Made by a program: the position numbers and the translations under genes
The notes under the pieces: generated by a model
Seen by the model: only the letters and a program-made list of their open reading frames with translations
Database searches by the model: none
What the model was told of the DNA's origin: nothing
Source: Candidatus Micrarchaeia archaeon
Lineage (GTDB): Archaea > Micrarchaeota > Micrarchaeia > Anstonellales > VGKX01
Reading direction: 5' to 3'
Length of the DNA stretch: 64,000 bases
NCBI GenBank assembly: GCA_041650395.1
Contig: JBAZLG010000003.1
Coordinates: forward strand, 182,917-246,916
In this document: positions 1 to 64,000 of the stretch, piece after piece
Position numbering within the stretch: the first letter of the stretch is position 1
Layout of the letters: every line of letters starts with the position of its first letter

Positions 1-20
1 ACCTCACGGGGCTCACGCTA

Positions 21-51
21 TTTTAAAGGAAACAAGGCGGGCAGGCCCGCC
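21..51 (-). terminator. Possible terminator for the minus-strand gene 96..440: GC hairpin (ggcgggc..gcccgcc, 36-51) followed on the minus strand by a T-rich run
   Basis: Inverted repeat at 36-51 seen in sequence. Minus-strand reading gives ttgtttcctttaaaa directly downstream. Archaeal terminators are usually T-tracts. Confidence 0.3.
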
Positions 52-95
52 GTCCCGGAAAAAGCTTGAAAAAAAAGGGGAATCGAAAAGTGCCC

Positions 96-440
96 TCACA
101 TGTACTGGGGCTGTTGCTGCTGCGCCGCGGCAGGCTTGTTAGCGCGCTTTAGCCTGTCAAACTCGTCCCTGTAAATCGACCAGAGCCCGGAACCTTCCTT
201 GGAGTCAAGCACGCGCACTATCTTCTGGCGCGGGTGGAAGACTGACAGGCCTTCGACGGGCCTGTAATCCACAAGCACGTAGGAGCCTTCCTTGAGCTGT
301 TTGGCTATTTTCGGGTTTGCCTCAAGCGTAAGCAGGTTCTCGTCCCACATCAGGCATGTCGCCTGGATGCCTGAAACTGCCGGATTTGAAGAAAAGACTT
401 TTTTGACCTTTGCAAGATGGAACACGGCAACACCTCTCAA
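96..440 (-). CDS. Small hypothetical protein (114 aa) with a C-terminal poly-Gln tail
   Basis: Intact ORF, divergent from the Lrp-like gene. No recognisable motif. The track start may be an alternative codon. Confidence 0.4.
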   Translation of the reverse strand: MRGVAVFHLAKVKKVFSSNPAVSGIQATCLMWDENLLTLEANPKIAKQLKEGSYVLVDYRPVEGLSVFHPRQKIVRVLDSKEGSGLWSIYRDEFDRLKRANKPAAAQQQQPQYM

Positions 441-567
441 TAGTTGTATCCCCTATTTGCACGCATGGGTTTATGAATATGCTGCACTATCCCGGCGATT
501 AATCATATTGCAGGCGGAGGTGGCAGGGCCGGCAAAATTTATATTCTGGGAAGGCGAGAGTATCCGC

Positions 568-1572
568 ATGGGAGAACAGATAGACAAGACAGACAGGCAC
601 ATACTCGAAGAGTTGTCGATAGACTCGAGGGCCCTTCTCACCAAACTCGCCAAGAAAATCAGGACATCCAAGCAGACGCTCCAGTACAGGATGCAGAGGA
701 TGGAGAAGGACGGCGTGGTTAACGCCTACATAACCTACGTTGACTGGTCAAGGATAGGATACATGAGGAGGGAAATGCTTGTCAAGCACGCGCCCATGGG
801 GGAGAGCCTCTACAAGGGCATAATAGAGACATGCATGAGGCAGGGCGGCGTGCACATAACCCGCTGCGATGGCGAGTGGAACATGCTTGTGGGCTACCTC
901 GGGGCAAGCAACAAGGAGTTATACGAAAAGGCGAACGAGATAAGAAGGGCTTTTGGCAGCCATATGATAGAGACCAGGGCCGCGACGCTTGTGGACGTCT
1001 ACGTGAAATCGATGCAGAAATACGACAATGAGAACGAGTCCGGCGAAGTTGTCGGCGTGCTCGGGGCAGCGGAGAAGAGATACGCGCTCGACGACAAGGA
1101 CAGGCTCGTGCTTGGCGCCCTGGCAGTCAACGCGCGCGCGCCATACGCCCAGATAGCCGAGATGACGGGGCTTGCGCCGGAAACCGTCAGGTTCAGGATA
1201 AAGAGGCTCGAGAAGGAGAAGGTCATCGTATCCTACGGCGTGAGCATCAACCCGGAGCTTGATGGATTCAACCATTTCATGATTCTTGTCAGGCTTTCGG
1301 ACCCGCAAAACGAAAGGATTGAGAAATTCATCAAGTACCTGCTTGCCATACCAAAGGTCAGGCGCGTGGCGAGGGTGATATCCACCGTAGACCTGATTTA
1401 CGAGGCGCGCTTTAGCGACGAGCGCGAGCTTAGGGAGACAAAGGCGCGCATTGAAAGGGATTATGGCGACATGATACACAGCCAGACTGTCCTGCGCCTC
1501 TACGGCGAAAACCTGTTCGCGTTCTTCCCGCCACTCCGGCGGGACAAGGCGGGGAAAAAGCAGGGGAACTGA
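568..1572 (+). CDS. Lrp/AsnC-family transcriptional regulator made of two complete HTH+RAM modules fused in one polypeptide
   Basis: Two copies of the AsnC-type HTH signature: DRHILEELSIDSRALLTKLAKKIRTSKQTLQYRMQRMEKDGVV and DKDRLVLGALAVNARAPYAQIAEMTGLAPETVRFRIKRLEKEKVI. The first in-frame ATG is at 568, since the track ORF starts upstream in overlap with the divergent gene. Confidence 0.75.
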   Translation: MGEQIDKTDRHILEELSIDSRALLTKLAKKIRTSKQTLQYRMQRMEKDGVVNAYITYVDWSRIGYMRREMLVKHAPMGESLYKGIIETCMRQGGVHITRCDGEWNMLVGYLGASNKELYEKANEIRRAFGSHMIETRAATLVDVYVKSMQKYDNENESGEVVGVLGAAEKRYALDDKDRLVLGALAVNARAPYAQIAEMTGLAPETVRFRIKRLEKEKVIVSYGVSINPELDGFNHFMILVRLSDPQNERIEKFIKYLLAIPKVRRVARVISTVDLIYEARFSDERELRETKARIERDYGDMIHSQTVLRLYGENLFAFFPPLRRDKAGKKQGN

Positions 1573-1633
1573 AGCAGGGCTGCAAGCCGCCCGCGCAATG
1601 CTATTTAACAGGCAATGCCCAAATCCCCCCTCA

Positions 1634-2467
1634 ATGGCAAGGAAAATGATATTCACCAGGGGATACTGGCCCCTCCCGGTTTTCAAGTCGGCCTATGCAA
1701 ACGGCAAATGGCACGCCGCAGCCAGCAGGAAAACAAGCCCGAAAGAGGCAAGCATGGAACTCCCAAAAAGGCTTTCAGGGGTGGTGGTCCTCGAGGCGCG
1801 CATTGGAAAGGCGCTCTCGAAAAAAATATGCCTCAAGTCGGGCGGCAAAAACATCCTTTTCTCGAGATGGTTTGGCGGCCTTTACAGCAATGCCAGCACC
1901 AGAAGCCCTTCGCAGGTCAGGGAATATTACAATGCCATAGCCGCGAGGTACGAGCACAACACTGAGCCGGAGCGCGAAAAGCAGCTTGAGACAATCGCGA
2001 TACACCTGAAAAAAATCCTCCCAAAAAACGCCAGCGTGCTCGACGCCAGCGCGGGCAGGTGCCTCTTCGCCCGCGTGGCAAAAAAGCACGGGCTTGTCGT
2101 CACGAGCATGGACATATCAGAAAAAATGCTCTCCTCAAATGGCTGGCGCGGCAAAAAGGTCCTGGGCAGCATAACACGGCCGCCGTTTGCAAAGGGGAGT
2201 TTTGATTGCGTAGTGCACCTGTTCTCGAACCTGCTATCCTATGACAGGAAGGCGTTCCCGGCTTTCCATTCAATGCTTGCCAAGGGGGGCGTGCTTGTCT
2301 ATCTCCCGGTCAAAAGCCCGGGGGAGCAATGGCTTCCCGGATGGCGTGAAAAGGCGATGGCGCGCCTGGAAGGGTCTGGCTTTGAAAAAATGGAGAAAAT
2401 ATCCATCCCCAGCATTGGCAGGAAAAAAAGCGTGCTGACCTTCATACAGGCAAGGAAAAAAGCCTGA
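1634..2467 (+). CDS. Class I SAM-dependent methyltransferase (type 11-like)
   Basis: Motif I-like VLDASAGRC and an REYYNAIAARYEH region. A TATA-like tatttaac lies about 28 nt upstream of ATG 1634, suggesting a leaderless start. The start is uncertain (alternatives at 1598 and 1754). Confidence 0.5.
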   Translation: MARKMIFTRGYWPLPVFKSAYANGKWHAAASRKTSPKEASMELPKRLSGVVVLEARIGKALSKKICLKSGGKNILFSRWFGGLYSNASTRSPSQVREYYNAIAARYEHNTEPEREKQLETIAIHLKKILPKNASVLDASAGRCLFARVAKKHGLVVTSMDISEKMLSSNGWRGKKVLGSITRPPFAKGSFDCVVHLFSNLLSYDRKAFPAFHSMLAKGGVLVYLPVKSPGEQWLPGWREKAMARLEGSGFEKMEKISIPSIGRKKSVLTFIQARKKA

Positions 2468-2511
2468 AAAAACCAGGGAAAAAAGGAAAGAAGGGAAAAA
2501 AGAAAAAAACC

Positions 2512-3567
2512 TCACTGGACTTCAAGAGAGCCGCAGGGCACGGAGTCTATTGTAACAGGCGCAACAGACACTGGCGGAGGCGCGCTATACTGGCAGTAGA
2601 TGTTTATAGAGCCTGAAACCCCCTTCTCGCCAATCAGGCCCGACGCTCCAAGCTTTTGCGAGAATACGGCGCCAAAGCAGTCCCATTTGAGCACGCTTCC
2701 GTCCTGGAACCCGCTGTACGTGACCTTGCCCTCATACCTCATTGCCACGCTGTCCTTCTTGGTAGTCTCGACAGAGCAGGCAGGCTGCGCTGATGGCTGG
2801 CCTGGCGCCTGTTGTGGCAGGACTGTCACGCTCGCATTGGCGCACTCCTTTGAATCCACGTAAAGCGCCACCCGCGCGGTGCCTGCGGAATTGAAAGTGC
2901 AGGACGTTGATTTTTCCACGACGCCGCTTTCAATCTGCTTTTGCTCGCCGCCGCAGTCAAGCACTACGTTTGAGCCAGTGGGAGTAGACGCGCTTATGTC
3001 CACAAACGCGTTCCCGCCCGCATAAATGCTTGAAGGGGACACCGAAAGGCTGCACCTTGACACAGTTCCAGGCTCCGTTGAGGAGCCTGAATCGCCAGCG
3101 GACGCGCCTGAATTGAAACTCGCGCCCCCGCACCTGGCGCCGGAAAGGAATGCGGTAACTGAAGAGCCTGCTGTGAGCTTTTCGCAAAGGAACAGGTTGC
3201 TCCCCTTGTCAACCCCCTGGCTTCCGTCAGGGCACTGGACAGTGACAAGCCCGCTTTGGGGCGAGGCGAAATTGACCTTTACAAGATATACGTTTGAAGA
3301 CGAGAGCTGGAAGCCCACATCGCATGGGGTGCCTGATGCGGGGGGCTGGCTTGGGGCTGAAGTATTTCCGCCTACGGAGGGCACCTGGTCCCCCTGGCCA
3401 GTCACCTGCCCGCCAATCCCCGCGCTTGGGGGCGCGGGCGGGGCCGCTGTGTTTCCAGTATCATTGCCTGCGGCAGGCGCGCCCTGGCCGCCATTGCCAT
3501 TGGACGTGCAGCCTGCGAAAAAGAGCATCAGCACAAGAAGGACTGGCAGGATAAGACTTTTTCTCAT
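2512..3567 (-). CDS. Secreted S/G/T/P- and Cys-rich protein with a lipobox-like signal peptide (MRKSLILPVLLVLMLFFAGC)
   Basis: The signal peptide sits at the internal Met. The upstream part of the track ORF has no coding features. Low-complexity polar repeats. Confidence 0.6.
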   Translation of the reverse strand: MRKSLILPVLLVLMLFFAGCTSNGNGGQGAPAAGNDTGNTAAPPAPPSAGIGGQVTGQGDQVPSVGGNTSAPSQPPASGTPCDVGFQLSSSNVYLVKVNFASPQSGLVTVQCPDGSQGVDKGSNLFLCEKLTAGSSVTAFLSGARCGGASFNSGASAGDSGSSTEPGTVSRCSLSVSPSSIYAGGNAFVDISASTPTGSNVVLDCGGEQKQIESGVVEKSTSCTFNSAGTARVALYVDSKECANASVTVLPQQAPGQPSAQPACSVETTKKDSVAMRYEGKVTYSGFQDGSVLKWDCFGAVFSQKLGASGLIGEKGVSGSINIYCQYSAPPPVSVAPVTIDSVPCGSLEVQ

Positions 3568-3706
3568 TAAAACCACCCACAAAATTTGAATATTATGGCT
3601 AATTATTTGCACAACCTGATTTAAACGTGCCTGAAGGAAAAAAAGCGGAAAGAAAAAAAACAAGGGAATGGATGTTCTCATAGCCTGAACTCGCGCAAGA
3701 GAGCGC

Positions 3707-3847
3707 CTATTCGGGGGCTTTTTCATTCGGAAGCTTGGCCGCGCACTCCTTGCAATACGTATGGGTGTATCCTGCCAAATCAAGCTTTTGCACCCTGCCG
3801 GAGTAGTCAATGTCGGCCTTGCACATTTCGCATGTGAAAGTAATCAT
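3707..3847 (-). CDS. Candidate 46-aa C4 zinc-ribbon mini-protein (MITFTCEMCKADIDYSGRVQKLDLAGYTHTYCKECAAKLPNEKAPE)
   Basis: ATG..TAG ORF hand-translated from the minus strand. It is below the track's size cutoff. It has two CxxC pairs (CEMC, CKEC) and sits in the gap between the secreted-protein gene and the YraN-like gene. Confidence 0.35.
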   Translation of the reverse strand: MITFTCEMCKADIDYSGRVQKLDLAGYTHTYCKECAAKLPNEKAPE

Positions 3848-3962
3848 GCCGGTCACCTCAATTTTGCCTGTTGCAGATATTGAAGATTACAATTTAAAAA
3901 CTCGCATTTGCGGATGCGGCATGGAAAAGTCCCAAAACCCCCAGCAGGAAGGCCTCTGGCGC

Positions 3963-4373
3963 TCATTCCTTCTTCAGGTCAATCCTAAGCTCTTCCCACC
4001 TGACATTCTTCCGTTCAATGCAGTTTTTCAGCGTCCTTTCCGCGTGGTTGAGGCCCGCCTTGCCTGTCTTTACCTCAAGGAAAACAATCTCCTCAATCTC
4101 CTTGGCGTCCATGCCCTTGAATATGACAAAGTCTATCGGCTTGCCAAGGAAGCGCGCCTCTGTGGGCGGGTAATTGAACCCTGGCAAGTAGGGGGCGAGC
4201 TGTTCCGAGAACTGCCCGCCAAGCACGGAGCGCGATTTCTTTATGGCGTCCTCGCGTATAAGCGGCACCCTGTCCCTTTGCCACAGAATGTCCGAGTATT
4301 TCATGCCTATGATTATGCCTGCGAGCACAAGCAGGGCAGAAACTATGGCAGCGAGGATTATTAGGGGGTCCAT
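3963..4373 (-). CDS. YraN/Hjc-like PD-(D/E)xK nuclease-fold protein (UPF0102-like) with an N-terminal transmembrane anchor
   Basis: Motif PIDFVIFKG...EIEEIVFLEVKTGKAG matches the GEIDLIA...FVEVKTR core of the YraN / Holliday-junction-resolvase-like fold. The N-terminal hydrophobic helix is LIILAAIVSALLVLAGIIIG. Start set at the internal Met 4373. Confidence 0.5.
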   Translation of the reverse strand: MDPLIILAAIVSALLVLAGIIIGMKYSDILWQRDRVPLIREDAIKKSRSVLGGQFSEQLAPYLPGFNYPPTEARFLGKPIDFVIFKGMDAKEIEEIVFLEVKTGKAGLNHAERTLKNCIERKNVRWEELRIDLKKE

Positions 4374-4435
4374 GGGTTCACCTGCATTGAAAATGCATGG
4401 CCCTGAATTTAAAACAGCCAGGAGAAAAGCATAGC

Positions 4436-5011
4436 ATGCCTTTGGAAACCATATTCGCCACGTCCTCGCCGCAAAGAAAATCCATTTGCCGCAGGCACGG
4501 GATAAGATGCTCGTTTCGCTCAAGCAATGCCAGCGAGGCGGCAAAAGGGAGAAGCGCCAGGCATGTTGCCATTTCAAATGCAATGAAAAAGGCGCGGAAA
4601 TGCCTTCGCAGGCGGCAAGACGCCATTGTGATAGGGGCGGACACAGTAGTCTCCTTCAGGGGAAAAATAATAGGCAAGCCGAAAAGCAAGGGAGAAGCCA
4701 GGCGCATAATATCGGCATTGGCGGGAAAAAGCCACAGGGTAATAACAGGCGTATGCATGCTCCACGCTGGCATGGAAAAATGCTATTCCGACTGTTCAAG
4801 CGTAAAATTCCGCGGGCTAAGCAGGCAAGGCGTGGAAAAGTTCGTGGCAAGCGGGAGTTGGAAGGGAAAGGCGGGCGGCTACGGCGTGCAATCTGATTCA
4901 AGGGAACTAATCGCAAGCGTGGGCGGGAGCAGGGAGAACGTAGAAGGCCTTGACGGGAAAAGGCTGAAAAAAGAGCTGAAGGCGTTCATTGCCAGAATTG
5001 GAAGGGCATGA
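4436..5011 (+). CDS. maf: Maf-like nucleoside triphosphate pyrophosphatase
   Basis: IFATSSPQRK...DAIVIGADTVV...GKPKSKGEARRII pattern typical of Maf/Ham1-type proteins. Start at the in-frame ATG 4436. Confidence 0.65.
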   Translation: MPLETIFATSSPQRKSICRRHGIRCSFRSSNASEAAKGRSARHVAISNAMKKARKCLRRRQDAIVIGADTVVSFRGKIIGKPKSKGEARRIISALAGKSHRVITGVCMLHAGMEKCYSDCSSVKFRGLSRQGVEKFVASGSWKGKAGGYGVQSDSRELIASVGGSRENVEGLDGKRLKKELKAFIARIGRA

Positions 5012-5018
5012 TGGGAGT

Positions 5019-5792
5019 TCATTTCCCGCCCTTTATTTCAAGGATTTGGCGATGCACCCTGCCATTTGAAACCGCGAAATCGGCTGTCCCGAGATTCCAC
5101 TTCCCGCCTGACAAGTCTGTCACCTTGCCACCCGCCTCCTCGACAATCAACGCGCCCGCGGCAAAATCAACGACTTTAAGCCCGCTCATGATGCTTATGT
5201 CGGCACTGCCAAGCGCGACAAAGCCGAAATTGAACACAGCCACTCCAAGCACGCGTATGCCAAATGCCTTCCTCGAAACGTCAAAAAGCGCCCTGATTCT
5301 CTTCCTGTCAGCCGAGCGGGCAAGCCTTGACTCGAAAAGCACGAGGCAGTCGGAGAGTTTCGACCTTTTCGAAACGCGGATTTTCCTGCCATTGCAATAC
5401 GCGCCTTTTCCCTTCCGGGCGCAAAACGCCAATCCCAGTTCGGGAATGGCTATGGCGCCTGCCTGCACAATGCCGTTTTTGGCATAGGCGAGGGATACGC
5501 CCCAGAGCGGCAGGCCAAATGAATAGTTGTTTGTCCCGTCTATGGGATCGAGAATCCACAAATCGCCCTTGCTTTTGCCCTCAAGCCCCCCCATTTCCTC
5601 GGAATAAACCGAATGGGACGGGAATTCCCCGCGTATCCTTCCGACAACGTATTTTTCAACTGCTAGGTCAGCGTCAGTGACGAAATCATGCGCGTCCTTG
5701 TGGCGCCTGAAGGCGAGCCTGCCTTTTTTTGCAAGCGCCATTTTGGCAGCGCCTGCGACAGCGCTTTCCATGAATCCCATTATCTTGTCCAT
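5019..5792 (-). CDS. suhB: Inositol monophosphatase / fructose-1,6-bisphosphatase family protein (archaeal IMPase/FBPase)
   Basis: Canonical WILDPIDGT metal-binding motif plus an HSVYSEE region. Confidence 0.85.
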   Translation of the reverse strand: MDKIMGFMESAVAGAAKMALAKKGRLAFRRHKDAHDFVTDADLAVEKYVVGRIRGEFPSHSVYSEEMGGLEGKSKGDLWILDPIDGTNNYSFGLPLWGVSLAYAKNGIVQAGAIAIPELGLAFCARKGKGAYCNGRKIRVSKRSKLSDCLVLFESRLARSADRKRIRALFDVSRKAFGIRVLGVAVFNFGFVALGSADISIMSGLKVVDFAAGALIVEEAGGKVTDLSGGKWNLGTADFAVSNGRVHRQILEIKGGK

Positions 5793-5904
5793 GCCACCCT
5801 ATTGCTTCAAAATGGTTAAAACCATTGCAGCCGCCTTGCCAGATAAATATATGTTTTGACACACTAAACCACGTGTTTATTAAGGCTAATTGAGAAATAA
5901 GGAC

Positions 5905-7788
5905 ATGCAAAAAGCCATTACGCCAGCTACAAGCATGAACATTGGAGGCAAGAAACTGTCCCTATCAATAAGCGAGATAGACGAATTCAGGAAAGCCATG
6001 CTAAAAAACCCGAGAATGCCCGGCTACGAGCGCTGGAAAAACCATTCAAACACCAGCCATGAGAGCTTCCTCGGGGCTTATGCGAAAAAAATAAGCTCCA
6101 CCATTGAGACAGCCAGGGCCGACAAAAAAAGAACGGAAGTGGAATTGTCAAGCCTCAATGCCAACAAGCAACAGCAGGACGTGAGGCGCGCCGAGCTGGA
6201 AGTGAAGATTTCAAGGGTTCAAAAAAACATTGACAAGGACATAGAAGCCATGCAGGCCATAGAAGCAGAATGTGCCTCCATGATAAAGAACGCATCCCGC
6301 ATTCTCAAAGAATCGTTCGACATCAGGGAAGAGATAAAAAACAATACTTTCCTGGCGCGCAAGGGGCAAAGCAGCCTCAACACGTTTTGGCAGGAATTCG
6401 CAAAGGACCTGGACGACGTGCCCGATGAGTTCAGGGAAGTGCTGCTTTCCGGGGAAGATTCGCCCCAGCTCACCGAAGTCTTCCTGCTGGGCCATCCGGC
6501 CTACCGACTCCTCTTCGATGTGCAGGAGGTCCTCAAGGATTACGATGAAATCAGCCCGGTCAGGGCGATGCCAAGGCTCGCAGAAGAATTCGGCTATAAA
6601 ATGCCCGATTTCAGCCAGGTGAAAACCCTGGCTGACATGGACCCGGGCTTTTTGAAGGACAATCTTGAGATTTACACAAGGTTCCAGAATGCAAAGGGCG
6701 AGTTCAAGGGCTCATTCAAGAAAATGGATGCTAAAATCGCCAAGGCGAAAAAATACCTGGACGGAAAGAGCAGGGCATACGAGATTTACCAAAACCATGC
6801 CAAAAATGGCAGGATAAAGAAACTGAAGATGCTTGAAGGCCTGGACATCAAGGACTACGAAACCATGATGGAACTGGAATTGAAATATTCCGGCAAGGCG
6901 CACGCGCTGGCGGCGGAGATGAACGCGCAGTCAAAAAGGACCTACAACATCAGCGTAGAATACTCGAAAACAGTGCTTGACATAGTGGAGAGGATGCTCA
7001 CCAAGGAAGAGCTTGAAAAAGAGCTTGCCGGGCTTCCTGTTGACGCCTCATATGTCGCCAAGCACGAAAAACTCGTAACCAAGCTCGCAATCCAGCAATC
7101 CAGGCTTGAAGACCTGGAAAACACGCGCTGCAAGGCGCAAGGAGAATTGAAAAAGGAGCTTGACAGGCTGGCAGCCAAGGAAACCTCGAGAAAATCAAGG
7201 AGGACAAGCGAGGAAAACCTTCATGCATATTTCGAAAAAATCGAGGCAGGGGAAAAGCCGGGCGGGAGGGACCCCAAATTCGTGTTCGAGGGAAAACACA
7301 ATGGCGAGAATGACCTGCTGCCGGAAGCGCGCCAGATAAGCGGGGAGGCAATGGAGAATTTCATAAACGTGATTTCAGGGGAATTCCCGGTCATTGAGAA
7401 AAGCTATACCAAATACACGGGCCAGTTCAGGGAGACAATGGAAACCCTCGCGCTTGCATACGCGGAAAACGGGTTCAGGCTGTCCCTGAAGGCCCTGTTC
7501 ATGGCATTCCCGGGGAAAGTTAAGGTCGAATCGACATACAAGAAATTCCCGTACAAGCCGGTAAGGATTGCGATAGAATCCAGCGCGATGCTAAGGCTCC
7601 TCGTGGACATGACAGACAATGAAAAGCCAGTGATTTTCTTCGTGGGCTCCAAGTCAGAATCAGAGAAAATCATGCCGAGGGACAGCCTGAAGCAGGCTAT
7701 CGAATCCGCGAAAAACAACCCGAATCTTGCCGGGCTATTTGAAACCCTCAAGCAGCCAGAAAAGGAAAGGCAGTTCTCTGCAAAATAG
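5905..7788 (+). CDS. Large K/E-rich coiled-coil hypothetical protein (about 627 aa)
   Basis: Long intact ORF. The track start 5890 is TTG and the first ATG is at 5905. No TM and no recognised catalytic motif. GC is slightly lower than the neighbours. Confidence 0.5.
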   Translation: MQKAITPATSMNIGGKKLSLSISEIDEFRKAMLKNPRMPGYERWKNHSNTSHESFLGAYAKKISSTIETARADKKRTEVELSSLNANKQQQDVRRAELEVKISRVQKNIDKDIEAMQAIEAECASMIKNASRILKESFDIREEIKNNTFLARKGQSSLNTFWQEFAKDLDDVPDEFREVLLSGEDSPQLTEVFLLGHPAYRLLFDVQEVLKDYDEISPVRAMPRLAEEFGYKMPDFSQVKTLADMDPGFLKDNLEIYTRFQNAKGEFKGSFKKMDAKIAKAKKYLDGKSRAYEIYQNHAKNGRIKKLKMLEGLDIKDYETMMELELKYSGKAHALAAEMNAQSKRTYNISVEYSKTVLDIVERMLTKEELEKELAGLPVDASYVAKHEKLVTKLAIQQSRLEDLENTRCKAQGELKKELDRLAAKETSRKSRRTSEENLHAYFEKIEAGEKPGGRDPKFVFEGKHNGENDLLPEARQISGEAMENFINVISGEFPVIEKSYTKYTGQFRETMETLALAYAENGFRLSLKALFMAFPGKVKVESTYKKFPYKPVRIAIESSAMLRLLVDMTDNEKPVIFFVGSKSESEKIMPRDSLKQAIESAKNNPNLAGLFETLKQPEKERQFSAK

Positions 7789-7789
7789 G

Positions 7790-8746
7790 CTATTTTTTAA
7801 CAAGCTTCGCCTGCCTGTGCTTTTTCAGGTCAGATGCGAGCTCTACCACGAACCGTGCATAATAGCCGGAATGGTTGTAGGCGAAAGCCGCCTTGTAATT
7901 GGTGCCTTCCCTGGAAAAGCCGGAATGCATGGAAGCGCCGGCATCCCTTAAGTATCTTGATACCAAAGAGATAGAATATTGCACTGAAAACGCGTATTCG
8001 AAGCTTGTGCCTTCAGGCAAGACGTCGTATTTGAGGAAAGACGACGGGAGGAACTGGCCAGGGGTGAAAGCCCCGCGCTCCGAGCCCTTGACTGAAAACG
8101 GGTCGATATGGTACTTGTCGCAGATTTGAAGGAAACAGGACAATTCGCGCTTTGCAAAGGCCTTCCACGCCCTTGAATCCTCCATCAGAGAAAGGAAGAC
8201 ATTGACGCATGCGAGCTCGCCCGTGTATCCTGCGTAAATTGTTTCTATGCCATGGACAGCAGTTACCAACTCCTCCGGAGTGCCTGTGGAGTCCTGCGCC
8301 GCTGCAAGGTCTAAAGAGTATTTTTCCTGGAATTTTATGCCTTTTTCCAGCAACTTGTCATAATGGTACAATTCCTTGTATCTCTCATATGTGAACGGCT
8401 TTTTCACCTTGGAGGTGTCAGGCTTTGGCTTTTTGAAAAGCACGTATTTCTCAAGCTGTGAATCAGAAAGCAGGGAGTCCACGGAAACCGCACCCCTGCC
8501 CGTATGCAGCAGGAATTTCCTGGCTTCCTTGAGAGTTGCCTCCTTGAAAACAAGCATTGGCTTGGTGGAATCCTTTCTTGCCGCTTGTTTTATAGATGGC
8601 TTTGCAATGCAGGTGTCAACCAGCGGCGCGGGCGGCTTGAAAGAAGCCTGCTTCTGGAAAGTGGAAAAAACCCTGTAGCTTAGTATTGACGAGCCAATCA
8701 TCAGGCCTACAATAATGCCTGTTCTGGCTTTTTGCGGTATTTTCAA
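7790..8746 (-). CDS. Membrane-anchored MltB-like lytic transglycosylase (SLT_2 family)
   Basis: AVHGIETIYAGYTGE matches the catalytic GVET region. KGSERGAFTPGQFLPSSF matches KGSFAGAMGYGQFMPSSY. C-terminal YNHSGYYARFV matches YNHSTHYAMAV of E. coli MltB. N-terminal TM helix. The start codon is TTG. Confidence 0.6.
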   Translation of the reverse strand: MKIPQKARTGIIVGLMIGSSILSYRVFSTFQKQASFKPPAPLVDTCIAKPSIKQAARKDSTKPMLVFKEATLKEARKFLLHTGRGAVSVDSLLSDSQLEKYVLFKKPKPDTSKVKKPFTYERYKELYHYDKLLEKGIKFQEKYSLDLAAAQDSTGTPEELVTAVHGIETIYAGYTGELACVNVFLSLMEDSRAWKAFAKRELSCFLQICDKYHIDPFSVKGSERGAFTPGQFLPSSFLKYDVLPEGTSFEYAFSVQYSISLVSRYLRDAGASMHSGFSREGTNYKAAFAYNHSGYYARFVVELASDLKKHRQAKLVKK

Positions 8747-8844
8747 GCTGGCACCTTCTCTGGAGGGTTGATTGTTCCTTGCAAACGTGTTGTAATTGGT
8801 GTCAAATTAACCGACTTAGATATATAAGCCTTGGTTCGGAAAAG

Positions 8845-8969
8845 GGATAGAGTTGCCCCCGTAGTCCAACCTGGATAGGACGCAAGCCTCCGAATGGCAT
8901 GCCCGCACGTTTGATGCGGCAGACTTGCACAAATGCAAGAAGAAAGTTTGTGGTCCGGGTTCAAATCCC
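8845..8969 (+). tRNA. Candidate intron-containing tRNA-Arg (anticodon CCG). It is 125 nt long, so about 50 nt must be intronic, probably as two introns. No encoded CCA.
   Basis: Acceptor stem GCCCCCG/CGGGGGC. D-arm GUCC-AACCUGGAUA-GGAC. Anticodon stem-loop CAAGC-CUCCGAA. T-arm CCGGG-UUCAAAU-CCCGG at the 3' end. A TATA-like gatatataag sits about 30 nt upstream. The 3' half of the anticodon stem is not contiguous (ACUUG at 8913-8917), and a further 22 nt intervenes before the T-arm. Confidence 0.55.
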
Positions 8970-9009
8970 GGCGGGGGCGTTGACATTTTACTACTCAGCG
9001 GGGCGTGTT

Positions 9010-11061
9010 TTACTTCTTGAGATGGGTTATTGCTGGCCGCAACCCTCTTACAAGCTCCTCAAACGAGGCGTCAAGGAGTTCAGCGTACTTTTTAATATCA
9101 ATTTCCCTCCTGCTTGCCTGCCTGGCAGGCCTGGGGCCGAACAGGGAATAAACAAAGACCGAGACATTTGCCGCATTGGGCTCCTGCCTGAACGCCACCA
9201 CGTGGGGCGCATTTGACACATAATCGCCAATATCCCTTCCAATAGCCTTTGTTATGGCAAAATCTGCCAGGACGAATTCCCCTTCCTTTAGCCTTTTCTT
9301 GAAATCCGCAAGCAACCCTTTCGCCTCCTTTATGCCAGCACATGCATCAGGGGCTGAAAGAATTGCTTTCGCCATCCTCTCCTGGCACTGGACTGCAAGG
9401 GCGCATGAATCCGAATGCCTGACAGCTATTCCTCGCGCCTCCATCCTGCCGTCCTGCATGAGGCCATAATAGTGATTGGCAACTCCTGACGCGTCCTTGG
9501 CTGCTGGGAATACAAGCCTTGAAAAAATGCAATCGAGTTCCAGAGTTATGCCTGTCTCTGCGCTCACTTTCCTGACATAATCCAGATACTGCTTCTCATT
9601 CCCGCCTGACACGAAAACGCTGTCCACCATGCCATACAATGCCTCAAACCCTGCATCTTCGGCAATCTCCTTTGCCATGGAGAGGATATGCCTGCCATAG
9701 AGCATTACGCATTCCTTGCACTCCACATTTGAGAATATGAAGTTGGAGAATCCCAGGTATCCAAAGCAGGTTACTAAGATATTTTTCAGGGCTCTCTGCC
9801 TCATGTCAAACTCCGCCCTCTTAGCCGGGTCAGTTGATGTCTTTGCAAGATGCTTCAGCTCAAGCCTCCGCCTAAGGACTTCCTCGATTCCCTGAGGTAT
9901 TATGCCTTTCCTCTCTGTGCAGGTCTTCCAGCCAGCTTCAGGCACTATCATTGGCTCTTTGCAGCACGTGCATGTGATGGTTTCGGGGCTGATGTTGTAT
10001 TTCACTATGATATTGGGGTACATGGAAGCAAAATCGCATTTTGCCACATTCTCGTAAATCCCCGGAGTCGGATAGATTATGGAGCCGCCCTTGTCCAGCT
10101 GCATGAGGAGCTTGAGGGATTTGGGCCTCTCCATCTCCTTTCGCAAGTCAGGGACAAGGTAGCCATTCCTCTTAGCCGCCCGTATATGAAGATAGGTATT
10201 GAGCCGCCCGGGTGTAATCCTGCAAATTGTGTCAGGCTTTGCGCCCGTCATTTGAGAAAGCTCGATAAGCCTTGCTATCCTGCTTTTCCCTATCCCCAGA
10301 ATCTCCTTTGCCGAGTCTTGCCCGATTGGCAGGTTATGCTCGTTGTAAATGTCGTATCCAATGTCCTTTCTCAGGTCAATATGGGCGCAGGAATCAAAGA
10401 ACACGCCAAAGATATTCCCAAGCGAGCTTGCGGCTCCGTATCGTTTAAGATAAGAGTCCCCGCCATAGGAGAATATCATGTCCGTGCCTGTTTCCCTTAG
10501 AGCCTCTGCCAGCTTGGCAGGATGGATTACCATCTGCGGTTTCCCCTCCAGGACAAGGTTCAAGTATTTGGGATTGACACTTGTAGGGGCTATTGCACCG
10601 CAGGAGAGGGGCGGCAGTTCCAGGGAGCTTGTCTTTTCCATTGATATGAGTTTCCCCTGCTCCGCAACAACGTCGTAGAGCGAGAAGAAGGCGGCATCTT
10701 TTTCCATCACGTACTTGAAATACTGAGGTATTGCCGTTTCGGCTATCTCCTTGATTCCTGGGATAATTTTCATGTCCTTGACTACCCTTTTGTAATTTCT
10801 GGCGTAGTCCACCACTACCTTTATGGCATCAGTCTTGCCCTTCGCGTCCAAGGACACGTACTTCTGCTCTATCTCCGCGTCAAGGACATGGGGGTGCTTT
10901 GAGGCATAATCCTCCGCTTCCTGTGGATTGCCTGACACGAGATAAAACGAATGCCTGAATCTGTCCGAGAGCACTATGTTCCCGCCATCCCGTGTCTTGA
11001 AGCCAAGGCTCACGCTGTCCTGGCCTTCCCGTATATCCAGAAGCCAGCCTTGGAATCGCAT
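9010..11061 (-). CDS. Family-B DNA polymerase-like protein with substituted catalytic motifs (probably an inactivated PolB paralog)
   Basis: Motif A DFASMYPNII is present. The motif B region KNILVTCFGY replaces KxxxNSxYG. The motif C region LYGMVDS replaces YxDTDS. Exo I (FDIET) is not recognisable, with LSCGAIAP at that position. The ATG at 11059-11061 overlaps the upstream gene's TGA stop as ATGA. Confidence 0.6.
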   Translation of the reverse strand: MRFQGWLLDIREGQDSVSLGFKTRDGGNIVLSDRFRHSFYLVSGNPQEAEDYASKHPHVLDAEIEQKYVSLDAKGKTDAIKVVVDYARNYKRVVKDMKIIPGIKEIAETAIPQYFKYVMEKDAAFFSLYDVVAEQGKLISMEKTSSLELPPLSCGAIAPTSVNPKYLNLVLEGKPQMVIHPAKLAEALRETGTDMIFSYGGDSYLKRYGAASSLGNIFGVFFDSCAHIDLRKDIGYDIYNEHNLPIGQDSAKEILGIGKSRIARLIELSQMTGAKPDTICRITPGRLNTYLHIRAAKRNGYLVPDLRKEMERPKSLKLLMQLDKGGSIIYPTPGIYENVAKCDFASMYPNIIVKYNISPETITCTCCKEPMIVPEAGWKTCTERKGIIPQGIEEVLRRRLELKHLAKTSTDPAKRAEFDMRQRALKNILVTCFGYLGFSNFIFSNVECKECVMLYGRHILSMAKEIAEDAGFEALYGMVDSVFVSGGNEKQYLDYVRKVSAETGITLELDCIFSRLVFPAAKDASGVANHYYGLMQDGRMEARGIAVRHSDSCALAVQCQERMAKAILSAPDACAGIKEAKGLLADFKKRLKEGEFVLADFAITKAIGRDIGDYVSNAPHVVAFRQEPNAANVSVFVYSLFGPRPARQASRREIDIKKYAELLDASFEELVRGLRPAITHLKK

Positions 11062-11744
11062 CAGAGCCACCTGGCAAGCGAATGCTGGCTTTGGATTTCC
11101 ACAACGCATTCCGCCTTGCATGGGTGTTTTTGAACCTCAAAATGAAATCTAGGGCGTCCCTTTACCTCTATTATCACTGCCGAATGCTCCCCCAGGTAGG
11201 GATGGATTGGCTGGGGCGAGTTGTCAAACACCACTCCGTGGCAGCTGTTCATGGCGCATAGCCTGGCAAACATGCCTATGGCATGCGTCATTGACATCAG
11301 GCTGGCGTCTTTCTTCCCAGGCTCCTTGTACAAGTCTGATATGGAATCCAAGATAACAAGGTTGAGTCCCGTGCCAAAGTCAAATATGCGCTGCCAGTTC
11401 TGCCGCATTTCCACGGTGTCCCTTGAAAATACCCTCAAGAAAAAGACCGATTCAAGCAGGTTGTCCACGTCCGCGCCCTGCATCTTGGCAGCCTGCACTA
11501 TGCCGTCTATGTCTATAGTCCAGTACCTGTCGTGGTATTCCACGAAGTGAAGGTATAGAATCCTCTTGCCCGGCCTGCATGCCCTCACAAGCATGGCGGT
11601 TGCCAATGGCGAGAGTAGCCGAGGGTCACTGGCGCGCAGCGTGATTATTCCGTCCCCTATGTCCAGGAAACTGTCAAGTGCCCCTATCCCCGTCTTCAAG
11701 CCTTGCCTGCTTGCCTGTTGAGTCCAGTTTTCTTGCTGTTTCAT
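11061..11744 (-). CDS. RadB/KaiC-like RecA-superfamily protein with a degenerate Walker A
   Basis: GIGALDSFLDIG...LVILDSISDLY gives a RecA-fold Walker B, but the P-loop position reads ASDPRLLS with no GKT/S. Translationally coupled to the PolB-like gene by an ATGA overlap. Confidence 0.55.
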   Translation of the reverse strand: MKQQENWTQQASRQGLKTGIGALDSFLDIGDGIITLRASDPRLLSPLATAMLVRACRPGKRILYLHFVEYHDRYWTIDIDGIVQAAKMQGADVDNLLESVFFLRVFSRDTVEMRQNWQRIFDFGTGLNLVILDSISDLYKEPGKKDASLMSMTHAIGMFARLCAMNSCHGVVFDNSPQPIHPYLGEHSAVIIEVKGRPRFHFEVQKHPCKAECVVEIQSQHSLARWL

Positions 11745-11961
11745 CCCTATCACGCTTCAGATAAACAGCTGCGGCAAGCACCATGGCTATGCCTATGTCC
11801 GCCTCGTTTGCCGCGTCTATGGCAGTCCGCCTGTCGCGAATGACTGACATGATTTCATCAAACGCCTTCCTGTCGCTTTTGCCAAGCGCCCTCCCGAATG
11901 CCTCCCACTGGGCTATCTTGGCGTCAATGCGCGCAGTAGCTGACGGTATGCTTCGCCCCAT
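11674..11961 (-). CDS. 95-aa ORF overlapping the 5' end of the RadB-like gene by about 70 nt in another frame (possible N-terminal fragment or frameshift)
   Basis: ATG-initiated ORF with protein-like composition. The overlap suggests either a shadow ORF or a frameshifted RadA-like N-terminus. Confidence 0.25.
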   Translation of the reverse strand: MGRSIPSATARIDAKIAQWEAFGRALGKSDRKAFDEIMSVIRDRRTAIDAANEADIGIAMVLAAAVYLKRDRDETARKLDSTGKQARLEDGDRGT

Positions 11962-12067
11962 CTGAAAACCGCATGAGTTCGCAAGGCTTCAGTTAATAAA
12001 CAGGCAAAGGGGTGGTTTTCCAGTATGTTTCGGTAGGTTAAAATACGCCAAAATCCGTAGTATTTCC

Positions 12068-12733
12068 ATGTGCCTCCGATATGCGTTTAGCGTCATGGAC
12101 AGGGACGAAGTGAAGCAGAGGTTCGCACTGGTTCAGATAGCATACGAGCTTGAAGCCAGGTATAACATAGCTCCAACCCAATCTGTCCCCGCCATATTCA
12201 ACGATTCAAAGAATACGCTGTCTGGCGCACTCTGGGGAATGCCAGCTCAATGGGCAAATGAGCCGGGCAAGCTCCTGTTCAATGCGCGCGCGGAGTCAAT
12301 TGACTCAAAGCCCACATTCAGGCGGCATTTTGAGGAAAGCCGGTGCCTGATGCCTGCCAATGCATTCTACGAGTGGAAACACCCTGAAAAGAGGCCTTTC
12401 AGGTTCTCACTGAAGGATGATGCCATGTTCGCATTTGCAGCCATATACTCAATTGACAAGGAAAGCCAAAGGCGCTCGTGCTGCATGATTACCACGGAAA
12501 ATAATGCCCTTGTGGGCCAGGTCCATAATCGGATGCCTGTTATCCTGCCTCTCATGCGTGAAAAAGAGTTTCTTGATGCCACTCCAAAGGAGGCCAAGGC
12601 CATGCTAGTGCCATTCCCTGACAGCCTGATGGGCATGTATGAGCTTACCTCGCGGATTAACTCGTCAAGGGTGGATTCGCCCGAAATAATCAAGCCCCAA
12701 ACTGAAAAGGGGACATTGAAGGAGTATTTTTGA
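12068..12733 (+). CDS. yedK: SOS-response-associated peptidase (SRAP/YedK/HMCES family, DUF159), abasic-site DNA-protein crosslink protein
   Basis: N-terminal MCLRY matches the MCGRY-type start, with the catalytic Cys at position 2. Conserved ARAES...FRR and YEWK motifs. A TATA-like ttaaaata lies about 28 nt upstream. Confidence 0.8.
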   Translation: MCLRYAFSVMDRDEVKQRFALVQIAYELEARYNIAPTQSVPAIFNDSKNTLSGALWGMPAQWANEPGKLLFNARAESIDSKPTFRRHFEESRCLMPANAFYEWKHPEKRPFRFSLKDDAMFAFAAIYSIDKESQRRSCCMITTENNALVGQVHNRMPVILPLMREKEFLDATPKEAKAMLVPFPDSLMGMYELTSRINSSRVDSPEIIKPQTEKGTLKEYF

Positions 12734-12857
12734 TTGCACTAAATAAGAGACACGCACAGGGCATTTCTGCGGAAATGCCTGCGATGAAGGGGCTTTGTAC
12801 AAAAGGTGAAAGGACAGCAGGATTTGCAGGGGTGTTAAGAATACTGCCATACAAATT

Positions 12858-15593
12858 ATGATTGATGCTATGGAAAATGAGTCGTTAATTAATGAAGACA
12901 AAATTAAACTGCTTGCAAAAAAACAATTGGATCAATATCCTTTAGACAAAGATTTAAGTGCAGAGTGGGATCGGTTCTTGTCTAGTAAATATAATCTACA
13001 ACGTTATAGAGCTCTGGCAAATCTTTTATATAAAAGTTCATTATTAACTCTAAAAAAAGAAACAGAGATTAAAGATAGTGATCAGCGTATTATTCTTTTT
13101 AATAACGCCTATGAAGCAGTAAAACAGGCAGAACTAATTTTTCGAACTATAAACCTTCTTGTTTTAAGTTATGGATGTAGGTCTGTATCCTTACAATTAA
13201 AAATAAAAATTATCTTTGATTCGAACTCTATTTCTATCACTGCTGATTCTTTTAACAAAGAAGTAAATTCGATCATAGATGAAATTAGAATATTCATAAA
13301 TGATTTTGATAAGTATGGAGAAGATATTGCTTCGAAACAAATTCAGATTATTTTGTTATTTGGTTCAGTCATACATTCTCCAGTTATTAAATTGAATAAA
13401 CTTAAAATGTTTAATAAGGCGGAAGAAATAATTCAGTTTATCAAAGAAAATACAGATAAGTTAGATCTGAGATCTGGAAAATATTCTCCATCATTCGAAA
13501 ATACAGCAAAAACAATTTTTGATCAGATACTCTTAGTTAATGCTGAGACTTTGTCCCGAAAAGAACAATCAATAAATGGTTATTCATTAAAAGCGGCAGA
13601 TTATTATCTTGATGTGAGTAATAAAATTGAATCCGAAGCTATCAAAACAGAAGCTCTCCAACATTATTATCGAATTCTGGCTTTTCGTAACAAATATACT
13701 GGTGCAAATAATGATCAACAAAATTTTATTAGTTATATTGACTCTGCGATTGTGACTTCAGAAAAATTCAACCCTAAACAGGCAGTCTTTTTAAAAGGTT
13801 TTAAAAATCAGCATCTTTCAAGATTTAGATCAAGAAGTCTCGAAGATAGAATTGACCTAATTGGGCGAGCGATTGGTTTTTTTAAAATGGCTGGGCCTAA
13901 TCATATATCAGATCTCAAAATATCTAATTTTTATTCATTATATCTACAGTCATTACAATCTGAACTTCTGAATGTTGAACGTTTAAGTTTAATTGAGCGT
14001 GCACTTGTAAATGTTGAGACAACCCCATCAATAAAATCCTTATATCGCATTGAATATAGTGAATTACTACTTCAGTTCCATTTCTTTTCATTTATAAAAA
14101 ATGTTAAAACTATGAATTATCATTCTGCCTTTAAGCATTTGAATGAATTAAATAATCTGGGGGGAAATCGTTCATCAATTAGGTCATATTATTGGATTGG
14201 TCGTATTATTGGTCAATCGTCAAGGGATCAACAGAAAATAAATTTAATTAATTGGAAAGTTGAACTAGAGACTCTTAAGGAAAGTGGTTCGATAGATAAT
14301 CCCAAACTTCGTAATTTCATTGATGATGTCATTTCATATGCTCAACTTGCACAAAACGATTCTTCAGGGATTGTCGAGAAAAAAAGATTAGAGCTAATAA
14401 GTCTGTTTGCTGGTGAACAACTAAATTTGTCTGAAATATACGATATTCGTTCATTACTTGGTTATCCTAAACTTAGTGCGTTGTTACCCAAAAAATTAAA
14501 AGAGCGCATTGAAAAAAACTCTACCATTTCCAATCAAATTTCAGATCCAAATATAAAATTAGAAATTGCCGGATTTTTTAACTATCGATTGATTGGTAAT
14601 TTATTGGACATATTAATTGAAGGTTATTCAAAATTTCTTTATGATGAGGAATGGGAGAAAAAAATAATTGAAATTACCCAAAAAGATCCGGAAAGAATTA
14701 CTATAGGGGATCAATTAAAATTATTAAAAAAATTCTGTCATGAATACTGCCCACTAGAAGGTATGCCGATTGAGTGGTTGGCAGAGCTCGAAGATGATCA
14801 TTTAAACAGTCGAAATTCTATAATCCATGATTTCGAACCCGAAATTGCAAATTTAGAATTGGAACATCTTCAGCAAGCAATTTATTCAATATTAAAATAT
14901 ATTCCATTGCCTCTATATGTAGAAAATAATTCATATTTCTTATTTGAAAAAAAAGAACCCGTAGATCTAAAAATTCAAGATATCCCAGATGGAATCTACG
15001 GTGCTATAATCGCGCCATCTAATGACCGCCCACGTGAACAACAGAAAATTATTTTTGTCTGTAATCTAACTTTGGCAAGCTCCAAACAAATTGGTTATAG
15101 CGAGGGTACCAAAAAAATTCATATTATGCATTACTCAAAAAATAGAGATAATTTTGATGGCACACAATTATTTGAAAAAAAATTGACAATCGATATACCG
15201 ATTGAATTCTGGGCTGAAAAAAATAATGAAAATTTTGATAAGGCATTTATTAAAATTGAAGATAGTGCTAAAAGAGAATTTGGTGAAGCTTATGCAAAAG
15301 ACTATTGTATTTGTAATCAGTTTATAACAGCAACTAGAAAAGCTGCTGATTTAGATGAACATAAACTTATGAATTATATGGAGGGCGCATTATATCATTT
15401 AAGTCGTCATCTTAACTTGAATTATTATACTGGACGTGGATTATTATCAAAAGAAATTATTTTTGGAATAAATAGAGGTCGAATATTGGATTTAAGTAAT
15501 AAAGAAGTGGCTATATTTAAATTTAAAAAAATGAAAAATGTTCTGATAAAAATGAGGGTACGGATTGATACTCCTGATGTTCTATTAAATTAA
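12858..15593 (+). CDS. Large (911 aa) hypothetical protein encoded in a low-GC island, with a single HEPN-like Rx4H motif (SRNSIIHD)
   Basis: About 30% GC against about 57% in the flanks. Single uninterrupted ORF. The only recognisable motif is R-N-S-I-I-H near residue 650. No Walker motifs and no TM. Confidence 0.7.
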   Translation: MIDAMENESLINEDKIKLLAKKQLDQYPLDKDLSAEWDRFLSSKYNLQRYRALANLLYKSSLLTLKKETEIKDSDQRIILFNNAYEAVKQAELIFRTINLLVLSYGCRSVSLQLKIKIIFDSNSISITADSFNKEVNSIIDEIRIFINDFDKYGEDIASKQIQIILLFGSVIHSPVIKLNKLKMFNKAEEIIQFIKENTDKLDLRSGKYSPSFENTAKTIFDQILLVNAETLSRKEQSINGYSLKAADYYLDVSNKIESEAIKTEALQHYYRILAFRNKYTGANNDQQNFISYIDSAIVTSEKFNPKQAVFLKGFKNQHLSRFRSRSLEDRIDLIGRAIGFFKMAGPNHISDLKISNFYSLYLQSLQSELLNVERLSLIERALVNVETTPSIKSLYRIEYSELLLQFHFFSFIKNVKTMNYHSAFKHLNELNNLGGNRSSIRSYYWIGRIIGQSSRDQQKINLINWKVELETLKESGSIDNPKLRNFIDDVISYAQLAQNDSSGIVEKKRLELISLFAGEQLNLSEIYDIRSLLGYPKLSALLPKKLKERIEKNSTISNQISDPNIKLEIAGFFNYRLIGNLLDILIEGYSKFLYDEEWEKKIIEITQKDPERITIGDQLKLLKKFCHEYCPLEGMPIEWLAELEDDHLNSRNSIIHDFEPEIANLELEHLQQAIYSILKYIPLPLYVENNSYFLFEKKEPVDLKIQDIPDGIYGAIIAPSNDRPREQQKIIFVCNLTLASSKQIGYSEGTKKIHIMHYSKNRDNFDGTQLFEKKLTIDIPIEFWAEKNNENFDKAFIKIEDSAKREFGEAYAKDYCICNQFITATRKAADLDEHKLMNYMEGALYHLSRHLNLNYYTGRGLLSKEIIFGINRGRILDLSNKEVAIFKFKKMKNVLIKMRVRIDTPDVLLN

Positions 15594-16050
15594 TTATGAT
15601 TTGAATGTTTGATAATCTTTAACTTAAGTAAAAAATTAAATCACCCTATTTCAACTATTACTTTTTTTTTAAATCATTTAGAGATTTCTTGTTTAATACT
15701 CAGAAAAAATCGAATATACAAATTAGCTTTCATAGGCGTTTATGTTTTATTGCCATAGCAACTATGGGCGAACCTCAAAGCAAATAAACGTGCGGAAAGG
15801 AGCAAATCAAGCGCGTAGGGCATTTTGGCCATATTCATTTTTCATCACTAACGGCGATTATAATTACCCGTCAAATATCACTTTGGCACTTCAGACCGTC
15901 CTCTCTCTGCACATTAATCCCAAATTCTCCATGAAGACTAATTGCATCTCTCTACTTCAATAAGAGCATGAAATGCCTCGCTTTTGCTCTCATTCTCGTT
16001 CTCGTCTTTGTCTTCGTCCTGCCTGCGCTGGTGCACGCAGCCTCAAAAAG

Positions 16051-17076
16051 TCAGAAAACCCGGAAATCGATTACGACCTGCTGGACGTGCGGCGAGAAGG
16101 GCCGCACCACCCGCTTGTTGATTATCTCGAACTTCCTGCCAGCATCTGCACATGCTTTCCCTATTGCCGCAAGCGGCTTTTCAAAGCCTGATTCTATTTC
16201 AGAGAATGAGTAGAGATGTATCATGGCGCCAATTTTTGCGAAACTGATGGCTTCAGGGAGGAAAAGTTCCGCGTCCTTTGGAAGAGGCATGGCAATCCTG
16301 TCATACGCGCCGAGATATTCCCCGCCAAGCCTTCGCACGTCTGCGTGCACGCACCTGACATTTGAAAGCTTGTTGAGCCTTATGTTCCTCTCGAAATATT
16401 CGCATGCCACGGGATTCAGTTCAACGCCGGTTATTTTCGCGCCCCTGCAGAACCTGCCGGCGACAAGCGCGAACGGCCCGCAGCCGGCAAAAAGCACGAG
16501 ATAATTCTCGCCGGGCTTCACCTGCCGCGCTATGCGCATCCTCTCCGTGGCAAGGCGCGGGGAAAAATACATCCTTGCAAGGTCGATTTTCATGCGCGCG
16601 CCGTTTTCCACGTAAAGCGTTTCAGTCCGCTTTTCCCCTGCCACGTGTGAGAATTTCCTCACCCTGTACTCGCCTTCCATCGGGCTTGACTTTGAGAGCA
16701 CCGCCTTGACGTTGTGATGGACAGCAAGCACCGCCTCCCCTATTTTTTTCGCATATTTGGCAATGGAACCTGAAATCTCAAGGACCGCGATGTCGCCTAT
16801 TATGTCAAACGACCTCTTGACCTCATCAAGCTGTTTTGCAGGTATGGAGCCATACAGGGCCTCAAACACGGATTTGGGCTTTGCCTCCTCTTCCTTGAAT
16901 GCGAAATTGCCAAAGGACGCATCAAGCCATTTGGGGATTTCAAACCGCCCCGACACTGGAAAAGAGATTGAACCCGCGGATTTCACCGGCTTGTAGCCGT
17001 GGGCGAAATGCCCGCCGGAAATTAGGAAGAGCTTGAGCCTCTGGGCATTAGCAACCTTTGTTTTGATTCCAAGCAT
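16051..17076 (-). CDS. trm5: tRNA (m1G37) methyltransferase Trm5 / TYW2-like (Met-10+ family)
   Basis: Class I MTase with DIIGDIAVLEI and VLFAGCGPFALVAG motifs typical of the Trm5/Taw2 family. Start set at the internal Met to avoid overlap with the upstream gene. Confidence 0.7.
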   Translation of the reverse strand: MLGIKTKVANAQRLKLFLISGGHFAHGYKPVKSAGSISFPVSGRFEIPKWLDASFGNFAFKEEEAKPKSVFEALYGSIPAKQLDEVKRSFDIIGDIAVLEISGSIAKYAKKIGEAVLAVHHNVKAVLSKSSPMEGEYRVRKFSHVAGEKRTETLYVENGARMKIDLARMYFSPRLATERMRIARQVKPGENYLVLFAGCGPFALVAGRFCRGAKITGVELNPVACEYFERNIRLNKLSNVRCVHADVRRLGGEYLGAYDRIAMPLPKDAELFLPEAISFAKIGAMIHLYSFSEIESGFEKPLAAIGKACADAGRKFEIINKRVVRPFSPHVQQVVIDFRVF

Positions 17077-17101
17077 TGGAAAAGAGCACCTGCGAAACTG
17101 G

Positions 17102-18454
17102 TTACGGGCAGGAGTAGGCCGCAGCCACTGGATTGATATGGTCTGAAGGTATGACAGGAGTGCTTGTGTCCTGCACCGTGTTTTCAAGATAGTTCAGGTT
17201 CAAGAGGAAACTGCACTGCCTGTCCGCGCTGCCATTTGCCGCAAAGCCCGCAAACACGTTCATTTTGGGCACCATGTACTTCTGGCACGAGCCGAACCAG
17301 CCGTTGAATTCGGGATGGATTTGCTGGCCTGAAGTGCTGACAAGCCCATAATCGCACGCCTGTGAAGTGCATGTGCGCGGCATAGAATCAAGCCCGTAAT
17401 AAGCAACGCCAATCACGCCGCTTTGTGCAAGTATCTGCTTGAGCTCGAACACCCTCTGGAACGCGGTTGCCACGTCCTGCTCCGTGTAGGTGCACATGCC
17501 GTCGTCGGACTTGCCCGGGCTTGCGGCAAAGTAATACCACAGTATAGGCTTTCCATATGTCTGGCGAAGGTATTTTGCGAACTGGACGTTTTGCATTATG
17601 GCGATTTCAAGATCGCACGTGCCGGAATAGTTGTTGAGTATGATACCCTGGCCGACAATGTCAACGTACTTGGAATTGTGGCTGCCCCCAGAATCATTGA
17701 GGAAATAATTTATCGTCTTCAAGTCGAGCCTCTGCGCGGCAAGCATTGTCAGGCACTTGGTGCAGTTTGCCTTTACAGCCGCAAGCTGGTCAAGCACCTT
17801 GTACCTGTCGGCATAGCCCGCGTCGACCTCGCTTGAGACTATCACAGGCCCCTCGCCGTCAAGCTCATGCGCTATTGCGCCGCTGGCGCTCGCGTTTATG
17901 TTAAGCCCTGCGCTGTAATAGAGATATACGGGCAACGCGTTCTGGCGCAGGTAGCAGATTGCCATGTCAGCAGACGAGAGCGCCGGCGGGCTTGTCGAGT
18001 TCCCTTTCAGCCAGATTACAGGCATTGTCAGGGAATTGTTGCAGTATGTCTGCGCCCGGGCAAAGTCGGTTGCATTTGGCCCCTGGCCTATCATGAAAAG
18101 CATGGGGAACGAGCCGTCGGAATTCGACGAATCGTTGAGCGCGCTGAAAGTGGAATAGTTCATGCGCGTGAACGAGCAGTTGCCGTAGTGCAGGTTTGAC
18201 GAGAGGCCGAGGAAGCCAGAATCGTTCTTGCACTCGAACACAGTGCATGGCGTCATGTTGCTGTCGGAGCAGACTCGGGTTATGTTGGTTATGTTGAACT
18301 CGACAAGCTTGTCAGGATTGACAGGCCCGCTGACGCAGCCAAGCGAGAGCAGGGCTAAAGAAACAATGGCGGCAAGGAAAATGGCTCGAAGCCACAGCCT
18401 GCCTGCAAAAATTGTCCTGACAGAGTCCATGATAACAATACCTTTATAGCTCAT
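17102..18454 (-). CDS. Secreted or membrane-anchored Cys-rich glycoprotein with many N-x-S/T sequons
   Basis: N-terminal hydrophobic segment AIFLAAIVSLALLSLGC. More than 15 NxS/T sequons. Its ATG overlaps the upstream giant gene's TGA stop as ATGA at 18451-18454. Confidence 0.6.
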   Translation of the reverse strand: MSYKGIVIMDSVRTIFAGRLWLRAIFLAAIVSLALLSLGCVSGPVNPDKLVEFNITNITRVCSDSNMTPCTVFECKNDSGFLGLSSNLHYGNCSFTRMNYSTFSALNDSSNSDGSFPMLFMIGQGPNATDFARAQTYCNNSLTMPVIWLKGNSTSPPALSSADMAICYLRQNALPVYLYYSAGLNINASASGAIAHELDGEGPVIVSSEVDAGYADRYKVLDQLAAVKANCTKCLTMLAAQRLDLKTINYFLNDSGGSHNSKYVDIVGQGIILNNYSGTCDLEIAIMQNVQFAKYLRQTYGKPILWYYFAASPGKSDDGMCTYTEQDVATAFQRVFELKQILAQSGVIGVAYYGLDSMPRTCTSQACDYGLVSTSGQQIHPEFNGWFGSCQKYMVPKMNVFAGFAANGSADRQCSFLLNLNYLENTVQDTSTPVIPSDHINPVAAAYSCP

Positions 18455-21400
18455 TGAGAGAGATTATAATGGCAGTTGGGGCACTCGCCAGTGCCCAGTG
18501 CAAGCGCCCTGCCGCAGCTTGGGCATGAGAAGTGGGTCCTGTCCAAAAGCTTCTTGTGGGAGGACTTGGTGAATGGCTTGATTGGAGCCTTTAACAGGTT
18601 CTTGCCGCTCTCCCCCATGACCTTGCCTATTGCCTCGCCCTTAGTTGCGCCCGTGGCCTCCACGTGGTGCTCCACGTTCTGCTTTATCTCCTTGTATGAG
18701 AACAACGGCCAGAGGAGGGGGACTGCGAAGGCCATCGGCCTGAACCTGCCCTGGAAGCCAAAGCCCGCAAGCTCGTGTTCCCTGTCGCCGAGGTGGAATT
18801 CAGCAAGCTTGTCGCGTTTCCATACGTCCACTGTCGAATCGCGCTGGAAATTGGCCCGCTCGTTCCTGTAATAAAGATTCTTGTAAATGTTAAGCTCCGG
18901 ATTGGCATTGAGCGTCTGGGCAATGCGCGGGTGCATGCGGTCATAACTGTCCTCAAAGTCCTTGAAGAACATGCCCGGCGGGCCGAACTTGTTGACGTTC
19001 TGGTAGTGCACCTTGAACATTTCATAATGCCTCATGGAGCCGCCCGACTGGAAGTAATTGTAGCCGGAGCGGTTGATGTAGGAATAATGGCCCTTTTCAA
19101 AGAACCACTTGTACCATGGAGCGTCAGGGTTCCTGATGTCAGTGCCGTACTTGTCCTCGTAATCCTTTGCAAAGCGCCTCCTGTCATATTCGCCGCTGTT
19201 ATTAAACATGGGCTCGAAAGTCCATGGCAGGGGGGCCTTGAACTTGGTGCCGCCGCCAAGGTCATTTCCGACGTCCCGGTTCACTAGGGAAAATCCTTCC
19301 TCTGTTGAGAACTCGCCCCATCTCCTCGACCGCGGGGCTGCATACCTGTTGAAGCGGTTGAACGACTCCCAGGGGGTCAAAAGCGACATGACAGCCTCGC
19401 CATAGGCTGGGCGCCTTGCCTGCGCCTGGTCGGAAACCACAGGATAGCCAACTGCAAGGGAGAAGAAAGACCTTGTGTGCTGCCCGAATAGCTGGGCAAA
19501 TGGCTTTGTCACCTTTAAGCTCATCTTGTTTATGAAATCCCCGGGCAAGAGGTTGTGGCCGAGGATGATGTTCGGGTTTTCATACATGCCCTGCCCGGTA
19601 TGGTAACCCGTAGCAAGCATCTGGTACATGCCGTAGCTTGAAGAGCCGAAGCGCGGGTCACGCATCTGGCTCGACTCCATTACGTTGTAGAAGTTCTGGA
19701 ACTGCCTGCCCATTTTCCGTGCCATGAGGAATTCGTCGTAATATGACGCGGTCTTTATGCCCTTCTGGACAGAGCGCAGGTCGTCATAAGTCATGTTGTA
19801 ATCGCGCAGGCTTTTCCTGGCCTCGTCCAGTTGTTTCCCTATCTTCGCATGTTCGACAGGGTTCCCGGCACTTGCGCTGTACTTGCCCTGCAATGCAACG
19901 ACATTGTGCTCAAGGGCCTTGGGATCCGTGCCTGCGATCTTGGACTTCAGCCCGGAGAGGACTATTTGGACATCAATGTCGCCATTTTTGACCCTTTCGG
20001 CCAGTTTCTTGCCCTCTGTGGAAGAGAGAGGCGGCAGTTCCGCGTTCCCGCCTTTTGGGAGGTATTTGCCCGAATTGAAGGCGTCCATGTATTGCTGGAG
20101 TATCAGCCTGTTTGCGGCCTGCGTGGCAAAGGAATCCTGCAATGACTTGGTCTTGTTTGAAATGCCGCCAATCATGACAGCTTCCGCGAACAGGCCGAGG
20201 TTTGCTATCTTCCGCGTAATGGAATTGTCCCCGCCCATCTGGGGCGCCTTTTCGCGTATCTGGAGCTTGTCCGAAGTGAAGGCGGCTATCTTATCAGTCC
20301 TTGAAAGGCCGTTAAACTGCGCGAGCGTGGATATGGTGTTGCCGTTTTTGTCCTTCAGGTTCAATGCCTTGACCGCCGCGTCGGTTTTTATCGCCCCGCC
20401 GTCGACGGCATCGGAGAACTGCTGTATGCTGTTTTTCAGCATGGCGACGGCGTTGTCATGGTCGCGCTTGAACGGCTTGTACTTGACCCATTCGCCATTG
20501 TTGTTGAAATACAATTTGCCGTTTAGGACCTTGTCGCCTTCCGCAAGGGACATGCCTGCAAAATAGGGCATCATCTTCATGTCGATGTCCCCGACCCAGA
20601 CGCCCTGGCGCAGCATGCCGCCGGTTATTCCGCGCTTTATTACGTCGGAATAGGCTTCCTCAAACGTCTTGCCCTTGTACCTTGAATCGTCCTTGCCATA
20701 AGCGTCAAACCAGTTCTTGTAGCCCGAGTAAAGCCCGACATTGAACTCCCTCGTGCTGTCAAGCCTCTTGTACAGGTTCTGGTTGCGCGAGTCCAAAACG
20801 CCGACAACCCTGTCAGTGACTCCGTCAAGATAGGCCAGCTGCCTTGCGCGGGATTTCGTCTCCGGAGTGCCGGCATCTGTTCCGGCCGCCACCGCGTACC
20901 TGTTCATTATCAGGCCGTGGCCGGATTTCATTGCCTGGTCCACCCAGCCGTCCCTGCCTATAAGCTTGCCGGCCGCGCCATTGATCCTATCGAATGTCTT
21001 GGAAGCCGCCTCCCTGACGGCAGAATTGTAATCCTTGCCGGATTTCATGGCCATTGCCACTTCGTCCATCATCATAGCAGCCACGGCGCTCTTCCTCTTG
21101 CCGGACAGGGCGTCGTTGTACTGCCTGTTTATCTCGGCCATAGTCTTTTCGGCCAATTCTTCCTTCTTCTTGCCTGACAAGCCGGGCTCGTTGAACGAAT
21201 ATATGCGCGAATATATCTTCCTGTCCGTAAGCGAGGACATTGAAACCGATTTGACGTCCTCGCCGAAAAGGAAGGAGAACTTGTTGGAGAAGCCCTTCAT
21301 CATGTCCGAGAGCTTCTTGTCAATGTTCGCGAGGTCGTCAAAGCCCTTTGAGAGCGAGGACGGGTTCACGAGATTGTCGATTACCTTCATCGTCTTTGCC

Positions 21401-23415
21401 AGGTCGACGGAGCCGCCCCTGGAGGTGTTGACCTTGGATACGAGGGCCGCTGCGAACTTGCCCATGTCAAGCCCGGAACCCTGGGAATTGGCTTTGCTGA
21501 CAAAGCTTCCCATGGTTTTTTGAATTTCATCAAATGCCTTTGACTGGGCAGTAAGGGTTTTTGCCGCAGCAAGGTCGGAGTAGAGTTTGGCGAATTCCTT
21601 GTCAAGGGCGCTTAGTTTCCCCTGGACGGCCTTGCTCGATACTGCTGCGATATAAGCCTGCCTTTGGGCATCCAGGATATTGCGTTCCAGAGACATGAAT
21701 TGTTTCCTGTCGGATGCGCTCATGGAACGAATCAGGTTCCTCTCGTCGCCTGCAAAAATCTCAAGGCTTTTGAGTTTGCGCTCGTATTGCTTTTGATTAA
21801 GCGAACCGCTGTCAAGCTTGCCCTTCAAGTCCTTCTTTAATGCCTCAATCTTGGCTCTCTCCGCATCAAGCAGCTTGTTCCTCTCGCCTGAAACCTGTGC
21901 AAGGGCCACGAGTGCAAGCCTTTCCTTCAGGGCCTTCGTGGCGTCGTCAATCTTGCGCCTCAGCTCTACCACCGGGTCCTTGGCGTCTGCCACCTTGCGC
22001 GTCTTGAAGGACTTGCCATCCACAGTTATCCACTCAAACGGGTTGGCGCCATGGCCCTTGAATATGCCCGTGATGAAATGGTCCTTCTTGCCAAGCACTT
22101 TCTTGAATCCCATGCGCTCTGCCATTTCGACGGCAAACTGCCTGCGTATGTCCTTTTTGAGGCCATGGACAGACCTGCGCGAGGCAATGGCGGAAGCTGT
22201 GTAGAGCACGACCTTGTTGACAAGGGGGACCTTGCCAAGCACGTTGCTGTCGCTGTAAATCATCTTGCCTGCGACCTTGTCAAAGCCATAGGCCTTTGAA
22301 TAATACTGTTTTGTCATGAGATGGGAATTGAGCACGCCCGAAAGGTCAGCGGAGTGCAAAAGAGCCGACTGGAGGTTCTTGTCGCCAAGGCCGCCTATCT
22401 GCTTGAGGTAAAGCTCCCTGTTGAGGGCCGCAAGCTCGTATTTGGAATTGACCTTGTTTGCAAGGTAGCGCATGAGCCTGTCGAGAAGGCCCGTGTCTTT
22501 TACTTTTTCGAGTGCTATCCGCCTTAAAAGGGCCGCCTTTGCGACGTCGGACAGGTTGCTTTGCATGACCTTGTTGACCAGGTTGCGCTTCCCTGCCTCC
22601 TTGCCAAGAAGCATGGCAACGCGGGCATTTGCAAGCCTTAATGCCGCCGACGCCTCGCGAATCTGGCGCTTGTTAAGCCTTAGTGCCATAAGCAGGTTGG
22701 TGCCGACAGTAACCTTGTGCATCTTCGCCTTTTTGCCCTTTGGCAGCCTCGGGGTGGTAATGTCGAAAAGAGACAGGGGGTTCCTGCCGGAATAATACAT
22801 GGAAGCTATGAGAAGCCCTATTATCAGGGATATGGGGAAACAGGCTACTATGTTCGCCGGGTCTGAAACCAGGTTTGCAATTGAGGTGCCTATGGCATTG
22901 ACCCCGACATTGTTCTGGTCGCACACTATTATCGACGAGTCAGCAGGCAGCCTCTTGGGGGCCATATTGTTGCCCGCGTAGGAGACATAGACGGACTTGC
23001 ACGTGCCTGCGAGGCTTGAAGTGCCGATGGTGCATTTTGCCACGCCGTTGGAATCAGTGACGAGGTTCTCGCAGCCCGATATTGCTGCTCCAGTCGAGGG
23101 GTCGTCAAAGTGGAAGTGCAGGGTCTCGCCTGCAAGGGGCAAGACGTCAAATGTCGCAAAGCCGTAAGAGTTTGAAGACGGGTCGCCTGTGCCAGTTGTC
23201 AGGTATTGCTTGTCGTTTTGGAAATCCTGCGAATTGAGCAGGTCAAGTGACGATACATTGACAAAAGTCGCGGCTGCAGTTATCTGGTAGCTTGAAGAAT
23301 TGTAATACAGGCTGATGGTAGTCCGCCCGCATATGTCGCATGGGACATTCTGCCCGAAAGAGGGGTAGAGCAGCAAAGTCAAGACTAAAAGCCCAATTAT
23401 CTTATGTCCCTGCAT
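18451..23415 (-). CDS. Giant (about 1654 aa) membrane protein with signal peptide, Cys/sequon-rich ectodomain, one TM, a very long coiled-coil-rich region and a C-terminal zinc ribbon (CPSCGRALALGTGECPNC)
   Basis: Start set at internal Met 23415 (MQGHKIIGLLVLTLLLYPSFG signal peptide), because the track ORF runs into the leuS 3' end. A TATA-like tttaaaataaag lies about 30 nt upstream on the minus strand. Confidence 0.6.
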   Translation of the reverse strand: MQGHKIIGLLVLTLLLYPSFGQNVPCDICGRTTISLYYNSSSYQITAAATFVNVSSLDLLNSQDFQNDKQYLTTGTGDPSSNSYGFATFDVLPLAGETLHFHFDDPSTGAAISGCENLVTDSNGVAKCTIGTSSLAGTCKSVYVSYAGNNMAPKRLPADSSIIVCDQNNVGVNAIGTSIANLVSDPANIVACFPISLIIGLLIASMYYSGRNPLSLFDITTPRLPKGKKAKMHKVTVGTNLLMALRLNKRQIREASAALRLANARVAMLLGKEAGKRNLVNKVMQSNLSDVAKAALLRRIALEKVKDTGLLDRLMRYLANKVNSKYELAALNRELYLKQIGGLGDKNLQSALLHSADLSGVLNSHLMTKQYYSKAYGFDKVAGKMIYSDSNVLGKVPLVNKVVLYTASAIASRRSVHGLKKDIRRQFAVEMAERMGFKKVLGKKDHFITGIFKGHGANPFEWITVDGKSFKTRKVADAKDPVVELRRKIDDATKALKERLALVALAQVSGERNKLLDAERAKIEALKKDLKGKLDSGSLNQKQYERKLKSLEIFAGDERNLIRSMSASDRKQFMSLERNILDAQRQAYIAAVSSKAVQGKLSALDKEFAKLYSDLAAAKTLTAQSKAFDEIQKTMGSFVSKANSQGSGLDMGKFAAALVSKVNTSRGGSVDLAKTMKVIDNLVNPSSLSKGFDDLANIDKKLSDMMKGFSNKFSFLFGEDVKSVSMSSLTDRKIYSRIYSFNEPGLSGKKKEELAEKTMAEINRQYNDALSGKRKSAVAAMMMDEVAMAMKSGKDYNSAVREAASKTFDRINGAAGKLIGRDGWVDQAMKSGHGLIMNRYAVAAGTDAGTPETKSRARQLAYLDGVTDRVVGVLDSRNQNLYKRLDSTREFNVGLYSGYKNWFDAYGKDDSRYKGKTFEEAYSDVIKRGITGGMLRQGVWVGDIDMKMMPYFAGMSLAEGDKVLNGKLYFNNNGEWVKYKPFKRDHDNAVAMLKNSIQQFSDAVDGGAIKTDAAVKALNLKDKNGNTISTLAQFNGLSRTDKIAAFTSDKLQIREKAPQMGGDNSITRKIANLGLFAEAVMIGGISNKTKSLQDSFATQAANRLILQQYMDAFNSGKYLPKGGNAELPPLSSTEGKKLAERVKNGDIDVQIVLSGLKSKIAGTDPKALEHNVVALQGKYSASAGNPVEHAKIGKQLDEARKSLRDYNMTYDDLRSVQKGIKTASYYDEFLMARKMGRQFQNFYNVMESSQMRDPRFGSSSYGMYQMLATGYHTGQGMYENPNIILGHNLLPGDFINKMSLKVTKPFAQLFGQHTRSFFSLAVGYPVVSDQAQARRPAYGEAVMSLLTPWESFNRFNRYAAPRSRRWGEFSTEEGFSLVNRDVGNDLGGGTKFKAPLPWTFEPMFNNSGEYDRRRFAKDYEDKYGTDIRNPDAPWYKWFFEKGHYSYINRSGYNYFQSGGSMRHYEMFKVHYQNVNKFGPPGMFFKDFEDSYDRMHPRIAQTLNANPELNIYKNLYYRNERANFQRDSTVDVWKRDKLAEFHLGDREHELAGFGFQGRFRPMAFAVPLLWPLFSYKEIKQNVEHHVEATGATKGEAIGKVMGESGKNLLKAPIKPFTKSSHKKLLDRTHFSCPSCGRALALGTGECPNCHYNLSQ

Positions 23416-23656
23416 ATCAGATATAAGATAATTCTTTATTTTAAACCTATGTTTAAGGGGACAAATGCGCCCAATCCATGGCAGGGCGCATGTGTTTAAA
23501 AATGCTTTTGTGTGGAGCGTTACGCATTTAGCCCGAAACCCCGCCCGGCCATGCCGGCCTAAATCAGAAAAAAGCAAAAAACATGCCAAAAAGGCTGCAA
23601 GCGGGTTGCCTGCGCACAGGTAAGCGGCATTTTTAGCCATCATGGCCGCCCGAAAA

Positions 23657-26419
23657 TCAGGCCGAAACAAGTATGGCGCATTTGCCGGGCATGGCATTGC
23701 GTGCCTTCTGCGCCTGTTCCTTGCCTGCCTCCTCTTCAGGGACAAGGCTGACAGGGCAGCCAAATTCCCTTGAATAGAAATCGCACGCGTCCTTGAGAGC
23801 CTCGACCTCGCTTGCGCGCGGGAGGGACTTGTCAAGCCCGCCGATGTTTTTCATGTAGGAAGCCACGAGTTTTGGCACTTCATTGCCATGGCTTCTCAAG
23901 GCAGGGTCTGCCATTGCGGCCTTTATGGCCAAGGAAGGGTTGCGCTCCCTTGCAACTATCGCCTTCAGAACGTATTTCCACTCTGATGCGGCAAACAGGG
24001 TTATGCCTTTGGGCTTGCCTGGAATCTTCAATATGCCAAGAATCTGCTCGATGTCTCCTTTCGACTGGGCCACAAGCTCCTCCATTGCTTCAAGGGACTT
24101 GTCAATGCGCGCCTTTTCCGCTTCAGGGAACGCGGCAAGGGAGACAAACCCTTTCCCGCCGAGTTTCTGCCAGCACTCCTCTGCAAAATGCGGCATTATA
24201 GGCGCTATCGCAGGCACCCAGAGCGAGAAGAACCCGCGCAGGCGCGGCTTGGGGCACCTTTTCATGTACCATGACAGGTCGTTTGAAGTGTTGAAGAAGA
24301 ACTCCTGGCCAAGCTCGCGAAGAGAGAGAGAATCGTAAAGTGCGGGGGCGTTTGCCACGCGCTCGTGCAGCCTGGACATGAGCCATCTTTGTATGAGCGA
24401 GCCCTCGCCTGAATCGCCGGGCGTTTCAGCGCACGCCATGTCAAGAAGCGCAGTCAACTGCCTAAGCCGCGCGGCGACGCCGTTAGCCGCAGTCTGGGAA
24501 AAGTCAGAGTCCTCCTTAAGTTCCGCGCCATTGACCACGGAAAAGCGGACAACGTCCGCGCCGTACTGGCCGATTGCCTTTCTCAATGGCAGGATGTTTC
24601 CCATGGACTTTGACATTTTCTTGCCGTCCATTGTGACAAAGCCGTTTGCGACAATCTGTTTTGGCCAGCCGGACTTGGGGAAAATGGCTACATGGTTGAA
24701 TATGAAGAATGCCAGGTGGTTGTAAATCAGGTCTGCGCCTGAATGCCTTGAATCGAGAGGGTACCAGTAGAGGAATTCCTTCCTTGCGGATTCCATTTCA
24801 GCTGACACCTGCCCGCCCGCCGGCTTCACGCCGAAAAACGCATAGTCGAAGAACTCGTCATTGGCTTTCTCAACCGGCATCGCTTTTACTATATGGGCAA
24901 TAGTGTAGAACGCCATGTAGATTGTGGAATCTGAAAGGGACTCGATTATCTGGGCAGTGTCAAAGGGCAGTTTGGTGCCAAGCCCCTGCGCGCGGCTGCA
25001 CGCCTTTTTTTGCAGCCAGTCGAGCGTATAGTTCAGGTCAGCCCTGGACTTTTCAGGCAGTATTGACATGGAATCCAGGCACTCGTGCGCGAGTTTTTTC
25101 CATTCAGGGTCTCCATAGTCTATGAACCACTGGCCTGTGACGTTTTTCACAACAATGCGCGCGCCGCACCTGCAAAAGACAGGCGAATTGGCTATTTCAT
25201 GGAACTTGAGCGCGAACCCCTGCTCCAGCAATTCCTTTTTCACTTCGTCCTTTGCTATCGAGACCTTCATTCCCTTGAACTTGCCAACTGCCATGATGCC
25301 TTCGTGGGCCTCTTTCCTGTATATTTCCTTTGTGGCTTCCTCGGCCCTGGGGTCGTTTTGGTCCTTGACGCCCATCTGTTCCACGATTTCCTTTGCGGGG
25401 AACTCGCCAAATCCTGCCAGTGAAATGACGTTTTTCATGGTTATTTCCGGCAGGTTGGCGTCGCGAAGCGCGAGATAGTCGTAAGGCGCGTGGGCAGGCA
25501 CGCTCATTACAATGCCCGTCCCGTGCGCCGGGTCGACGAAAGTCGCGGATATGATAGGGACCTTCTCGCCTGTGGCAAGGTTGGTAGCCTTTGACCTTGA
25601 AAGCCTGTCAAACCCGATTTCCTCGATGACTTTCAAGCCCTCGAACTGGTTTGAGAAATATTCGACCTGGTTTGTCGAAATGTAATAAGTTGAGCCCGCA
25701 AACGACACCTTGGCATATTTGGCGTCGGGGTGCGCCCAGATGTTTGTCACGCCATAGACCGTTTCGGGCCTGTAAGTGCTTGCGAGCAGGAACCCGTCGC
25801 CATACGCGAACTTGACAAGGGTTACCTCCTCAAGCGTAGGGTCGACGTCCCCCCTGGTGTCGTGCGCGGATACGGAATTGTTGTCCGCCGGGCACCACGG
25901 GACCGGGTGCGAGCCTTTCTTTATGTAGCCCTTTTTCTCAAGCATCCTAAACTGCCATTCAATGAACCTGTTGAACGCCGGGTCGTTTGAATAGAACTTC
26001 CTGCGCCAGTCAATCGAGAACCCGATTTCTTTCATGCCAAGCTCTATCTCGTTTGAGAAGTGCATGACAAGGGAAATGGGGTCAGTGAGTTTGGCGGCTG
26101 TATCAGCGGGTATGCCGTAAATCTTGTCAAAAACGCCGAGTATGTCCGGGTCTTTTTGCGCAATCCGCTTTGCCATGGCGAGTATGGGCGTGCCCGTGAC
26201 GTGGAATCCCATGGGGAAAAGCACGTTGAATCCTTTCATGCGCTTGTATCTCGCGTAGATGTCGGTAGTGGTGTAAGTCCTCGCATGGCCGATGTGCTGG
26301 GGCGAATTGGGGTATGGGAACGCCGCTGTAAGGTAGAATTTGGGCATGCTTGAAGGGGAAGGGTTGAAGATGCCCCCGTCCGCCCATTTTTTCTGCCAAG
26401 TCAAAGCTATCTCGTCCAT
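23657..26419 (-). CDS. leuS: Leucyl-tRNA synthetase (archaeal type)
   Basis: Class I aaRS signatures: a HIGH-like PNSPQHIGHARTY region and KMSKSMGN. About 920 aa with an editing-domain-sized insertion. Confidence 0.9.
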   Translation of the reverse strand: MDEIALTWQKKWADGGIFNPSPSSMPKFYLTAAFPYPNSPQHIGHARTYTTTDIYARYKRMKGFNVLFPMGFHVTGTPILAMAKRIAQKDPDILGVFDKIYGIPADTAAKLTDPISLVMHFSNEIELGMKEIGFSIDWRRKFYSNDPAFNRFIEWQFRMLEKKGYIKKGSHPVPWCPADNNSVSAHDTRGDVDPTLEEVTLVKFAYGDGFLLASTYRPETVYGVTNIWAHPDAKYAKVSFAGSTYYISTNQVEYFSNQFEGLKVIEEIGFDRLSRSKATNLATGEKVPIISATFVDPAHGTGIVMSVPAHAPYDYLALRDANLPEITMKNVISLAGFGEFPAKEIVEQMGVKDQNDPRAEEATKEIYRKEAHEGIMAVGKFKGMKVSIAKDEVKKELLEQGFALKFHEIANSPVFCRCGARIVVKNVTGQWFIDYGDPEWKKLAHECLDSMSILPEKSRADLNYTLDWLQKKACSRAQGLGTKLPFDTAQIIESLSDSTIYMAFYTIAHIVKAMPVEKANDEFFDYAFFGVKPAGGQVSAEMESARKEFLYWYPLDSRHSGADLIYNHLAFFIFNHVAIFPKSGWPKQIVANGFVTMDGKKMSKSMGNILPLRKAIGQYGADVVRFSVVNGAELKEDSDFSQTAANGVAARLRQLTALLDMACAETPGDSGEGSLIQRWLMSRLHERVANAPALYDSLSLRELGQEFFFNTSNDLSWYMKRCPKPRLRGFFSLWVPAIAPIMPHFAEECWQKLGGKGFVSLAAFPEAEKARIDKSLEAMEELVAQSKGDIEQILGILKIPGKPKGITLFAASEWKYVLKAIVARERNPSLAIKAAMADPALRSHGNEVPKLVASYMKNIGGLDKSLPRASEVEALKDACDFYSREFGCPVSLVPEEEAGKEQAQKARNAMPGKCAILVSA

Positions 26420-26494
26420 GCTGGAATTTAACCCCAGACAATTTATAAAGATAATATAAGATATATCAAATGTTTAGCAATCGCAGGGTTTCAC
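26420..26494. promoter_or_regulatory. AT-rich bidirectional promoter region between divergent leuS and the membrane-paralog operon (tttataaagataatataagatatatc)
   Basis: TATA-like boxes sit 25-50 nt upstream of both divergent start codons. This is the only AT-rich stretch in the vicinity. Confidence 0.45.
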
Positions 26495-27697
26495 ATGGTC
26501 TTAGAACAGGCATTGCCATTGCTCCAATCAGGCATTGGAGCCGTATTCACAACCAATTTTATCAATCTGGGCTGGATGGGCATAGCAGTCCTCGCCCTGA
26601 TGATTTCCGTCTTCACGGTGGCGCTTGCGTACATCGCGGGCGAAGGCCTCTCCATGCCGTCGCTGAAGGCATGGTCGAAGACGGAGTTGTACGAACTCCT
26701 GCTCTCGGCAATGATAATTGGCTCCACAGGCGCGGGCCTCGCGTTCTTGGCCATAGTGTCCTATGGCATCACCGGCAGCCCGAGCATATTCGCCCCCGGC
26801 GAGCTCTACCTGTCCCAGATGACTTCGACCTCTACAAGCATCTATGCCTCGCTTTTGCAGCACGAGGCCATAATCGGCATACTCTCGACTTCGGGCATAT
26901 CCATCTACGCGCCGGAGGTCATTATCTCCCTCGCGTCGTTTAGCATGGTCCCAAGCGCGGGGCTAAGCGTAGTCAGCGACGCGCTCATCACAATCATAGA
27001 CGCCATCGGCATATCAATCGTGGCGTTCATAGGCCAGAAGGTCATATTGCAGTTTTTCAAGGACACCATGCTCAACTTCTTCATGCCGGCAGGCATCGCG
27101 CTTCGCGCCTTCCCGATATCAAGAAGGCTCGGCTCGAGCCTGATAGCCCTTGCCCTGGCGTGCTATTTCGTATACCCGCTCTCACTCGCATTCAACCAGG
27201 CGATTTTCGAGAACGCCAAGCCGATAAACTACGAGCATTACCAGAACCTGATAGACGTGTGCTCGCAGGACAAGGGCGACATACTAGGCAGCAGCAATTC
27301 CAATTACGACGCGTACATGCAGGGCATCAGCCAGGCAACAACCGACGCGGAAAACCAGTATTACGCAAGCCCGCCGCCTGCGCAGGACGAGAGCCTGTGG
27401 AACACGCTCACGTCGCCTTTCAAGTGGGTCTACAACCAGGCCAAATTCGCCATCGACGCCATCGTGACCCTGACAAAATACGCGCTGCAATATTCGTTTT
27501 TCCTTGTCGACGTCAGGCGGGCCACTGCGGTCATTTACATTTCCGTCATTGACCAGATTACGCCGGCCATGCAGTTCCTCGTCTATGCCGTCATGTCCCC
27601 GATAATAAGCATTGTGATAACGGTGACCGCGTACAGGAGCATAGCCTCATCCCTAGGCGGGGAAGAGGAGATATTCGGGCTTGGGAAGCTGATTTGA
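26495..27697 (+). CDS. Paralog 1 of 6: polytopic membrane protein of an unrecognised family (LRxFPxTRxxGGxLIAxAxGxY motif; C-terminus ...GLGKLI)
   Basis: Shares an N-terminal KxELY(Q/E) segment, the central IALRAFPISRRLGSSLIALALACYFVYP motif, and the C-terminal hydrophobic tail with the five downstream genes. Confidence 0.65.
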   Translation: MVLEQALPLLQSGIGAVFTTNFINLGWMGIAVLALMISVFTVALAYIAGEGLSMPSLKAWSKTELYELLLSAMIIGSTGAGLAFLAIVSYGITGSPSIFAPGELYLSQMTSTSTSIYASLLQHEAIIGILSTSGISIYAPEVIISLASFSMVPSAGLSVVSDALITIIDAIGISIVAFIGQKVILQFFKDTMLNFFMPAGIALRAFPISRRLGSSLIALALACYFVYPLSLAFNQAIFENAKPINYEHYQNLIDVCSQDKGDILGSSNSNYDAYMQGISQATTDAENQYYASPPPAQDESLWNTLTSPFKWVYNQAKFAIDAIVTLTKYALQYSFFLVDVRRATAVIYISVIDQITPAMQFLVYAVMSPIISIVITVTAYRSIASSLGGEEEIFGLGKLI

Positions 27698-28656
27698 TGG
27701 GCTGCACCGTAGGATTGTCGCAAACCGCCCTTGCAGCCACAGGGCCCATATTCGCCACCAGCCTTGCCGCCATAATATTCATACTCGCCCTTGTCTTCAT
27801 GTTCTCGCAGCTTTTCAGGAAGCCAGAATGGGAAGGCGCCGTTAAGATGGAGCTTTACCAGGTCGTGGTTTCGGTAATCATCTTCATATCCATCTACGCG
27901 CTCGTGGGATTCAGCTGCGAGATATCGCAGGGCTTCAACAGCGGAGTGGATTATTTCACCACAGCGCAGAACTACCTCAACCTCATGATTTACAGGGTGA
28001 CCATACCGGAGCTTTTCAAGCTCGAGACTCTCGCCACTCTCATGCAGTACGCGGGGAACATGATAAGCAAGTACGGCGCCGGCGCGTGGGGCTATAACTT
28101 CCCGCTGTTCCCCGGAGCGCCTATAATCGAGGCCGCGGTCAATTTCGTTGTCTTTGTCATCTCGCCTTTCACGGCAAGCCTGATGGTCCAGGTATTGATA
28201 CTCCAGGCGATACAGGGCATAGCCCTGACAATAATGCTTCCCGCCGGGGTCCTGCTGCGCGTGTTCACGCCCACAAGGGACGCAGGCTCTTTCCTGATAG
28301 CCTCGGCATTCGCGTTCTACGTGATTTACCCCATGACTTACGTGATGCACGCGAACGTCATGGATTACGTCATATCCAATAGCTCGAGCCTTACCTGGAA
28401 GCAGGAATTCAACCAGTACATCTCGGGGCAGAACGTCAATGGCATACAGACGGCGCCCGCGTCGCCGCAAAGCCAGCAGCAGCTTCTGGACCTGGTGTTC
28501 CTGCGGGGGCTATTGGACCTCGACTTGCTGTTCCAGCCGCTTGAGAGCCTTTCATACACCATACTTGCCGCCATTTTCCTGCCGGCGCTGTCAATGATAA
28601 TCACTACCACGTTCATCAAGGGGACCTCAAAGTTCCTCTCGCAAAAGCTCGAATGA
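27697..28656 (+). CDS. Paralog 2 of 6 of the membrane protein family
   Basis: VLLRVFTPTRDAGSFLIASAFAFYVIYP, with KMELYQVV and a C-terminal membrane tail. The ATG overlaps the paralog 1 stop (TGATG). Confidence 0.65.
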   Translation: MGCTVGLSQTALAATGPIFATSLAAIIFILALVFMFSQLFRKPEWEGAVKMELYQVVVSVIIFISIYALVGFSCEISQGFNSGVDYFTTAQNYLNLMIYRVTIPELFKLETLATLMQYAGNMISKYGAGAWGYNFPLFPGAPIIEAAVNFVVFVISPFTASLMVQVLILQAIQGIALTIMLPAGVLLRVFTPTRDAGSFLIASAFAFYVIYPMTYVMHANVMDYVISNSSSLTWKQEFNQYISGQNVNGIQTAPASPQSQQQLLDLVFLRGLLDLDLLFQPLESLSYTILAAIFLPALSMIITTTFIKGTSKFLSQKLE

Positions 28657-30233
28657 AAAACACGGGCAACAGGAGAAACAAAAAAGAGATGCAAAAAATG
28701 GACAGGAAAAGCCTGGCAATGATAGCCGCAATCGCAGTCGTGGTTGCGATATCGGGCTGCACGGCAATGGCGGGCACGCCGGCATACAAGACAGCGGAGC
28801 TTACAAACTTCGCGTCCTCATGGCAGGTCCTTGCGGTACTCGCGGTAATGATATCCCTGTTCTTCGTGGCCATAGGATACATGGCGGCGAGCCTGACCTC
28901 CGACGAGCCGTTCAAGGCCAAGGTCAAGTCGGAATTCGTCCAGGTGTTCTATTCAGCCCTCATAATCGTTTTCGCCATTGCCCTGTTCGCATCCATTGAC
29001 AGCCTTGCAAAAAGCGTGGCGCTAATAGGCGTGGACCCCGACTGGACAGCGCAGGTCAATGCGCTTTGCAAGCTTCCAAGCGACCCGGCATACCAGGGGC
29101 CCTGCCACATAGCAATCGCGCGGAATTACCTCGACATACTGTTCCAGACCGCAAAGCAGGCAAACCTGCGCATAGCAATGATAAACTCCATGGTGGCATG
29201 GCTCTCAAGCATGAGCGTTGAGTTCAGGCAGCTTGTGGACCCGTCGCCAAACTTCGTAGTCCAGCCGTTTGCAGGCATGGGCGTAATGTCAGAAACGCTT
29301 GGGACCGTATTTGACACCCTTGTCAAGCTGATGATGTTTGTCAGGTTCCAGCAGCTTTTCCTCGACCTGATTTACACGTCCATATTCCCCCTGTTCCTCT
29401 TCACGGGCGTGATACTAAGGACTTTCTTTTTCACGCGCAAGCTTGGCGGGCTGATGATTGCCATAGCCCTCGGCATGTTCATCACCTTCCCGGCGATGTA
29501 CGCGTTCACGGGTTATATACTGTACAAGACCACTGATACCACCTACAACGCGCTTCTCTTCAATGTGTCCTACGACCCCACGCAGACTGCGGCGATAGGG
29601 CAGGACAGCGGCTATGACGCTTACAAGGACGTGGGGCAGGACCCGTATTACCAGGCGGCAAGCCCGCCCGCAGTGGGGGCGTCCAATAAAATCAGCTTTG
29701 GCACGTGCCTGTCAAACCTGAAATACATGTTCACAAGCAACCAGACAATAACTGCCGCATGGCCAGGCGGGTTCGGGGGCGTGACGCTTGAGAACAGGTA
29801 TGATTCTACCGACAGGGTCAAGATATACGCTCTCGGCACGAGCAATGCCGACGAGATGAATTTCACGGACGTCAAGGGCGACAAGTACATGGTCAGGCCG
29901 GTAGTCGGCGCGCAGGGGGACCAGCTTTACATGGTATACGCCAGGTATGACGGCACGGGCGGGACCACTTTCGCGCCGCTTGAGATTATCAATTCCATAG
30001 TCAGCACTGTCACGTGGTATTTCAAAAACGACGTTTCAAGCTCGTTCGAGGCCATGGTGGCAGGAGATGACATAATAGGCTTCAACGGCCTGATTGACCA
30101 GACGTCAAGGCTGTTCCTGTTCACGCTCGTCATGCCTTTCGTCTCCCTGATGGTGACGATAGCAAGCATAAAGGTCGCGTCCCCGCTCCTTGGCGGCGAC
30201 ACCGAAATCGCGGGCCTTACAAGGATTATATAG
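28653..30233 (+). CDS. Paralog 3 of 6 (largest, 526 aa) of the membrane protein family
   Basis: VILRTFFFTRKLGGLMIAIALGMFITFP, with KSEFVQVF and C-terminus ...AGLTRII. ATGA overlap with paralog 2. Confidence 0.65.
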   Translation: MKNTGNRRNKKEMQKMDRKSLAMIAAIAVVVAISGCTAMAGTPAYKTAELTNFASSWQVLAVLAVMISLFFVAIGYMAASLTSDEPFKAKVKSEFVQVFYSALIIVFAIALFASIDSLAKSVALIGVDPDWTAQVNALCKLPSDPAYQGPCHIAIARNYLDILFQTAKQANLRIAMINSMVAWLSSMSVEFRQLVDPSPNFVVQPFAGMGVMSETLGTVFDTLVKLMMFVRFQQLFLDLIYTSIFPLFLFTGVILRTFFFTRKLGGLMIAIALGMFITFPAMYAFTGYILYKTTDTTYNALLFNVSYDPTQTAAIGQDSGYDAYKDVGQDPYYQAASPPAVGASNKISFGTCLSNLKYMFTSNQTITAAWPGGFGGVTLENRYDSTDRVKIYALGTSNADEMNFTDVKGDKYMVRPVVGAQGDQLYMVYARYDGTGGTTFAPLEIINSIVSTVTWYFKNDVSSSFEAMVAGDDIIGFNGLIDQTSRLFLFTLVMPFVSLMVTIASIKVASPLLGGDTEIAGLTRII

Positions 30234-30238
30234 TTCGC

Positions 30239-31507
30239 ATGGGAAAAATGAAAACAAAGGCAAAAGTTGGTAGGATGGCAAGGAAAAGCGGAATGAAAAA
30301 AGGGAAGGCGTCCCCTGTTGCGTTAATTGCAGCCATGGCATTCCTTGCCCTGCTTGCCACCCCGGCATTCGCCTCCATCATACCCGACCTGGGGCTCACG
30401 ACCGACGGCCTGTTCTCTAACCTCTACGCCGTGGTTTCAGGCCCGGGTGCAGACCTGTACAGCTGGGTGCCGCTGACCTCGCTCACTCTCGCGACCGCAA
30501 TACTCCTGATAGGCCTCGCCTACATGGCGGGCAGTTTCCTGCAAAACCCAAAGATAATCGCATGGGCAAAGGAAAACCTGTTCCAGGCGGGGGGCTCGGC
30601 AGTGCTGATAATCGGGTTCTTCTTCCTCCTGACAACGGTCAACGGGATTTCGCATGCCACGTTCTGCTCGCCTTCAGACCCTGCGGACTGCAACCACATA
30701 TACAAGGCCAAGGAATACGCCACGGTCGTAGGCAAGACGCTTGTCGCAAACTTCATATCCCTGAACATATTCAACATAGCGCTTAGCGTCTATGGCACTC
30801 TGCAAATCAACATCAGGCCGGGCGGGTTTGGCCTGTCCTTCTCAATTGCGCCCATGTTCAGGCCCATCATGGACGCAATGGGGCTTATCATGAACTTCCT
30901 GACTGCCGCATGGGCGGAATGGGTAGCCCAGACATTCCTGCTGGACTTCATTGAAAAGCAGATGCTTGCCATTTTCCTTCCGATAGGCATACTCCTGCGC
31001 TCGTTCCCGTTCACAAGGAGCGCGGGCGGCGCCCTGCTAGCGCTCGTGTTCGGGCTTTATTTCGTATATCCGGTCACGCTTGTGGCGAACAAGGCTATCG
31101 CGGACGCGCATTACGGCGCCTACGTGGACGGCAGCGGGAACAGCTGCACGTTCAGTTTCCTTGTGCCATGCCTTTACCAGCTGCAGGTGGGAGGCTCGAT
31201 AACGGAGTTCATACACAGCTCCGGCATCGTGGCAGGAAGCGTGGGCAGCATCGGACTGGCAGGGTACCTGATAGGCATCAAGGCATACGGCCTGCTCGCG
31301 CTTGCTGCGCCGTTGTTCGCCGCCCTCGTGCTAGGCGCGCTTGCAATCATGCTCAAGAACTTCGTGATGCAGCTCTCGTACATCATACTGGTACTGTCGC
31401 TTATGCTGCCGATATTCAACCTGTTCATAGTGATGACTTCAATAAGGGAAATGGCAAAGTTCCTCGGCTCCGACCTGAACATATCGGCGCTTTTGAGGCT
31501 GATTTGA
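30239..31507 (+). CDS. Paralog 4 of 6 of the membrane protein family (with a cleavable-looking signal peptide)
   Basis: ILLRSFPFTRSAGGALLALVFGLYFVYP, with WAKENLFQ and C-terminus ...SALLRLI. Confidence 0.65.
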   Translation: MGKMKTKAKVGRMARKSGMKKGKASPVALIAAMAFLALLATPAFASIIPDLGLTTDGLFSNLYAVVSGPGADLYSWVPLTSLTLATAILLIGLAYMAGSFLQNPKIIAWAKENLFQAGGSAVLIIGFFFLLTTVNGISHATFCSPSDPADCNHIYKAKEYATVVGKTLVANFISLNIFNIALSVYGTLQINIRPGGFGLSFSIAPMFRPIMDAMGLIMNFLTAAWAEWVAQTFLLDFIEKQMLAIFLPIGILLRSFPFTRSAGGALLALVFGLYFVYPVTLVANKAIADAHYGAYVDGSGNSCTFSFLVPCLYQLQVGGSITEFIHSSGIVAGSVGSIGLAGYLIGIKAYGLLALAAPLFAALVLGALAIMLKNFVMQLSYIILVLSLMLPIFNLFIVMTSIREMAKFLGSDLNISALLRLI

Positions 31508-31520
31508 AAGCGGAAGATTG

Positions 31521-32588
31521 ATGGGAATGGCGCAATTCGCAAACATTGCATTCGACGTATGCCAGAATTTCGGCAGCTTCCAGTCAGGCTTTGCCCCGTG
31601 GCAGGTCAACACGTTCCTTGCCCTGCTTGTGACAACCCTGTTCATAGCCATAATATACATGTTTTCGCACTTTTACAGGAACCCGCAGATGTCGGCATGG
31701 GCAAAGTTCGAGCTTTTCCAGGTAATCGTCACAGCCGTCATAGCCATAGGCGCAGTGGCGTTCATAGGCGCCACGTGCAGCTTCTCGCCCGGGGTTTTCG
31801 GGCTTACGCCGGACGCGGCGGCGAGGTATTCGGGCCAGACAATGTATTCCGCGGCGCAAAACTACCTTGAATGGCTAAGGACAACCACCCTGCTCTCCTT
31901 CACGGTTTCCTTCGCGGTCAACAGCATGCTTGGCAGGGCGCAGGGCATCACTTGGAACATGAGGCCGACGGGCGTGGGTTTCAGCACCCAGCCGTTCGCA
32001 GGAGTCACGCCCATCAGCGGTTCGGTGAACATACTCATAAACGGCATAACCCTGGCGTTCATGATAACTGTCGCGCAAAAGGCAATACTGAACTACATAA
32101 GCATAGCAATGCTCAACTACCTGCTGCCGCTTGGCATATTCTTCCGCGCGTTCGCCCCGACGCGGCAGTTCGGAGGGGCCATGATAGGCATGGCCATAGG
32201 CATGTTCATATTCTATCCAATGATGCTCGTGTTCAATGACTTTGCCGTGAGGTCGGCGATGGACCAGCTGACAAGCACAGCCACGAACCAGATGCTAAGC
32301 AACTTCAACTCCGGATTCCCGACAGACAAGGCGGGCGCGGAGGCGGCAAGGTCGGATTCGACCTCGAACATACTAAGCGACGCCACGCCCGACGCAGGAG
32401 GCAACATACCGTCCGCGGAAAATTCCTCGATAATGGTGTTCTACGTGATTAGGATAGCGTTCAACGTGTTCGTCGCCTCCGTGGTCCTGGTGGCAATAAA
32501 CTTTGCAGTGCTGATAACGGTCGTAAGGGAACTCTCAAGGATATTTGGCGAGGAAGTGGACGTGTCCTCGCTCACAAGGATGATTTGA
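31521..32588 (+). CDS. Paralog 5 of 6 of the membrane protein family
   Basis: IFFRAFAPTRQFGGAMIGMAIGMFIFYP, with WAKFELFQ and C-terminus ...SSLTRMI. The track start 31518 is TTG and the ATG is at 31521. Confidence 0.65.
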   Translation: MGMAQFANIAFDVCQNFGSFQSGFAPWQVNTFLALLVTTLFIAIIYMFSHFYRNPQMSAWAKFELFQVIVTAVIAIGAVAFIGATCSFSPGVFGLTPDAAARYSGQTMYSAAQNYLEWLRTTTLLSFTVSFAVNSMLGRAQGITWNMRPTGVGFSTQPFAGVTPISGSVNILINGITLAFMITVAQKAILNYISIAMLNYLLPLGIFFRAFAPTRQFGGAMIGMAIGMFIFYPMMLVFNDFAVRSAMDQLTSTATNQMLSNFNSGFPTDKAGAEAARSDSTSNILSDATPDAGGNIPSAENSSIMVFYVIRIAFNVFVASVVLVAINFAVLITVVRELSRIFGEEVDVSSLTRMI

Positions 32589-32589
32589 C

Positions 32590-33579
32590 ATGGCAGACCC
32601 GATAGCTATACTTTCAGGCTCCATTCTGCCCACTTGGGAGCCTTTGATACTGCTTGCGGCGTTTTCCACGTTCATGCTCGTGACCCTGCTTTACATGTTC
32701 GCGCACGTATTCAACCTGCAATCCCTCAAGCAATGGTGCAAGTCCGAATACGCGCAGGTCCTTGTGACCTTCCTGATAGCGATATTCCTCATAGGCCTTG
32801 TGACCCTCGGGCTAAGGGTCGCAACGGAATTCACCGGCTCCGTGATAAGCTCGATAGGGCTGGTAGGCTATCCGACAGGCACTACCTTATGGCCTTTTGA
32901 CATAGCAAAGGCATACGTGAACACCACTGTCCAGTGCTCGACCGAGATGTACAGGTGGATATACCACGTCAACGGCTTTGTCGAGTTCTCCGAGGGAATA
33001 AACATGGACGTCGGAGGCATAGAGCCTGCGATGGCATGGCACCTGTCAGGCCTTGTGGGCATGTTCCACATAATAGAGAGCAGGCTGAGCTATGTCATGA
33101 TGTTCGAGTACGGGTTTTACAGGCTCTTGGAGCTTTTCGAGGCCACGATGTTCACGTTCTTCCTGCCAGTGGGCCTCATACTAAGGACTTTCCCCATGAC
33201 GCGCGGCGTAGGCGGCTTCCTGATCGCCCTTGCAATAGGCGGCTACATAATTTTCCCGCTCTCGGTGGTGGCGATAGTGGCATTGCAGGGCAATGTCGCA
33301 AGCTCGTGCACAGTCAATTTCGCCGCCCTGCCAGGCATACAGACGTGCGGTGATTCGCTCACGGACGCATACCTTGTCCAGGACTACACGAGGCAGAACA
33401 TATCGCTGATATCAAACTACGCCCAACTTGCCGCAAACAAGGTGGCACTCATATATCTCCAGTCGTTCTTCTACCCGCTTGTATCGCTTGTAATACTTTT
33501 CACATTCGTCAGGCAGACGTCAAGCGTAATGGGTGCTGACCTGGCGGAACTGGGCACCGGCCTTGTGAAAATAATATAA
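32590..33579 (+). CDS. Paralog 6 of 6 of the membrane protein family
   Basis: LILRTFPMTRGVGGFLIALAIGGYIIFP, with WCKSEYAQ and C-terminus ...GTGLVKII. One nucleotide separates it from the paralog 5 stop. Confidence 0.65.
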   Translation: MADPIAILSGSILPTWEPLILLAAFSTFMLVTLLYMFAHVFNLQSLKQWCKSEYAQVLVTFLIAIFLIGLVTLGLRVATEFTGSVISSIGLVGYPTGTTLWPFDIAKAYVNTTVQCSTEMYRWIYHVNGFVEFSEGINMDVGGIEPAMAWHLSGLVGMFHIIESRLSYVMMFEYGFYRLLELFEATMFTFFLPVGLILRTFPMTRGVGGFLIALAIGGYIIFPLSVVAIVALQGNVASSCTVNFAALPGIQTCGDSLTDAYLVQDYTRQNISLISNYAQLAANKVALIYLQSFFYPLVSLVILFTFVRQTSSVMGADLAELGTGLVKII

Positions 33580-33624
33580 ACAACGTAGCGGAAGCAATAT
33601 GCAGATACCCAAAAGGTGATTTGA

Positions 33625-34269
33625 ATGCCGGCTCCTCCAAGCACTCCAAGATACTCGACTACCCCGTCGGCTTATGCGAAGCCGCCCGCGGCGACTGCGC
33701 ATTACGCGTCCCCGCCCGCGCCGCCAAAGGCCCCCGCGGGATACGCGGCCGAAGATGGCGGCAGGAAATCCTCGCCCCTCCTCTCAAGGCTCGCATTCGC
33801 GCTCGCCATAATAAGCCTTATGCTGAACGCATACCTTTTCCTTAGCGTCTCGGCCATGAAAAGCGAGGCAAGAGGGCTCATTGACGACCTCGAGGCAATG
33901 AAAAACATCCAGACCAAGGTCACTGTGCCCATAAAGCAGGACATACCCATTCAAAAGGACATCCAGGTGGCAAGCCTGTTCTCAAACAGCGTGGAGATAC
34001 CACTTGAGTTTTCCCTGCCTGTAAACGGAGTAGTTACGGGAATAACGCCGCAGGGCCTGCCCCAGTCGTTCACTTTCTCGGACCAGAAGATTCCCGTGAA
34101 GACAAGCGTGCCTGCCAACATATCCATAGGGGACGGGCAGGGCTCTACAATAAGCATAAACGAGCAGATTCCTATCGACACGAGCCTGACACTCACGGTT
34201 TCCGCAGGAGACGCGTACAAGAGCCAGCTAGACTCGATGATTTCAAGGCTGCAAAAAATAGCGGGGTAA
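33625..34269 (+). CDS. Pro/Ala-rich N-terminus, single TM, beta-rich C-terminal domain. Probably the last gene of the membrane operon.
   Basis: MPAPPSTPRYSTTPSAYAKPP... followed by the LAFALAIISLMLNAYLFLSV TM helix. Same strand, 45 nt after paralog 6. Confidence 0.5.
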   Translation: MPAPPSTPRYSTTPSAYAKPPAATAHYASPPAPPKAPAGYAAEDGGRKSSPLLSRLAFALAIISLMLNAYLFLSVSAMKSEARGLIDDLEAMKNIQTKVTVPIKQDIPIQKDIQVASLFSNSVEIPLEFSLPVNGVVTGITPQGLPQSFTFSDQKIPVKTSVPANISIGDGQGSTISINEQIPIDTSLTLTVSAGDAYKSQLDSMISRLQKIAG

Positions 34270-34354
34270 GGCACGCATGGGGCCTTCCGGCCTTTCCCCC
34301 TGATTTTTCTTTTCTTCTTCTTTCTGTTACCGCTTGACATGCGCTTAGTTTCCA

Positions 34355-35026
34355 TTATGCCTTGAGATGCTTGACGACAGCCTTCATCTGCGAGATTGCA
34401 AGAGTATGGGAATCCCCGTCCTTTTCCACGAGCGAGCTGGTTATTTCTAGCCTTTTTGAGTAGAACGGCGCGTCAAGCACGAAAGTCTCGCCTTCCCCGC
34501 CTTCAAGCGAGGGATTGATTTGCATGCGCGAGGATTTTGCCATCCTGACAAAGCCGGAGTCAAACCTCTTTCCAAGCCATTCAGGCCCGAGCCCGCCCGC
34601 TGCAACCCTAGAAAACACGGCATTGAAGTATTCCGTGACCTCCGAAACATAGGAGTCATACGTGCGCCACAGGGGGGCAAAGCTTGCAAGCCCAAGCCTG
34701 GCGCATATCTGCTCAATGCGCTGTTTTTGGTATTCGGACTCGATTGCGCCTGCCACCACGCCTTCGCAATGCCCTGCCTTTGCCTGTTTTGACAGGAAAG
34801 CCTCAAGTTCTGCAAGCTCGTTGCGGTTTTCCACGTGCAAAAAGTCAATCCCAACGCCCATTGCGCCGGCCTGTTCCCTGCAATATTTGACATTGGGGAA
34901 ATGGAACATCATCGAGTCGGATTCAGGGACGAGCGAGAGCAACCGCACTTCATGGCCCTGATACATTGCCCAGAAAGCCGAGAAGACGCTGTCCTTCCCC
35001 CCTGAAAACAACACGGTCAGTTTCAT
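34355..35026 (-). CDS. dph6: Diphthine-ammonia ligase-like PP-loop ATPase (Dph6 / MJ0570 family)
   Basis: PP-loop VLFSGGKDS at the N-terminus with an overall alpha/beta ATP pyrophosphatase pattern. Start set at Met 9 (MKLTVLF). Confidence 0.65.
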   Translation of the reverse strand: MKLTVLFSGGKDSVFSAFWAMYQGHEVRLLSLVPESDSMMFHFPNVKYCREQAGAMGVGIDFLHVENRNELAELEAFLSKQAKAGHCEGVVAGAIESEYQKQRIEQICARLGLASFAPLWRTYDSYVSEVTEYFNAVFSRVAAGGLGPEWLGKRFDSGFVRMAKSSRMQINPSLEGGEGETFVLDAPFYSKRLEITSSLVEKDGDSHTLAISQMKAVVKHLKA

Positions 35027-35236
35027 AAGAAAACCAGATAGGATATGCATTGGCGGGTTTAAATCAGCATAGGAAAATACCCAGAGGTTAGAAAGGGCAT
35101 AGAAAGTTTTCTAAGGGGGGTAGGGGGGAAATCAAGGAATCTACATTTCGCCCAGAAGCGAAATGTCAGAAGCATGTCGCAAAGCGACATGTTCTAAACC
35201 GCCAGGGGGGCGCAGCCCCCCTATGAGGTTTGTCTG

Positions 35237-35308
35237 TGGACGAGAGGGGATTTGAACCCCTGGCCTCTTCGTTGCGAACGAAGCGCTCTACCACTGAGCT
35301 ACACGCCC
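35237..35308 (-). tRNA. tRNA-Ala (anticodon CGC), 72 nt, no encoded CCA
   Basis: Reverse complement folds as GGGCGUG acceptor with the G3:U70 Ala identity pair. D GCUC/GAGC. Anticodon arm CUUCG-UUCGCAA-CGAAG. T arm AGGGG-UUCAAAU-CCCCU. Confidence 0.85.
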
Positions 35309-35469
35309 TTATCCTGCAAATAAAGTGCAAAAATCGCTACGTTAGATTAACATCTAAGTTTTTTAAAAAGCATGTTTTGGCTAAAATAAAGAATAAAGAA
35401 AAAAGGGAGGGTTTGGCGATCCAGTATGGAAAGGTTTGGATATGCTGGAGCTTAAACTCCGCCAGCCCA

Positions 35470-36567
35470 TCAGAATATGGAACTGGCGGACTCCATTGCA
35501 AACATTCCCTTCTGGGATGCCGCGCCATCGCTCGACTCCTTCGGCTTGCCGAATATGCTCGGGGACTGCTTCAGTCCAGTGACTATGGATGTCACTGTCA
35601 CGAGGTCGCCCATGTCCGGCACGAGCCTTGCCCCTATCTTCACGTTGGCGTTGGCGTCGAAGGATTCGGAAACCTTGTCGCCTATCGTTATCGCCTCGCC
35701 AAGCGTGAGGGAGGTGCTGCCCTCTACGTGCAGGAGCGCGCCAGTGGCCCCTTCATAGGAAACGTCAAGCAGCGGGTGGGAAAGTGTGGATGTCACCACC
35801 TGCTCGACCCTGTCGGAGCCCTTGCCTTCTCCTACCGAGATGAGTGCGACGCCGCCGCCCGTCATGACGCTTTTTACGTCCGCATAGTCGACATTCATGA
35901 GGGACGGGAACATGATGGTGTCCGCAATGCCCTTGACTGCGCGAGCTGTGATGGCGTCCGCCAGGTTGAAGGCGTCGTTTATCGGGATGTTGGGCGCGTA
36001 ATTGACAAGCCTGTTGTTGTCTATGACAATCACTGTGTCCGACGCCTCGACAAGCTGCTCTAGGCCCCACTGCGCTTTTTTTATCCTCGCCCTTTCAAGC
36101 GCGAACGGGTAAGTGACTATAGAGACCACGACAGCGCCCGCGTCGCGGGCCATTTTTGCCACAATGGGCGCAGCGCCAGTGCCGGTGCCGCCGCCCATGC
36201 CAGCGGTCAGGAAGACTATCTCGTTCTCGCCGAGGGCCTCTGAAAGCTTTTCCCTGGACGCTTCGGCGCACTTCTGCGCTATTTCCGGGAAGCCGCCCGC
36301 GCCAAGGCCCTTTGTGATAGACGCGCCTATGAGAACCTTCTTCTGGGACTCGATTGTCTTGAGCTGAAGATAATCAGTATTGATCGCGATTGTCGTTGCG
36401 CTCTTTATGCCCGACCTTGCTATGCGGTTGACTGTATTGCAGCCGCCGCCGCCAACGCCCACTACGGCTATCCTGACCGAATCGTTGCTCATCAGGCCCT
36501 CGTCGGGCTTGGGGGCAACTGCGGCGCCCGTGTTTTCCAGCGCCGAATTCACTATACCCTCCAGCAT
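35470..36567 (-). CDS. ftsZ: FtsZ/tubulin-family cell division GTPase (paralog A)
   Basis: GGGTGTGAAP tubulin signature plus the NTDxxAL... and VGVGGGGCNTVNR N-terminal GTP-binding loops. Confidence 0.9.
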   Translation of the reverse strand: MLEGIVNSALENTGAAVAPKPDEGLMSNDSVRIAVVGVGGGGCNTVNRIARSGIKSATTIAINTDYLQLKTIESQKKVLIGASITKGLGAGGFPEIAQKCAEASREKLSEALGENEIVFLTAGMGGGTGTGAAPIVAKMARDAGAVVVSIVTYPFALERARIKKAQWGLEQLVEASDTVIVIDNNRLVNYAPNIPINDAFNLADAITARAVKGIADTIMFPSLMNVDYADVKSVMTGGGVALISVGEGKGSDRVEQVVTSTLSHPLLDVSYEGATGALLHVEGSTSLTLGEAITIGDKVSESFDANANVKIGARLVPDMGDLVTVTSIVTGLKQSPSIFGKPKESSDGAASQKGMFAMESASSIF

Positions 36568-36675
36568 ATATCCACACCTCTTGGTTTTTCCCTGGTCGCC
36601 AATTCCGCTGAAACCCTCTGGAAATGCTTTCCTGTAAAAAAAATAAAATAAAAAAGAAAAAAGGGGGAAATCAAA

Positions 36676-37737
36676 TCAGATGATTTCTATGTCATCCGCG
36701 TATGACTTCGCCTTTGGCTCTTCCTCGTAGCTTGAGCCGCCGACCGAGGCGCCCTTCACGCCCGTGACTATCGCGACAATTTCCAGTTTGCCGTCATAGC
36801 CGGGTATGAGCCTTGCGCCCCATTTGACGTTCGCCTGCGCGTCCATCTTCTCGGTGATGATTTCACCGGCTTTGATGGCGTCGCCAAGCGTCAGGTCGGA
36901 GCCTCCGGAGATGTGGATGAGTGCGCCGTTCGCGCCTTCAAAGTCCACGTCAAGCAGCCTGTTCTTCAGGACGCCTTCCGCAGCTCCCCTTACCTTGTCG
37001 TTGCCCTTGCCTTCCCCTACGGATATGAAACCGACTCCGCCGCCCTGCATGATAGAGCGAACATCTGCAAAGTCGATGTTTATGAGTGAGGGTTGCGTGA
37101 TTGTCCAGACAAGCCCGCCAATCGCCTTGGCAAGTATCTCGTCTGCAACAGAGAACGCCTCGTTCATAGGCAGGTTTGGAACTAGTTTCACCAAGCGGTT
37201 GTTGTCAAGGATGATGACCGAGTCGCAGGACTTCTTCATCTTGGATATGCCCTCGTCGGCCTTCGCGCGCCTCGCGCGCTCAAGTGCGAACGGGTACGTA
37301 ACCATTGCGACTACTATCGCGCCCTGTTCCTTGGCTATTTCCGCTATTATCGGTGCCGCGCCAGTGCCTGTGCCACCGCCCATGCCGCAGCATACGAACA
37401 CGAGGTGCGCCCCTTCAAGCTCCTTCTGGAGAAGTGGCCTGTCTACCTCTGCGGCCTTCGAGCCCGTCTCCGGGTAGCCGCCCGCGCCCAATCCCTTGGT
37501 AATGGACCTGCCAATCAGGACCTTCTTCGCCTTCTCGTGGATGAGGTTCAGGTGCTGCTTGTCGGTGTTGACCGCCACCAGCTCCGTGCCCTTCACGCCC
37601 GCGCGAATGAGCCTGTTGACTGTGTTGTTTCCGGCACCGCCTACGCCTACTGTCACTATCTTAATCTGGTCCGAGCCGAATGATTCTGCCTGAGCGGGCT
37701 CACGCTCACCTAGGACTGACTTTACAAGACTTTCCAT
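36676..37737 (-). CDS. ftsZ: FtsZ/tubulin-family cell division GTPase (paralog B)
   Basis: GMGGGTGTGAAPIIAEIAKE, VGVGGAGNNTVNRL. In tandem with paralog A, as in the FtsZ1/FtsZ2 pairs of many Euryarchaeota. Confidence 0.9.
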   Translation of the reverse strand: MESLVKSVLGEREPAQAESFGSDQIKIVTVGVGGAGNNTVNRLIRAGVKGTELVAVNTDKQHLNLIHEKAKKVLIGRSITKGLGAGGYPETGSKAAEVDRPLLQKELEGAHLVFVCCGMGGGTGTGAAPIIAEIAKEQGAIVVAMVTYPFALERARRAKADEGISKMKKSCDSVIILDNNRLVKLVPNLPMNEAFSVADEILAKAIGGLVWTITQPSLINIDFADVRSIMQGGGVGFISVGEGKGNDKVRGAAEGVLKNRLLDVDFEGANGALIHISGGSDLTLGDAIKAGEIITEKMDAQANVKWGARLIPGYDGKLEIVAIVTGVKGASVGGSSYEEEPKAKSYADDIEII

Positions 37738-37910
37738 ACTGGATCGCCAATGGATACATTTGAGCGGAGTATTTAAATAGCTTTGCTTTTACGCCGTAGA
37801 ACGGCCCCGGAACATGCCACGATATGAATAATATAATGGCACGCCGGAACAACGCCGTAGGATTTCCCTGACACATTTTCGGGTATAATCAGGTTATGAA
37901 AATGTTTTTT

Positions 37911-39380
37911 TCATCCCAGGAAATTGCGCATCCACGCGGCTGTAGAGACGTGCTCGGGCACAATGGACGTGTTGTCCGCCTTCAGGTCCTTGAATATGTA
38001 CGAGGTAACCTCGATGTACTCGTCGTCGGTCTCCGTAGGGACCAATGAAAGCGCCCGCTTGAGCCGCTTTGACACAGAAGCGGGCAGGGCCTCGATATTT
38101 TTCGGGTTGGCAAAGCGGAACGCGTCTTGCAGGTCCTCCCGCGCGTGCACGTACATGGAGCACAGCTCGTCGAATTCCTTTTCCGAAAGCGCGGAAAGCC
38201 CGAGAGCCTCGGGCGGGATGCCCAACGAATACATGCTCGCGCAGAAATTTATCGCGCGCGGCAGTTTTATGCCCTGCACGGAGCGGTTGTAGCCGAACAG
38301 GCCGATGTGCAGTTTCCTTGCCCGCTTTGACGGGATGAATTTGGTCATCTTGCCAATCAGCGGGAGCATGCCTTCTATCTCCTCCTTGTACGCCTTAGTC
38401 ATTTTCCCGACAAGGGCCAATGCCTTTTCATAGTCGATTTCAAGCGGCCCGGCGCGCGGGGCGGAGGAGAGGGCCTCGATGCTTTTCCTCACGAGGTATT
38501 CCGGATGGTCGTACTTGAAGGACGACTGGAGAGTGAACGTCTGCACGGACGGGTATTCGCCTGCGCAGTTCTGCACGTTTGTCGGCTTGAGGTTGCCCCT
38601 GAAAGGGGCCGAGCCCACGCCGAGTATGGGCAGGATTTTGACCGAGCTTTGCTCTTCAAGCTCGTGCAGCCTTTCAAGCGCGATTTTAAGGAGCAGGACC
38701 GCGGACGCGGAGCCGTAGTTCAATGCCGGGTCCGACCTGGCAAGGAAAACGCGCTGGTATTCCAAGTCCTTTTGGGGCCGCATGTACGCGCCGACCATAG
38801 CGGCGCTACCGAGTATGCTCTCCCTGTCCTCGAAAAGCGGGATTACGTTTAGCGATTTGGGCTCGAATTCCCCTATCCACTCGGATACGGTTATGTCCCC
38901 GGCCATTACCGGCTTTGACGCCTTGCCCGAAACGAAGTTCCGGTAATAGGAGTCTATCCTCTGGATTTCCTTGACAGACGAAGTCATGGGAAGGATTACT
39001 TCGAAAATGGGCGGCACGTCCTGCCCGAAAACCTTTGCTGCGTCGAAATTGCGCGGGAAGCTCTCAAGGGTTTCCAAAAGCAGCTTCCCTGAAGTCTTTT
39101 GCACGGAAGGGTTTGGCACGCGAAGCGTGATGAAGTTGTCCCTGCCAAGCGTGTGGGCGCGGAAATACCTGTTGTACTTTGAGAAGAGCTTTTCGACCAC
39201 GAAATTGTCGACGTCCTTGCCTTCATAGTCCCACATCTGCTCGCGGCAGGCCAGGTGGGAAAAAACGTAATATGCCTCCTTGATTTCCGAATCGCCCGAC
39301 ACTATCTCCGAATCGGAAAAGAACGGGGTCTGCACGTTGTCAGGGTGCTGGGTCGACATTGTGCGCGAAACGTCAATCAT
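37911..39380 (-). CDS. ppcA: Archaeal-type phosphoenolpyruvate carboxylase
   Basis: N-terminal RTMSTQHPDN signature of atPEPC. Length about 490 aa. Start at Met 6. Confidence 0.75.
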   Translation of the reverse strand: MIDVSRTMSTQHPDNVQTPFFSDSEIVSGDSEIKEAYYVFSHLACREQMWDYEGKDVDNFVVEKLFSKYNRYFRAHTLGRDNFITLRVPNPSVQKTSGKLLLETLESFPRNFDAAKVFGQDVPPIFEVILPMTSSVKEIQRIDSYYRNFVSGKASKPVMAGDITVSEWIGEFEPKSLNVIPLFEDRESILGSAAMVGAYMRPQKDLEYQRVFLARSDPALNYGSASAVLLLKIALERLHELEEQSSVKILPILGVGSAPFRGNLKPTNVQNCAGEYPSVQTFTLQSSFKYDHPEYLVRKSIEALSSAPRAGPLEIDYEKALALVGKMTKAYKEEIEGMLPLIGKMTKFIPSKRARKLHIGLFGYNRSVQGIKLPRAINFCASMYSLGIPPEALGLSALSEKEFDELCSMYVHAREDLQDAFRFANPKNIEALPASVSKRLKRALSLVPTETDDEYIEVTSYIFKDLKADNTSIVPEHVSTAAWMRNFLG

Positions 39381-39470
39381 CCAAGGGCCTCCCAACCCCT
39401 ATATGATTGAATGAGTTAAAAAAAGTTGGCAACCGGCATGCCGGGGAAACCGGGGCAGAACTGGAACAAA

Positions 39471-40412
39471 TCAGTAGTTTATGTCGGACATTGACGCCTT
39501 CTTCACGTACGCATATGCGGACGCGGCGGCAACGCAGCCCTCTGCCTCCGAAGTGACAATCTGCTTGACATTCGCCATGCCGCCCGTGATGTCGCCCGCG
39601 GCGAAAAAGCCCGCTACGTTGGTCTCCATTGCCTCGTTGCGCTTGACAAAGCCGGCGGGCGTGAGTTCGGCGCCAAGCTGCTTGGCAAGTGAGTTGAGAG
39701 GCTCGAAGCCCACGTTGATGAAAATGCCCTGCGCAGGCAATGAGGATTTCTCCTTCGTGTTCACGTCCTCCACTTCAACGGAGGTGACGAACTTATCGCC
39801 CTTGATTTCAACGGGCGCCTTGTTGAGGACGAATTCTACCTTCTTGTCCTTCAACTGCTGGACAAGGACCGCCTCTCCGCGGAATTCCGCCCGCCTGTGC
39901 ACAAGCTTCACGGTTTTGCAGTGCTCCGAGAGCAGAAGCGCGCTTGTGAGCGCCGTGTTCCCGCCGCCAATCACGATGACGTCCTTGTTCTTGAAAAACG
40001 GCGCGTCGCACGTGGCGCAAAACGAGATGCCCCTGCCCTTGAACGCGTCCTCGCCAGGTATTCCAAGCTTCCTGTATTCCGAGCCGGTGGCGAGTATTAC
40101 CGCCTTTGCAAAATAAGCAGAGCCTGACTCGCATGAGAGTTCAAAGCCCTTTTCAACTTTCTTTATGCCTGTGACGGAATCGAATTTCTTCGCGACTTTC
40201 AGGAAGTCGAGCTGCTGCTCGTATTTGGCGCCAAGGTCCGGGCCCTGAATGGAATTGAAGCCCGGCGCGTTCTCGACCGCGGTGGTGGTCGATATGGCCC
40301 CGCCAATGAGCTTGTGCTCGAAGACAACTGTCGAGAGGTTGTTCCTCTGCGTGTATATTGCAGCCGTGACCCCTGCTGGCCCGCCGCCGATTACCGCGAT
40401 GTCAAAGTTCTC
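39471..40412 (-). CDS. trxB: Thioredoxin-disulfide reductase
   Basis: FAD GxGxxG (DIAVIGGGPAG), redox-active CATCD motif, and a second NAD(P)H GGGNTA motif. Confidence 0.9.
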   Translation of the reverse strand, partial: ENFDIAVIGGGPAGVTAAIYTQRNNLSTVVFEHKLIGGAISTTTAVENAPGFNSIQGPDLGAKYEQQLDFLKVAKKFDSVTGIKKVEKGFELSCESGSAYFAKAVILATGSEYRKLGIPGEDAFKGRGISFCATCDAPFFKNKDVIVIGGGNTALTSALLLSEHCKTVKLVHRRAEFRGEAVLVQQLKDKKVEFVLNKAPVEIKGDKFVTSVEVEDVNTKEKSSLPAQGIFINVGFEPLNSLAKQLGAELTPAGFVKRNEAMETNVAGFFAAGDITGGMANVKQIVTSEAEGCVAAASAYAYVKKASMSDINY

Positions 40413-40646
40413 CATGGAAACCACCGTAGAATTTAGATAAGGCCGCAGCCCTTTATATTTCTCACACAGGCAGGAAACGGCTGCCTATTTTGCCGCTTCC
40501 CCGCCATTACGTTAGGCAGGCATAGTTTATAATTATTAGCTATAAACCAAGAGCCCGAAAGCCCACTGTTGCCCAAAAGATGGCTGCGCGGGCATTGCCT
40601 GTGGATTCATTTTTCCAAGGTTTTTGGCGCTGCGCCGCCAAAAAGC

Positions 40647-42047
40647 TTACTTTATAATCCACGGGAGGAAGTTCGAGGCGAACGCCACGCCCACGACAAC
40701 CGCTATTGCAAGCACTATGCGCTTGTCATTGAGCACGATTTCCACAATCCTCTGCCCGTCAAACATTGGCAGGGGCAGGAGGTTGACAGTGCCCACTAGG
40801 AAATTGAGCACGAACGCGAGCACGAGGAACCTGAATATGAACCCGAGGAAGGAATACTGCGGGGGATAGACGGGGCTCAAGGCGAATGCGCCAGCAGGGA
40901 CGTAATGCGAGGTTATCCCCAGATGCCCGCCTGAATCGGCCGCAAGGGTCTTTTCCCCGGCGGACGTTGCAATGCCCACTTCCTGCCCCGGCTCGAAAAC
41001 GTGGCCTTTGAGCTGGGAAGCCGGGATGCCGCCCATGGAAAACACGTAAGTGCCGTTTTGTATGGGGCCTGAAACCACGTAGAGCGCGTCAGCCCTGTAG
41101 CCATAAGTGCCTATGGCGAATGCCACGAGCAGCGCGAAGAAAAATATGGACGCCAGGAAATTGGAAGTAGAGCCCGCGACCATCACGCGCAACTGCTCTA
41201 TCCTGCTTTTTTTTGCCAGCTGTTTCTCGTCCGGCTCGACAAACGCGCCCATGGGCAGGAAACCGAAAAGCGCGACGCCTGCGGAGTCCACCTTGATTTT
41301 CGCCACGCGGGAGAGGACGCCGTGGGCGGCCTCATGGACAATAAGCAGCACTCCGAGCGCGAGTATCCCCTCGACCAGCGGGAGGTTTATGCCCGGCAGC
41401 AGGAATGACGCGCCTGGCGCCGCATTGCTTGCAACGCCCGCGGCCGCGGAAACGGTCACCTCCTTTATTATGAGCGCTGCGTAGGTGACTATGCTCACGA
41501 CCGCAGAGAGCGACATGCCGCCTATGATGAGCACAAGGAATGCGAAAACAGCGAAAAAGGGTATGCCCGAAGTCGCGGCCCTGACCTGCGAAGTGGCGGA
41601 TGACACGTCAAGATTGGAAATGACAGTGCCTGCAAGCTCGAACACGAATGGCGCCACGAAAATCGATACCAGCATAAGGGCTATGAGGGAGACCACGTAG
41701 ACCGTGAAAAACCTCTTCGGGTTGGTTTTCCTCCCGTCAATCATGAAATACGAGAGAAGGCCATAGCCGAAAACAAGCCCGAAGTCTGCAAGGAGTTTCC
41801 ACAGTTCCGGGTTGAACTCCGCAATCTTGTCCAAAAGCCCTAGCGTGCTCTTGTTCTTGAACATGAGAAGGCCGTATTCGCCTTCAATGCCGTGCGCGAG
41901 CTGGAGGTATAGTCCTGAAAGCATGAGCACTGAAACAGAAAGGAAGAAAGCCCCGAGGGCTGGAAGTTTGGCGTCAAGTATCGCTATGAAAGCGGCGATG
42001 CAGGCTAGCATCACAGCTATGGTAATGGCTATTTTCTTGTAAGTCAT
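40647..42047 (-). CDS. Site-2 protease (M50 family intramembrane metalloprotease)
   Basis: HEAAHGV (HExxH) in a TM helix. LLPLPMFDGQRIV matches the LDG motif. Multiple TM helices. A TATA-like tttatattaa lies about 25 nt upstream of Met 42047. Confidence 0.75.
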   Translation of the reverse strand: MTYKKIAITIAVMLACIAAFIAILDAKLPALGAFFLSVSVLMLSGLYLQLAHGIEGEYGLLMFKNKSTLGLLDKIAEFNPELWKLLADFGLVFGYGLLSYFMIDGRKTNPKRFFTVYVVSLIALMLVSIFVAPFVFELAGTVISNLDVSSATSQVRAATSGIPFFAVFAFLVLIIGGMSLSAVVSIVTYAALIIKEVTVSAAAGVASNAAPGASFLLPGINLPLVEGILALGVLLIVHEAAHGVLSRVAKIKVDSAGVALFGFLPMGAFVEPDEKQLAKKSRIEQLRVMVAGSTSNFLASIFFFALLVAFAIGTYGYRADALYVVSGPIQNGTYVFSMGGIPASQLKGHVFEPGQEVGIATSAGEKTLAADSGGHLGITSHYVPAGAFALSPVYPPQYSFLGFIFRFLVLAFVLNFLVGTVNLLPLPMFDGQRIVEIVLNDKRIVLAIAVVVGVAFASNFLPWIIK

Positions 42048-42236
42048 GGGATTATCTTGATGGAAAATTAATATAAATGCCATTATTTGGCATGGCCGCG
42101 CCAAAGCCCCCCGGAACTGCGCAATGAACCGGCTTTTTAATACAATATTTGCCTATATAACATGGAAAGGGCAGTTTTAGCGCTGCCAGCCTGCACTGCG
42201 GACAGGCAACTTGATTTTTCAAAAAAGGTGTATTTC

Positions 42237-42719
42237 ATGGAATGCGACATATGCGGCAGGCCCGACGCGGGCATTTTTGCGCTTATAGAAGGGGCGAAGC
42301 TTCGCGTGTGCGGCTCGTGCGCGCGCGGCGGCAAGATACTCTACGTGGAGCACGAGGAGGCGCCCCAGCGCGGCGGCAATACCCAGCCGGGCGCGCCGCA
42401 GGCTGAAAAACACACTATGGACAAGGACGAGCTCGACCTTGTGGACGATTACGGCGCCAAGATAAAATCCGCCAGGGAAAAGCTCGGGCTGCCATTGCCC
42501 GTCCTTGGCGAGAGGATTGCGGAGAAGGAATCCTTCCTCGACAGGATAGAGAAGGGCCACGCGCGGCCTTCCGACCAGCTTGCAAGGAAGATTGAGAAGG
42601 AGCTTGGCATCGAACTGCTCGAGAAAGCCTCAAGCATGCCGTTCCAGGCGCCTGGGAAGCCGGGCAAGGACATCACGCTTGGCGACGTGATAGAGATTGT
42701 CAGGAAGAAAAAGAAATAA
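42237..42719 (+). CDS. mbf1: Archaeal MBF1-like protein (N-terminal zinc ribbon plus Cro/C1-type HTH)
   Basis: MECDICGRP...CGSC zinc ribbon followed by REKLGLPLPVLGERIAEKESFLDRIEKG, an HTH_3-like segment. Confidence 0.7.
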   Translation: MECDICGRPDAGIFALIEGAKLRVCGSCARGGKILYVEHEEAPQRGGNTQPGAPQAEKHTMDKDELDLVDDYGAKIKSAREKLGLPLPVLGERIAEKESFLDRIEKGHARPSDQLARKIEKELGIELLEKASSMPFQAPGKPGKDITLGDVIEIVRKKKK

Positions 42720-42829
42720 GGCAGGCAGGGGAAGCAGTCGCAATGCCCGCAAATCCATGAAAAATAACGGAACAGCACGTTAATCCAGCCATTTGAAATA
42801 TGATGTCTTGAAAAGGAGTATGATGTATT

Positions 42830-43867
42830 GTGGGTGTCTCGCTCTCCGACTTGGTGAATCCCAGGCAGACCTCGTTCTCCGAGTTTTCAGGCAAAGTTGT
42901 CGCGATAGACGCGTACAACACGCTCTACCAGTTCCTCACCTCCATCAGGCAGCCCGACGGGACTCCGCTCTCCGACACCAATGGAAACCCGACGGGGCAT
43001 CTCACGGGGCTATTTTACAGGACAGTGAAGCTTCTCGAAGCCGGCGTCAAGCCGGTGTTCGTATTTGACGGCGTGCCCCCGGAATTCAAGCGCGCAACCC
43101 TTGACAAGAGGCACGAGATTAAAGTTGCCGCGCATGAGAGCATGGAAGCGGCGCTGAAGGCGGGGGATTTCGACGCTGCGAAGAAGTTCTCCGCGCGCAC
43201 TGTCAGGCTCACAAAGCCTATGGCCGCCGAGGCCCGCGAGCTTTTGGGATTCATGGGCGTGCCTTCAGTGCAGGCGCCAAGCGAGGGCGAGGCGTGCGCG
43301 TCCGTCATGGTGCGCGAGGGCATCGCATACGCCGTGGCATCGCAGGACTATGACGCGCTGATGTTCGGCGCGCCACGGCTTATCAGGAACCTTTCTGTTT
43401 CAGGGAAGCGCAAGATGCCAGGCAGGCATGAATGGGTCGAGACAAGCCCCGAACTCCTGGAACTTCCCGAAGTCCTGAAACAATTGGGCCTTACGCAAAA
43501 GCAATTGATTTGGATTGGCATACTCATTGGGAACGACTTCAACTCCGGGATAAAGGGGATTGGCCCGAAAAAGGCATTGAAAATCGTGAAGGAGTGCAAG
43601 TCCCTTGAGGACATTGTGAATTACGCGCGGGTTGAATTGGAATACGAGTTCCCAGAGGACGTCTTCGGGATTGAAAGGTTTTTTTTGGACCCGCCTGCTG
43701 TGCATGACGAGTTCCTGGATTTTGGCAAGATAGACAAGCAGGCGGTGGTGGAATTTCTTTGCAGGAAGCACGACTTCTCGGAAGAGCGCGTGTCGCGCAC
43801 CCTCGACTCGCTTGTGAAAAACGTCACTGAAAAAAAGGCGCAGAAGGGACTTGGAGAATGGTTTTAG
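42830..43867 (+). CDS. fen: Flap endonuclease FEN-1
   Basis: MGVSLSDLV N-terminus, VVAIDAYNTLYQFL, VFVFDGVPPEFK, and an H3TH region. GTG start. Confidence 0.9.
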   Translation: MGVSLSDLVNPRQTSFSEFSGKVVAIDAYNTLYQFLTSIRQPDGTPLSDTNGNPTGHLTGLFYRTVKLLEAGVKPVFVFDGVPPEFKRATLDKRHEIKVAAHESMEAALKAGDFDAAKKFSARTVRLTKPMAAEARELLGFMGVPSVQAPSEGEACASVMVREGIAYAVASQDYDALMFGAPRLIRNLSVSGKRKMPGRHEWVETSPELLELPEVLKQLGLTQKQLIWIGILIGNDFNSGIKGIGPKKALKIVKECKSLEDIVNYARVELEYEFPEDVFGIERFFLDPPAVHDEFLDFGKIDKQAVVEFLCRKHDFSEERVSRTLDSLVKNVTEKKAQKGLGEWF

Positions 43868-43879
43868 AAGAGGAATAAA

Positions 43880-44692
43880 ATGAATATTGTCAAAGAATAT
43901 TTAATATTGGCTATTGGAGATCTCAAAGCAGCAGAAATACTTCAGAAAAATAAGCTTTACCCCTATGCAATATATTTTACCATTCAAGCATTGGAAAAAG
44001 TAACAAAAGCTCAATTAATCTTGAATAACACGATACCACCAGAACAGCTAAAAAAGAAAATAGGGCATAACCTTTTTTTAGGATTTGCCCGATATTGGCG
44101 CCAAAATAAAACCATGTGGGATGCTCATAAAATAATGATGTCAAACCCTAAATTTAAAATAATGTTTAACGATTCAGAAAGCCACATAAAAAATGAAAAA
44201 GAAATTGCAGCAAACATAAAGGCGATAGAATCACACATAAAAAAATTGGAGATAACTGCACTGGACAAAAATAGAAAACAAGAAGAAGCTGAAAAAACCA
44301 TAGAAAGATTAGATAAATACTATAGTAAAACAGGAGAAGAATACGAAAAACAAAGAAAACAAGTAGAAAATATTTGTTCTGAACTTAATGAAAAGATTAT
44401 GACAACTGAGAACGAAGAGCAAAGAAAAAAACTAGAAGAAAACATTAGAATTATTAAAAATGCAAAAGGCTATCTCACAGGAATCATTAGTTCAGATTAT
44501 ATTTTGAAAGTAATACAAGAATTAGCAGAGATAATGCCTAATCAAGATGAGTTAAGATATCCTGAAAGCAACCCATTAGACAAATTTAATGAAAACCATC
44601 CATTAGTAAAGAATTTGGAAGGAGTAAATAGACATCTAAAAAACAGTATAGAATTCACGCTTAGATTAGATCTTAGCAGTTGGGACAACTAA
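43880..44692 (+). CDS. HEPN-domain protein with a C-terminal K/E-rich coiled-coil extension. First gene of low-GC island 2.
   Basis: LILAIGDLKAAEILQKNKLYPYAIYFTIQALEKVTKAQLIL...KIGHNLF aligns with the canonical HEPN helix pattern (L..A..DL.AA..LL....Y..AvfhaqQAvEKalKAlL...tHdL). About 30% GC. Confidence 0.65.
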   Translation: MNIVKEYLILAIGDLKAAEILQKNKLYPYAIYFTIQALEKVTKAQLILNNTIPPEQLKKKIGHNLFLGFARYWRQNKTMWDAHKIMMSNPKFKIMFNDSESHIKNEKEIAANIKAIESHIKKLEITALDKNRKQEEAEKTIERLDKYYSKTGEEYEKQRKQVENICSELNEKIMTTENEEQRKKLEENIRIIKNAKGYLTGIISSDYILKVIQELAEIMPNQDELRYPESNPLDKFNENHPLVKNLEGVNRHLKNSIEFTLRLDLSSWDN

Positions 44693-44697
44693 ACATC

Positions 44698-45288
44698 CTA
44701 GCTGGTTTTTTTAGAAATTTCATCAAAGATTTGGTCGGCTCCCCACGCTTGAGCTGCCGCCCATGCCATCTTACGTTTCTTTTCACGAGTTAAAGCGGCA
44801 GCAGGTTTGTAACCAAGATCGTGATTAGCCTCAGCCCATGCATATTGGAAAAGAGTGCAAATTTGAATTTCAAAAAAATCGATAGGAAGAGAATATTTTT
44901 CGACCATAGCTCGCGGAATTAGACAAATTATTTTTTTCCCTTCATAACCAAAAGAAGTTGGATCCTCTGGCTCAGCAAATCTGTCTTCTACAATTGCAAA
45001 TAATTTTAATATTTTAGTTGTTGCTGGAGTAATATTTGAACGATATTTAACAACAATACGAATACCTATTTGGTCTTGTATTTCAGATACTGGTGAATTA
45101 TATTTAAAGGTACCATCCTTATTCATTGTTTTTGACTTCTTAGAAAAACTATGGATAGACTTAACACGATACTTAACCTGGTCAACATATTCAGACTTCA
45201 AAAAGGAAGCTTGTAGTTGATTAAATAAATCTTTAGCTGGTCTTTCTAATTTTGGGAATAATGATTTATACTGAATTTCTTTTACCAT
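44698..45288 (-). CDS. RelA/SpoT-homolog (RSH) synthetase-fold nucleotidyltransferase, small alarmone synthetase-like (toxSAS-like)
   Basis: YRVKSIHSFSKKSK matches the RxKxxxSxxxK motif. IGIRIVVKY matches the G-x-R-I-V motif. FFEIQICTLFQYAWAEANHDLGYKP matches EIQIRT..QH.WAE..H...YK. About 30% GC. The start overlaps the upstream gene's stop by 1 nt. Confidence 0.75.
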   Translation of the reverse strand: MVKEIQYKSLFPKLERPAKDLFNQLQASFLKSEYVDQVKYRVKSIHSFSKKSKTMNKDGTFKYNSPVSEIQDQIGIRIVVKYRSNITPATTKILKLFAIVEDRFAEPEDPTSFGYEGKKIICLIPRAMVEKYSLPIDFFEIQICTLFQYAWAEANHDLGYKPAAALTREKKRKMAWAAAQAWGADQIFDEISKKTS

Positions 45289-46346
45289 TATTCCAACCTT
45301 TTCCGTCTAGACGTTGATAGCTTAGTCGAACTTACTTTTCCAGTTAATGTAAACTGGGTTTTGCCATTCTGGAGCTTCTCACGCTTAACTCTCTGGTCAA
45401 AACTATTAACAGGGCCACTTATTGTAAAAGCATTATCTATTTCAACAGATTTGAGATTTATAGTTCGTAATAGCTGAGAAGTATCAATAACAAATGGATC
45501 ACTGTGGTATGCAGACGGAATCTTTTTTAAGAACATAGGGCGGGCAGATGCTGGAAGATAATCATTAGCGATTTGAGGAAAGGTTAAACTCTTATTTTTT
45601 TGACTAAGTAATGTTGTCGCAGCAGCAACAATTATTTGTTTGTCACCAATATTTTTAGATGAAGAAATTGCCGAAGTGAGAGCTTTCGATAACAAACTCG
45701 TGCCATATGAAGATTTGAGCGTAGGCATCGACAGTAGAAAGTCGTCTATCCAATAATTAGAAACACCTTTTAATTGCTGCTTGGCTTGCTTATCTTCAAC
45801 ATAGCCCTTCCAAAAGCTTCTTCTGGAAGAAATATCCCCATCATAAGTTGCAGCTTTAAAAAATGCAGATTCCTGAGAAAATGCATCACTTAAAACATTA
45901 ATTATGACATTTGTGCTAGCCGAATCCTTTTTGAAAGAAAGTACAGCTCCATGGGGAAATGTGAGCAACACTAAACGATTACCAGATGGAGAAGTCCCAA
46001 CTAAAATAATAAGTAATACAGTATTAGAACGTTTATCCATTGATTGAGATAAACGAACAGCCAACTGTTCAGAATTAGTTTGAAAATTCGCTTGATCTTG
46101 AATAATAAGATGAATCATATCTCTGACTTTATTTGTTTGTATATTATTTTCAGGGATAAAAGAAATTTCAATCGGAAATAAAGATGTTTTGAGATAAAAT
46201 GGTTTCAAAAAAGTTAGTAAGTCGGGAGATAAATTTGCGATAGACCCATTAACACAAGCAGAGAGAGATTTACCAGTAAGATGTTTGCCTGGCTTAACTA
46301 CATAAGCAGCACAGTGCTGTATATGCGATATACTTAGAGATGACAT
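45288..46346 (-). CDS. Hypothetical 352-aa protein, first gene of the RSH operon (candidate antitoxin, sensor or partner)
   Basis: Intact low-GC ORF with no TM and no recognised motif. A TATA-like aaatatataaaaat lies 40-60 nt upstream on the minus strand. Confidence 0.55.
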   Translation of the reverse strand: MSSLSISHIQHCAAYVVKPGKHLTGKSLSACVNGSIANLSPDLLTFLKPFYLKTSLFPIEISFIPENNIQTNKVRDMIHLIIQDQANFQTNSEQLAVRLSQSMDKRSNTVLLIILVGTSPSGNRLVLLTFPHGAVLSFKKDSASTNVIINVLSDAFSQESAFFKAATYDGDISSRRSFWKGYVEDKQAKQQLKGVSNYWIDDFLLSMPTLKSSYGTSLLSKALTSAISSSKNIGDKQIIVAAATTLLSQKNKSLTFPQIANDYLPASARPMFLKKIPSAYHSDPFVIDTSQLLRTINLKSVEIDNAFTISGPVNSFDQRVKREKLQNGKTQFTLTGKVSSTKLSTSRRKRLE

Positions 46347-46428
46347 TCTATCGTCACAGAAAACTTATGACTTCTAAGGTTATAAATGCGTGCATTTGAA
46401 TATAATTTTTATATATTTAAGTTTCTCT

Positions 46429-47244
46429 CTACCACCCGTAAATCTTCCTGATTGAGGCTTCAAGAAGCACGCAGATTACCTCGCCTTCGTCCTCTGAAAT
46501 GGGAACGACTATTGACTGGACAGAGCCGTTAGTGCCCTGCTCCGACGCCTTCAAGGTGTAGCCGAATGAAATGCCCTTAGAGAATTCAAGCACTGTGTTT
46601 CTCGTGTCCTTCGCGGATTCGTATTGCCCCTTGGACGGGTCGTGGTATAATTTCGAATTCTTGAGCGAGCCTGTGAGCACGGCAAGCATCTTGCCGATGT
46701 CAGTGATTGAGAGTTTCATTGTTATCTTGTTGTCCCAGTCGAATTTCTGCTCGCCTATTTGCTTTGATATGTCTATGAATATGCTCTGTTTCTCCGCGTT
46801 CAGGTCAAGCGACATCGCGCTTCCCGAATTCGCCTTTGTGGCCTTGTAGAGCCTGAATGGGATTCCCCTCCTCTCATAAGAGGTGCCAGAAGTCGAAGAG
46901 CCTGAACCCGCATAGGAATTTTTCCATGAGGATTGCGGATACTTGGGCTGGGCCTGCTGGCCTTGCGGATACCTCGGAGTAGATTCATAGGACGGCTTTG
47001 AAGGCGAGGCCGCCTGGGCTTGGCTTTTCCATGAAGGCTGGGCTGAAGATGGATTGGCAGGCTGGATGGGCGGCTTGATTTCCTGCTTTTGCGCAGGCTC
47101 CGGGGGCTTTGGCTCCTGTGAAACTGGCTTTTTCTCATCCTGCGCCGGCGCCTGGCTTGCCGGCTGTTGCGACTGGCTGAAACTTGATAGAGAGGGGTAA
47201 ATCTTTTTCTTGTTATCCTGCAATGCAGAGTTGATGTCCGCCAT
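46429..47244 (-). CDS. Hypothetical protein with a Pro/Gln-rich disordered N-terminus and a C-terminal globular domain of about 150 aa
   Basis: Intact ORF. A TATA-like ttatatat lies about 30 nt upstream. Function unknown. Confidence 0.5.
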   Translation of the reverse strand: MADINSALQDNKKKIYPSLSSFSQSQQPASQAPAQDEKKPVSQEPKPPEPAQKQEIKPPIQPANPSSAQPSWKSQAQAASPSKPSYESTPRYPQGQQAQPKYPQSSWKNSYAGSGSSTSGTSYERRGIPFRLYKATKANSGSAMSLDLNAEKQSIFIDISKQIGEQKFDWDNKITMKLSITDIGKMLAVLTGSLKNSKLYHDPSKGQYESAKDTRNTVLEFSKGISFGYTLKASEQGTNGSVQSIVVPISEDEGEVICVLLEASIRKIYGW

Positions 47245-47483
47245 TTTTTCATTCCCCGATTGTCATAAGATTCACAGGATATATAATTGTGGGCGTGGAA
47301 GCCCGGCCGCCTTGATGAAAAATGATGATGAGGTGGGAGGGGATGCGCCGGAAGAGGGTATCAAGCCGGACGCACCGCCCAAACACATAATACGGCTTAT
47401 GTTGCCGTTGACATGATAATGGTAGGAAAAAGCCTGCCTTTTAAAGAGGCGAAGGGGCATGTTTCCAGTGGTTTTGCACAAGG

Positions 47484-48026
47484 CTATGCAGAAAAAGAAG
47501 ATATTGGAGGGCAACCTGGCCCGGAATCAGAACTGACCAGTGCATTATGTGAGACGTAATGGTTGTATGTCCCATTGGAATAGCACACAACTGCTTCAAA
47601 CGATTGCCAGTCGTCAACACTACTTAGAGCCATGCTTGTGAAAGTCTCAAGAGTAGGAGCTGCGCAAGTCTCTTCCTTGCACTTGTAACTGGTGGAAGTA
47701 AAGATTGGCCCGGAATAAGAGTGCCCATAGGCATCATATGAGAGTGAAGAATCATCATACTTCAGATAATAATACGGACCTCCTTTAGTATCGCATCTGG
47801 TATATTCAATCTTCGCAGACTCGCGCGAATAATAGCTGGTGCAGTCGCCGCCCAAACCAAAAGAGGAATAAAGAGTCACGTTCTCGCCTGAATGCGGAAG
47901 AGTGATACTGGCGGTATAGACAGGCCTGAAGTATAATGCCCATACCCCGGCAACAACTATAACAAGTCCGGCAAGCACTGCAAGCAGTGCAAGCAATGCC
48001 TTTTTTTCCATGAAGGGTTCACTCAT
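47484..48026 (-). CDS. Small membrane-anchored Cys/Tyr/Ser-rich secreted protein
   Basis: Signal-anchor ALLALLAVLAGLVIVVAGVWALYF. Start uncertain (Met 17 or 22 of the track ORF). Confidence 0.45.
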   Translation of the reverse strand: MSEPFMEKKALLALLAVLAGLVIVVAGVWALYFRPVYTASITLPHSGENVTLYSSFGLGGDCTSYYSRESAKIEYTRCDTKGGPYYYLKYDDSSLSYDAYGHSYSGPIFTSTSYKCKEETCAAPTLETFTSMALSSVDDWQSFEAVVCYSNGTYNHYVSHNALVSSDSGPGCPPISSFSA

Positions 48027-48136
48027 ATGGCGTATATAAATGTAGCGCAATCGCAAAATAAATGCCGTATTCATGAGTGCCGTTGCCCTCGTAGGCGGAC
48101 AGCAGGCTTAATAAAGGGCAATTGCATCTTCATACC

Positions 48137-48751
48137 ATGGAAAACCAAGAAACCAACGTCAAGGTTTATACGCGCAAGGGCGATTCAGGCTCAACCGGCC
48201 TCTACGGAGGCATGAAGGTGAGAAAGGACGAGTCCAGGATAGAGGCGGTCGGGACCATAGACGAGCTCAATTCCGTAATCGGGCTCGCGCTTGTCCACGC
48301 CAAGACGCCCCAAAGCGTGGCGCTCTCGGTCGTGCAGGAAGACCTCTTCGACATAGGGGCGATAATTGGCACCACTCCGGGCATTCCCCAGCCGGTAGAC
48401 GACGGGTTTTTGGAATGGCGCGTAAAGGAGATAGAGGCGGAAATAGACGAGATGGACAAGAAACTCCAGCCATTGAAATCATTCATACTCCCGGGAGGCT
48501 GCGACGCGTCGGCGCACCTCCACCACGCAAGGACAGTGTGCAGGCGCGCAGAGCGCTGCCTTGTCAGGCTCGATGAGGACGAGAAAATACCGCAGGCATT
48601 GATTGGCTACGTGAACAGGCTCTCCTCATACCTTTTCGTGCTTGCGAGGTTTGAGAACCTCCATGCAGGCAGGCCGGACCTCAAATGGGAGGCGAGGAAG
48701 AAGTCCGAGAAGACCGATACGACCCTCACTTCATTCGAGAAAAAGGAATAA
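48137..48751 (+). CDS. PduO-type ATP:cob(I)alamin adenosyltransferase
   Basis: TRKGDSGSTGLYGG...RIEAVGTIDELNSVIG matches the PduO/MMAB family N-terminal signature. Confidence 0.75.
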   Translation: MENQETNVKVYTRKGDSGSTGLYGGMKVRKDESRIEAVGTIDELNSVIGLALVHAKTPQSVALSVVQEDLFDIGAIIGTTPGIPQPVDDGFLEWRVKEIEAEIDEMDKKLQPLKSFILPGGCDASAHLHHARTVCRRAERCLVRLDEDEKIPQALIGYVNRLSSYLFVLARFENLHAGRPDLKWEARKKSEKTDTTLTSFEKKE

Positions 48752-48759
48752 GGTGAAAA

Positions 48760-50355
48760 ATGCCCGATCCCGTCTACGACAGCCTCAACAAGGGCTGGAA
48801 AAGCACGTGCAAGATAGTATTCGGCGAGGACATAGGCGAACTCGAGGATTTCGGCCCCTGGCTTGAAAAGGACATACACCCCCTCAGGCTGGAAAAATCG
48901 GCAGTTTCCGGCAGGGAAGTCGAAATATCCATACCCGATTACGCCCCTTCTTCCAGGTTCATGAGTTTCGACGAGATAGACTTCGGCAGGAAATTCCAGC
49001 CCCTGTCCATAAACGAGGTCAAGGACATCGACTCCATAGTGGAGGCCGTCAGGGAGAGGATATATTACACTGGCAACCTGGTCCTCGGGAACTCCTCGAA
49101 TGTAGGGCGCTCGAACAACATAGTGGACAGCCATTATATCTGGAAGTCCAACCGCATTTCTGACTCGAAATACATAGCATATTCCCAGGATTCCAGGTAC
49201 TGCGAGTATTTCTTTGGCGGCTGGGTAGGGGCAATAAACAGCTTCTGCATAAAGTCCGGAGGCGGCAGGCTGCAAAGGTGCTTCGAGGCGTTCGACTGCG
49301 AATCCACTACTTCAGCCTACTACTGCGCCCTTGTCCAAAACAGCCAGGAATGCATGTTCTCGTTCGGCTGCAGGTCGAAAAACTACATCATAGGGAACCT
49401 TCCCCTGCCAAAGGGCAAGTATGAAAGGATTAAACAGGAAATCCTTGCGGAGATAGCCCAGGCGCTCGGGCGCGACAAGAGGGTATTCTCGCTTTTCGAC
49501 ATCATAGAGAGGGCGGGCAAATACGGGAAAAGCACACTGAAGGTTCCGCCGCAAAAAGAGGAGAAATTCAACAAGCAGGCAATTGAATCCGCGTTTTCCC
49601 ATACAACCGCCCTAGTGCTTGGCAGGGAATTGTCAGGGATCGACGATTATTCCAAATTCCTGCTTGGCCACGTGCAGGCTAACAGGAGCGCCAAGTCGCC
49701 CCTGACAGGAAAGAAAGTCATTGCCGCCGGGTTCCAGGCATATTTCATGGACCTTTATGACATAGGGAAGAGGACAATCGACCAATATGAGATAGACGAG
49801 ATTGGCAAAACCGCGATTTCAATGGAAGAGGCCACAGGCGTTGGACTTGAAATGGACAAGCTTGCCCGGGCGCTCTATCCGATAGCCTACGCATGCTTCC
49901 AGAAAAACAACGGGACTATCACGAACGTGAAAAATGGCGCTGTAGTGCTTGACAGCTCCGACTGCTACGAAGGGTGCGCGTACTCAAGCTCGAAAAAATG
50001 CGCCTATTGCTTCTGGCCGAGGGAGTCCGAGAACATATTCGGCTCTGAAATCACGTGGAGCTGCTCGTTTTGCATAAAATGCTTCCATTCAAAGAAGCTC
50101 ACGCGCTGCTTCGAGTGCGACAACTGCGAATCGTGCTCCGACACGTATTATTCCCACAACTGCGAGAATTCGAGGGATTCCATGTTCTGCTTCAATGCGA
50201 AAAACCTTGCCCATTCCATAGGGAATGCGCAGCTCCCGCCTGAAAAGTACAAAGGCGTCAAGTCAGCGGTGCTGGAACAGATAGCAACGGAACTCGAGAA
50301 GAAAAAGACGCTAAAGTGGGACATATTCACGCTTGGAGCTGGCAAAGCCAAATAA
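48760..50355 (+). CDS. Cys-rich repeat protein A (531 aa), cytoplasmic, beta-solenoid-like repeats with Cys ladders. Paralog of 53430..55034.
   Basis: Repeating 11- to 22-residue units such as NVGRSNNIVDS / HYIWKSNRISDS / KYIAYSQDSRYC and CxxC-rich blocks. About 65-70% aa identity to paralog B, with blocks of identical nucleotides. Confidence 0.6.
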   Translation: MPDPVYDSLNKGWKSTCKIVFGEDIGELEDFGPWLEKDIHPLRLEKSAVSGREVEISIPDYAPSSRFMSFDEIDFGRKFQPLSINEVKDIDSIVEAVRERIYYTGNLVLGNSSNVGRSNNIVDSHYIWKSNRISDSKYIAYSQDSRYCEYFFGGWVGAINSFCIKSGGGRLQRCFEAFDCESTTSAYYCALVQNSQECMFSFGCRSKNYIIGNLPLPKGKYERIKQEILAEIAQALGRDKRVFSLFDIIERAGKYGKSTLKVPPQKEEKFNKQAIESAFSHTTALVLGRELSGIDDYSKFLLGHVQANRSAKSPLTGKKVIAAGFQAYFMDLYDIGKRTIDQYEIDEIGKTAISMEEATGVGLEMDKLARALYPIAYACFQKNNGTITNVKNGAVVLDSSDCYEGCAYSSSKKCAYCFWPRESENIFGSEITWSCSFCIKCFHSKKLTRCFECDNCESCSDTYYSHNCENSRDSMFCFNAKNLAHSIGNAQLPPEKYKGVKSAVLEQIATELEKKKTLKWDIFTLGAGKAK

Positions 50356-50381
50356 TAACCTTGCAGGGCATATAATGCAGA

Positions 50382-51296
50382 GTGTTTTCCATGAGGCTTA
50401 TTACGCACACGGACCTTGACGGGGTAGCCTGCGCAGTGCTTTTGACCACTGTCGAGCAGATAGACCAGGTAAAATTCATAGACCCTGGCACAATCCAGTC
50501 TGGCAAGATAGAGATAACGGGGAACGACATACTCGCAGACCTGCCATTTGACAAGAGGGCGGGAATGTGGTTCGACCACCACGAATCGTCAAAGCCAAAG
50601 GACGGGCAGGAATTCGAGGGCATGTTCAGGATAGCCCCGAGCGCCGCGAGGGTGGTCTACGAGTATTACGACAACCCATACCTTGCAAAATACGAGAGGC
50701 TTGTCGAGGGGACGGACAGGATAGATTCCGGCCAGGTCTCAAAGGAGGAGGCCACAAGCCCCACAGGGCTTTTCCTGCTCTCAAACACGCTTGAGACTGC
50801 GGCGCCAAAGGCCGAGGACGACGATTACAGGCGGCATGTCATAAGGCTTTTGAGGCACCACTCCATCGAGGAGACGCTTGAGAACCCCCGCGTGAAGGAC
50901 AGGTGCGCCAATGTGAAAAACGAGCTTGAGGCTTTCAGGAGGCTGCTCGAGGAAAACACGGTCATGATTGGCAAGGTGGCGTTCTCGGACCTGCGCGAAA
51001 AGCCCGAGCTTCCAAGGGGCAACAATTACGTGGTATATTCCCTTTTCCCGCAAGCTGTCACTTCGGTGCGGCTCATGCCGCTTGACGAGGGCAAGGATGA
51101 TGCGAAGATTTCAGTCGGGCATAACATTTACGGGAAAAAGTCGGAGTTCAACGTGGGCGAGGCAATGAGGCGCATTGGCGGGGGCGGGCACAGGCCGGTT
51201 GGGGGCGCCACAGTGAAAAAAGAGGCGGCATACGAGATTGCGATGCGGATTGCCAAGGAGATTAATGATTTTGAGGAAAAACAGGGGAAAGGATAG
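50382..51296 (+). CDS. DHH/DHHA1-family phosphoesterase (NrnA / nanoRNase-like)
   Basis: HTDLDGVACAVLL (DHH motif I), WFDHHES (DHH), and GGGGHRPVGGA (the DHHA1 GGGH motif). Confidence 0.75.
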   Translation: MFSMRLITHTDLDGVACAVLLTTVEQIDQVKFIDPGTIQSGKIEITGNDILADLPFDKRAGMWFDHHESSKPKDGQEFEGMFRIAPSAARVVYEYYDNPYLAKYERLVEGTDRIDSGQVSKEEATSPTGLFLLSNTLETAAPKAEDDDYRRHVIRLLRHHSIEETLENPRVKDRCANVKNELEAFRRLLEENTVMIGKVAFSDLREKPELPRGNNYVVYSLFPQAVTSVRLMPLDEGKDDAKISVGHNIYGKKSEFNVGEAMRRIGGGGHRPVGGATVKKEAAYEIAMRIAKEINDFEEKQGKG

Positions 51297-51401
51297 CGGC
51301 TTGCCGGGAAATGGCGCATTAGCCAAAGGCACGAAACCCATTGCCGGCAGGGGCATAAGGGCACATGCGACATATTTTATATTATAAGGGCATAAAGTGT
51401 T

Positions 51402-53384
51402 ATGATGGTTGAGAGAAAACTCATTTACCTCCTTTGCATGGCATTCGCCCTTGCAGGCATTGCCAGTGCGTATAATGTCTCATTTGTCAATTCAGCGGGC
51501 AGCCCGACCACGCTCAACTACGACTCGCCGTCCCAGTCATACATAGACGCAAACACGAACCCGGACATTTACGTCCGCGCCTGCGGGCTGGACACATCAG
51601 GCAAGTACGCGGCCCTCGCCTATCCTGGAGGCAATGCCACTCTTGTCATAAGCCAGCAGTCAAGCGTGCTTGGGAACGCAATCAGGATACCCGCAAGCGC
51701 GGGCGGCTGCGTGGACATCGGCCTTGACGTGTCAAGCTTCCTTGCGGCATACCCGGGCCAGCCTTACCTTGTGATTTCAAATGACACTTTCGTCTCCGCG
51801 GACGACGAGTTCTACCCTGTCGACTCAGGGAGCCTGGCCGGGTTCTACTCGGCCTCCGGCACCGCGGATTCGGAAAACCTCACAATAGACATTGCCCAGA
51901 TAGGCACCACCGCGGGGTGCACGCAGGGCAATGCGATTACTGGGCAGAAAAGCCTGATAGTGGCGTGCGCCCACGGGGCGGCAAATGAGACATCGTGCGT
52001 GCTTGCAAGCCCTAACGGGACAATAACAGTGCCGCTCAACGGCATGGCATATTCATATTTCACCCTCAATGGCATGCAGCCCGTAGTCTGCGCAATCGGC
52101 TGCCCGTCAGGCACTGTCATGTGCTCCGATGGCGCGTGCAGGGACAACTGCGGAGGCGGCGGCGGGCCCACGGATTTGACGCTTAACGCGCAGGTGGCTG
52201 CCAACTGCACCAATGAGACCGCCAACGTGACAATCAGGAGCTCGTCAGGCACAACCTTCTCCCCAAGCACGGTAACAATCGTCAATTCCCAGACGCAGGA
52301 GGCCCTGACATTGCAGCTTGTGTCTTCAGGCGTTTACGTTTTCACGCCTACAAAGGCAGGCACTTACAGCCTGACTGCGTCAAACGTGGGCTTTACCACC
52401 CTTGAAACCGGCTTTGACGTCAATGACTGCGCAGTGCCTGTGCAGTGCAAGGAAAACGACCTCTCGTGCACGCTGGACTATGACTGCTGCTCTGGATTCT
52501 GCAATTCTTTTGGCGTGTGCGCCAACCAGACCGTGAATAACACGAACAACCAGACCGAAGGCAACCCGCCGGGTTCCATGGACAAGCAGATTACGATAAG
52601 CATAGACGCCACATGCACTGACGCCGAAGGCACGGTGCTTGTGGACCCCAAGGACTCGACAATGGCGGTCTACAGGATTGACGGCGGCTCCACTGTCCAG
52701 GTGTCAACCACGCGGACTGCGATAGGGTATTCGTTCGTGCCGCACCTGGCAGGCTCATACGAGGCGCGCGCGTTCAAGCCGGGCTATACAAGCTCCACAC
52801 TGCCATTCAAGATATTCGACTGCACCCAGACGCCCACTTGCACAGACAACGGGCTTGCCTGCGTGTCGGACGCGGAATGCTGCTCCGCGTTCTGCAACCA
52901 GACTTCCAACTTGTGCGGGCAGAGGGCCCCCCTCTCCACATGCATTGAGAAAAACGGGTTCTGCAACAGCACAGCGGACTGCTGCGTTGGCGCGTGCGTG
53001 GCAAACGCGTGCTCCGTCTGTTCCCAGACTCTAAGCCTGTGCAGGACGAGTTCCGACTGCTGCGAAGGCTACTGCTCGGACAACAAGTGCATAATCCCGT
53101 CCTCTAGCGCGACCACCATAATCGGGACGCTTGCTGACAAGGACAAGACCCAAAGCCTCTGGCCAGTTGTGGTTGGCCTTGCTGCCATAGCTGCGTACGC
53201 AGGCGTGACCACGGGCGTGAGGATACTCCCTCCGACCGTTTTCGCAATACCAATACTTGTCGGCTTTGTGACTGTGCCCTTCCTCGGGATACTCGCAGGC
53301 CTTGCAGAAATCATACTTGAGAAGACAAGGCTTATGGACACGGTGTTCAGGAAGAAGGACTCCAAGGGCAGGAAAAAGCAGTGA
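51402..53384 (+). CDS. Secreted Cys-rich protein with knottin-like CxxxxxxCCSxFC modules and a C-terminal TM anchor
   Basis: Signal peptide MMVERKLIYLLCMAFALAGIASA. Repeated modules such as CKENDLSCTLDYDCCSGFCNSFGVC and CTDNGLACVSDAECCSAFCNQ. Hydrophobic C-terminal segments. Confidence 0.6.
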   Translation: MMVERKLIYLLCMAFALAGIASAYNVSFVNSAGSPTTLNYDSPSQSYIDANTNPDIYVRACGLDTSGKYAALAYPGGNATLVISQQSSVLGNAIRIPASAGGCVDIGLDVSSFLAAYPGQPYLVISNDTFVSADDEFYPVDSGSLAGFYSASGTADSENLTIDIAQIGTTAGCTQGNAITGQKSLIVACAHGAANETSCVLASPNGTITVPLNGMAYSYFTLNGMQPVVCAIGCPSGTVMCSDGACRDNCGGGGGPTDLTLNAQVAANCTNETANVTIRSSSGTTFSPSTVTIVNSQTQEALTLQLVSSGVYVFTPTKAGTYSLTASNVGFTTLETGFDVNDCAVPVQCKENDLSCTLDYDCCSGFCNSFGVCANQTVNNTNNQTEGNPPGSMDKQITISIDATCTDAEGTVLVDPKDSTMAVYRIDGGSTVQVSTTRTAIGYSFVPHLAGSYEARAFKPGYTSSTLPFKIFDCTQTPTCTDNGLACVSDAECCSAFCNQTSNLCGQRAPLSTCIEKNGFCNSTADCCVGACVANACSVCSQTLSLCRTSSDCCEGYCSDNKCIIPSSSATTIIGTLADKDKTQSLWPVVVGLAAIAAYAGVTTGVRILPPTVFAIPILVGFVTVPFLGILAGLAEIILEKTRLMDTVFRKKDSKGRKKQ

Positions 53385-53429
53385 GCATGCGGGGGACTGG
53401 CGGCCGCAAGCGCCTCTGCGGGTTGAAGC

Positions 53430-55034
53430 TTGATGGCATCTGCAGTCTACGAAACATTGAACAGGAGCTGGAAAGGCGCATGCAAGGCCCTGTTTGGCAG
53501 GGAAGTCGGGGAGCTTTCCGGCTTCGAGCCGTGGCTTGAGGAATACGCCCAGCACCCGCCAAGGTTCGAGAAGTCCTTTTTTTCAGGCAGGGAGGTCGAG
53601 GTCTCGATAGAGGATTACGCGCCTGGCTCGAGGTTCATAAGCTTTGACGAGGCGGACTTCGGGAAAAAGTTCCGGCCGCTCACGATAAACGAGATAAAGG
53701 ACATTGACGGCATAATAGGCGCAATCGGCGAGAGGATGCAATACACTGGCAACCTCGTGCTTGGGAATTCCGCGAATGTCGAGCGGTCGGGAAGCGTTGT
53801 AGACAGCCATTTTGTCTGGAAATCAAGCAGGGTGTCGGATTCGAAGTACATCGCATGCTCCCAGGACGCGAGGTATTGCGAACACTGCTTCGGGCTCGGG
53901 GTGAGCTCGAAATCGAGTTTTTGCGTCAGGTCCACGTCCGGCAGGATGACGCGCTGCTTTGAGACCCTGAACTGCGAACTCCTCACGGACGCGTATTACT
54001 GCGCCCTTGTCCAAAACAGCCAGGAATGCATGTTCTCGTTCGGCTGCAGGTCGAAAAACTTCATAATAGGCAACCTGCAGCTGCCAAAGGACAAGTACAT
54101 GGGCGTCAAGCGCAAGCTGCTGGCGGAAATGGCGGATTTGCTTGAGAGGGACAAGAGGATATTCTCGCTTTTCGACGTTATCGAGCAGGCGGGGAGGAGG
54201 GGCGGGAAGGCGGCAAAAATCGCCCCAGCAAAAGAAGGCGAGTTTGACAAGCAGGCCATTGAAAAGGCGTTTTCAAAGACCACGGGGCTCGTGCTTGGGA
54301 GGGAATTGTCAGGCATTGACAGCTACTCGAAATTCCTCTTCGGGCACGTGCCCGCCCCAAGGCGCTCAAAGTCCCCTCTGACAGGCAAGGAAGTGATGGT
54401 CGCAGGTTTCCACGCGTATTTCATGGACAAGTACGACATTGGGAAAAGGACAGTTTCCCAGAGGGAGATGGACGAGATAGGCAATACCGCCATATCCCTA
54501 AAGGACGCCGAAGGGCTTGGAATGGACCCTGAAATGCTTGGCGCGGCCCTGGGCCCGGTGGCTTATGCGTGCTTCCAAAAGGACAATGGCGCGATAACAA
54601 ACGTGAAAAACTGCGCCGTAGTAATGGACAGCTCCGACTGCTACGAGGGGACGGCATACGTGAATTCGAAAAAATGTTCGCATTGCTCGTGGCCGAGGGA
54701 GTCTGAATACACGTTCGGCTCCGCCATCGCGTGGAGCTGCGCCTTCTGCCTGAAATGCTTCTACTCCAAGAAACTGACGCGCTGCTTCGAGTGCGACAAT
54801 TGCGAATCGTGCTCCGACACGTATTATTCCCACAACTGCGAGAATGCGAGGGAAGCGATGTTCTGCTTCAATGCGAAAAACCAGGCTTACAGCATTGGAA
54901 ACGCCCCGCTGCCCCAGGATAAATACAAAAGCGCCAAGGCAGCCGTGCTGGAGCAGATTGCAACGGAACTCGAGTGCAAAAAGGCGCTGAAATGGGACAT
55001 TTTCAGCCTCGCAGCAGGGAAAAGGGGGAAATAG
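53430..55034 (+). CDS. Cys-rich repeat protein B (534 aa), paralog of 48760..50355
   Basis: Collinear with paralog A throughout. Shares identical nucleotide blocks of 60-70 nt (for example 53997-54060 against 49320-49384). Confidence 0.6.
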   Translation: MMASAVYETLNRSWKGACKALFGREVGELSGFEPWLEEYAQHPPRFEKSFFSGREVEVSIEDYAPGSRFISFDEADFGKKFRPLTINEIKDIDGIIGAIGERMQYTGNLVLGNSANVERSGSVVDSHFVWKSSRVSDSKYIACSQDARYCEHCFGLGVSSKSSFCVRSTSGRMTRCFETLNCELLTDAYYCALVQNSQECMFSFGCRSKNFIIGNLQLPKDKYMGVKRKLLAEMADLLERDKRIFSLFDVIEQAGRRGGKAAKIAPAKEGEFDKQAIEKAFSKTTGLVLGRELSGIDSYSKFLFGHVPAPRRSKSPLTGKEVMVAGFHAYFMDKYDIGKRTVSQREMDEIGNTAISLKDAEGLGMDPEMLGAALGPVAYACFQKDNGAITNVKNCAVVMDSSDCYEGTAYVNSKKCSHCSWPRESEYTFGSAIAWSCAFCLKCFYSKKLTRCFECDNCESCSDTYYSHNCENAREAMFCFNAKNQAYSIGNAPLPQDKYKSAKAAVLEQIATELECKKALKWDIFSLAAGKRGK

Positions 55035-55110
55035 CGCGCGCAGGGGATACGCCCAACGCATGAAAAATAAGCTGGTGCCGATTTGGCGGGCATGCTGGCT
55101 TTTTCTTTCC

Positions 55111-55758
55111 TTAATATCCCATGCTCGAGATTATCTTCGAGCTTTTGAGCATTTCTGAATCCATGTCCAGGTCGAGCTTGACTGTCCTGAACTGGCCCGT
55201 CCTTACTGTCTGGAGCTTCTGGTCATAGCCGAATACCACAATGTCCGGCGCCACGCGCTCCAAAGTGTCCTCCTTGCGCCCGACGCCCGGCATTGCTATG
55301 TCAACGGCCTTGAGGTTCGAGACAAGATAGAGCCTGTACGCCTGCGGGTGCAGCAACTTTCCCTTGGACTTCATGGCGGTCTCGTCGGTTGCCACCACTG
55401 CCACCAGGAAATTGCCAAGCTTTGCGGCCTCATTGAGCGTGAACACATGGCCCGCATGGAGAACGTCGAACACGCCGCCGGTCATGACCACAGTGAGCTT
55501 TTTCCTTGATTCCTGTTTCAGGCAATACGAGCCGCCTTTAATCTCAAGGTGCTCCTTTTCTTCGCCTGAAAGCCTGGAAAAATCAGATGCCGATATGCCA
55601 TTGCCTGAAAGCTGGAGCGCGAAAAGCCGCTTCACGATTGCAAGTTCCGGTTTCTCAGCTTCCATTATTTTGCCTTCGAATAATTTCTTGTTGCCCGAAG
55701 AGGGCACTGTGCCGCCAATCCCGGCAGTTGCCTGTTTGGCCATTGGGACCGCCTGCAA
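55111..55758 (-). CDS. Cytidylyltransferase-fold nucleotidyltransferase (FAD synthase RibL-like) with an N-terminal extension of about 90 aa
   Basis: VVMTGGVFDVLHAGHV carries the HxGH nucleotidyltransferase motif. VAVVATDE and PDIVVFGYDQ resemble RibL. Confidence 0.55.
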   Translation of the reverse strand: MQAVPMAKQATAGIGGTVPSSGNKKLFEGKIMEAEKPELAIVKRLFALQLSGNGISASDFSRLSGEEKEHLEIKGGSYCLKQESRKKLTVVMTGGVFDVLHAGHVFTLNEAAKLGNFLVAVVATDETAMKSKGKLLHPQAYRLYLVSNLKAVDIAMPGVGRKEDTLERVAPDIVVFGYDQKLQTVRTGQFRTVKLDLDMDSEMLKSSKIISSMGY

Positions 55759-55761
55759 GCC

Positions 55762-57084
55762 TTACGGGTATACCCTGTTTATGGTGCGCGGGAACGGGAT
55801 GGCGTCCCTGATGTGGTCGAGGTTGAGCATCCACTTGACAAGCCGCTCTATGCCAAGCCCGAAGCCGGAGTGCGGCACTGAGCCGTATTTTCTCAAGTCG
55901 AGGTACCACTCGTAGTTCTTCACGTCGAGGTTCTCCTCCTTTATCCTCTGGAGGAGGTAATCGTATTCCCAAATCCTCTCCGAGCCGCCGATTATCTCGC
56001 CGTGCCCGAAGGGAGCTATCATGTCCGCGTTGAGGACAGTGTCGGGCTTCGCAGGGTCCGGCCTCATGTAGAATGACTTGATTTTTTTCGGGAAATTGTG
56101 GACAAAGACGGGCATCTGCTTGCCCTTTGTGAGAAGTGCCTCCTCGTCGGCGCCGAAATCCTCGCCCCACTCCATCTTGCCGCCGTTCTGGTTGACGATA
56201 TCGATGGCATTGTCGTAGGGTATGCGCTCGAAAGGCGCCTTGATTGACGCGAGATAGGCTGGGTCCTGCCCGCACGCCCTGACAATGTCGGGGTAGCGCG
56301 ACGCGAGGCCGTTTGCCACGAATTCGATCATTTTCTCCTGGAGGTCCATGTTCATCCTGTTGTCGTAGAAAGCCATTTCAGGCTCGAGATGCCAGTACTC
56401 GGCCAAGTGCCTGACGGTCCTTGACGGCTCCGCCCTGAAAGAAGGGGCGAGGACATAGACCTTCTCGAGCGAAGTGATGTAGATTTCCGCGTAAAGCTGG
56501 CTTGACTGGGTAAGGTATGCCTTGTCCCCGAAATAGTCGATTTCAAAAAGCGTCGAGCCGCCCTCGCAGCCCGCCTTCGTGATTATCGGCGGCGCCACCT
56601 CGTAAAACCCGTCCTTGTCAAAGAACCCGCGCAGGAGGTTGACCATCCTATAGCGCGCCTTCATCACGTTTGTAAGTTTTTGGGAGCGAAGCCAGAGGTG
56701 CCTAGTGTCAAGCAGGAACTCGGTTGACTGGTCCTTTGCTATAGGGAACGCTTCCCCCTGCCAGATTATGCCAATGTTGTCGCAGGACAGCTCGAACCCG
56801 CCGGGGGCGCGAGAGTCCGCGCGCACGGTGCCTTCGGCCCAAAGGGACGATTCGACATAGACCCCCTTGGCCTTGTCGAAGATGCCTGCGGGTATCGATT
56901 CCTTCTTGAACGCGCACTGTATGGTGCCGGAAGAGTCCCTGATTACGATGAACGCGAGGTTGTTTGACGAGCGCGCCCTGTACGCCCAGCCCCTGACGCG
57001 GACCTTTTTCCCGTCCATGCCGCCGGAGAGCACGTCGCCGATTTTCGTTATGCCTTCATACCCAACGCTTCCTTCAACATCCAT
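55762..57084 (-). CDS. aspS: Aspartyl-tRNA synthetase (archaeal/eukaryotic type, class II)
   Basis: N-terminal OB-fold (VRVRGWAYRARSSNNLAFIVIRD). Class II motifs FRAEPSRTVRHLAEYWHLEPE, and GSVPHSGFGLGIERL as motif 3. Confidence 0.9.
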   Translation of the reverse strand: MDVEGSVGYEGITKIGDVLSGGMDGKKVRVRGWAYRARSSNNLAFIVIRDSSGTIQCAFKKESIPAGIFDKAKGVYVESSLWAEGTVRADSRAPGGFELSCDNIGIIWQGEAFPIAKDQSTEFLLDTRHLWLRSQKLTNVMKARYRMVNLLRGFFDKDGFYEVAPPIITKAGCEGGSTLFEIDYFGDKAYLTQSSQLYAEIYITSLEKVYVLAPSFRAEPSRTVRHLAEYWHLEPEMAFYDNRMNMDLQEKMIEFVANGLASRYPDIVRACGQDPAYLASIKAPFERIPYDNAIDIVNQNGGKMEWGEDFGADEEALLTKGKQMPVFVHNFPKKIKSFYMRPDPAKPDTVLNADMIAPFGHGEIIGGSERIWEYDYLLQRIKEENLDVKNYEWYLDLRKYGSVPHSGFGLGIERLVKWMLNLDHIRDAIPFPRTINRVYP

Positions 57085-57112
57085 AATAACACCATGATAT
57101 TCAAATGCGCCG

Positions 57113-59236
57113 TCATTTCCTGCGCTTTGCCGCTGCCTTCCTGGCCCCGGCGCCTGGCCTTCCCTTCTTTGCCGCAGGCCCCGACGCTGCCAAGGCCGAG
57201 TCTGCGGGGTAAGGCGAGAAACTGGATATCAGCCTGTCCTTTTGCGGCCCCGGCTTGAGGCATGCCTTAAGTATCTGGACAATGTTTGAAACCGGGGTTA
57301 TGTCCATCTTGCTTTTCATGTTCGGGGGCAGGTAGATGTCCTCCGCATTGGTCTTTGGGACTATGCCGTGCTTGAGCCCGGACCCTATTGCTGCCTCTAT
57401 CTTGGCGGTGGTGCCGCCCACAGGCAGGACCTCGCCCCTTACTGTGAGCGAGCCGGTCATTGCGTACGACTGGTCCACTGGTATGCCTTCCATTGCCGAA
57501 ATGACAGCCACTGCTATTGAAACCGAGGCGGAATCGCCTTCCACGCCCTCGTATGTCTGGATGAACTGGACGTGGATGTCGTATTGCGACACGTCCTTGC
57601 CAATGTGCTTCTTGATTATCGCGGAGACGTTTTCCACAGCCTCCTTTGCTATTGTGCCAAGCTTGCCAGTAACTATGAGCTTGCCCTCGCTTTTTGACGA
57701 GGCGGGGGTGACTTCGGCCACTATGGGCATTACAAGCCCGCTCGAGCCGTCGCCAAGCACCGCGAGGCCATTGACCTTGCCAACTTCCCAGCCGTCTATT
57801 GAATACATGCTGTATTCCTTCCTGTACTCTATGCTGCGGCTTGAAATCTGGTGCTCGAGCGTTTGGGCTATGGGCTTTGCGCGAAGGACTATGTCGGCGT
57901 CCACGAGCTGCTTCCCCTCGTCCCTGGCAAGGTCGCCTGCTGCCCTGACAAGCCCGCCAAGCTCCCTCAAATTCAGCGTGAGCCTGTTTTTCCTGCCCGC
58001 CTTGCGCCGGGCCTCGTCTACTATCTCAAGGACCGCGTCGTAGGAGAAGTGCGGTATTTTCCCGTCCTTTGTCACTTCCTGCGCTATGAACTGGACAAGC
58101 TTCTCGCGGTTGGCGTCTGTGTCGGGCATGGAGTCCTCGACGTAAATCTCATAGCCGTTGCCGCGTATCCTTGAGCGCAGCGCAGGATGCATGCGCACCA
58201 TGTCATGGACATTCCCAGCGGCAACGAGCACGAAGTCGCATGGGACCTCCTCGGTCTTGACTATTGCGCCGGAGGACATTTCGGACTGGCCTGTGATTGG
58301 ATATTTCTTCTCCTGCATGGCTGTGAGGAGTTCCTGCTGGCTGTGCGGCTTGAGCGAGGCAATCTCGTCGATGAAAAGCACGCCCTTGTTGGCGCGGTGT
58401 ATGGCGCCCGCCTCTACGCGCAGGTGCGCTGGCGTTCCAAGGCCGCCCGACTGGAGCGGGTCGTGGCGCACGTCGCCAAGCAGGGCGCCCGCGCGGGCGC
58501 CTGTGGCGTCCATGAAAGGCGCGGTGCGCTTGCCCGTGTTGTCCACTATGAGCTTGGGGTCCATGTATTCCGTGGCGCCCATCCTCTTGCCAAGGGAATT
58601 CGTGAACCTCCAGAGAAGGTAAATCACTGTAAGGCCGAATATGATTGCGAGCAGGAACCACTTGTTGGAGTCCGTAAGCCCGCCAGTGGCTATTGTCACT
58701 ATCACTGCCGCCATTATTATGAGAAGGAAAATCATGGCGGGGTTGATGCCCTTGCCCTGCACGGATATCTGGGAATTCCTGCCCAGGTAGAGTATGCGCC
58801 TGCCCTGGCCCCACTCTGACATGTTGATTTTCTCGCGCGGGGTGGCGTCGTAGGGGTTTTCTGCGTTTTCCGGCTTGGCCTTTTGCACGTTCTGCTGGAT
58901 TTGCGTCTGGGCAAAGCCGCGATAAAGCCTTGAAAGGAAGGAGTTGGCGTTGATTTCGGTCTGGGTGGGGTATGTCTTGACAGTCTTTACCTGCGGCTTG
59001 TTCTCGTCATTGGGGTTGGGGTAGACAAGCACGTCGAGCAGGTCTTCGGCGGGCATGAGCTGCGCCATTGCGCGGGCAAGCATGCTCTTGCCAGTGCCGG
59101 GCGAGCCGAGGAGGAGCACGTTTCTCCTCTGCCTTGCCGCTTTCTTTATTATCTTGACTGCCGAGTCCTGGCCTATGACCTGGTCAATTAGCATGGGAGG
59201 CACTGAAATTTCCTGCGTAGTCTTGAACTGTTTCAT
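57113..59236 (-). CDS. lonB: Archaeal membrane-bound Lon protease (LonB)
   Basis: AAA+ Walker [12 protein letters not shown]. Two TM helices inserted in the ATPase domain. C-terminal Lon proteolytic domain with a Ser-Lys dyad region ([15 protein letters not shown]...K). Confidence 0.9.
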
Positions 59237-59291
59237 GAAAATAACCCCGCAAACAAAAGGAATCCCGGCGAGTGCCGGCAGAAACCGGGCT

Positions 59292-60620
59292 TTATGTTGA
59301 GCCCACTATCTCAACGCCTTCGAACATTATCCTTGGAGAAATGAGATTTAAAAACCTACCCTGGTTTCCACCGACGGGCGAGAAGGCGTTGAAGAGCCTG
59401 AAGGCATTGCCTGAAATCATCACGTTTTTGACTGGGACGCGCTCCCCGCCGGCAGGGCTTTTGGGATTGCACCAGAACGCCAGGTCGGATATGACCGAGA
59501 AATCGCCAGTAGTGGTGTTGGCAGTATGCGTCCCATGGAAAGAGTGAATTTCAATGTATTCTCCCGCCATGTCGGCAGCCCCGCCACTGGCGGATACGAC
59601 CAGGTTGGACTCGCCGCAGGACGGCATGGACTGGAAAGAGTTGCGCGCGCAGTTGCCTATCCCGCCACAGGCATCCTTGCCAAGCAGGCAGGCGGCCCTG
59701 CTGTCAAGCAGGAATCCTGAAACGGCGCCATTTTCCACAAGACGCTTGCCAGACGAGGGGACTCCCTCGCCGTCAAAGGCCGCGAAAAAGCCGCGGAGGT
59801 CGGCCGGGTCGTCAAGAAGCGTGAATGATTCTGAAAACATCCTCTCCCCCGCCCTTCCGGCAAGCATGGAGGATTTGGAAAGTATCGAGTCGCCGTCAAA
59901 TGATGGCAGGAGGATTTCGGACAAAAGGGAGTGGAGGGCCGGAAGCTCGAATAGGAGGTCGTATTTGCCGGAGGGCAGCGCCCTGGCGTCTGCTATTTCC
60001 CTGGCAAGAAGCGAGCTTTTCCTCCCTTCCTCAATAGAGCCGGCGGCAAAATCCCCAAGCCTCTGGCTGGAGTGCATGGCATAGGCGGAATTGTCATTGA
60101 ACTTGGTCTGCATAGAGGCTGACAGGGAACCGCCCGCAGACGAGGCGAAAAGCCCGTTCGAATTGGCTATGGAATGTTCGTGGGATTCCACGGAAAAGCC
60201 GCCTTCAAGCGCTATAGTTCCGCCTTCCTGGCACGAGGATATGAAATCATTGAACATGCCCATTGCGCCCGATGGCTGGAGGCAGCCTATTTCGCGCGCT
60301 TCGGAATCGAGCCATGAGGGGCTTGAAGGGTACTTGCCCGCCTGCGGGAATGAATAGCCCAAGCAGCCGGGCGAGTGCCCGACCATGCCCGCCGCCCTCC
60401 TGATTGCTGCTGCCAGTTGCGATTCCGACTGGCAATAGGAGAAGCCAACCCTGCCGTCCCTGTCGCAAACCCTTATGCCGAAACCCTCGAACTCCCTGCT
60501 CTCCTTGCTGGTTATGGAGCCGTTCAGGCAGAAAAAGGACGTTTCAGTGGATTTCTCATGGTAAAGCTCGAGCCCGAGCGAATCTGTCCCGTGCCTGCGC
60601 ACCAGTGTTTCAAGGTCCAT
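59292..60620 (-). CDS. TldD/PmbA-family metallopeptidase-like protein
   Basis: C-terminal [14 protein letters not shown] and GNAFRLF signatures of the PmbA/TldD fold. Confidence 0.65.
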
Positions 60621-60653
60621 ATTGACAACCGAGCCGTGCCGGATGAAGAAGGC

Positions 60654-61661
60654 TTAACTGTGCTTTGAAAGCCCGAAGGCGAAGTAGATTGCAGCCGAGA
60701 AGACGCCAATCACAAGCAGCGCTATAGGTATGCCGACATTCGCGCTGTTCGAAAGCGCCGCGGAGAGGCTTGCCGCATTCGAGATTGTGTTTGAAATCAG
60801 CGATTGGATGCCTGTTTCCTGCCCGGGCGCCTGCTTGCCGCCGGAAGCAGAAGCGAGCTTGTCGGCCGGGACTGCGACTACGGAGCCCGCGCCCGTCCTG
60901 CCCTCAACGTTTAGCATGTAAGTGCCTGTGCCTGCTGTCTCGAAAACTGCAACGCCCTTTGAATCAGTGTAAACCTTGCTGACAGAACCGTCCGGCCCTG
61001 TGATTGCGACCTGTGAATTCGGCAATGGGACGCCCTGCTGGTCAGTCACTGTGGCATGGGCCTGGGCGCCCGCCTTGACATTTTCGGATTCGGGCGAAAT
61101 CATCACTGCCCGCGGCTTGACGCTGTAGGTTATCGGGAGGTTGAGTTGGCGCGTGCCGGCCTCCGACACCGCGGTTATCAAAAGCGAGCTTTCATACGAG
61201 CCGCCCGGAGTTGCAGGCAATGGCTCGAGCCTGATTGCGACCGCCAGCCTGTCCGCGCTGTCCACGTAGCGCAGGTTGGTGCAGAGTATGACCGGGGCGT
61301 CAGTCACGTATGACTCGAAAGTGCCCTCGCACGACGGGCCGTTCTCGTCCTCCTTGTCGGAAGAGGTCTTGACGAACATTTTAACCCTTGCGGCCTCGCT
61401 TGATGACATTGTGACGTTCATGACCGTGTTGCCGTCGTTTTGTATGTAGAAGACCTGCGTCCTCCCGCCGGTTATGTCGCCAAAGTCGAGAGAGGTCATG
61501 TTCGGCTGGATTGAAAAGTAAGTGGTAGGGGTGATGTTGATGTTTATTTCCCACTGCGCATGGGCCACGAAGGAAAGCGAAAGAATGGCGAGCAGGAAAA
61601 CCCATGCATGGCTGGGGAATGGGGCTGCGGCAATTCGGCTGGGCGCCTTTGTGTTTGCCAT
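60654..61661 (-). CDS. Secreted protein with an Ig-like (CarboxypepD_reg / Big-like) domain and a C-terminal TM anchor
   Basis: Signal peptide VFLLAILSLSFVAHA. VTDQQGVPLPNSQVAITGPDGSVSKVYTDSKGVAVFE beta-sandwich pattern. C-terminal IALLVIGVFSAAIYFAF. Confidence 0.55.
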   Translation of the reverse strand: MANTKAPSRIAAAPFPSHAWVFLLAILSLSFVAHAQWEININITPTTYFSIQPNMTSLDFGDITGGRTQVFYIQNDGNTVMNVTMSSSEAARVKMFVKTSSDKEDENGPSCEGTFESYVTDAPVILCTNLRYVDSADRLAVAIRLEPLPATPGGSYESSLLITAVSEAGTRQLNLPITYSVKPRAVMISPESENVKAGAQAHATVTDQQGVPLPNSQVAITGPDGSVSKVYTDSKGVAVFETAGTGTYMLNVEGRTGAGSVVAVPADKLASASGGKQAPGQETGIQSLISNTISNAASLSAALSNSANVGIPIALLVIGVFSAAIYFAFGLSKHS

Positions 61662-61692
61662 GGTTGTTTGGGGGATTTCGAGCTTAAATATC

Positions 61693-62529
61693 TTACTGGT
61701 TTTGGCTGGAATTGCCGCCTGACGCGGCAGCAGGGCTCTCCCTTATTTCCTGTATCAGGAAAGTGCCCTCATACGTGCCAAGGCTTGTGTTCAGGGGTAT
61801 CAGGGCCTTGATCCAAATCTCGTGCGTCTCGCCAAGCGAGTACATTGTGAACGGCTCCGGGTAGACGAAGAAATCCGATATGTTGCCTGTGCCATTGAAG
61901 TGCACATAGACTGCCGAATCCTCCTCATTTGAGAGAATTACCTTCCTTGCAGAGGACTTGCCTTCGGATATAGTGCCAAGGCCGAGCACGTCCGAGCCTT
62001 CGGACACGTTGAATCCCAAAAACGCTGTCTCGTTCGTCACTGTGATTGAGACGGGTATGCTCTTTTCAGCCACAGTCCCGTTTTCAGGGACATAGGGCGG
62101 AAGGGAGCTGGAGTTGGACCCATTAAGCGTTGATGTATTGTAGCGCACCACCTTGACAAGGGTGTTCTTGTTGCCATAGCTGTCAGTGGCCTCGAACACG
62201 AACCTGTTTTGCCCCTCGGCAAGGCCGAGGTATGCCGAAAAAGAGCCGTTTGAGACTTCAAGCGCCTTCTGGTTGAGGGTCACCCGCGCGTCCCTGCTCA
62301 CCCTGCCTTCAATGTAAAGGGGGGTCGAATTTGAAATGTCTGGCACTGCCGCAAGCGTGATTTCAAGGGGAGGCAGGTTGGAAGGGATTGAAGTGGAATT
62401 GTTCATTGCCTGCGTCTGGTTGGAGGCCGGAGGCGCGGGCGGCTGTTGGGCACAGCCAAGGAAAAGCATTGCCATGGAGAGGATTGCGAACAGGAAAATG
62501 ATTTTTCCGGATTTCATGCTAAACACCAT
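61693..62529 (-). CDS. Lipobox-type (LFLGCAQQ) secreted glycoprotein with numerous N-x-S/T sequons
   Basis: Signal peptide ending LFLGC. Pro-rich linker. More than 12 sequons. Confidence 0.55.
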   Translation of the reverse strand: MVFSMKSGKIIFLFAILSMAMLFLGCAQQPPAPPASNQTQAMNNSTSIPSNLPPLEITLAAVPDISNSTPLYIEGRVSRDARVTLNQKALEVSNGSFSAYLGLAEGQNRFVFEATDSYGNKNTLVKVVRYNTSTLNGSNSSSLPPYVPENGTVAEKSIPVSITVTNETAFLGFNVSEGSDVLGLGTISEGKSSARKVILSNEEDSAVYVHFNGTGNISDFFVYPEPFTMYSLGETHEIWIKALIPLNTSLGTYEGTFLIQEIRESPAAASGGNSSQNQ

Positions 62530-62650
62530 TTAAGATAACTCCTTTCAGGAATGGTATTTATGCTGGCAAATATAAAATAACAGGGGGTTTGCAGGGGAAG
62601 GTTCCACTATGCGGGAAAATAAAAGAAAAAAGAAGGAAAAAAGGGAAGGC

Positions 62651-63427
62651 TTAGGAAGCCTGGCCCCTTGTCTCCACGAGGGAGATTGTGCCCGTCCTTG
62701 AGCCGTAGATTGTGCCTGCCGGGACTGTCAAGGATATCTGGACGGCCCTTACCTCGCCCTTCTTGAAGAGGGTTATGGCCGGAGTCGGGTTGACCATGTT
62801 CCCAGCGTCGCCTGACACCTTGAACTCAATGTGGACAGGAGAGTCTTCGCTGTTAGTCAGCTGGAGAGTGGCAACAGAGGTGCTGCCGGGCAGCACGTTG
62901 AGGAACTCTACCCTGCCAGGCGTGGAATTGAAGTTCGAAGGCGTCACGCCGACTGCCACGTATAGGGGCACGTCAGTAGTGCTCACGACTCCATTGGCCG
63001 GGACATAGCTGTCGTCCATTGCCACTGGCGGGGCGGGCTTGGCGTATGTCACAGTCTTTGTCGCCGTCGTCTTGAGGCCCGCGTTGTTCTCCGAGGCTAT
63101 AACAAGCGTGTTCTCGCCTTCAACAAGCGCCACGTCAGCAGTGAATGTGCCGTCGTCCGCCACATTGGCGGCCGCGCCATTGACAGTCACGAATGCGCCC
63201 TTGTCAGTCACGCCCGCTACAGTAATGGAAGACATATTGGTCTGCGAGACCACGTCGACCGAAAGCGCTGGCGGCGCCGCAGGCTGCGTCACGTTCTCCG
63301 CCGGAGGGGCCGGAGGCGTCACCGTGGTGTTCTCCCCCTGTGCCGGAGGCGCGGGAGGCTGCTGCTGCGCGCAGCCCAAAAATAGCATTGCCGCTATGAG
63401 CAACGCGAAAAACAATTTCATGTCCAT
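62651..63427 (-). CDS. Lipobox-type (MLFLGCAQQQPP) secreted Ig-like protein, paralogous in its leader to 61693..62529
   Basis: Shared signal-peptide / lipobox / PAPP linker with the downstream gene. Start set at internal MDMKLF. Confidence 0.55.
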   Translation of the reverse strand: MDMKLFFALLIAAMLFLGCAQQQPPAPPAQGENTTVTPPAPPAENVTQPAAPPALSVDVVSQTNMSSITVAGVTDKGAFVTVNGAAANVADDGTFTADVALVEGENTLVIASENNAGLKTTATKTVTYAKPAPPVAMDDSYVPANGVVSTTDVPLYVAVGVTPSNFNSTPGRVEFLNVLPGSTSVATLQLTNSEDSPVHIEFKVSGDAGNMVNPTPAITLFKKGEVRAVQISLTVPAGTIYGSRTGTISLVETRGQAS

Positions 63428-63431
63428 CCTA

Positions 63432-64000
63432 TCAATCCTCGTCGTAGTTTTGTTTTGGGGCAGTCGCCGGGGGCTGGCCTCCCATGGCGCCGTAGTCGCC
63501 CGCTGCATCCATTGAACCTGATTCCGGCTGCTGTGGCTTTTTCCTGCCAAAGAAAACCGCGTACAGGGCTATCAGCACGACAACGACAGCGCCCACCAAT
63601 ATGAGGCTGTCAAAGCCGCCGCCCGACTGTTGCTGCTGGCCCCCCTGGCTGCCAGTCTGGTTGCCAGTGCCCGTCTGGTTGTTGCCCGTGGAGTTCTGGC
63701 CTGATGGCTGGCCCGGTGTCTCGGTAATCTTTGAAACGACTTCAAGCTGGAAGTCCTTTGTGGCCTTCTTGCCGTTGAATGTCACTTCCGCCTGGGCATT
63801 GTATGCCCCAAGCGAAAGGCCTGAAGTGTCGACATATACAAGGAAGTCCTTTGTGCCCCAGCCGTCCACCGCGGAGGTGGCGCTTGGCACTGTCTCAAGC
63901 AATGGCTGGCCGTCCGTGCCGAATATCCTCAAGAGGGCTGTAGCGGATATTGGCTCGTTCCAAAGGCTTGAGACGGGTATTTTGTAAGGCTGTATAGAGC
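63432..64000 (-). CDS. Surface protein with a C-terminal TM anchor and a Gln/Gly-rich stalk. It is 5'-partial because the ORF runs off the window edge.
   Basis: The minus-strand frame stays open from 63932 to 64000 with no stop. The track start at 63932 is an internal TTG. C-terminal LILVGAVVVVLIALYAVFF anchor. Confidence 0.5.
   Translation of the reverse strand, partial: SIQPYKIPVSSLWNEPISATALLRIFGTDGQPLLETVPSATSAVDGWGTKDFLVYVDTSGLSLGAYNAQAEVTFNGKKATKDFQLEVVSKITETPGQPSGQNSTGNNQTGTGNQTGSQGGQQQQSGGGFDSLILVGAVVVVLIALYAVFFGRKKPQQPESGSMDAAGDYGAMGGQPPATAPKQNYDED

Follow-up and report, generated by a model that had tools for sequence, protein, structure and literature searches.

Organization of the locus

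The window, which is the whole stretch of 64 000 nucleotides of Micrarchaeia DNA that was analysed, carries on its reverse strand three co-oriented genes with overlapping frames in the order PPB2, iRadA, PolB2, with PolB2 last. PPB2 (arCOG07300/DUF8156) lies at 11674..11961 (−) and encodes 95 residues with the N-terminus MGRSIPS; it overlaps the start of iRadA by 26 nt. The iRadA gene was called at 11061..11699 (−) with a TTG start, encodes 212 residues and ends in a stop codon that overlaps the start of PolB2. PolB2, a B2-group family-B DNA polymerase, occupies 9010..11061 (−); its 683 residues comprise an exonuclease-like domain without an active site and the palm, fingers and thumb. The gene for SRAP, an abasic-site-protecting protein, is found at 12068..12733 (+) and is transcribed divergently from the operon (Pfam SRAP, 1.5e-51), from which it is separated by a 106 bp intergenic region (11962..12067). 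In the preliminary description the polymerase gene was read on its own and the three-gene operon with PPB2 and iRadA was overlooked.

The polymerase gene

The reading frame is open over 9010..11121 (−), corresponding to 703 residues, and gene callers start it at 11061, which gives the 683-residue form. The ATG of this form overlaps the stop codon of the upstream iRadA gene (TGATG), and an exact database protein exists for it; the frame is intact, as had been described. The sequence matched the Pfam family DNA_pol_B (5.9e-36) and, in a sequence search, the structures of Thermococcus PolB (8.5e-44). The collinearity with archaeal PolB that had been proposed was borne out by the family profile, which matched archaeal PolB structures at 1.1e-100 over the full length. 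The AF2 model (pLDDT 91.2) is a confident full-length polymerase fold with a TM score of 0.78 to KOD/9N PolB–DNA complexes, and its top structural matches were DNA-bound structures in the replicative state.

The product of 9010..11061 belongs to the PolB2 (B2/G2) family. The earlier assignment to the class of 'inactivated PolB paralogues' was right, this class being the family described by Rogozin et al. in 2008 (PMC2527604) and now named PolB2 or B2/G2. Through the palm and fingers the protein is 37% identical to Dpo2 of Sulfolobus islandicus (E = 4e-40). A rough neighbour-joining tree was computed from 219 columns with two outgroups (KOD and Pab B3) and no B1 sequence; a long branch separated the ingroup, including Sis Dpo2, from the outgroups, and over the same columns the identity was 39% to Dpo2 versus 30–33% to B3. 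The best NCBIfam model, NF004416, scored 235.6 bits, which is below its cutoff of 516 bits, and the Micrarchaeia PolB2 is therefore a divergent member. Since the nearest full-length orthologue is only 46–47% identical, synonymous sites are saturated; selection was gauged by column conservation among homologues. At least 586 related loci were found in archaea and bacteria, and the variant motifs described below were common to all of the best 120 PolB2 homologues listed, which come from both domains. The Micrarchaeota clade, of about 65 sequences, forms a deep, separate branch in the neighbour-joining tree.

Polymerase and exonuclease motifs

All motif coordinates were verified by translation. 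Motif A (DFASMYPNII, 10006..10035, −) is kept, as had been noted, and contains the metal-ligand Asp D343 and the steric-gate Tyr Y348. Motif B reads KNILVTCFGY (9757..9786, −) and aligns with KILANSLYGY of KOD PolB, with N491 replaced by V, S492 by T and Y494 by F; the Lys (K426) and Gly are unchanged. Motif C reads LYGMVDS (9619..9639, −) against IYSDTDG of KOD, with D540 replaced by M and T541 by V, and with D542 unchanged as the distal Asp D480. The substituted forms of motifs B and C, including the exchange of the first Asp for Met, were thus confirmed as previously read. PolB2 enzymes, a few TACK members excepted, retain only the distal Asp of motif C, and this is the arrangement found here (M478 and D480). 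Intact DxE, NSxYG or DTD motifs were also sought at shifted positions and none was found; pairwise and profile alignments to KOD and Pab PolB and to Sis Dpo2 all placed motifs A, B and C in the same frame of alignment. Upstream of motif A, D323-K324 (10090..10095, −) forms the D(K/R) motif, the signature of B2/G2 polymerases defined in PMC7544198, and pairs with 253-DK-254 of the S. islandicus enzyme. This motif is predicted to touch the N-terminal arm of PPB2 (PMC7544198, PMC11791011).

The Exo I position had been placed at LSCGAIAP (residues 152–159, 10585..10608), which is probably one strand out of register. When aligned with hmmalign through the family profile, FDIET of KOD PolB pairs with KLISMEKT (residues 137–144, 10630..10653, −), the strand opposite LAFDIETL, and LSCGAIAP pairs with the next strand, ILMISYAD of KOD. 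The loss itself stands, as there is no DxE in either place. In the profile alignment to KOD the exonuclease carboxylates D141, D215 and D315 correspond to S140, L205 and S250, and the sole acidic residue, opposite E143, is the non-conserved Glu E142. These three carboxylate columns are variable or gapped among homologues. PolB2s in general lack an exonuclease active site, with Exo I unconserved and Exo III absent, and no such site was found in this protein.

Conservation was examined in 48 archaeal and bacterial homologues. D343 of motif A, the finger residue R399, K426 of motif B and the distal D480 of motif C are invariant (48/48), and Y348 and Y531 are each present in 46 of the 48. The substituted sites of motif B are also fixed (V430, F433 and G434, 48/48) and position 478 is always hydrophobic (I, L, M, V or Y). 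D323 is found in every homologue and is followed by Lys or Arg in 46 of them. Inteins are typically located in essential active-site motifs, and two PolB2 orthologues carry one in motif B, inserted between LVT and CFGY. Because the catalytic residues are invariant and the substituted positions are themselves conserved, the pattern points to a specialized active site and not to decay.

The partner genes iRadA and PPB2

The iRadA protein is a homologue of the Rad51/RadA ATPase core that lacks both Walker A and the N-terminal domain. Its AF2 model (pLDDT 88.5) gave RAD51, RadA and DMC1 as the top Foldseek matches (TM 0.77–0.80, E = 1e-13), and a mixed iRadA profile matched RadA structures at 7.9e-21, the match beginning in the RadA core, at residue 112 of 349 (1pzn). 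The position of GEFGSGKT in RadA is occupied by ITLRASDPRLLSPLATAML of iRadA, with RASDPRLL opposite the motif, and VDGGNSFNPY is replaced by HFVEYHDRYW; a Walker-B-like LDS (D118) is kept.

Homologues of iRadA were few: a word-indexed search gave three proteins and an exhaustive representative search gave 37, all from one narrow subfamily. An HMM built from non-Micrarchaeota iRadAs alone did not match the protein, and hhalign against the Sis iRadA gave only 49%. Against the iRadAs of other phyla hhalign gave 98.7% (E = 2.7e-16, 210 columns), and an iterated HMM ties the Micrarchaeia protein to 62 other iRadAs. Judged from these alignments and the modelled structure, the Micrarchaeia iRadA is a divergent subfamily that is tied to the other iRadAs only by profile–profile comparison and fold.

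The C-terminus of iRadA carries a PCNA-interaction-like motif, QHSLARWL (QxxLxxWL, 11064..11087, −). Corresponding motifs are kept at the extreme C-terminus of iRadA in Micrarchaeota orthologues (QPSLMRWML, QRTLARWLA, QYKLERWL and QYRLSGWL). No PCNA motif was found at the C-terminus of the 683-residue PolB2. In published operons PCNA motifs are commoner on iRadA than on PolB2, and iRadA is predicted to bind PolB2 via a β–α motif resembling that of Rad51 oligomerization (PMC11791011).

PPB2 has been described as small and helical, its N-terminal MGRT arm being conserved and followed by an Arg further downstream (PMC11791011). The Micrarchaeia protein begins MGRSIPSATAR, with Ser for Thr at position 4 of the arm. 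Searching the 875 ORFs of the window with an HMM of 53 PPB2 sequences from other phyla gave 11674..11961 as the sole match (E = 3.4e-15), and the protein carries the precomputed annotation PF26485 DUF8156. A BLASTP comparison with the Sis PPB2 gave no alignment, and searches of the iRadA and PPB2 ORFs with Pfam and NCBIfam gave no match, even at E ≤ 10.

PPB2 and iRadA adjoin PolB2 in about 60 of 83 related loci, and most of the 83 have a small ORF beginning MGR(T/S) upstream of PolB2. The order PPB2–iRadA–PolB2 recurs in four other Micrarchaeota genomes, in differing neighbourhoods. The overlapping frames of the three genes would be translationally coupled.

Neighbourhood of the operon

The divergent intergenic region (11962..12067) contains A/T-rich TATA-like boxes about 25–35 nt upstream of each ATG, TTTATTAA on the operon side and TTAAAATA on the SRAP side, which are putative promoters. 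The SRAP gene is enriched beside polB2, occurring in 134 of 1823 operons (PMC11791011), and SRAP is a probable functional associate of the PolB2 operon; in the other Micrarchaeota loci examined it is not next to the operon. The annotated genes beside the operon include no recognized orc1/cdc6 gene. PADLOC was run on the large ORFs nearby to see whether they form a defence system and gave no meaningful result.

Comparison with known systems

The characterized PolB2s come from thermoacidophilic Crenarchaeota and are about 37–39% identical to the Micrarchaeia PolB2 in the catalytic core. The family was first described in 2008 as 'inactivated' (PMC2527604). Dpo2 of S. islandicus and S. solfataricus is nevertheless a robust polymerase without 3′–5′ exonuclease activity that efficiently extends mismatched or lesion-paired termini (PMC8764526). 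It is the enzyme, inducible by damage, on which targeted mutagenesis depends (PMC7390963); it is distributive, and S. islandicus can do without it (PMC8764526, PMC7390963). These biochemical data were obtained with purified enzyme; the roles of iRadA and PPB2 in the literature are computational (PMC8764526, PMC11791011).

The motifs of the Micrarchaeia protein (LDKGG, DFASMYPN, KNILVTCFGYLGF and YGMVDS) have direct counterparts in Sulfolobus Dpo2 (DK before GG, DFSSMYPS, KWILVASFGYLGY and HSIIDS). Neither polymerase has an exonuclease active site and both are encoded alongside PPB2 and iRadA. The Sulfolobus genes are arranged PPB2–PolB2–iRadA (group 3a), unlike the order found here, and Dpo2 has Ile rather than Met at the first position of motif C and two Cys rather than a four-Cys cluster (CxCC...C; C364, C366, C367 and C381). 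The Micrarchaeia host is a mesophilic-type DPANN MAG, and its iRadA and PPB2 can barely or not be aligned pairwise with the Sulfolobus proteins. The exonuclease-like domain of the 683-residue Micrarchaeia PolB2 is well predicted; for the family as a whole 'various degrees of structural decay' have been described.

The PolB2 mutasome was modelled by Timinskas et al. in 2025 as PolB2 plus iRadA plus three PPB2 (PMC11791011), the docking of a PPB2 trimer on PolB2–iRadA being taken from AlphaFold-Multimer models of 40 other operons. The Micrarchaeia locus resembles this system (PMC11791011) in having all three components adjacent and co-oriented, an MGR(T/S) arm with a downstream Arg, the D(K/R) motif, a RadA homologue lacking both P-loop and N-domain, a PCNA-box-like motif on iRadA and not on PolB2, and SRAP nearby. 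The order PPB2–iRadA–PolB2 has no counterpart among the published labels 1a (iRadA–PPB2–PolB2) and 3a/3b (PPB2–PolB2–iRadA) in the accessible part of PMC11791011, a comparison that covered groups 1a, 3a and 3b of a set that also includes 1b, 1c, 2 and 4. The sole Micrarchaeota operon in that part of the listing is of type 1a with an HGIVD-type motif C and hence comes from a different clade. When the accessions of the Micrarchaeia clade or inventories of Micrarchaeota polymerases were sought in the accessible parts of the literature and its supplements, just this one unrelated type-1a operon was found.

With the replicative PolB1 and PolB3 enzymes (Thermococcus KOD/9N and Pyrobaculum PolB3) the Micrarchaeia PolB2 shares the fold, collinearity over the full length, motif A, the Tyr of KxY and the finger Arg and Lys. 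It differs from them in the absence of the Exo I, II and III carboxylates, in the replacement of NSxY by VTxF and of DTD by (I/M)VD, and in the gain of the D(K/R) motif and of dedicated accessory subunits. Two further systems are functional analogues only (PMC11791011, PMC8764526). Escherichia coli Pol V (UmuD′2C–RecA) is likewise a bypass polymerase with a subunit of the RecA/Rad51 family, but it belongs to the Y family and is not homologous to PolB2. Eukaryotic Pol ζ is a proofreading-dead B-family extender, but it is of the Delta-like clade and has other accessory subunits.

Proposed function

The locus is very probably a PolB2 mutasome operon encoding a proofreading-deficient, catalytically active polymerase for damage tolerance. 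The earlier view that the function was unknown and perhaps structural or regulatory is outdated, given that Dpo2 is an active extender (PMC8764526) and that the catalytic residues are invariant in all 48 homologues. The Asp of motif A and the distal Asp of motif C would act as the metal ligands of PolB2; the Arg of the fingers, the Lys of motif B and the Tyr of the steric gate have been retained as well. By analogy with Sulfolobus Dpo2, the Micrarchaeia enzyme would polymerize in DNA-damage tolerance and may be induced by damage: a nucleotide would first be placed opposite the lesion and PolB2 would then extend the distorted or mismatched primer end, on which a replicative polymerase would stall or which it would degrade. 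The complex is most likely to consist of one PolB2, one ATPase-dead iRadA and a PPB2 trimer, a pentamer in which the N-terminal MGR(S/T) arm of PPB2 would be inserted between PolB2 and iRadA close to the DNA. Through the QHSLARWL box at the C-terminus of iRadA the complex may be tethered to PCNA, and SRAP, from the divergent gene, could handle abasic sites as part of this response to damage.

It is very unlikely that PolB2 is instead the main or only family-B polymerase of the cell, with a housekeeping role in replication (for example beside PolD) rather than one dedicated to damage tolerance. DPANN genomes are reduced, no second DNA polymerase gene was present among the larger ORFs scanned in the 64 kb window, B2 is the sole PolB in 58 of 628 B2-encoding genomes (PMC7544198) and a PCNA box on iRadA would fit a replisome-associated enzyme. 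The protein has no proofreading site, however, and Dpo2 is distributive and can be dispensed with by S. islandicus (PMC8764526, PMC7390963); repair is suggested both by the partners encoded in the operon and by the adjacent SRAP gene, and polD is present in a Micrarchaeota relative that has been cultured (PMC8784108).

The family was first interpreted in print (PMC2527604) as a truly inactive pseudo-polymerase that was retained for a structural or regulatory task in the replisome. This interpretation would account for the exchange of the first Asp of DxD for Met, for the substituted Asn, Ser and Tyr of motif B and for the missing exonuclease site. It is nonetheless highly improbable here: all of the phosphoryl-transfer and dNTP-binding residues that could be mapped are invariant in 48 distant homologues, the substitutions are fixed across the family and not variable, and Sulfolobus PolB2s whose motif C is of the same IID/IVD type are robust polymerases (PMC8764526).

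A mobile element as the carrier of PolB2, such as a casposon, a provirus or a plasmid remnant inserted beside a tRNA gene, is barely credible. In its favour, the 3′ end is 31 nt away from a tRNA gene, a low-GC island begins about 1 kb past the operon, the neighbourhoods differ between Micrarchaeota, and horizontal movement of PolB2 operons among archaea has been reported (PMC11791011). Against it, the annotated neighbours include no gene for an integrase, Cas1, a terminal protein, a capsid or a replication initiator, the GC content of the operon (0.50–0.52) is near the 0.52–0.57 typical of the window, the polymerase falls in the cellular B2 clade and not with protein-primed or casposon PolBs, and the flanks are housekeeping genes (Trm5/TYW2, LeuRS, Maf and inositol monophosphatase).

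Implications

The literature already describes the PolB2 family, its deceptive appearance of being 'inactive', the activity that it in fact has and both partner proteins. The field changes little, and the value of the Micrarchaeia locus is corrective and incremental. In annotation, a dead-looking polymerase should become a PolB2 translesion polymerase operon and two unannotated upstream ORFs should become iRadA and PPB2. The Micrarchaeota (DPANN) clade that is added is well sampled; its gene order is its own and its iRadA diverges strongly. Such a clade could serve, in the manner of an outgroup, in testing whether three features of the predicted mutasome are universal: the MGR(T/S) arm of PPB2, the D(K/R) motif of PolB2 and a PCNA box carried by iRadA.

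A wider reading, which is unlikely, takes the Micrarchaeota proteins as a distinct, deep-branching and uncatalogued version of the PolB2 mutasome in which PolB2 may also be the only PolB and a routine component of the replisome together with PolD. If PolB2 were the sole family-B polymerase of a reduced, host-dependent DPANN archaeon, it would not be purely damage-induced. Features of this reading are the coupled PPB2–iRadA–PolB2 frames, the remodelled iRadA with its PCNA box, the CxCC...C cluster and the motif B inteins.

For the biology of DPANN archaea, it would be mildly interesting that a streamlined symbiont genome has kept a system for mutagenic bypass.

Gene, fold and family assignment

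The frame at 9010..11121(-) is uninterrupted over 703 amino acids. The 683-aa form starting at 11061 (MRFQGWLLD...), which was also chosen by the gene callers, is identical to a database protein (P0001, encoded on a contig of 375,815 bp and annotated 'DNA polymerase domain-containing protein, Candidatus Micrarchaeia archaeon'). The ORF is intact, as the preliminary description had stated; its start agrees with the orthologue consensus MxxGWLLD. The protein was matched by Pfam DNA_pol_B (5.9e-36) and by Thermococcus PolB structures (8.5e-44, with the pairwise alignment limited to residues 248–625). A profile of 48 homologues placed residues 11–680 over residues 10–754 of the Thermococcus reference structure KOD PolB (1.1e-100), and an AlphaFold2 model (pLDDT 91.2, pTM 0.88) superposed on archaeal PolB–DNA complexes with a TM score of ∼0.78. 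These matches show that it is collinear with archaeal PolB, as had been proposed.

Originally named 'inactivated archaeal B-family polymerases' (PMC2527604), the family currently goes by PolB2 or B2/G2. The signatures given for it in the literature, namely a single conserved Asp in motif C, an unconserved Exo I, a missing Exo III and a D(K/R) motif specific to the group (PMC7544198), were all found in the window protein. The last is D323-K324, in which the Asp is invariant and is followed by Lys or Arg; it lies opposite 253-DK-254 of Dpo2, the PolB2 of Sulfolobus islandicus (sequence from the supplement of PMC11791011), which over the palm and fingers is 37% identical to the window protein (E 4e-40). 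A rough NJ tree placed the Micrarchaeota PolB2s in one clade (support 99/100), with all remaining PolB2s, Dpo2 among them, as its sister group and the PolB3 outgroup far away. On these grounds the protein is assigned to PolB2, and its earlier classification as an 'inactivated PolB paralog' was borne out by both the signatures and the grouping with Dpo2.

Catalytic and exonuclease motifs

Motifs were called by translation of the exact coordinates and alignment to KOD, and the polymerase motifs first read by eye were recovered. Motif A (DFASMYPNII) retains the Asp and the steric-gate Tyr; motif B (KNILVTCFGY) retains the Lys and Gly with N→V, S→T and Y→F replacements; motif C (YGMVDS) retains D542 with D540→M and T541→V (KOD numbering). 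Exo I had been placed at LSCGAIAP. The family profile set KLISMEKT (residues 137–144) opposite KOD LAFDIETL and LSCGAIAP (residues 152–159) opposite the next KOD strand, ILMISYAD; the position was thus probably one strand off, while the absence of an exonuclease site stood. The shift would not restore that site, because KOD D141, D215 and D315 are replaced by S140, L205 and S250, in columns that are variable or gapped among homologues.

The search returned 458 homologues at E ≤ 1e-5. Among the best 120 of these, which include ∼65 Micrarchaeota sequences with 38–46% identity, the variant motifs K..LVTCFGYxGY and (Y/H)G(I/L)(V/T)DS were present in every one (120/120). The 120 also contain relatives with 28–38% identity from other archaea (Methanomassiliicoccales, Bathyarchaeia, Thaumarchaeota and Thorarchaeota) and from many bacteria (Desulfobaccales, Acidobacteria, Nitrospirota, Ignavibacteria and others). 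Across the 48 aligned homologues D343 (motif A), R399 (finger), D480 (motif C) and motif B K426, V430, F433 and G434 were invariant, and Y348 and Y531 nearly so. Judged from these alignments, the variants are a conserved alternative and not decay.

Two Micrarchaeota orthologues (P0012, 1188 aa; P0054, 1124 aa) carry an intein (Intein_splicing and LAGLIDADG_3) within motif B at LVT|CFGY, with the Cys as the +1 residue; the window equivalent is 9769/9770, between T431 and C432. This site is presumably at or beside the motif-B site of Thermococcales PolB inteins. A CxCC...C cluster (residues 364–381; 9919..9972(-)) comprises C364, C366 and C381, kept in 44–47 of 48 homologues, and C367, kept in 33; the haloarchaeal PolB2 counterpart is CDCH...C. 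The cluster may form a metal site. KOD has Cys aligned at two of the positions, which we take to be a disulfide pair.

Operon partners and genomic surroundings

The polB2 gene is tightly linked to genes for PPB2, which is small and helical and has a conserved MGRT arm at its N-terminus, and iRadA, a RadA homologue lacking the N-terminal domain and ATPase site; a PolB2:iRadA:PPB2(3) complex is predicted, PCNA-binding motifs are commoner on iRadA and SRAP is enriched near these operons (PMC11791011). Both partners lie directly upstream of the window polB2. PPB2 (11674..11961(-), 95 aa, starting MGRSIPSATAR; precomputed Pfam DUF8156) was the sole match among 875 window ORFs to an HMM of 53 PPB2s from other phyla only (3.4e-15). 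iRadA (11061..11699(-), 212 aa, TTG start) gave no match in a Pfam search, but its model (pLDDT 88.5) has the RAD51/RadA/DMC1 core (TM 0.77–0.80, E ∼1e-13), a mixed iRadA profile matched RadA structures (7.9e-21) and its subfamily profile matched iRadAs of other phyla (98.7% probability, E 2.7e-16). RASDPRLL occupies the RadA GEFGSGKT position. The iRadA C-terminus is QHSLARWL, a PCNA-box-like QxxLxxWL motif kept in orthologues; no such box was found at the PolB2 C-terminus. The 26-nt PPB2/iRadA overlap (11674..11699) and the base shared by the iRadA stop and PolB2 ATG (ctcTGATGcga, 11061) show tight packing of the genes and suggest translational coupling and control of a fixed stoichiometry.

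The order PPB2–iRadA–PolB2 recurs in four other Micrarchaeota genomes with otherwise differing surroundings, whereas most other taxa have iRadA–PPB2–PolB2. The iRadAs of these four (L002–L005) have (H/Q)W(V/T)(D/E)YH.RYW(T/S) instead of the VDGGNSFNPY found family-wide (L006–L083); an HMM of the other 62 iRadAs did not match Micrarchaeota iRadAs, which profile–profile comparison and fold do link to the family.

A divergently transcribed SRAP gene (Pfam 1.5e-51) is separated from the operon by a 106-bp spacer, with TATA-like A/T boxes, read by eye, ahead of both flanking starts. For an origin of the operon in a mobile element there are only circumstantial hints, an adjoining tRNA gene and a low-GC island close by; no gene typical of such elements was found among the annotated neighbours. 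The tRNA gene (8855..8979(+), 125 nt; Rfam 48.5 bits, missed by ARAGORN) is 31 nt away from the stop codon of polB2, and its anticodon-loop region is interrupted by 54 nt, an intron of archaeal type. Low-GC islands occur at 12000..16000 (GC 0.31–0.38) and 44000..46000 (0.34), versus ∼0.52–0.57 elsewhere in the window. The first contains, directly past the SRAP gene, a 911-aa ORF (12858..15593) without a Pfam or PADLOC match; a 1794-aa ORF (18451..23835(-)) and its downstream neighbour of 450 aa (17102..18454) were likewise unmatched. Unexpectedly for an archaeon, a 318-aa protein (7790..8746(-)) has an SLT_2/MltB-like lytic murein transglycosylase domain (Pfam 1.5e-26); its N-terminus is hydrophobic, and it may be of bacterial origin. 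A Holliday-junction-resolvase-type endonuclease (∼3963..4373(-); PF10107, precomputed annotation of the window locus) and a Maf-like protein (4397..5011(+)) lie 5–7 kb from the operon.

Proposed function

The Dpo2 enzymes of S. islandicus and S. solfataricus polymerise robustly but distributively and have no exonuclease activity; they are weak at lesion insertion and efficient at extending mismatched or lesion-paired termini (PMC8764526). Dpo2 is the sole damage-induced polymerase and is needed for targeted mutagenesis (PMC7390963). From homology to Dpo2, the window PolB2 would likewise be a translesion-synthesis extender, forming an assembly with PPB2 and iRadA, the latter of which would recruit it to PCNA. 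Family membership, residue conservation, folds and gene order come from the present analysis; activity, damage induction, complex stoichiometry and PCNA binding are extrapolated by analogy. A housekeeping role, or that of the cell's sole PolB, would fit the finding of no other polymerase gene among the larger ORFs scanned in the 64-kb window but is disfavoured because proofreading is lacking and the operon has a repair context; a cultured Micrarchaeota relative also encodes polD. The invariance of the catalytic residues and the biochemistry of the Sulfolobus enzymes make it unlikely that the protein is truly dead and only a structural subunit.

The literature already covers the PolB2 family together with its activity and partners, and the exact window protein is in NCBI. 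Modestly new are the order PPB2–iRadA–PolB2, which is not among the operon-group labels compared (1a and 3a/3b of the PMC11791011 supplement), the unusual divergence of the Micrarchaeota iRadA and the standing of the Micrarchaeota PolB2 clade as a deep, separate branch.

Follow-up and report, generated by a model that had tools for sequence, protein, structure and literature searches.

What is a RecA-fold protein without a Walker A motif that is encoded in tandem with a family-B DNA polymerase, and how is the 95-aa ORF that overlaps its 5′ end to be read? The locus lies in a 64-kb stretch of DNA (the window) from the chromosome of a Candidatus Micrarchaeia archaeon (DPANN). Archaeal marks of the host include LonB, an archaeal PEP carboxylase and an intron-containing tRNA. 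The original prediction had described a RadB/KaiC-like gene coupled to a PolB-like gene, both products apparently catalytically degenerate and suggestive of a dedicated, possibly regulatory, complex, and had taken the 95-aa ORF as a hint of a frameshifted RadA-like gene. Our analysis points to a different answer, to which we assign a probability of roughly 90%: the three overlapping genes form an intact PPB2-iRadA-PolB2 operon, with an SRAP gene diverging from the common intergenic region. The features are as follows:

9010..11061, minus strand: PolB2, a family-B polymerase of 683 aa (PF00136, PolB2 alignments).
11061..11744 (or 11699), minus strand: iRadA, an inactivated RadA/Rad51-core protein (AF2, Foldseek, hhalign).
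11674..11961, minus strand: PPB2 (“partner of PolB2”, arCOG07300/Pfam DUF8156), 95 aa (HMM, PF26485, orthologs).
11962..12067, no strand: divergent intergenic region of 106 bp (direct sequence reading).
12068..12733, plus strand: SRAP (YedK/HMCES-type abasic-site peptidase), 221 aa, beginning MC (Cys2) (PF02586).

Sequence comparison identifies the product of the 95-aa ORF as PPB2, which constitutes a family of its own and is not the HhH domain of RadA. It matched an HMM made from 11 published PPB2 sequences (from the supplement of PMC11791011) with 52.3 bits (E 3e-18) over positions 1–80 of the 89-position model, and PF26485 (DUF8156) is precomputed for a protein identical to it; our own Pfam and NCBIfam scans of the protein returned no usable match, the Pfam set presumably being without the PF26485 model. 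At five related loci (L001–L004 and L007) separate ORFs encode proteins with 38–49% identity to the window PPB2, a degree of conservation contrary to that of a frameshift remnant. The N-terminus reads MGRSIPSATAR, of which M1, G2, R3 and R11 are invariant across the clade's loci. It thereby resembles the N-terminal MGR(S/T) arm of published PPB2 proteins, in which Arg3 is followed by another Arg at about position 9, and in some of which Ser likewise replaces Thr. The AF2 monomer, modelled with database homologs, is all-helical at moderate confidence (pLDDT 70.8), a 7-residue arm being followed by helices at residues 8–24, 28–49 and 53–91; with this moderately confident model, Foldseek found no significant match in the PDB.

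The RadB-like protein is iRadA, and the loss of its P-loop is directly established. Its AF2 model (pLDDT 86.9, pTM 0.85) has the Rad51/RadA ATPase-core fold of archaeal RadA and RadB and eukaryotic Rad51, the best PDB matches in Foldseek being Rad51, RadA and Dmc1 cores (TM 0.73–0.80, E about 1e-11). The family profile matches PDB Rad51 and RadA at E 1e-9 to 1e-7, five residues being deleted at the P-loop, and PDB RadB far more weakly (E 0.02). In the window protein ITLRASDPRLLS occupies the position of Rad51 GEFRTGKT, in a loop shortened by five residues and devoid of GK(S/T); the family pattern GIITLRxxxxxL likewise lacks five residues when aligned to Rad51 GSITELFGEFRTGKTQL, and none of the 25 family members carries GK(S/T) at this position. 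A Walker-B-like segment (LVILDS) is retained, corresponding to the hhhhD(S/T) strand of RadA, RadB and Rad51. A RecA-fold protein with a dead Walker A, as originally predicted, was thus confirmed, no proper Walker A having emerged from alignment to Rad51. Of the RadB/KaiC label only the RecA/Rad51 fold stands: RadA/Rad51 are closest, the NCBIfam RadB model TIGR02237 scores 12.5 bits (cut-off 172) next to 14 bits for RadA (cut-off 259), and KaiC models do not match the window protein.

Unlike RadA, RadB and Rad51, iRadA has neither a Walker A motif nor the N-terminal HhH/oligomerisation domain, its conserved core beginning about 20 residues or less from the N-terminus. It shares with published iRadAs, which are classed as arCOG07763, arCOG04294 and arCOG08101, the missing RadA N-domain, the missing ATPase residues and the location of a PCNA-type motif on iRadA and not on PolB2: the C-terminus carries a PCNA-box-like QHSLARWL, and a PIP-like tail is present in 17 of the 25 relatives. 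Filament formation and ATP hydrolysis are not expected of such a protein. Because the window protein is very divergent, its membership in iRadA rests on profile–profile comparison, fold and gene context. When the 25-member family was compared by hhalign to nine published iRadAs, the probability was 97.1% (E 6e-11, 166 columns), and iRadA adjoins PolB2 and PPB2 in the window as well as at L001–L004 and L007. Against a small HMM of published iRadAs the window protein alone scored 7.4 bits and other family members 36–42 bits; Pfam and NCBIfam gave it no family assignment. The subfamily is small: of the 1.84 billion representatives covered by an exhaustive profile search, 33 match at E ≤ 1e-10, and this search was needed to recover the family, a word-based homolog search having returned four proteins only. 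Its start is either ATG 11744 (227 aa, NCBI) or TTG 11699 (212 aa, other gene callers), and the longest ORF begins at GTG 11753.

The polymerase is, as judged from its alignments, most probably a PolB2, and its exonuclease domain is decayed. It matches PF00136 at E 6e-36, while the best NCBIfam model, NF004416, scored below its cut-off. Residues 265–486 share 37% identity with S. islandicus PolB2 (Sulfolobus Dpo2) over 223 aa (139 bits, E 2e-39), DKGG and the stretch upstream of it being alignable, and Thermococcus PolB scores 153 bits over 378 aa. The Asp of motif A (DFASMYP), the Lys of motif B and the second Asp of motif C are all kept; in motif C, where Thermococcus PolB reads YSDTDG, the protein has YGMVDS, with Met replacing the first Asp, and MVD is also found among published PolB2 proteins. 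LDKGG represents the D(K/R) motif of the family, which lies in the loop that precedes motif A; in six published PolB2 proteins its aligned counterpart is ADKGG, SDRGG or ADRGG. The exonuclease domain PF03104 (DNA_pol_B_exo1) has no match in the protein at E ≤ 0.1, residues 1–247 align to no solved family-B polymerase in the PDB, and the Exo I position shows no DxE in an alignment with published PolB2 proteins whose quality is low there. Published PolB2 proteins show these traits too: the D(K/R) motif, decay of the exonuclease domain and, in most members, replacement of the first Asp of DxD. The 683-aa call is common to NCBI, JGI and Logan; a longer start at ATG 11121 was rejected, as MRFQGWLLDI aligns with ortholog N-termini and all gene callers use 11061.

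The trio is conserved, in identical order and with overlaps, at L001, L002, L003, L004 and L007, so that the predicted pairing of a PolB-like with a RadB-like gene does recur elsewhere; at L006, iRadA and the downstream gene overlap by 4 nt. In the window, PPB2 and iRadA overlap by 71 nt with the ATG start, as the original prediction had it, or by 26 nt with the TTG start. The minus-strand iRadA ORF does adjoin the polymerase gene, but not through a 4-base ATGA: the junction reads CTC TGA TGC, the stop TGA (11063–11061) and the start ATG (11061–11059) having one base in common. We take these reading-frame overlaps to reflect ordinary dense operon packing, in which the poorly conserved PPB2 tail continues in the other frame up to a stop formed by iRadA's conserved Leu-Asp codons.

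The same overlap invites the reading that the 95-aa and RadB-like ORFs are halves of one RadA-like gene, divided by sequencing error, mutation or programmed frameshifting. The frame of iRadA is +1 relative to PPB2 in 6/6 loci, iRadA is without RadA's N-terminal domain, and fusions of iRadA with PPB2 and of PPB2 with PolB2 are known in other lineages, according to PMC11791011. However, the upstream half would have to be a RadA HhH domain, whereas it belongs to the PPB2/DUF8156 family; the two ORFs do not add up to a full-length RadA. The two-ORF layout moreover persists across six loci despite identities of only 38–49%, and sequencing error therefore cannot account for it; identical protein sequences are also present in independent NCBI, JGI, Logan and ENA assemblies. 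The overlap is confined to the unconserved PPB2 tail, the conserved part of PPB2 comprising its own N-terminus and three helices. Programmed +1 frameshifting was rejected as unlikely: ribosomes shifting at the PPB2 stop would miss iRadA's conserved N-terminal K-T-G, and the last sense codon of PPB2 (ACU, UCU or GUU) would probably re-pair poorly in +1. As a whole, a split radA gene is scarcely credible.

Very unlikely, too, is the reading of the pair as dead replication paralogs in a complex that regulates or scaffolds without DNA synthesis, which corresponds to the view of PolB2 held before 2020. Its appeal lies in the Met of motif C, the undetectable exonuclease domain and the inability of iRadA to bind ATP via a P-loop, and inactivation was indeed proposed when the operon of PolB2, arCOG07300 and an inactivated RadA was reported (Makarova, Krupovic & Koonin, 2014, PMC4104785). 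Yet the catalytic residues of motifs A and B and the second Asp of motif C are retained in the window polymerase, and the L001 ortholog carries an intein. Inteins usually occupy functionally constrained sites. Furthermore, Sulfolobus Dpo2, whose IID motif C is a comparable substitution, is active as a translesion polymerase, and damage-induced mutagenesis depends on it, as in-vitro and genetic studies cited in the introduction of PMC11791011 show. The claim that both proteins are catalytically degenerate hence holds for the ATP loop of iRadA and not for the polymerase, and of the dedicated, possibly regulatory, complex it is the dedicated part that agrees with the published interpretation.

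An intact PPB2-iRadA-PolB2 operon, the reading we prefer, is of a type already described in archaea in connection with DNA-damage tolerance. From 1823 analysed operons, a PolB2-iRadA-(PPB2)3 translesion mutasome was predicted, with heteropentamer models (ranking scores 0.8–0.9), an MGRT arm, a DK motif and PCNA motifs located mostly in iRadA (Timinskas, Timinskas & Venclovas, 2025, PMC11791011); the window has the identical three protein families in one tight operon. By homology with this system, the three products are expected to assemble as one translesion-synthesis polymerase complex (“mutasome”). PolB2 would be the catalytic subunit, without proofreading and with an altered motif C. One iRadA would bind PolB2 via a Rad51-oligomerisation-like motif just upstream of the polymerase DKGG, and PPB2 would form a trimer with one MGR(S/T) arm inserted between PolB2 and iRadA, close to DNA. 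The PCNA-box-like QxxLxxW at the C-terminus of iRadA would link the assembly to the sliding clamp. That the proteins form a complex of this stoichiometry, are induced by damage, carry out translesion synthesis and bind PCNA is inferred from the literature.

The bacterial ImuA-ImuB-DnaE2 cassette follows a logic analogous to that of the PolB2 operon. So does the E. coli Pol V mutasome (UmuD'2C-RecA), in which a damage-tolerance polymerase is assisted by a member of the RecA family and by a small oligomeric accessory protein (as set out in PMC11791011). In contrast, the polymerases of these bacterial systems are of family Y or C, not B, their accessory proteins are unrelated, and RecA in Pol V is an active recombinase whereas iRadA is a dedicated dead paralog.

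What is specific to the window is, in terms of its sequences, a divergent Micrarchaeia-type clade, the order PPB2-iRadA-PolB2 and the PCNA-binding-like tail on iRadA. The published orders compared are iRadA-PPB2-PolB2 (group 1a), iRadA-PPB2-PPB2-PolB2 (group 2) and PPB2-PolB2-iRadA (groups 3a and 3b), and that of the window occurs neither among these groups nor elsewhere in the available part of PMC11791011. The one Micrarchaeota operon in its supplement belongs to group 1a and has an IVD motif, as opposed to MVD here, and the window's operon is therefore of a different clade. The locus carries little weight as a discovery, since earlier publications already cover this kind of operon and each of its three components, along with the dead P-loop of iRadA, its PCNA motif and the link to SRAP. 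The identification is of value for annotation, because NCBI names two of the trio genes “hypothetical protein” (PPB2 as hypothetical protein WC506_05965) and the third generically “DNA polymerase domain-containing protein”. It also suggests that a small-genome DPANN archaeon has retained a dedicated translesion polymerase complex, and the divergent iRadA subfamily and the gene-order variant could broaden the sampling for work on the structure and evolution of the PolB2 mutasome.

The intergenic region (11962..12067) holds the likely promoters of both the trio and SRAP and has A/T-rich TATA-like boxes; a sigma-70 promoter and terminator scan was set aside as not applicable to an archaeon. The region contains the element GGAAAACCACCCC at 12009–12021 on the minus strand. 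Within the 64 kb of the window GGAAANCNNCCCC has a single occurrence, against 0.23 expected, and at L001 and L007 it lies equally far upstream of PPB2; we treat it as a lead only, because the pattern was defined after viewing the sequences. It enters a broader proposal, in our view very unlikely, in which the Micrarchaeia-type clade would have a distinct mutasome architecture characterised by the PPB2-iRadA-PolB2 order, an overprinted PPB2 tail in a conserved +1 relation, and GGAAANCNNCCCC as a candidate damage-responsive operator common with SRAP. In its boldest form, ribosomes would now and then slip into +1 at the PPB2 stop, yielding a PPB2-iRadA fusion that helps to set the 3:1 stoichiometry.

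The SRAP gene itself matches PF02586 at E 1.5e-51 over profile positions 1–199 of 214. Its divergent position next door, noted in the original prediction, fits a DNA-damage cluster: SRAP is found in the vicinity of published PolB2 operons and is enriched near polB2 (134 of the 1823 operons, according to PMC11791011). Among the neighbouring ORFs scanned, several of which have no Pfam match, orc1/cdc6 was not found, a point of difference from the published system. NCBI labels the SRAP gene “SOS response-associated peptidase”.

The three genes of the trio follow one another on the minus strand of the window, next to an SRAP gene:

11961-11674, minus strand: PPB2, a 95-aa ORF starting at ATG (ORF reading)
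stop TGA 11063-11061, minus strand: iRadA, a RecA-like ORF with possible starts at GTG 11753, ATG 11744 and TTG 11699
start ATG 11061-11059, end 9010, minus strand: PolB2, a family-B polymerase ORF (ORF reading)
12068-12733, divergent from the trio: SRAP (Pfam, E 1.5e-51)

At the iRadA/PolB2 junction (GGC TCT GAT GCG), the TGA stop and the polymerase ATG have a single base in common (11061), giving TGATG instead of the ATGA overlap of the original prediction. Gene calls made independently for this DNA gave proteins of 95, 212 and 683 aa with the identical one-base overlap. As iRadA starts at ATG 11744 in the NCBI annotation (227 aa) or at TTG 11699 in the other calls, its overlap with PPB2 amounts to 71 or 26 nt. 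The host assignment is consistent with the archaeal LonB, the archaeal-type PEP carboxylase and the presumably intron-containing tRNA encoded in the window, and the database entries for proteins identical to the window's (locus tags WC506_05960 and WC506_05965) are titled “MAG: ... [Candidatus Micrarchaeia archaeon]”. The tRNA gene (125 nt; 8855-8979, plus strand; Rfam, 48.5 bits) was missed by ARAGORN and closely follows the PolB2 stop, on the other strand.

PolB2, an uncharacterised helical protein of about 90 aa (arCOG07300) and inactivated RadA homologs, some decayed so far that HHpred alone detects them, have been described before as the components of a predicted operon (Makarova, Krupovic & Koonin 2014, PMC4104785). 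Timinskas, Timinskas & Venclovas (2025, PMC11791011) analysed 1823 such operons, renamed the partners PPB2 and iRadA and modelled a PolB2-iRadA-(PPB2)3 heteropentamer; their printed supplement supplied the published sequences for the membership comparisons below. The system is already known, and the window trio, currently annotated as hypothetical, adds a new and divergent DPANN member to it. The order PPB2-iRadA-PolB2 is found in all six loci of its clade (the window and five related loci, L001-L004 and L007), compared with iRadA-PPB2-PolB2 in group 1a, a PPB2-duplication form in group 2 and PPB2-PolB2-iRadA in groups 3a/3b, as these groups are described in the parts of PMC11791011 compared. 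Among the supplement entries compared, the one Micrarchaeota operon is of type 1a with an IVD motif and hence belongs to a different clade.

The 95-aa ORF had been taken as a possible sign of a frameshifted RadA-like gene. A small ORF upstream of and overlapping the RadA-like gene is also present at the five related loci, two of which (L003 and L004) are from Micrarchaeota MAGs; these counterparts share 38-49% identity with the window protein and an invariant N-terminus, MGR(S/T/N)IPS, which recalls the “MGRT” arm published for PPB2 (PMC11791011). All database homologs carry Pfam PF26485 (DUF8156), and the 95-aa protein scored 52.3 bits against an HMM built from 11 published PPB2 sequences (E 3e-18; 1-80 of 89 HMM positions). 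In its all-helical structural model (pLDDT 70.8), three main helices come after an arm of 7 residues. Since a separately initiated protein is conserved in six divergent loci, a sequencing error or recent frameshift is ruled out. With respect to PPB2, iRadA is read in the +1 frame at all six loci, and in four of them (window, 11674-11699; L001, L002 and L007) the PPB2 stop TGA falls within iRadA's conserved Leu/Phe-Asp codons (YTT GAY), so that the overlap is explained as a simple run-on of an unconstrained PPB2 tail. Programmed frameshifting is unsupported.

iRadA had no match in Pfam and just faint RadA and RadB scores in NCBIfam, far under their cut-offs. A word-based search found four relatives, and when 1.84 billion representatives were searched exhaustively with a profile, 46 matches were obtained (33 at E<=1e-10); the family is small and divergent. 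Alignment of 25 family members with nine published iRadAs (hhalign) gave a probability of 97.1% (E 6e-11, 166 columns). A confident AlphaFold2 model built on the 25 members (pLDDT 86.9, pTM 0.85) matched best the Rad51, Dmc1 and RadA ATPase cores in the PDB (E about 1e-11, TM 0.73-0.80), and a sequence search with the family profile likewise reached Rad51/RadA (E 1e-9 to 1e-7), which places the nearest active relatives there rather than in RadB/KaiC. In the profile alignment, the family's “GIITLRxxxxxL” lies opposite Rad51 “GSITELFGEFRTGKTQL” with a 5-residue gap, so the P-loop is shortened; GK(S/T) occurs at this position in none of the 25 members, whereas the Walker-B-like hhhhD(S/T) strand is retained. 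The predicted dead Walker A in a RecA-fold protein is thereby borne out.

Over residues 265-486 the polymerase shares 37% identity with S. islandicus PolB2 (E 2e-39), and only residues 248-625 align with solved family-B polymerases; no Pfam exonuclease domain was matched. LDKGG in the window polymerase falls opposite the D(K/R)GG of the family; in PolB2, iRadA binds to a Rad51-oligomerisation-like motif located ahead of the conserved D(K/R) motif (PMC11791011). Motif C reads YGMVDS opposite YSDTDG, and most PolB2 proteins have another residue in place of the first DxD Asp (PMC11791011). The proposal of a catalytically dead polymerase is contradicted by motif A (DFASMYP) and the motif B Lys, both kept, and by Sulfolobus Dpo2, an active, damage-inducible translesion polymerase required for targeted mutagenesis according to experiments cited in the introduction of PMC11791011. 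iRadA ends in QHSLARWL, a candidate clamp-binding motif whose pattern, Qxx(L/I/M/V)xx(F/W/Y/L), is C-terminal in 17 of its 25 relatives; nothing comparable was seen at the PolB2 C-terminus (...RPAITHLKK). This fits the published either-or pattern, in which PCNA-binding motifs are mainly on iRadA and seldom on both proteins (PMC11791011).

SRAP shields abasic sites in single-stranded DNA. The best-supported reading of the trio is a dedicated translesion polymerase complex, its assembly, stoichiometry, induction and activity being extrapolated from the literature. PolB2 would do the synthesis (in Sulfolobus mainly extension from distorted termini), iRadA would act as an adaptor without enzymatic activity and here also as the tether to PCNA, and one of the N-terminal arms of a PPB2 trimer would lie close to the active site. 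The divergent SRAP gene may be co-regulated with the trio; SRAP is enriched near PolB2 operons (134 of 1823), as are orc1/cdc6, lexA and DUF72 (PMC11791011). The original prediction thus rested on a real observation, corrected at the ATGA junction and the supposed frameshift, and its dead RecA-fold polymerase partner, dedicated complex and DNA-damage cluster stand, whereas the frameshift and the dead polymerase do not.

In the divergent upstream region, GGAAANCNNCCCC precedes the PPB2 start by 48-66 nt and comes directly before a TATA-like box (window 12009-12021, minus strand; L001 7718-7730; L007 283-295), with looser copies in L003 and L004. The pattern, which was defined post hoc, has a single occurrence in the window against 0.23 expected; read as its reverse complement (GNTTTCC), it is similar to ANTTTC, the damage-response motif of Sulfolobus Orc1-2 (PMC6061795).

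Further genes were noted in the window and the related loci. Directly after SRAP, a 911-aa ORF (12858-15593, plus strand) without Pfam or PADLOC match lies in a stretch of 31-38% GC, against about 54% elsewhere, and may be foreign DNA. A 1794-aa ORF (18451-23835, minus strand) likewise had no Pfam or PADLOC match, and a 632-aa ORF (5890-7788, plus strand) had no Pfam match and a marginal MukB/JetC-like PADLOC score (E 1e-3). A 318-aa protein (7790-8746, minus strand) carries a lytic transglycosylase SLT_2 domain (E 1.5e-26) in this archaeal genome, and may be tied to the DPANN lifestyle or transferred from bacteria. Both L001 (1701-2771) and L002 (1-1027) have an RNA-ligase gene (PF09414 + Lig_C) no more than about 7 kb from the trio, and none was seen among the window ORFs scanned. 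The PolB2 ortholog of L001 (8672-12238, 1188 aa) contains a LAGLIDADG-domain intein. The window has a second stretch of low GC (34%; 44698-47244, minus strand), which encodes two proteins, one of 196 aa with a RelA/SpoT domain and one of 352 aa without family; the protein encoded beside it (271 aa) has a Whirly ssDNA-binding domain (E 9e-12).

Follow-up and report, generated by a model that had tools for sequence, protein, structure and literature searches.

A low-GC island in the genome of a Candidatus Micrarchaeia MAG, a DPANN archaeon, carries one large and intact ORF whose product, judged by its sequence, has no detectable relative among approximately 15 billion public proteins and founds a family of its own. 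The gene, annotated at NCBI as 'hypothetical protein WC506_05975' (MFA5106476.1), may encode a conflict or defence protein of the abortive-infection type that acts as a single-gene system and was gained by horizontal transfer, a reading to which a probability of about 0.35 is assigned. This value applies jointly to the defence reading and to the recent horizontal acquisition of the island in a variable slot that runs from an intron-containing tRNA gene to trm5. A lone RNSIIH motif hints weakly at a defence protein of the HEPN type that would cut RNA on its own. The features of the locus are listed in Table 1, with positions counted in the window, which is the whole 64-kb stretch of DNA that was analysed.

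Table 1. Features of the orphan-gene island and its surroundings in the 64-kb window.
Feature	Positions	Strand	Description
Intron-containing tRNA gene	8855..8979	+	Rfam tRNA, 48.5 bits; far-side boundary of the 7-kb block 8990-16050
SRAP gene, left neighbour	12068..12733	+	PF02586, E 1.5e-51; host-like GC
Low-GC island	12834..15974		GC 0.29 over 12850-15740 and 0.41 over 15741-15970; genome 0.54
TATA-box-like element TTAAGAATA	12835..12843	+	Read from the sequence; approximately 27-35 nt upstream of ATG 12870
Orphan ORF	12858..15593	+	911 aa; 907 aa if the start is ATG 12870
N-terminal region, residues 1-187	12858..13418	+	Mixed helix/strand in the low-confidence model; no recognisable motif
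Residues ~188-559	13419..14534	+	Approximately 18 predicted helices of 13-24 residues, solenoid-like
Residues ~560-690	14535..14927	+	Candidate HEPN-like helical domain
R652-N-S-I-I-H657 codons	14811..14828	+	Sole Rx4H (also sole Rx4-6H) in the protein
C-terminal region, residues 700-911	14955..15590	+	Predicted strands, then helices; matches nothing
Non-coding tail	15594..15974	+	AT-rich to ~15740, then 0.41 GC to the Trm5 stop region
Trm5/TYW2 methyltransferase gene, right neighbour	16051..17187	-	341 aa from ATG 17076; convergent with the orphan gene

The island is compositionally foreign to its host. Change-points in a cumulative walk place its borders at 12834 and 15974, nearly identical to the limits of 12840 and 15970 given in the original prediction, and the approximately 3.1 kb of roughly 30% GC described there agrees with the GC content of 0.29–0.31 computed for the 1-kb windows over 13001–16000. 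These windows lie 10–11 standard deviations below the host (z −10.4 to −11.4, with 56 host windows of mean GC 0.542 and sd 0.022 as the reference). GC content at codon positions 1/2/3 is 0.41/0.28/0.20 in the orphan ORF and approximately 0.53/0.41/0.60 in the SRAP, Trm5 and PolB genes, the codon usage of the ORF correlates with that of the host at 0.06, and the trinucleotide correlation of the island with host genes is approximately 0. The description of an AT-rich tail over 15594–15967 holds to approximately 15740 (GC 0.19–0.25) and fails at 15741–15970, where GC rises to 0.41.

The orphan ORF is a real coding sequence, because the chance probability of 911 codons free of stops is approximately 10^-35.5 at the island base composition, at which stops make up 8.6% of random codons, and the remaining five frames contain 58–125 stops each and stay open for at most 75 aa. 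The single uninterrupted 911-aa frame first called from the sequence is present and intact, and the JGI and Logan gene callers choose the second ATG as its start, which gives the shorter protein of 907 aa. The TATA-box-like element could possibly act as the promoter of a leaderless or short-leader mRNA. Within the tail, a T9 run at 15662–15670 resembles an oligo-T terminator, no Rfam family is found at E ≤ 1, and there is no convincing small gene, the ORFs being of 73 aa or less. A scan for sigma-70 promoters and terminators gave results at the level of shuffled sequence, the sigma-70 model being unsuited to an archaeon.

The genes immediately flanking the orphan ORF have housekeeping or repair functions, none of them in defence, and no partner gene (antitoxin) is seen beside it. 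The intron-containing tRNA gene lies approximately 3.9 kb from the island and adjoins SLT_2, an arrangement that is kept in relatives. The two nearest of these (GCA_027346555 and GCA_964752355) are distant, with Trm5 proteins that are 67–70% identical. Both are colinear with the window on one side through LeuRS, a 1686-aa protein, a 449-aa protein and Trm5, and on the other side through the tRNA, SLT_2 and further genes. In place of the entire 7-kb block, which is lineage-specific and consists of PolB, two small genes, SRAP and the orphan ORF, they encode a SAM-methyltransferase between Trm5 and the tRNA. In these relatives SRAP and PolB are missing from the locus as well as the orphan ORF, so the original prediction of an insertion after the SRAP gene was drawn too narrowly. 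The search for close relatives for an empty-site comparison returned one genome in the GTDB scan (70% Trm5 identity) and none in the metagenome scan. No integrase, transposase, flanking direct or inverted repeat or att repeat was found at the island, in agreement with what had been reported of integrases and direct repeats, and the 3' end of the tRNA is not repeated near it. A 14-nt near-repeat (CGCRYAGGGCATTT) at 12753 and 15812, which matches at 12/14 positions, was treated as a chance occurrence.

The orphan protein retrieved only itself in a word-indexed search of 5.8 billion clusters, and exhaustive phmmer analysis of 1.84 billion representatives likewise gave no other entry at E ≤ 0.001, which for a protein of approximately 900 aa makes it an extreme orphan. 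With the HEPN-like segment as the query, no homologue was found at E ≤ 10. Comparison of the whole protein with the Pfam, NCBIfam, PADLOC and PHROGs profiles gave nothing usable, the leftovers being a PHROG family of unknown function, matched over 25 residues, and ASH2L-WH (E 0.06), and 0 families of known defence systems in PADLOC-DB v2 were matched. When the protein was divided into 15 overlapping segments of 45–251 aa, no HEPN, Abi or other usable profile was identified in Pfam, NCBIfam or PADLOC at E ≤ 10; two PADLOC candidates, PDC-M34B and Aga_Unknown, were hit over 35–39 residues at 14–15 bits, outside the motif. The whole protein and two segments matched no PDB sequence at E ≤ 10, in phage and plasmid collections tblastn produced either no match or a single chance match at E 9, and scanning viral and metagenome contigs for peptide patterns produced none. 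The earlier view of the protein as unrecognisable and perhaps a new family is borne out, as no profile, PDB or database relative beyond the protein itself is known from these searches.

The RNSIIH motif was spotted by a reader hunting for motifs. Among 20,000 shuffles of the protein, Rx4H occurs in 52% and Rx4-6H in 89%, while the stricter patterns RNxxxH and R[NHDQ]x[hydrophobic]2H occur in 5% and 2%. The motif had been taken as the catalytic signature of a HEPN RNase; a single copy is indeed present, but the bare Rx4H pattern is at chance level in the shuffles and no HEPN or Abi profile supports the assignment. Catalytic HEPN domains typically feature a polar residue (N/D/H) directly after the Arg of Rx4-6H (PMC3710099). 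Asn653 following Arg652 conforms to this and slightly favours a HEPN reading of the sequence, with low weight given the shuffle rates. Sequence and profile similarity do not place the protein within the HEPN superfamily. R652–H657 is located approximately 93 residues into a predicted helical segment of approximately 130 residues, with one further predicted helix after it.

Profile scans of the segments covering residues 1–187 were empty. The helical region that follows matches no TPR or Sel1 profile and has no internal repeat, and it is modelled in a form that could possibly serve as a binding or sensor part. Two low-confidence structural models were obtained, with pLDDT values of 34 and 50 (the latter for the domain model); they are too poor to place RNSIIH, which falls in a low-confidence coil in both. 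The full-length low-confidence model resembles a generic helical solenoid, and HEPN chains are absent from the best 60 entries of its fold search. Foldseek analysis with the domain model provided nothing below E 0.5 and is uninformative. The HEPN toxin chains 8xdj_A and 7ae6_B do occur in the fold-search lists of these low-confidence models. No transmembrane segment is predicted (maximum Kyte-Doolittle 19-residue mean 1.44) and the Walker A pattern ([AG]x4GK[ST]) is absent, as the first reading of the sequence had noted for both transmembrane and P-loop motifs. A STAND or Avs-type NTPase sensor was ruled out, since the protein has neither the Walker A motif nor a Pfam NTPase match. The orphan protein is probably cytoplasmic, because it is without a signal peptide or transmembrane segment.

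Under the defence reading, the expressed-looking island gene would encode a soluble, mostly alpha-helical protein of 907 or 911 aa, in which the helical-repeat part and/or the terminal domains would bind a trigger. The HEPN-like domain would then pair with its copy in a second chain, so that a metal-independent RNase site is built from R652, N653 and H657 of both chains, cuts tRNA, rRNA or mRNA and thereby halts the infected cell. A preference of DPANN archaea for compact systems of one gene has been reported (PMC12988326), and the defence-like context cited for the reading is an island of the same composition at 43880–46346, which encodes HEPN/AbiV-like and RelA/SpoT-like proteins. A further proposal, in which the orphan is the founder of a new archaeal family of large immune proteins that combine in one chain a helical-repeat sensor, a highly divergent HEPN RNase and a C-terminal domain, and was acquired from an unsampled AT-rich donor, is doubtful.

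A close comparison for a single-gene system of this type is HepS from the Gifsy-1 prophage of Salmonella, a single-protein HEPN abortive-infection anticodon nuclease of 218 aa (PMC13043305; PDB 9oik) in which oligomerisation joins two motifs and trigger binding opens the site (PMC13043305). Like HepS, the orphan is one partnerless gene on DNA that appears to be horizontally acquired, and each chain has one Rx4H, which in HepS (R100–H105) lies approximately 100 residues into the domain with one more helix after it. Unlike HepS, the orphan protein has 911 aa, with approximately 560 residues before and 220 after the candidate domain, and it belongs to an archaeal host with no surrounding prophage; there is no sequence similarity between the two. 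The TPR-fused HEPN families, namely the LA2681-like family ('Bacteria > Archaea') and C6orf70/DUF4209, are predicted to act in conflict systems (Anantharaman et al. 2013; PMC3710099). They share with the modelled orphan protein a layout in which helical repeats precede a HEPN domain, here a candidate one, with Rx4-6H, which is conserved in those families (PMC3710099), whereas the orphan matches no HEPN Pfam, TPR or Sel1 profile and has an extra C-terminal domain of approximately 220 aa. The HEPN toxins of 130–400 aa resemble it in the RN-x3-H motif, the AT-rich mobile DNA and the single- or two-gene organisation, but their Pfam and PADLOC models do not match and no nucleotidyltransferase antitoxin is adjacent. 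The locus is also like generic low-GC orphan-gene islands in its compositional break, its absence from relatives and its variable slot beside a tRNA gene, and unlike them in having no integrase, att repeats or further island genes.

The strongest alternative, although somewhat unlikely, is that an unknown virus or plasmid of DPANN archaea or their hosts left the gene here as cargo or as a remnant, and that its function has nothing to do with RNA cleavage; the product might serve in structure, replication or anti-defence, and RNSIIH would be fortuitous. The composition of the island is typical of mobile DNA, a lack of database relatives is common among archaeal virus genes, and the chance-level Rx4H, the unmatched HEPN profiles and the generic solenoid of the low-confidence full-length model would all be expected. 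However, the ORF has no other viral or plasmid gene beside it, nor an integrase or att repeat, PHROGs yields just the 25-residue match, and a lone intact 2.7-kb ORF in 30%-GC DNA suggests cellular use. It is improbable that the gene is instead selectively neutral and very recently acquired, a genuine ORF where it came from but with no role here and heading for decay. Such islands do turn over in reduced DPANN genomes, and zero amelioration (GC3 0.20), occurrence in a single genome and the lack of partner genes fit this; yet the 2.7 kb contain no frameshift or stop, a TATA-like element is suitably spaced and an oligo-T run lies past the stop, and a useless 3 kb is rarely kept in small genomes.

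Less probable still is a symbiosis factor that the episymbiotic Micrarchaeon directs toward its host cell. Large lineage-specific proteins are numerous in DPANN archaea and are thought to mediate host contact, and the predicted solenoid-like helical repeats would suit protein binding, but a protein with neither signal peptide nor transmembrane segment is probably cytoplasmic, and the gene is of foreign composition and missing from the nearest relatives of shared lifestyle. An assembly or binning artefact, with DNA of a low-GC organism joined chimerically into the Micrarchaeia contig, was rejected as very improbable: metagenome data and the sharp GC step at both borders would allow it, whereas the island lies in the interior of two contigs (73 kb and 376 kb), both flanks are host-like and syntenic with relatives, and an assembly made independently by Logan agrees at 100% identity across 22.7 kb, both island junctions included. 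The Cas13-like single-HEPN effector suggested in the original prediction, or any other CRISPR-associated HEPN effector, was rejected as the least probable of all, since despite a Cas13-like length of approximately 900 aa and, if the motif is real, HEPN-type motif chemistry, the protein has one Rx4H and not two, the 64-kb window contains no CRISPR array, neither tandem repeats nor spaced direct repeats being present, cas genes are neither called near the ORF nor matched in PADLOC, Pfam or NCBIfam, and type VI CRISPR is reported absent from Archaea (PMC12988326).

Known defence systems of DPANN archaea are scarce and nearly all candidates are unvalidated (PMC12988326). If the HEPN and defence reading is true, the orphan gene would add a new architecture to the RNA-targeting immunity that single genes provide in these archaea and would indicate that unsampled donors pass such genes on to tiny genomes very recently; if the immune-family reading is true, it would exemplify how episymbionts with reduced genomes equip themselves with compact systems of one gene. 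Should the HEPN and defence reading be wrong, the locus would still offer a clear example of a gene that is long and intact yet without relatives, and would mark unsampled archaeal mobile-gene space. Its practical value is limited, as the gene has been seen once, in an uncultured MAG, and has no homologues for comparison.

A search of the rest of the 64-kb window for a paralogue of the orphan protein found none. The second island, 31 kb away, is similar in composition to the first, with trinucleotide correlations of 0.93–0.95 between the two, and both possibly came from the same donor. The RelA/SpoT-like protein of the second island matches the PADLOC candidate PDC-S33.

The low-GC stretch that holds the orphan gene (island 1) is bounded at positions 12834 and 15974 by cumulative-walk analysis. 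Its GC content of 0.29–0.31 lies 10–11 standard deviations below that of the host (0.542 ± 0.022 over 56 one-kb windows), and composition-based detection thus recovers the island of about 30% GC that the original prediction had placed at 12840–15970. GC3 of the orphan gene is 0.20 vs ~0.60 in the genes for SRAP, Trm5 and the family-B DNA polymerase (PolB). The AT-rich tail described downstream of the gene, with its T9 run at 15662–15670, extends only to ~15740; the last 230 nt of the island have a GC content of 0.41. At the base composition of the island, 8.6% of random codons are stops and the chance of a 911-codon open frame is near 10^-35, while the remaining five frames are stop-rich and stay open for at most 75 aa. 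The single uninterrupted ORF that had been predicted is therefore a genuine gene, or lost that status only very recently. Its start is placed by other gene callers at the second ATG (12870), for a product of 907 aa, and a TTAAGAATA element ~30 nt upstream of this ATG is a possible TATA box. The protein is recorded at NCBI as MFA5106476.1, 'hypothetical protein WC506_05975 [Candidatus Micrarchaeia archaeon]'. Within the 0.29-GC gene, two local GC maxima of 0.38–0.42 each, at 14700–14850 and 14950–15100, fall on the region of the RNSIIH motif (R652 to H657) and on the start of the C-terminal domain (residues ~698–748) respectively, and may mark the most constrained residues.

Features in and near the variable slot and in the second low-GC island (window coordinates)
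Feature	Position	Strand	Remarks
Intron-containing tRNA	8855-8979	+	125 nt; Rfam 48.5 bits; missed by ARAGORN
PolB	9010-11121	-	atypical family-B DNA polymerase
SRAP	12068-12733	+	left flank of orphan gene
Orphan ORF	12858-15593	+	911 aa, uninterrupted
Trm5/TYW2 methyltransferase	16051-17187	-	right flank, convergent with orphan gene
450-aa protein	17102-18454	-	Cys- and Asn-rich; N-terminal hydrophobic segment
1794-aa ORF	18451-23835	-	called as 1729 aa; terminal CxxC...CxxC zinc-ribbon-like motif
FEN1	42830-43867
Island 2	43880-46346		second low-GC island; three genes
HEPN/AbiV-like protein, 270 aa	island 2	+	Pfam HEPN E 1.9e-4, right at cutoff
RelA/SpoT (small alarmone synthetase-like) protein, 196 aa	island 2	-	Pfam 1.2e-12; PADLOC candidate PDC-S33 2.6e-5
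Unmatched protein, 352 aa	island 2	-	no match

The slot between Trm5 and the tRNA is variable. The 100%-identical Trm5 at NCBI comes from a Candidatus Micrarchaeia MAG and the next-nearest Trm5 proteins are just 70% and 67% identical, so the host lineage is thinly sampled. The two nearest relatives by Trm5 identity (GCA_027346555 and GCA_964752355) match the gene order of the window on either side of the slot, with LeuRS, a ~1700-aa protein, a ~450-aa protein and Trm5 on one side and the intron-containing tRNA and SLT_2, then inositol phosphatase, Maf and Hjc, on the other. Their Trm5–tRNA interval encodes one SAM-dependent methyltransferase (11032–11949 and 2114–2971 respectively). No genome close enough to compare the SRAP–trm5 junction itself was found. 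The interval in the window is a 7-kb block (8990–16050) encoding PolB, a 212/230-aa protein, DUF8156, SRAP and the orphan gene, with no methyltransferase remnant left in it. The tRNA, which adjoins SLT_2 in both relatives too, forms one edge of the block. The orphan gene alone is compositionally foreign within the block, the PolB–SRAP part having host-like GC. No integrase, flanking repeat or repeat of the tRNA end was found around island 1, in agreement with the earlier failure to see an integrase or direct repeats. An imperfect hairpin occurs directly past the SRAP stop (12753–12790, GGCATTTC-TGCG-GAAATGCC), and 14 nt of its left arm recur inexactly at 15812 within the island tail (CGCGTAGGGCATTT, 12/14 positions matching). 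This near-repeat, which brackets the island, is probably due to chance.

Searches of Pfam, NCBIfam, PADLOC and PDB sequences with the whole orphan protein gave no significant match, and the sole PHROGs match covers 25 residues of a family of unknown function. Fifteen overlapping segments (45–344 aa) were likewise empty save for two matches to PADLOC candidates (~15 bits, 35–39 residues), both outside the motif region. A word-indexed search of 5.8 billion protein clusters and an exhaustive phmmer search of 1.84 billion representatives returned the orphan protein itself only, tblastn against phage and plasmid collections gave no match, and pattern scans returned nothing from viral or metagenome contigs. 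There is no paralogue in the window, and the protein contains no internal repeat. It also has no Walker A motif or transmembrane segment, as anticipated, and the suggestion that the remainder is unrecognisable and may be a new family is borne out by the profile and whole-database searches. The orphan protein is a new family in that nothing detectable resembles it; the low-GC island with its orphan gene, possibly a one-gene defence element, is a variant of something known. The orphan status and the clean island are striking, yet this is a single occurrence in one uncultured MAG.

The RNSIIH motif is the protein's only Rx4H, which the original prediction read as a HEPN RNase signature. As a bare Rx4H it carries no weight, occurring in 52% of shuffles of the protein (89% for the superfamily-wide Rx4-6H). 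RNxxxH, in which Asn follows Arg, is rarer and is found in 5% of shuffles, or 2% if both hydrophobic positions are required. This form is typical of catalytic HEPN domains according to Anantharaman et al. (PMC3710099), where 1wwp, 1jog, Swt1 and MtlR are HEPN members. Read post hoc, RNSIIH is mildly suggestive of a HEPN signature. HEPN-clan models matched neither the whole protein nor its segments. AlphaFold was run on single sequences because the protein has no homologues, and RNSIIH falls in low-confidence coil in both the full-length model (pLDDT 34) and that of residues 545–700 (pLDDT 50). Foldseek against the PDB gave no match below E 0.5. HEPN chains make up a small fraction of the structure library, estimated at the order of a hundred, and their presence in the fold-search list looks like possible enrichment, obtained with a poor model; the list for the full-length model contains no HEPN chain. 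A HEPN-type domain at residues 560–690 is somewhat less likely than not. With the motif present and profile similarity lacking, the protein is not filed as a HEPN member here, and it may work like one.

Island 2 lies 31 kb from island 1, between FEN1 and a Whirly-domain gene, and has a GC content of 0.30–0.35 (z about -9). It shares the signature of island 1 (trinucleotide r 0.93–0.95, codon r 0.90) and has the appearance of a cargo island of the toxin/defence type. For the orphan gene, a role in conflict or defence is the most probable single class, at roughly 35%. It is favoured by the gene's recent transfer into the variable slot, by the matching signature of island 2 with its HEPN/AbiV-like and RelA/SpoT-like proteins, and by the leaning towards compact single-gene systems that is reported for DPANN archaea (PMC12988326). 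The closest functional analogues are HepS, the single-protein HEPN abortive-infection nuclease of the Salmonella Gifsy-1 prophage (PMC13043305), and TPR-fused HEPN families (LA2681-like, C6orf70; PMC3710099). In the low-confidence model RNSIIH lies ~93 residues into a helical segment of ~130 residues, with one further helix after it. R100–H105 of the 218-aa HepS is placed in the same way, and in this respect the layout suits a HEPN domain. The orphan gene is present, intact and foreign, and we infer each later step by analogy with HepS. The protein would be made constitutively, and its helical-repeat and terminal domains would keep it inactive until a viral component is bound. Two HEPN-like domains would then align R652/N653/H657 into a metal-independent RNase site, and cleavage of tRNA or other RNA would arrest the infected cell.

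The HEPN and defence reading draws on a near-chance motif and on fold-search enrichment from a poor model. Its main rival takes the motif as fortuitous and the gene as non-defence cargo brought by a mobile element of unknown kind, and is only slightly less probable. A neutral, decaying acquisition of this open frame is improbable, and a host-interaction factor somewhat more so. An assembly artefact is very improbable: a second, independent Logan assembly (a 73-kb contig from SRR8542065) matches the window at 100% identity across 22.7 kb, both junctions included, which makes an assembler-specific chimera unlikely. The Cas13-like effector originally suggested is rejected on its single motif, the lack of a CRISPR array in the 64-kb window and the reported absence of type VI systems from Archaea (PMC12988326). 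The original observation is confirmed and its interpretation supported in part.

Only residues 285–695 of PolB match the short NCBIfam 'type B DNA polymerase' model (235 bits against a cutoff of 516), and no exonuclease-domain Pfam match is among the matches listed. Its motif C reads YGMVDS vs YGDTDS, and its best matches are Leptospira LE1-like phage polymerases (26–31% identity) and haloarchaeal plasmid polymerases (31–35%). PolB may be non-replicative or inactivated and form a repair module with SRAP. The 1794-aa ORF and the 450-aa protein have no Pfam match; they are lineage-specific core genes of unknown function, conserved and syntenic in the relatives at 57% and 62% identity respectively.

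Follow-up and report, generated by a model that had tools for sequence, protein, structure and literature searches.

In this study, we describe a cassette of six paralogous genes in a 64,000-nucleotide stretch of DNA, hereafter the window, from a Candidatus Micrarchaeia MAG (GCA_041650395.1, JBAZLG010000003.1, positions 182,917 to 246,916 of the forward strand). The cassette occupies positions 26495-33579, comprises about 2,350 codons and has all its genes on the same strand. A preliminary description had reported six consecutive same-strand ORFs here, and we find them where it placed them and with the junction lengths that it gave, namely two successive 4-nt overlaps followed by gaps of 5, 10 and 1 nt. 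The AT-rich region that it had noted upstream is a 75-bp spacer next to a divergent LeuRS gene, which was identified from its translation; the spacer carries a TATA-box-like TTTATAAA at 26442-26449 and is presumed to be the promoter of the cassette. The features are as follows.

26420..26494, no strand: AT-rich spacer of 75 bp between the divergent LeuRS gene and gene 1 (read from the sequence)
26495..27697, plus strand: paralog 1, 400 aa, five TM helices, large second ecto-loop (ORF, alignment)
27697..28656, plus strand: paralog 2, 319 aa from an ATG; an alternative TTG at 27694 gives 320 aa (ORF, alignment)
28653..30233, plus strand: paralog 3, 526 aa; NCBI WC506_06010 starts 15 codons later and has 511 aa
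30239..31507, plus strand: paralog 4, 422 aa, with an N-terminal signal-peptide-like segment
31521..32588, plus strand: paralog 5, 355 aa (356 aa from 31518); 100% identical to NCBI WC506_06020
32590..33579, plus strand: paralog 6, 329 aa (ORF, alignment, family HMM)
33625..34269, plus strand: gene 7, 214 aa, with a Pro-rich N-terminus, one TM helix and an ectodomain of about 140 aa (ORF)
34281..34325, plus strand: hairpin GGCC-TTCC-GGCC, then a T-rich run, between convergent genes (read from the sequence)

The hairpin and T-rich run likely mark the end of the transcription unit. Within the cassette, paralog 2 is the minimal subunit with the shortest ecto-loops, and paralog 3 has the largest ecto-loops together with an N-terminal signal or lipobox-like segment (ISGC). 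The seventh same-strand gene of the preliminary description was also recovered, at 33625-34269, with the Pro-rich N-terminus and single TM helix ascribed to it. A GGTGAT ribosome-binding site lies ahead of this gene and no T-run follows gene 6, and gene 7 is probably co-transcribed with the cassette. An ortholog with 63% identity is found at the same position in the closest relative (L085), and a phmmer search of the ORFs with 120 aa or more from 85 loci gave no match to gene 7. Scans of Pfam, NCBIfam, PHROGs and PADLOC returned nothing above noise for its product. Gene 7 looks like a lineage-specific accessory outside the conserved cassette, and we rejected it as a general seventh subunit because it was found beside the array only in the closest relative.

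A family of six-gene cassettes in Micrarchaeota

The six window paralogs share 22-25% pairwise identity in the alignment, with invariant K, G, R, F, R, G and P columns, and each of the ORFs matches the family HMM at E values from 1e-73 to 1e-100 (1e-85 for paralog 1). Every ORF is a complete, full-length copy of the domain, and the idea that the six genes are pieces of one frameshifted gene was therefore rejected. The family signature reads E...G-x3-R-x-F-x2-T-R-x2-G...P, and the central motif that had been pointed out earlier, L-R-x-F-P-x-T-R-x-x-G-G, is real, in that R210, R216, G219 and P234 are 97-100% conserved in 410 sequences from 69 loci; in paralog 5 it appears as LPLGIFFRAFAPTRQFGG, encoded at 32124-32177. 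Word-index homolog searches gave only 6-10 relatives, and it was an exhaustive profile search that revealed the family, which has thousands of members and 3,121 representatives at 50% identity, with no annotation. Some members exceed 1000 aa, and no Pfam domain was found in the large insertions of family members of 570-1313 aa.

The designation of these proteins as an unrecognised family has been borne out. The six proteins have no match above noise in Pfam, NCBIfam, PHROGs or PADLOC, and when 95 family members were compared with Pfam no family was matched by more than one of them. The Pfam models of the groups whose homology might have explained the conserved core, TrbL/VirB6, T2SSF (FlaJ/TadC) and ABC-2, were all without a match. 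PDB sequence searches with the six-paralog and 95-sequence profiles gave zero matches at E values up to 10, Foldseek against the PDB found no significant solved relative, and our literature search brought up no earlier description of the family or the cassette.

We located further copies of the cassette by a genome scan with the paralog-5 orthogroup alignment, a sampling that is biased toward genomes whose paralog 5 has the canonical tail. Each of the 69 related loci that have enough flanking DNA contains exactly six tandem paralogs, and every shorter array is truncated by a contig end. By best hit, the genes run 1-2-3-4-5-6, collinear with the window, in 63 of 68 loci, whereas the remaining five read 1-2-3-5-5-6; the paralog 1 orthogroup occupies position 1 in 63/68. 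The loci are labelled as coming from several Micrarchaeota orders (Anstonellaceae, Burarchaeum, Bilamarchaeum and Fermentimicrarchaeum), and the label Gugararchaeum occurs on one family member. The six orthogroups show 33-37% identity within and 18-21% between groups and are about equally distant from each other. Judged by these identities, each paralog is an ancient orthogroup, the duplications are older than the split of the sampled Micrarchaeota lineages and the set of paralogs has neither shrunk nor grown since that split. Junctions between the genes have a median of 1 nt, and of 345 such junctions 91% fall between -60 and +30 nt, with all genes on one strand, a spacing that fits co-translation in equal amounts.

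The cassette lies among housekeeping genes, with LeuRS or AspRS upstream and PIN_5 downstream, and in 11 loci SecD/SecF follow downstream on the same strand. The conserved neighbour clusters are aaRS, SurE, TYW2, PIN_5, SecDF, an RNA ligase and a giant Zn-ribbon membrane protein. In each of 69 loci, our neighbour screen covered three ORFs to either side of the array, all of 120 aa or more, above the size of small pilins. Among such ORFs, no linked ATPase, pilin or substrate gene was seen within about 10 kb in any clade, and hence the neighbourhood gives no pointer to an energy source or cargo; specifically, there is no ABC ATPase in the cassette or among the conserved neighbours. A search of the IMG/VR viral contigs found no relative, which together with the housekeeping neighbours argues for a core cellular role and against a mobile element. 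The giant neighbour (1794 aa) was considered as an S-layer protein and rejected, since it is mostly predicted to be cytoplasmic; it gave nothing above noise in the Pfam, NCBIfam, PHROGs and PADLOC scans.

Predicted membrane topology and the 5+1 pattern

Based on hydropathy, the positive-inside rule and the signal peptides of paralogs 3 and 4, each subunit is predicted to have its N-terminus outside, five TM helices and its C-terminus inside. Lys and Arg together make up 14.9% of the TM1-TM2 loop and 19.9% of the TM3-TM4 turn, as against about 5% in the N-terminus and ecto-loops, and an extra N-terminal hydrophobic, signal-peptide-like segment is present in 61 of 69 position-4 orthologs. The positive-inside rule and this conserved signal peptide of paralog 4 support, at the level of prediction, the earlier proposal that the loops are extracellular. 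The accompanying statement that they are rich in N-glycosylation sequons does not hold, as each protein contains 0-3 N-x-S/T sites. The two extracellular loops vary greatly, from 30 to about 190 residues within loci. AlphaFold models of paralog 5 (mfa0d5809d507; pLDDT 86.3, pTM 0.79) and paralog 2 (m73dbf4410a0a; pLDDT 88.5) are confident and have the same all-helical architecture, the fold common to the paralogs, in which helices 3, 4 and 5 and a helix in the first ecto-loop each span 45-50 residues. From these helix lengths, rather than from the model coordinates, we infer that the long helices form a stalk that reaches several nm out from the membrane in the direction of the S-layer.

The family-wide invariant residues all fall on the predicted cytoplasmic side. 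They comprise the Glu with which TM2 begins, the G-x3-R-x-F-x2-T-R-x2-G turn that links TM3 to TM4, and one Pro within TM4. An acidic/hydrophobic tail, strictly C-terminal in position, is found in paralogs 1 (...GGEEEIFGLGKLI), 3 (...GGDTEIAGLTRII), 4 (...GSDLNISALLRLI), 5 (...GEEVDVSSLTRMI) and 6 (...GADLAELGTGLVKII). The preliminary description had assigned a C-terminal box to all six proteins, which is correct for these five but not for paralog 2, where the tail is absent in every locus. Paralog 2 also differs at position 63 in the TM1-TM2 loop, where it has N or S and not the Lys that is conserved in the other five.

A proposed six-part membrane complex, its alternatives and known systems

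The occurrence of the same six genes in the same order in several Micrarchaeota orders suggests that their products probably form one fixed six-part membrane complex. As a tentative reading, to which we give somewhat less than an even chance, we propose that the products of the six genes are distinct subunits which together make up one obligate hetero-oligomeric integral membrane complex, in its simplest form a pseudo-sixfold ring, with a role as conduit or platform in the cell envelope. In such an arrangement the ring would hold one copy of each paralog, and each subunit would contribute five TM passes, an outside N-terminus, an inside C-terminus and an outward helical stalk, with the very variable ecto-domains inserted at two sites on the stalk. 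Since paralog 2 lacks the Lys and the tail, the proposed ring would be 5+1 asymmetric, with paralog 2 providing a seam or unique vertex. The ring might then serve as a housekeeping envelope conduit or platform of Micrarchaeota, a membrane-embedded base carrying an outward turret, through which cell-surface material (S-layer or other surface proteins, or material exchanged with partner cells) could be passed or on which it could be anchored, while the conserved cytoplasmic face and the tails would dock a putative cytoplasmic partner. The data show the paralogy, the shared fold, the constancy of gene number and order, the conservation pattern and the 5+1 pattern, and prediction supports the topology, while physical assembly, ring shape, stoichiometry and function are all inferred here. 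The six paralogs could also associate in another stoichiometry or act in sequence, and it is not obvious why a homo-hexameric p6 S-layer should require six different anchors. As the fold has no significant solved relative, it is the architecture that the conduit idea draws on. The earlier view of the array as a dedicated membrane machine thus gains from the conservation of gene number and order across several orders and from the near-zero junctions, which fall short of proving it.

A fixed number of paralogs equals the stoichiometry of the ring in MCM2-7, Rpt1-6 and CCT1-8. Multiple tandem Hcp paralogs have been reported to form heterohexamers (PMC13035841). Micrarchaeota are a major DPANN lineage in which envelope organisation, S-layer anchoring and host exchange are open questions without candidate genes, and the cassette offers a concrete conserved target, the number and order of its genes being kept at only 33-37% within-orthogroup identity. 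If the six proteins form one ring, this would be a rare prokaryotic membrane complex with its positions filled by six fixed paralogs, and it would provide a defined particle for cryo-ET and proteomics in two cultured Micrarchaeon-host systems. A bolder version, which we think very unlikely, is that the ring is an asymmetric 5+1 hetero-hexameric, Micrarchaeota-specific membrane channel, a previously unseen envelope machine that acts as a gateway to partner cells. It might, for example, form the membrane base of the barrel-shaped docking complex that cryo-ET has visualized where host nanotubes enter Micrarchaeon ARM-1 (PMC11329633), or a route by which host material is imported into the lipid- and nucleotide-dependent Micrarchaeota cells.

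Alternatively, the complex could anchor the Micrarchaeota S-layer in the membrane or serve as its stalk, a passive scaffold by which the width of the pseudo-periplasm is fixed and the sixfold S-layer lattice is kept on the cytoplasmic membrane. The retention of the cassette across several orders in a housekeeping context, the outward long helices deduced from helix lengths, the variable ecto-domains and the lack of a linked ATPase are in line with this idea, as is the sixfold symmetry of the ARM-1 S-layer, whose densities reach the membrane (PMC11329633). In addition, the sole hydrophobic segment of the Micrarchaeon S-layer protein may be a signal peptide that is lost, and the existence of a separate stalk protein has already been postulated (bioRxiv 10.1101/2021.04.28.441871). 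However, identical lattice subunits explain neither six non-interchangeable anchors nor the 5+1 asymmetry. Conservation is strongest in the C-terminal tail and at the cytoplasmic face, not on the outer face where an anchor would bind its ligand, and no S-layer gene is linked to the cassette; on balance we regard this explanation as unlikely. That the genes simply share an operon and encode six membrane proteins which are exposed at the surface and do not assemble with one another (receptors, adhesins or single-subunit transporters, possibly lipid-interacting and TTYH-like) seems decidedly improbable, although hypervariable ecto-loop lengths and members of over 1000 aa are commonly seen in surface proteins subject to diversifying pressure. 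Among independent paralogs, copy number and order normally vary, yet here the number is exactly six and the order is fixed in 69 loci across deep divergence; the junctions of about 1 nt suggest stoichiometric synthesis, and independent proteins would hardly account for the 5+1 pattern of tail and Lys. The eukaryotic TTYH1-3 proteins, the top Foldseek matches for paralog 5, have five TM helices, an outside N-terminus and an inside C-terminus, and their TM helices extend into an outer helical bundle, with which the long TM helices of the family would be compatible. These matches are nevertheless within noise (Foldseek E 0.37-0.45, TM-score <=0.20), there is no shared motif and no Pfam match to Tweety/TTYH (PF04906), and TTYH proteins form homo-dimers or tetramers.

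A third explanation is that the six paralogs are extremely diverged VirB6/CedA-type channel subunits, that is, the inner-membrane channel of a T4SS or of a Ced- or Ted-like DNA/protein transfer system. VirB6 forms an oligomeric ring, a pentamer, and VirB6 genes are tandemly multiplied in Rickettsiales, which offers a precedent for tandem paralogs. Judged by TrwI hydropathy, VirB6/TrbL proteins (TrwI of plasmid R388, PDB 7o3v chain F; archaeal CedA/TedA) have the topology inferred for the family: an outside N-terminus, TM1-TM2, a large outer loop, TM3-turn-TM4, TM5 and a cytoplasmic C-terminus. They likewise have long helices and a P-x9-P-T-x-R-F-like turn after TM3, and at the equivalent TM3-TM4 turn there is an ungapped motif resemblance (TrwI GPLFILALIWQPTHRFF, family LPLGIFFRAFAPTRQFG). 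Topology alone does not define a family, and CedA/TedA are themselves archaeal VirB6-like proteins that BLAST does not recognize (PMC9905601). Against this, PF04610, which all TrwI relatives carry, matches none of the six paralogs at E values up to 1 and 0/95 members at E values up to 0.01. A comparison by hhalign of the 95-sequence family profile with a narrow profile of 24 TrwI-type VirB6 sequences (at least 50% identity, CedA/TedA lying outside it) gave a probability of 0.14% and an E value of 0.42, the same in local and global mode, and left the motifs unaligned under any setting. Foldseek against the PDB gave no significant match, and among the conserved neighbours (ORFs of at least 120 aa, 69 loci) there is no VirB4/CedB-like ATPase, VirB2-like pilin or other T4SS gene. 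Furthermore, in contrast to mobile VirB6 systems, the cassette is chromosomal, sits among housekeeping genes, is conserved across several orders and has no viral or mobile relatives; unlike the VirB6 homo-pentamer, it specifies six fixed, different subunits, as judged from the genes. We therefore consider a VirB6 origin quite unlikely.

FlaJ/TadC/PilC proteins (T2SSF, PF00482) have cytoplasmic helical-bundle domains, whereas the large loops of the family are predicted to be extracellular, and neither these proteins nor ABC-2 and other permeases gave a Pfam or NCBIfam match. For anti-phage defence and phage proteins there was no match in PADLOC or PHROGs and no relative in IMG/VR contigs. MCM2-7, Rpt1-6, CCT1-8 and the FliP5-FliR1 type III export gate have no sequence or fold match to the family and are cited by analogy only. 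In the first three, every ring position has a non-interchangeable paralog of its own, as would apply to the six-protein assembly that the genes suggest here. The export gate is also built of long hydrophobic helical hairpins, and in it one odd subunit, FliR, breaks the symmetry, the part that paralog 2 would play in the Micrarchaeota complex.

Six paralogous genes and the family to which they belong

The forward strand of the window carries a head-to-tail series of six ORFs, with a seventh gene after them.

Genes and flanking signals of the six-gene cassette (window coordinates)
26442-26449: TTTATAAA, within the 75-bp AT-rich spacer upstream of gene 1, which separates it from the divergent leucyl-tRNA synthetase gene
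26495-27697, +: paralog 1, ORF of 400 aa
27694-28656, +: paralog 2, ORF of 320 aa, ATG at 27697
28653-30233, +: paralog 3, ORF of 526 aa
30239-31507, +: paralog 4, ORF of 422 aa
31518-32588, +: paralog 5, ORF of 356 aa; NCBI annotates the 355-aa product that starts at the ATG at 31521
32590-33579, +: paralog 6, ORF of 329 aa
33625-34269, +: gene 7, 214 aa, Pro-rich N terminus, one transmembrane (TM) helix
34281-34325: hairpin and T-rich stretch, between gene 7 and the convergent diphthamide synthase gene

These coordinates agree with the junctions reported in the preliminary description, namely two overlaps of 4 nt followed by gaps of 5, 10 and 1 nt. The alternative that the ORFs are fragments of one broken gene was not borne out, as alignment and the family HMM, which matches each of the six proteins with E-values of 1e-73 to 1e-100, identify six complete paralogs; any two of them are 22-25% identical, and K, G, R, F, R, G and P columns of the alignment are invariant. 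Gene 7 starts 45 nt past gene 6; the interval includes a GGTGAT ribosome-binding site and lacks a T-run. It has an ortholog of 63% identity at the same place in L085, the closest relative; phmmer gave no match to gene 7 among the called ORFs of at least 120 aa of the fetched loci. L085 also shares with the window a block made up of diphthamide synthase and then two FtsZ genes.

Paralog 5 has an identical counterpart in a Candidatus Micrarchaeia MAG (375-kb contig), annotated there as hypothetical protein WC506_06020. An exhaustive search of 1.84 billion representative proteins with a six-paralog profile returned 3,121 representatives at E <=1e-3 and 2,536 at E <=1e-10. Members with a named source are all 'hypothetical' or 'uncharacterised' and come from Micrarchaeota, "Parvarchaeota" or uncultured archaea; across the family, lengths reach 1,313 aa, and no Pfam domains were found in the insertions of the long members.

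Conservation of gene number and order

One genome per GTDB species was scanned with the paralog-5 orthogroup (an orthogroup being the sequences at one position of the array across loci), which gave 80 loci. Almost all bear a Micrarchaeota or Micrarchaeia label, and they take in Anstonellaceae, Burarchaeum, Bilamarchaeum and the complete Fermentimicrarchaeum limneticum genome; among the others are some unspecific archaeal labels, two "ainarchaeum" and one "Woesearchaeota". ORFs were then called across all loci and searched with the family HMM. This comparison with related archaeal genomes, suggested in the preliminary description, revealed six tandem members, no more and no fewer, all on one strand, in 69 of the 69 loci with enough flanking DNA, while all 14 shorter arrays start less than 250 nt from a contig end and one locus has a split gene. 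The arrangement is also present on two metagenomic contigs. Positions were assigned according to which window paralog was the best BLAST hit: 63 of 68 loci have the order 1-2-3-4-5-6, and the remaining five, all from the Fermentimicrarchaeum clade, have 1-2-3-5-5-6. That clade comprises six loci (L051, L052, L059, L070, L077 and L080), in five of which a diverged position-4 paralog best matches window paralog 5; all six carry, directly downstream on the same strand, two more paralogous genes of ~270 aa with no Pfam match.

Identity is 33-37% within orthogroups and 18-21% between them, so that they are nearly equidistant, with slight affinities of 1 to 3, 4 to 5 and 2 to 6. The junctions (n=345) have a median of 1 nt and 91% fall between -60 and +30 nt. 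We have here a new family of five-TM proteins in six ancient orthogroups, with fixed number and order and tight junctions. From gene number, order and orthogroup identities it follows that the six-fold duplication is older than the split of the sampled Micrarchaeota lineages, and no copy has been lost, gained or relocated in them since.

The neighbours of the cassette are housekeeping genes: divergent and upstream, LeuRS (18 loci, window included) or AspRS (23 loci); downstream on the same strand, a PIN_5 ribonuclease (29 loci) and SecD/SecF (11 loci); and, as further neighbours, SurE, TYW2 and an RNA ligase. Within the clade nearest the window, 12 loci have a gene for a giant protein immediately upstream and divergent; its distance from the cassette varies between a nominal ORF overlap (up to 130 nt) and a 114-nt gap. 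In the window, LeuRS is found between the two. The window's copy of the giant protein combines a signal peptide, a small ecto-domain and one TM helix with ~1,300 residues of Lys-rich, partly coiled-coil cytoplasmic sequence and, at its C terminus, a zinc ribbon (CPSCG...CPNC). Searches of Pfam, PHROGs, PADLOC and PDB sequences gave no match, and the protein may be a clade-specific partner.

Other features of the window
7790-8746, -: SLT_2 lytic transglycosylase domain protein, E 1.5e-26
12000-16000: low-GC island, GC 0.31-0.38, with SRAP (SOS-response-associated peptidase) at 12068-12733 and a 911-aa ORF without Pfam match at 12858-15593
17102-18454, -: 450-aa ORF with a 4-nt overlap with the giant ORF; looks like a secreted, Cys-rich, sequon-heavy lipoprotein
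18451-23835, -: giant ORF, 1794 aa from TTG; likely start MQGHKII... near 23415
35236-35308, -: tRNA-Ala(CGC), beside the FtsZ genes
35470-36567, - and 36676-37737, -: two tandem FtsZ paralogs
43880-47244: low-GC island, GC 0.34 vs ~0.54 for the window, with a HEPN-domain protein, a 196-aa RelA/SpoT-like nucleotidyltransferase, a 352-aa Pfam-less protein and a Whirly-like protein

The island at 43880-47244 probably represents a toxin or defence islet of foreign origin. The archaeon itself is without murein of its own, and the SLT_2 protein may be a bacterial-type cell-wall hydrolase gained by this DPANN lineage.

Membrane topology and conserved residues

Hydropathy analysis gave five membrane segments, and the positive-inside rule is clear-cut across 410 sequences: K+R make up 14.9% of the TM1-TM2 loop and 19.9% of the TM3-TM4 turn, compared with 4.7% of the N terminus and about 5% of both large loops (4.8% in loop 1, 5.4% in loop 2). 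In 61 of 69 loci, the N terminus of paralog 4 bears an additional hydrophobic segment that resembles a signal peptide, and window paralog 3 has a lipobox-like ISGC. Taken together, these features predict an N-out topology with five TM helices and the C terminus inside. The variable loops, ~30 to 190 residues long within loci, are thus placed outside, as had been presumed, although their supposed richness in N-glycosylation sequons was not found (0-3 per protein).

Confident AlphaFold2 models of paralog 5 (pLDDT 86.3, pTM 0.79) and paralog 2 (pLDDT 88.5, pTM 0.81), built from alignments of 95-104 sequences, share an all-helical architecture in which TM1 and TM2 are helices of ~31-39 residues and the first large loop holds a ~35-residue helix and a small beta-hairpin. 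TM3, TM4 and TM5 measure 50, 49 and 45 residues in paralog 5 and 49, 35 and 40 in paralog 2; judged by helix length, they would project several nanometres past the membrane.

Across all six orthogroups (numbering of the 356-aa paralog-5 ORF), E65 at the cytoplasmic start of TM2, G206, R210, R216 and G219 in the TM3-TM4 turn and P234 in TM4 are 92-100% conserved, and K63, L209, F212, T215 and G344 76-81%. All lie at or near the cytoplasmic face, and a conserved inner face is combined with hypervariable outer loops. Orthogroups 1, 3, 4, 5 and 6 carry a C-terminal tail, [LF]-G-[GAE]-[DE]-x-[DEN]-[IVL]-x-x-L-x-[RK]-[LIM]-[IV], whose final residue is the C terminus in most sequences. Orthogroup 2 ends ~15 residues sooner, without the tail, in every locus, and it alone has N or S in place of K63; the other five conserve this Lys of the TM1-TM2 loop. 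The set consists of five similar subunits and one odd one. Since both are absent from the same subunit, a joint function of the tail and K63 is probable. Paralog 2 (27697-28656, +), the odd subunit in all sampled loci, also has the shortest outer loops.

Possible function and comparison with known systems

The six window proteins had no match in Pfam, NCBIfam, PHROGs or PADLOC, Pfam was equally without a match among 95 members family-wide, and two profiles had none among PDB sequences. A Foldseek comparison of the paralog-5 model with the PDB returned nothing below E 0.3, with the tweety homologs TTYH1-3 on top at TM-scores of at most 0.20. No relatives were found on viral contigs, and full-text literature searches turned up no account of the family or cassette. 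None of the comparisons with known families gave a clear placement, and by sequence and fold the family appears to be new, with the caveat that a link to VirB6/CedA or another family may yet emerge. TrwI, the VirB6 of plasmid R388, has the same inferred topology, and its P-x9-P-T-x-R-F turn after TM3 vaguely resembles the family motif. However, when hhalign was used to compare the family profile with a TrwI-type profile, the probability was 0.14% in every mode, and no T4SS gene is among the conserved neighbours, so that membership of VirB6 is unsupported and the likeness is one of topology. VirB6-like proteins of archaea are known for their strong divergence (PMC9905601), which leaves room for a very remote kinship, but we consider a very diverged VirB6/CedA-type channel improbable.

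We suggest a single complex in which each of the six proteins is present once and which serves as an envelope conduit or platform; this is the most likely role, and one we put forward tentatively. In such a complex, the long helices that point outward would make up a turret facing the S-layer, and the conserved Arg/Glu/Lys face and five tails may bind each other or a putative cytoplasmic partner. That the proteins act as independent surface proteins is the least probable reading, because their copy number would then be expected to vary, a point that also speaks for a single complex. A role as S-layer anchor seems unlikely on balance. The membrane anchor of the S-layer in cultured Micrarchaeota is unsolved (bioRxiv 10.1101/2021.04.28.441871), and in ARM-1 an unidentified barrel-shaped complex lies at the host-nanotube entry under a sixfold S-layer (PMC11329633); the two observations make the cassette a candidate worth testing. 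A purely symbiosis-related role is disfavoured, as the cassette is also present in orders whose metabolism has been proposed to be self-supporting (PMC8561730).

The simplest form of such a complex would be a pseudo-hexameric ring. Fixed, non-interchangeable paralogs in equal number are a hallmark of the hetero-oligomeric rings MCM2-7, Rpt1-6 and CCT. Tandem Hcp paralogs are reported to form heterohexamers (PMC13035841), and by analogy with these precedents the six Micrarchaeota proteins may likewise assemble into one complex.
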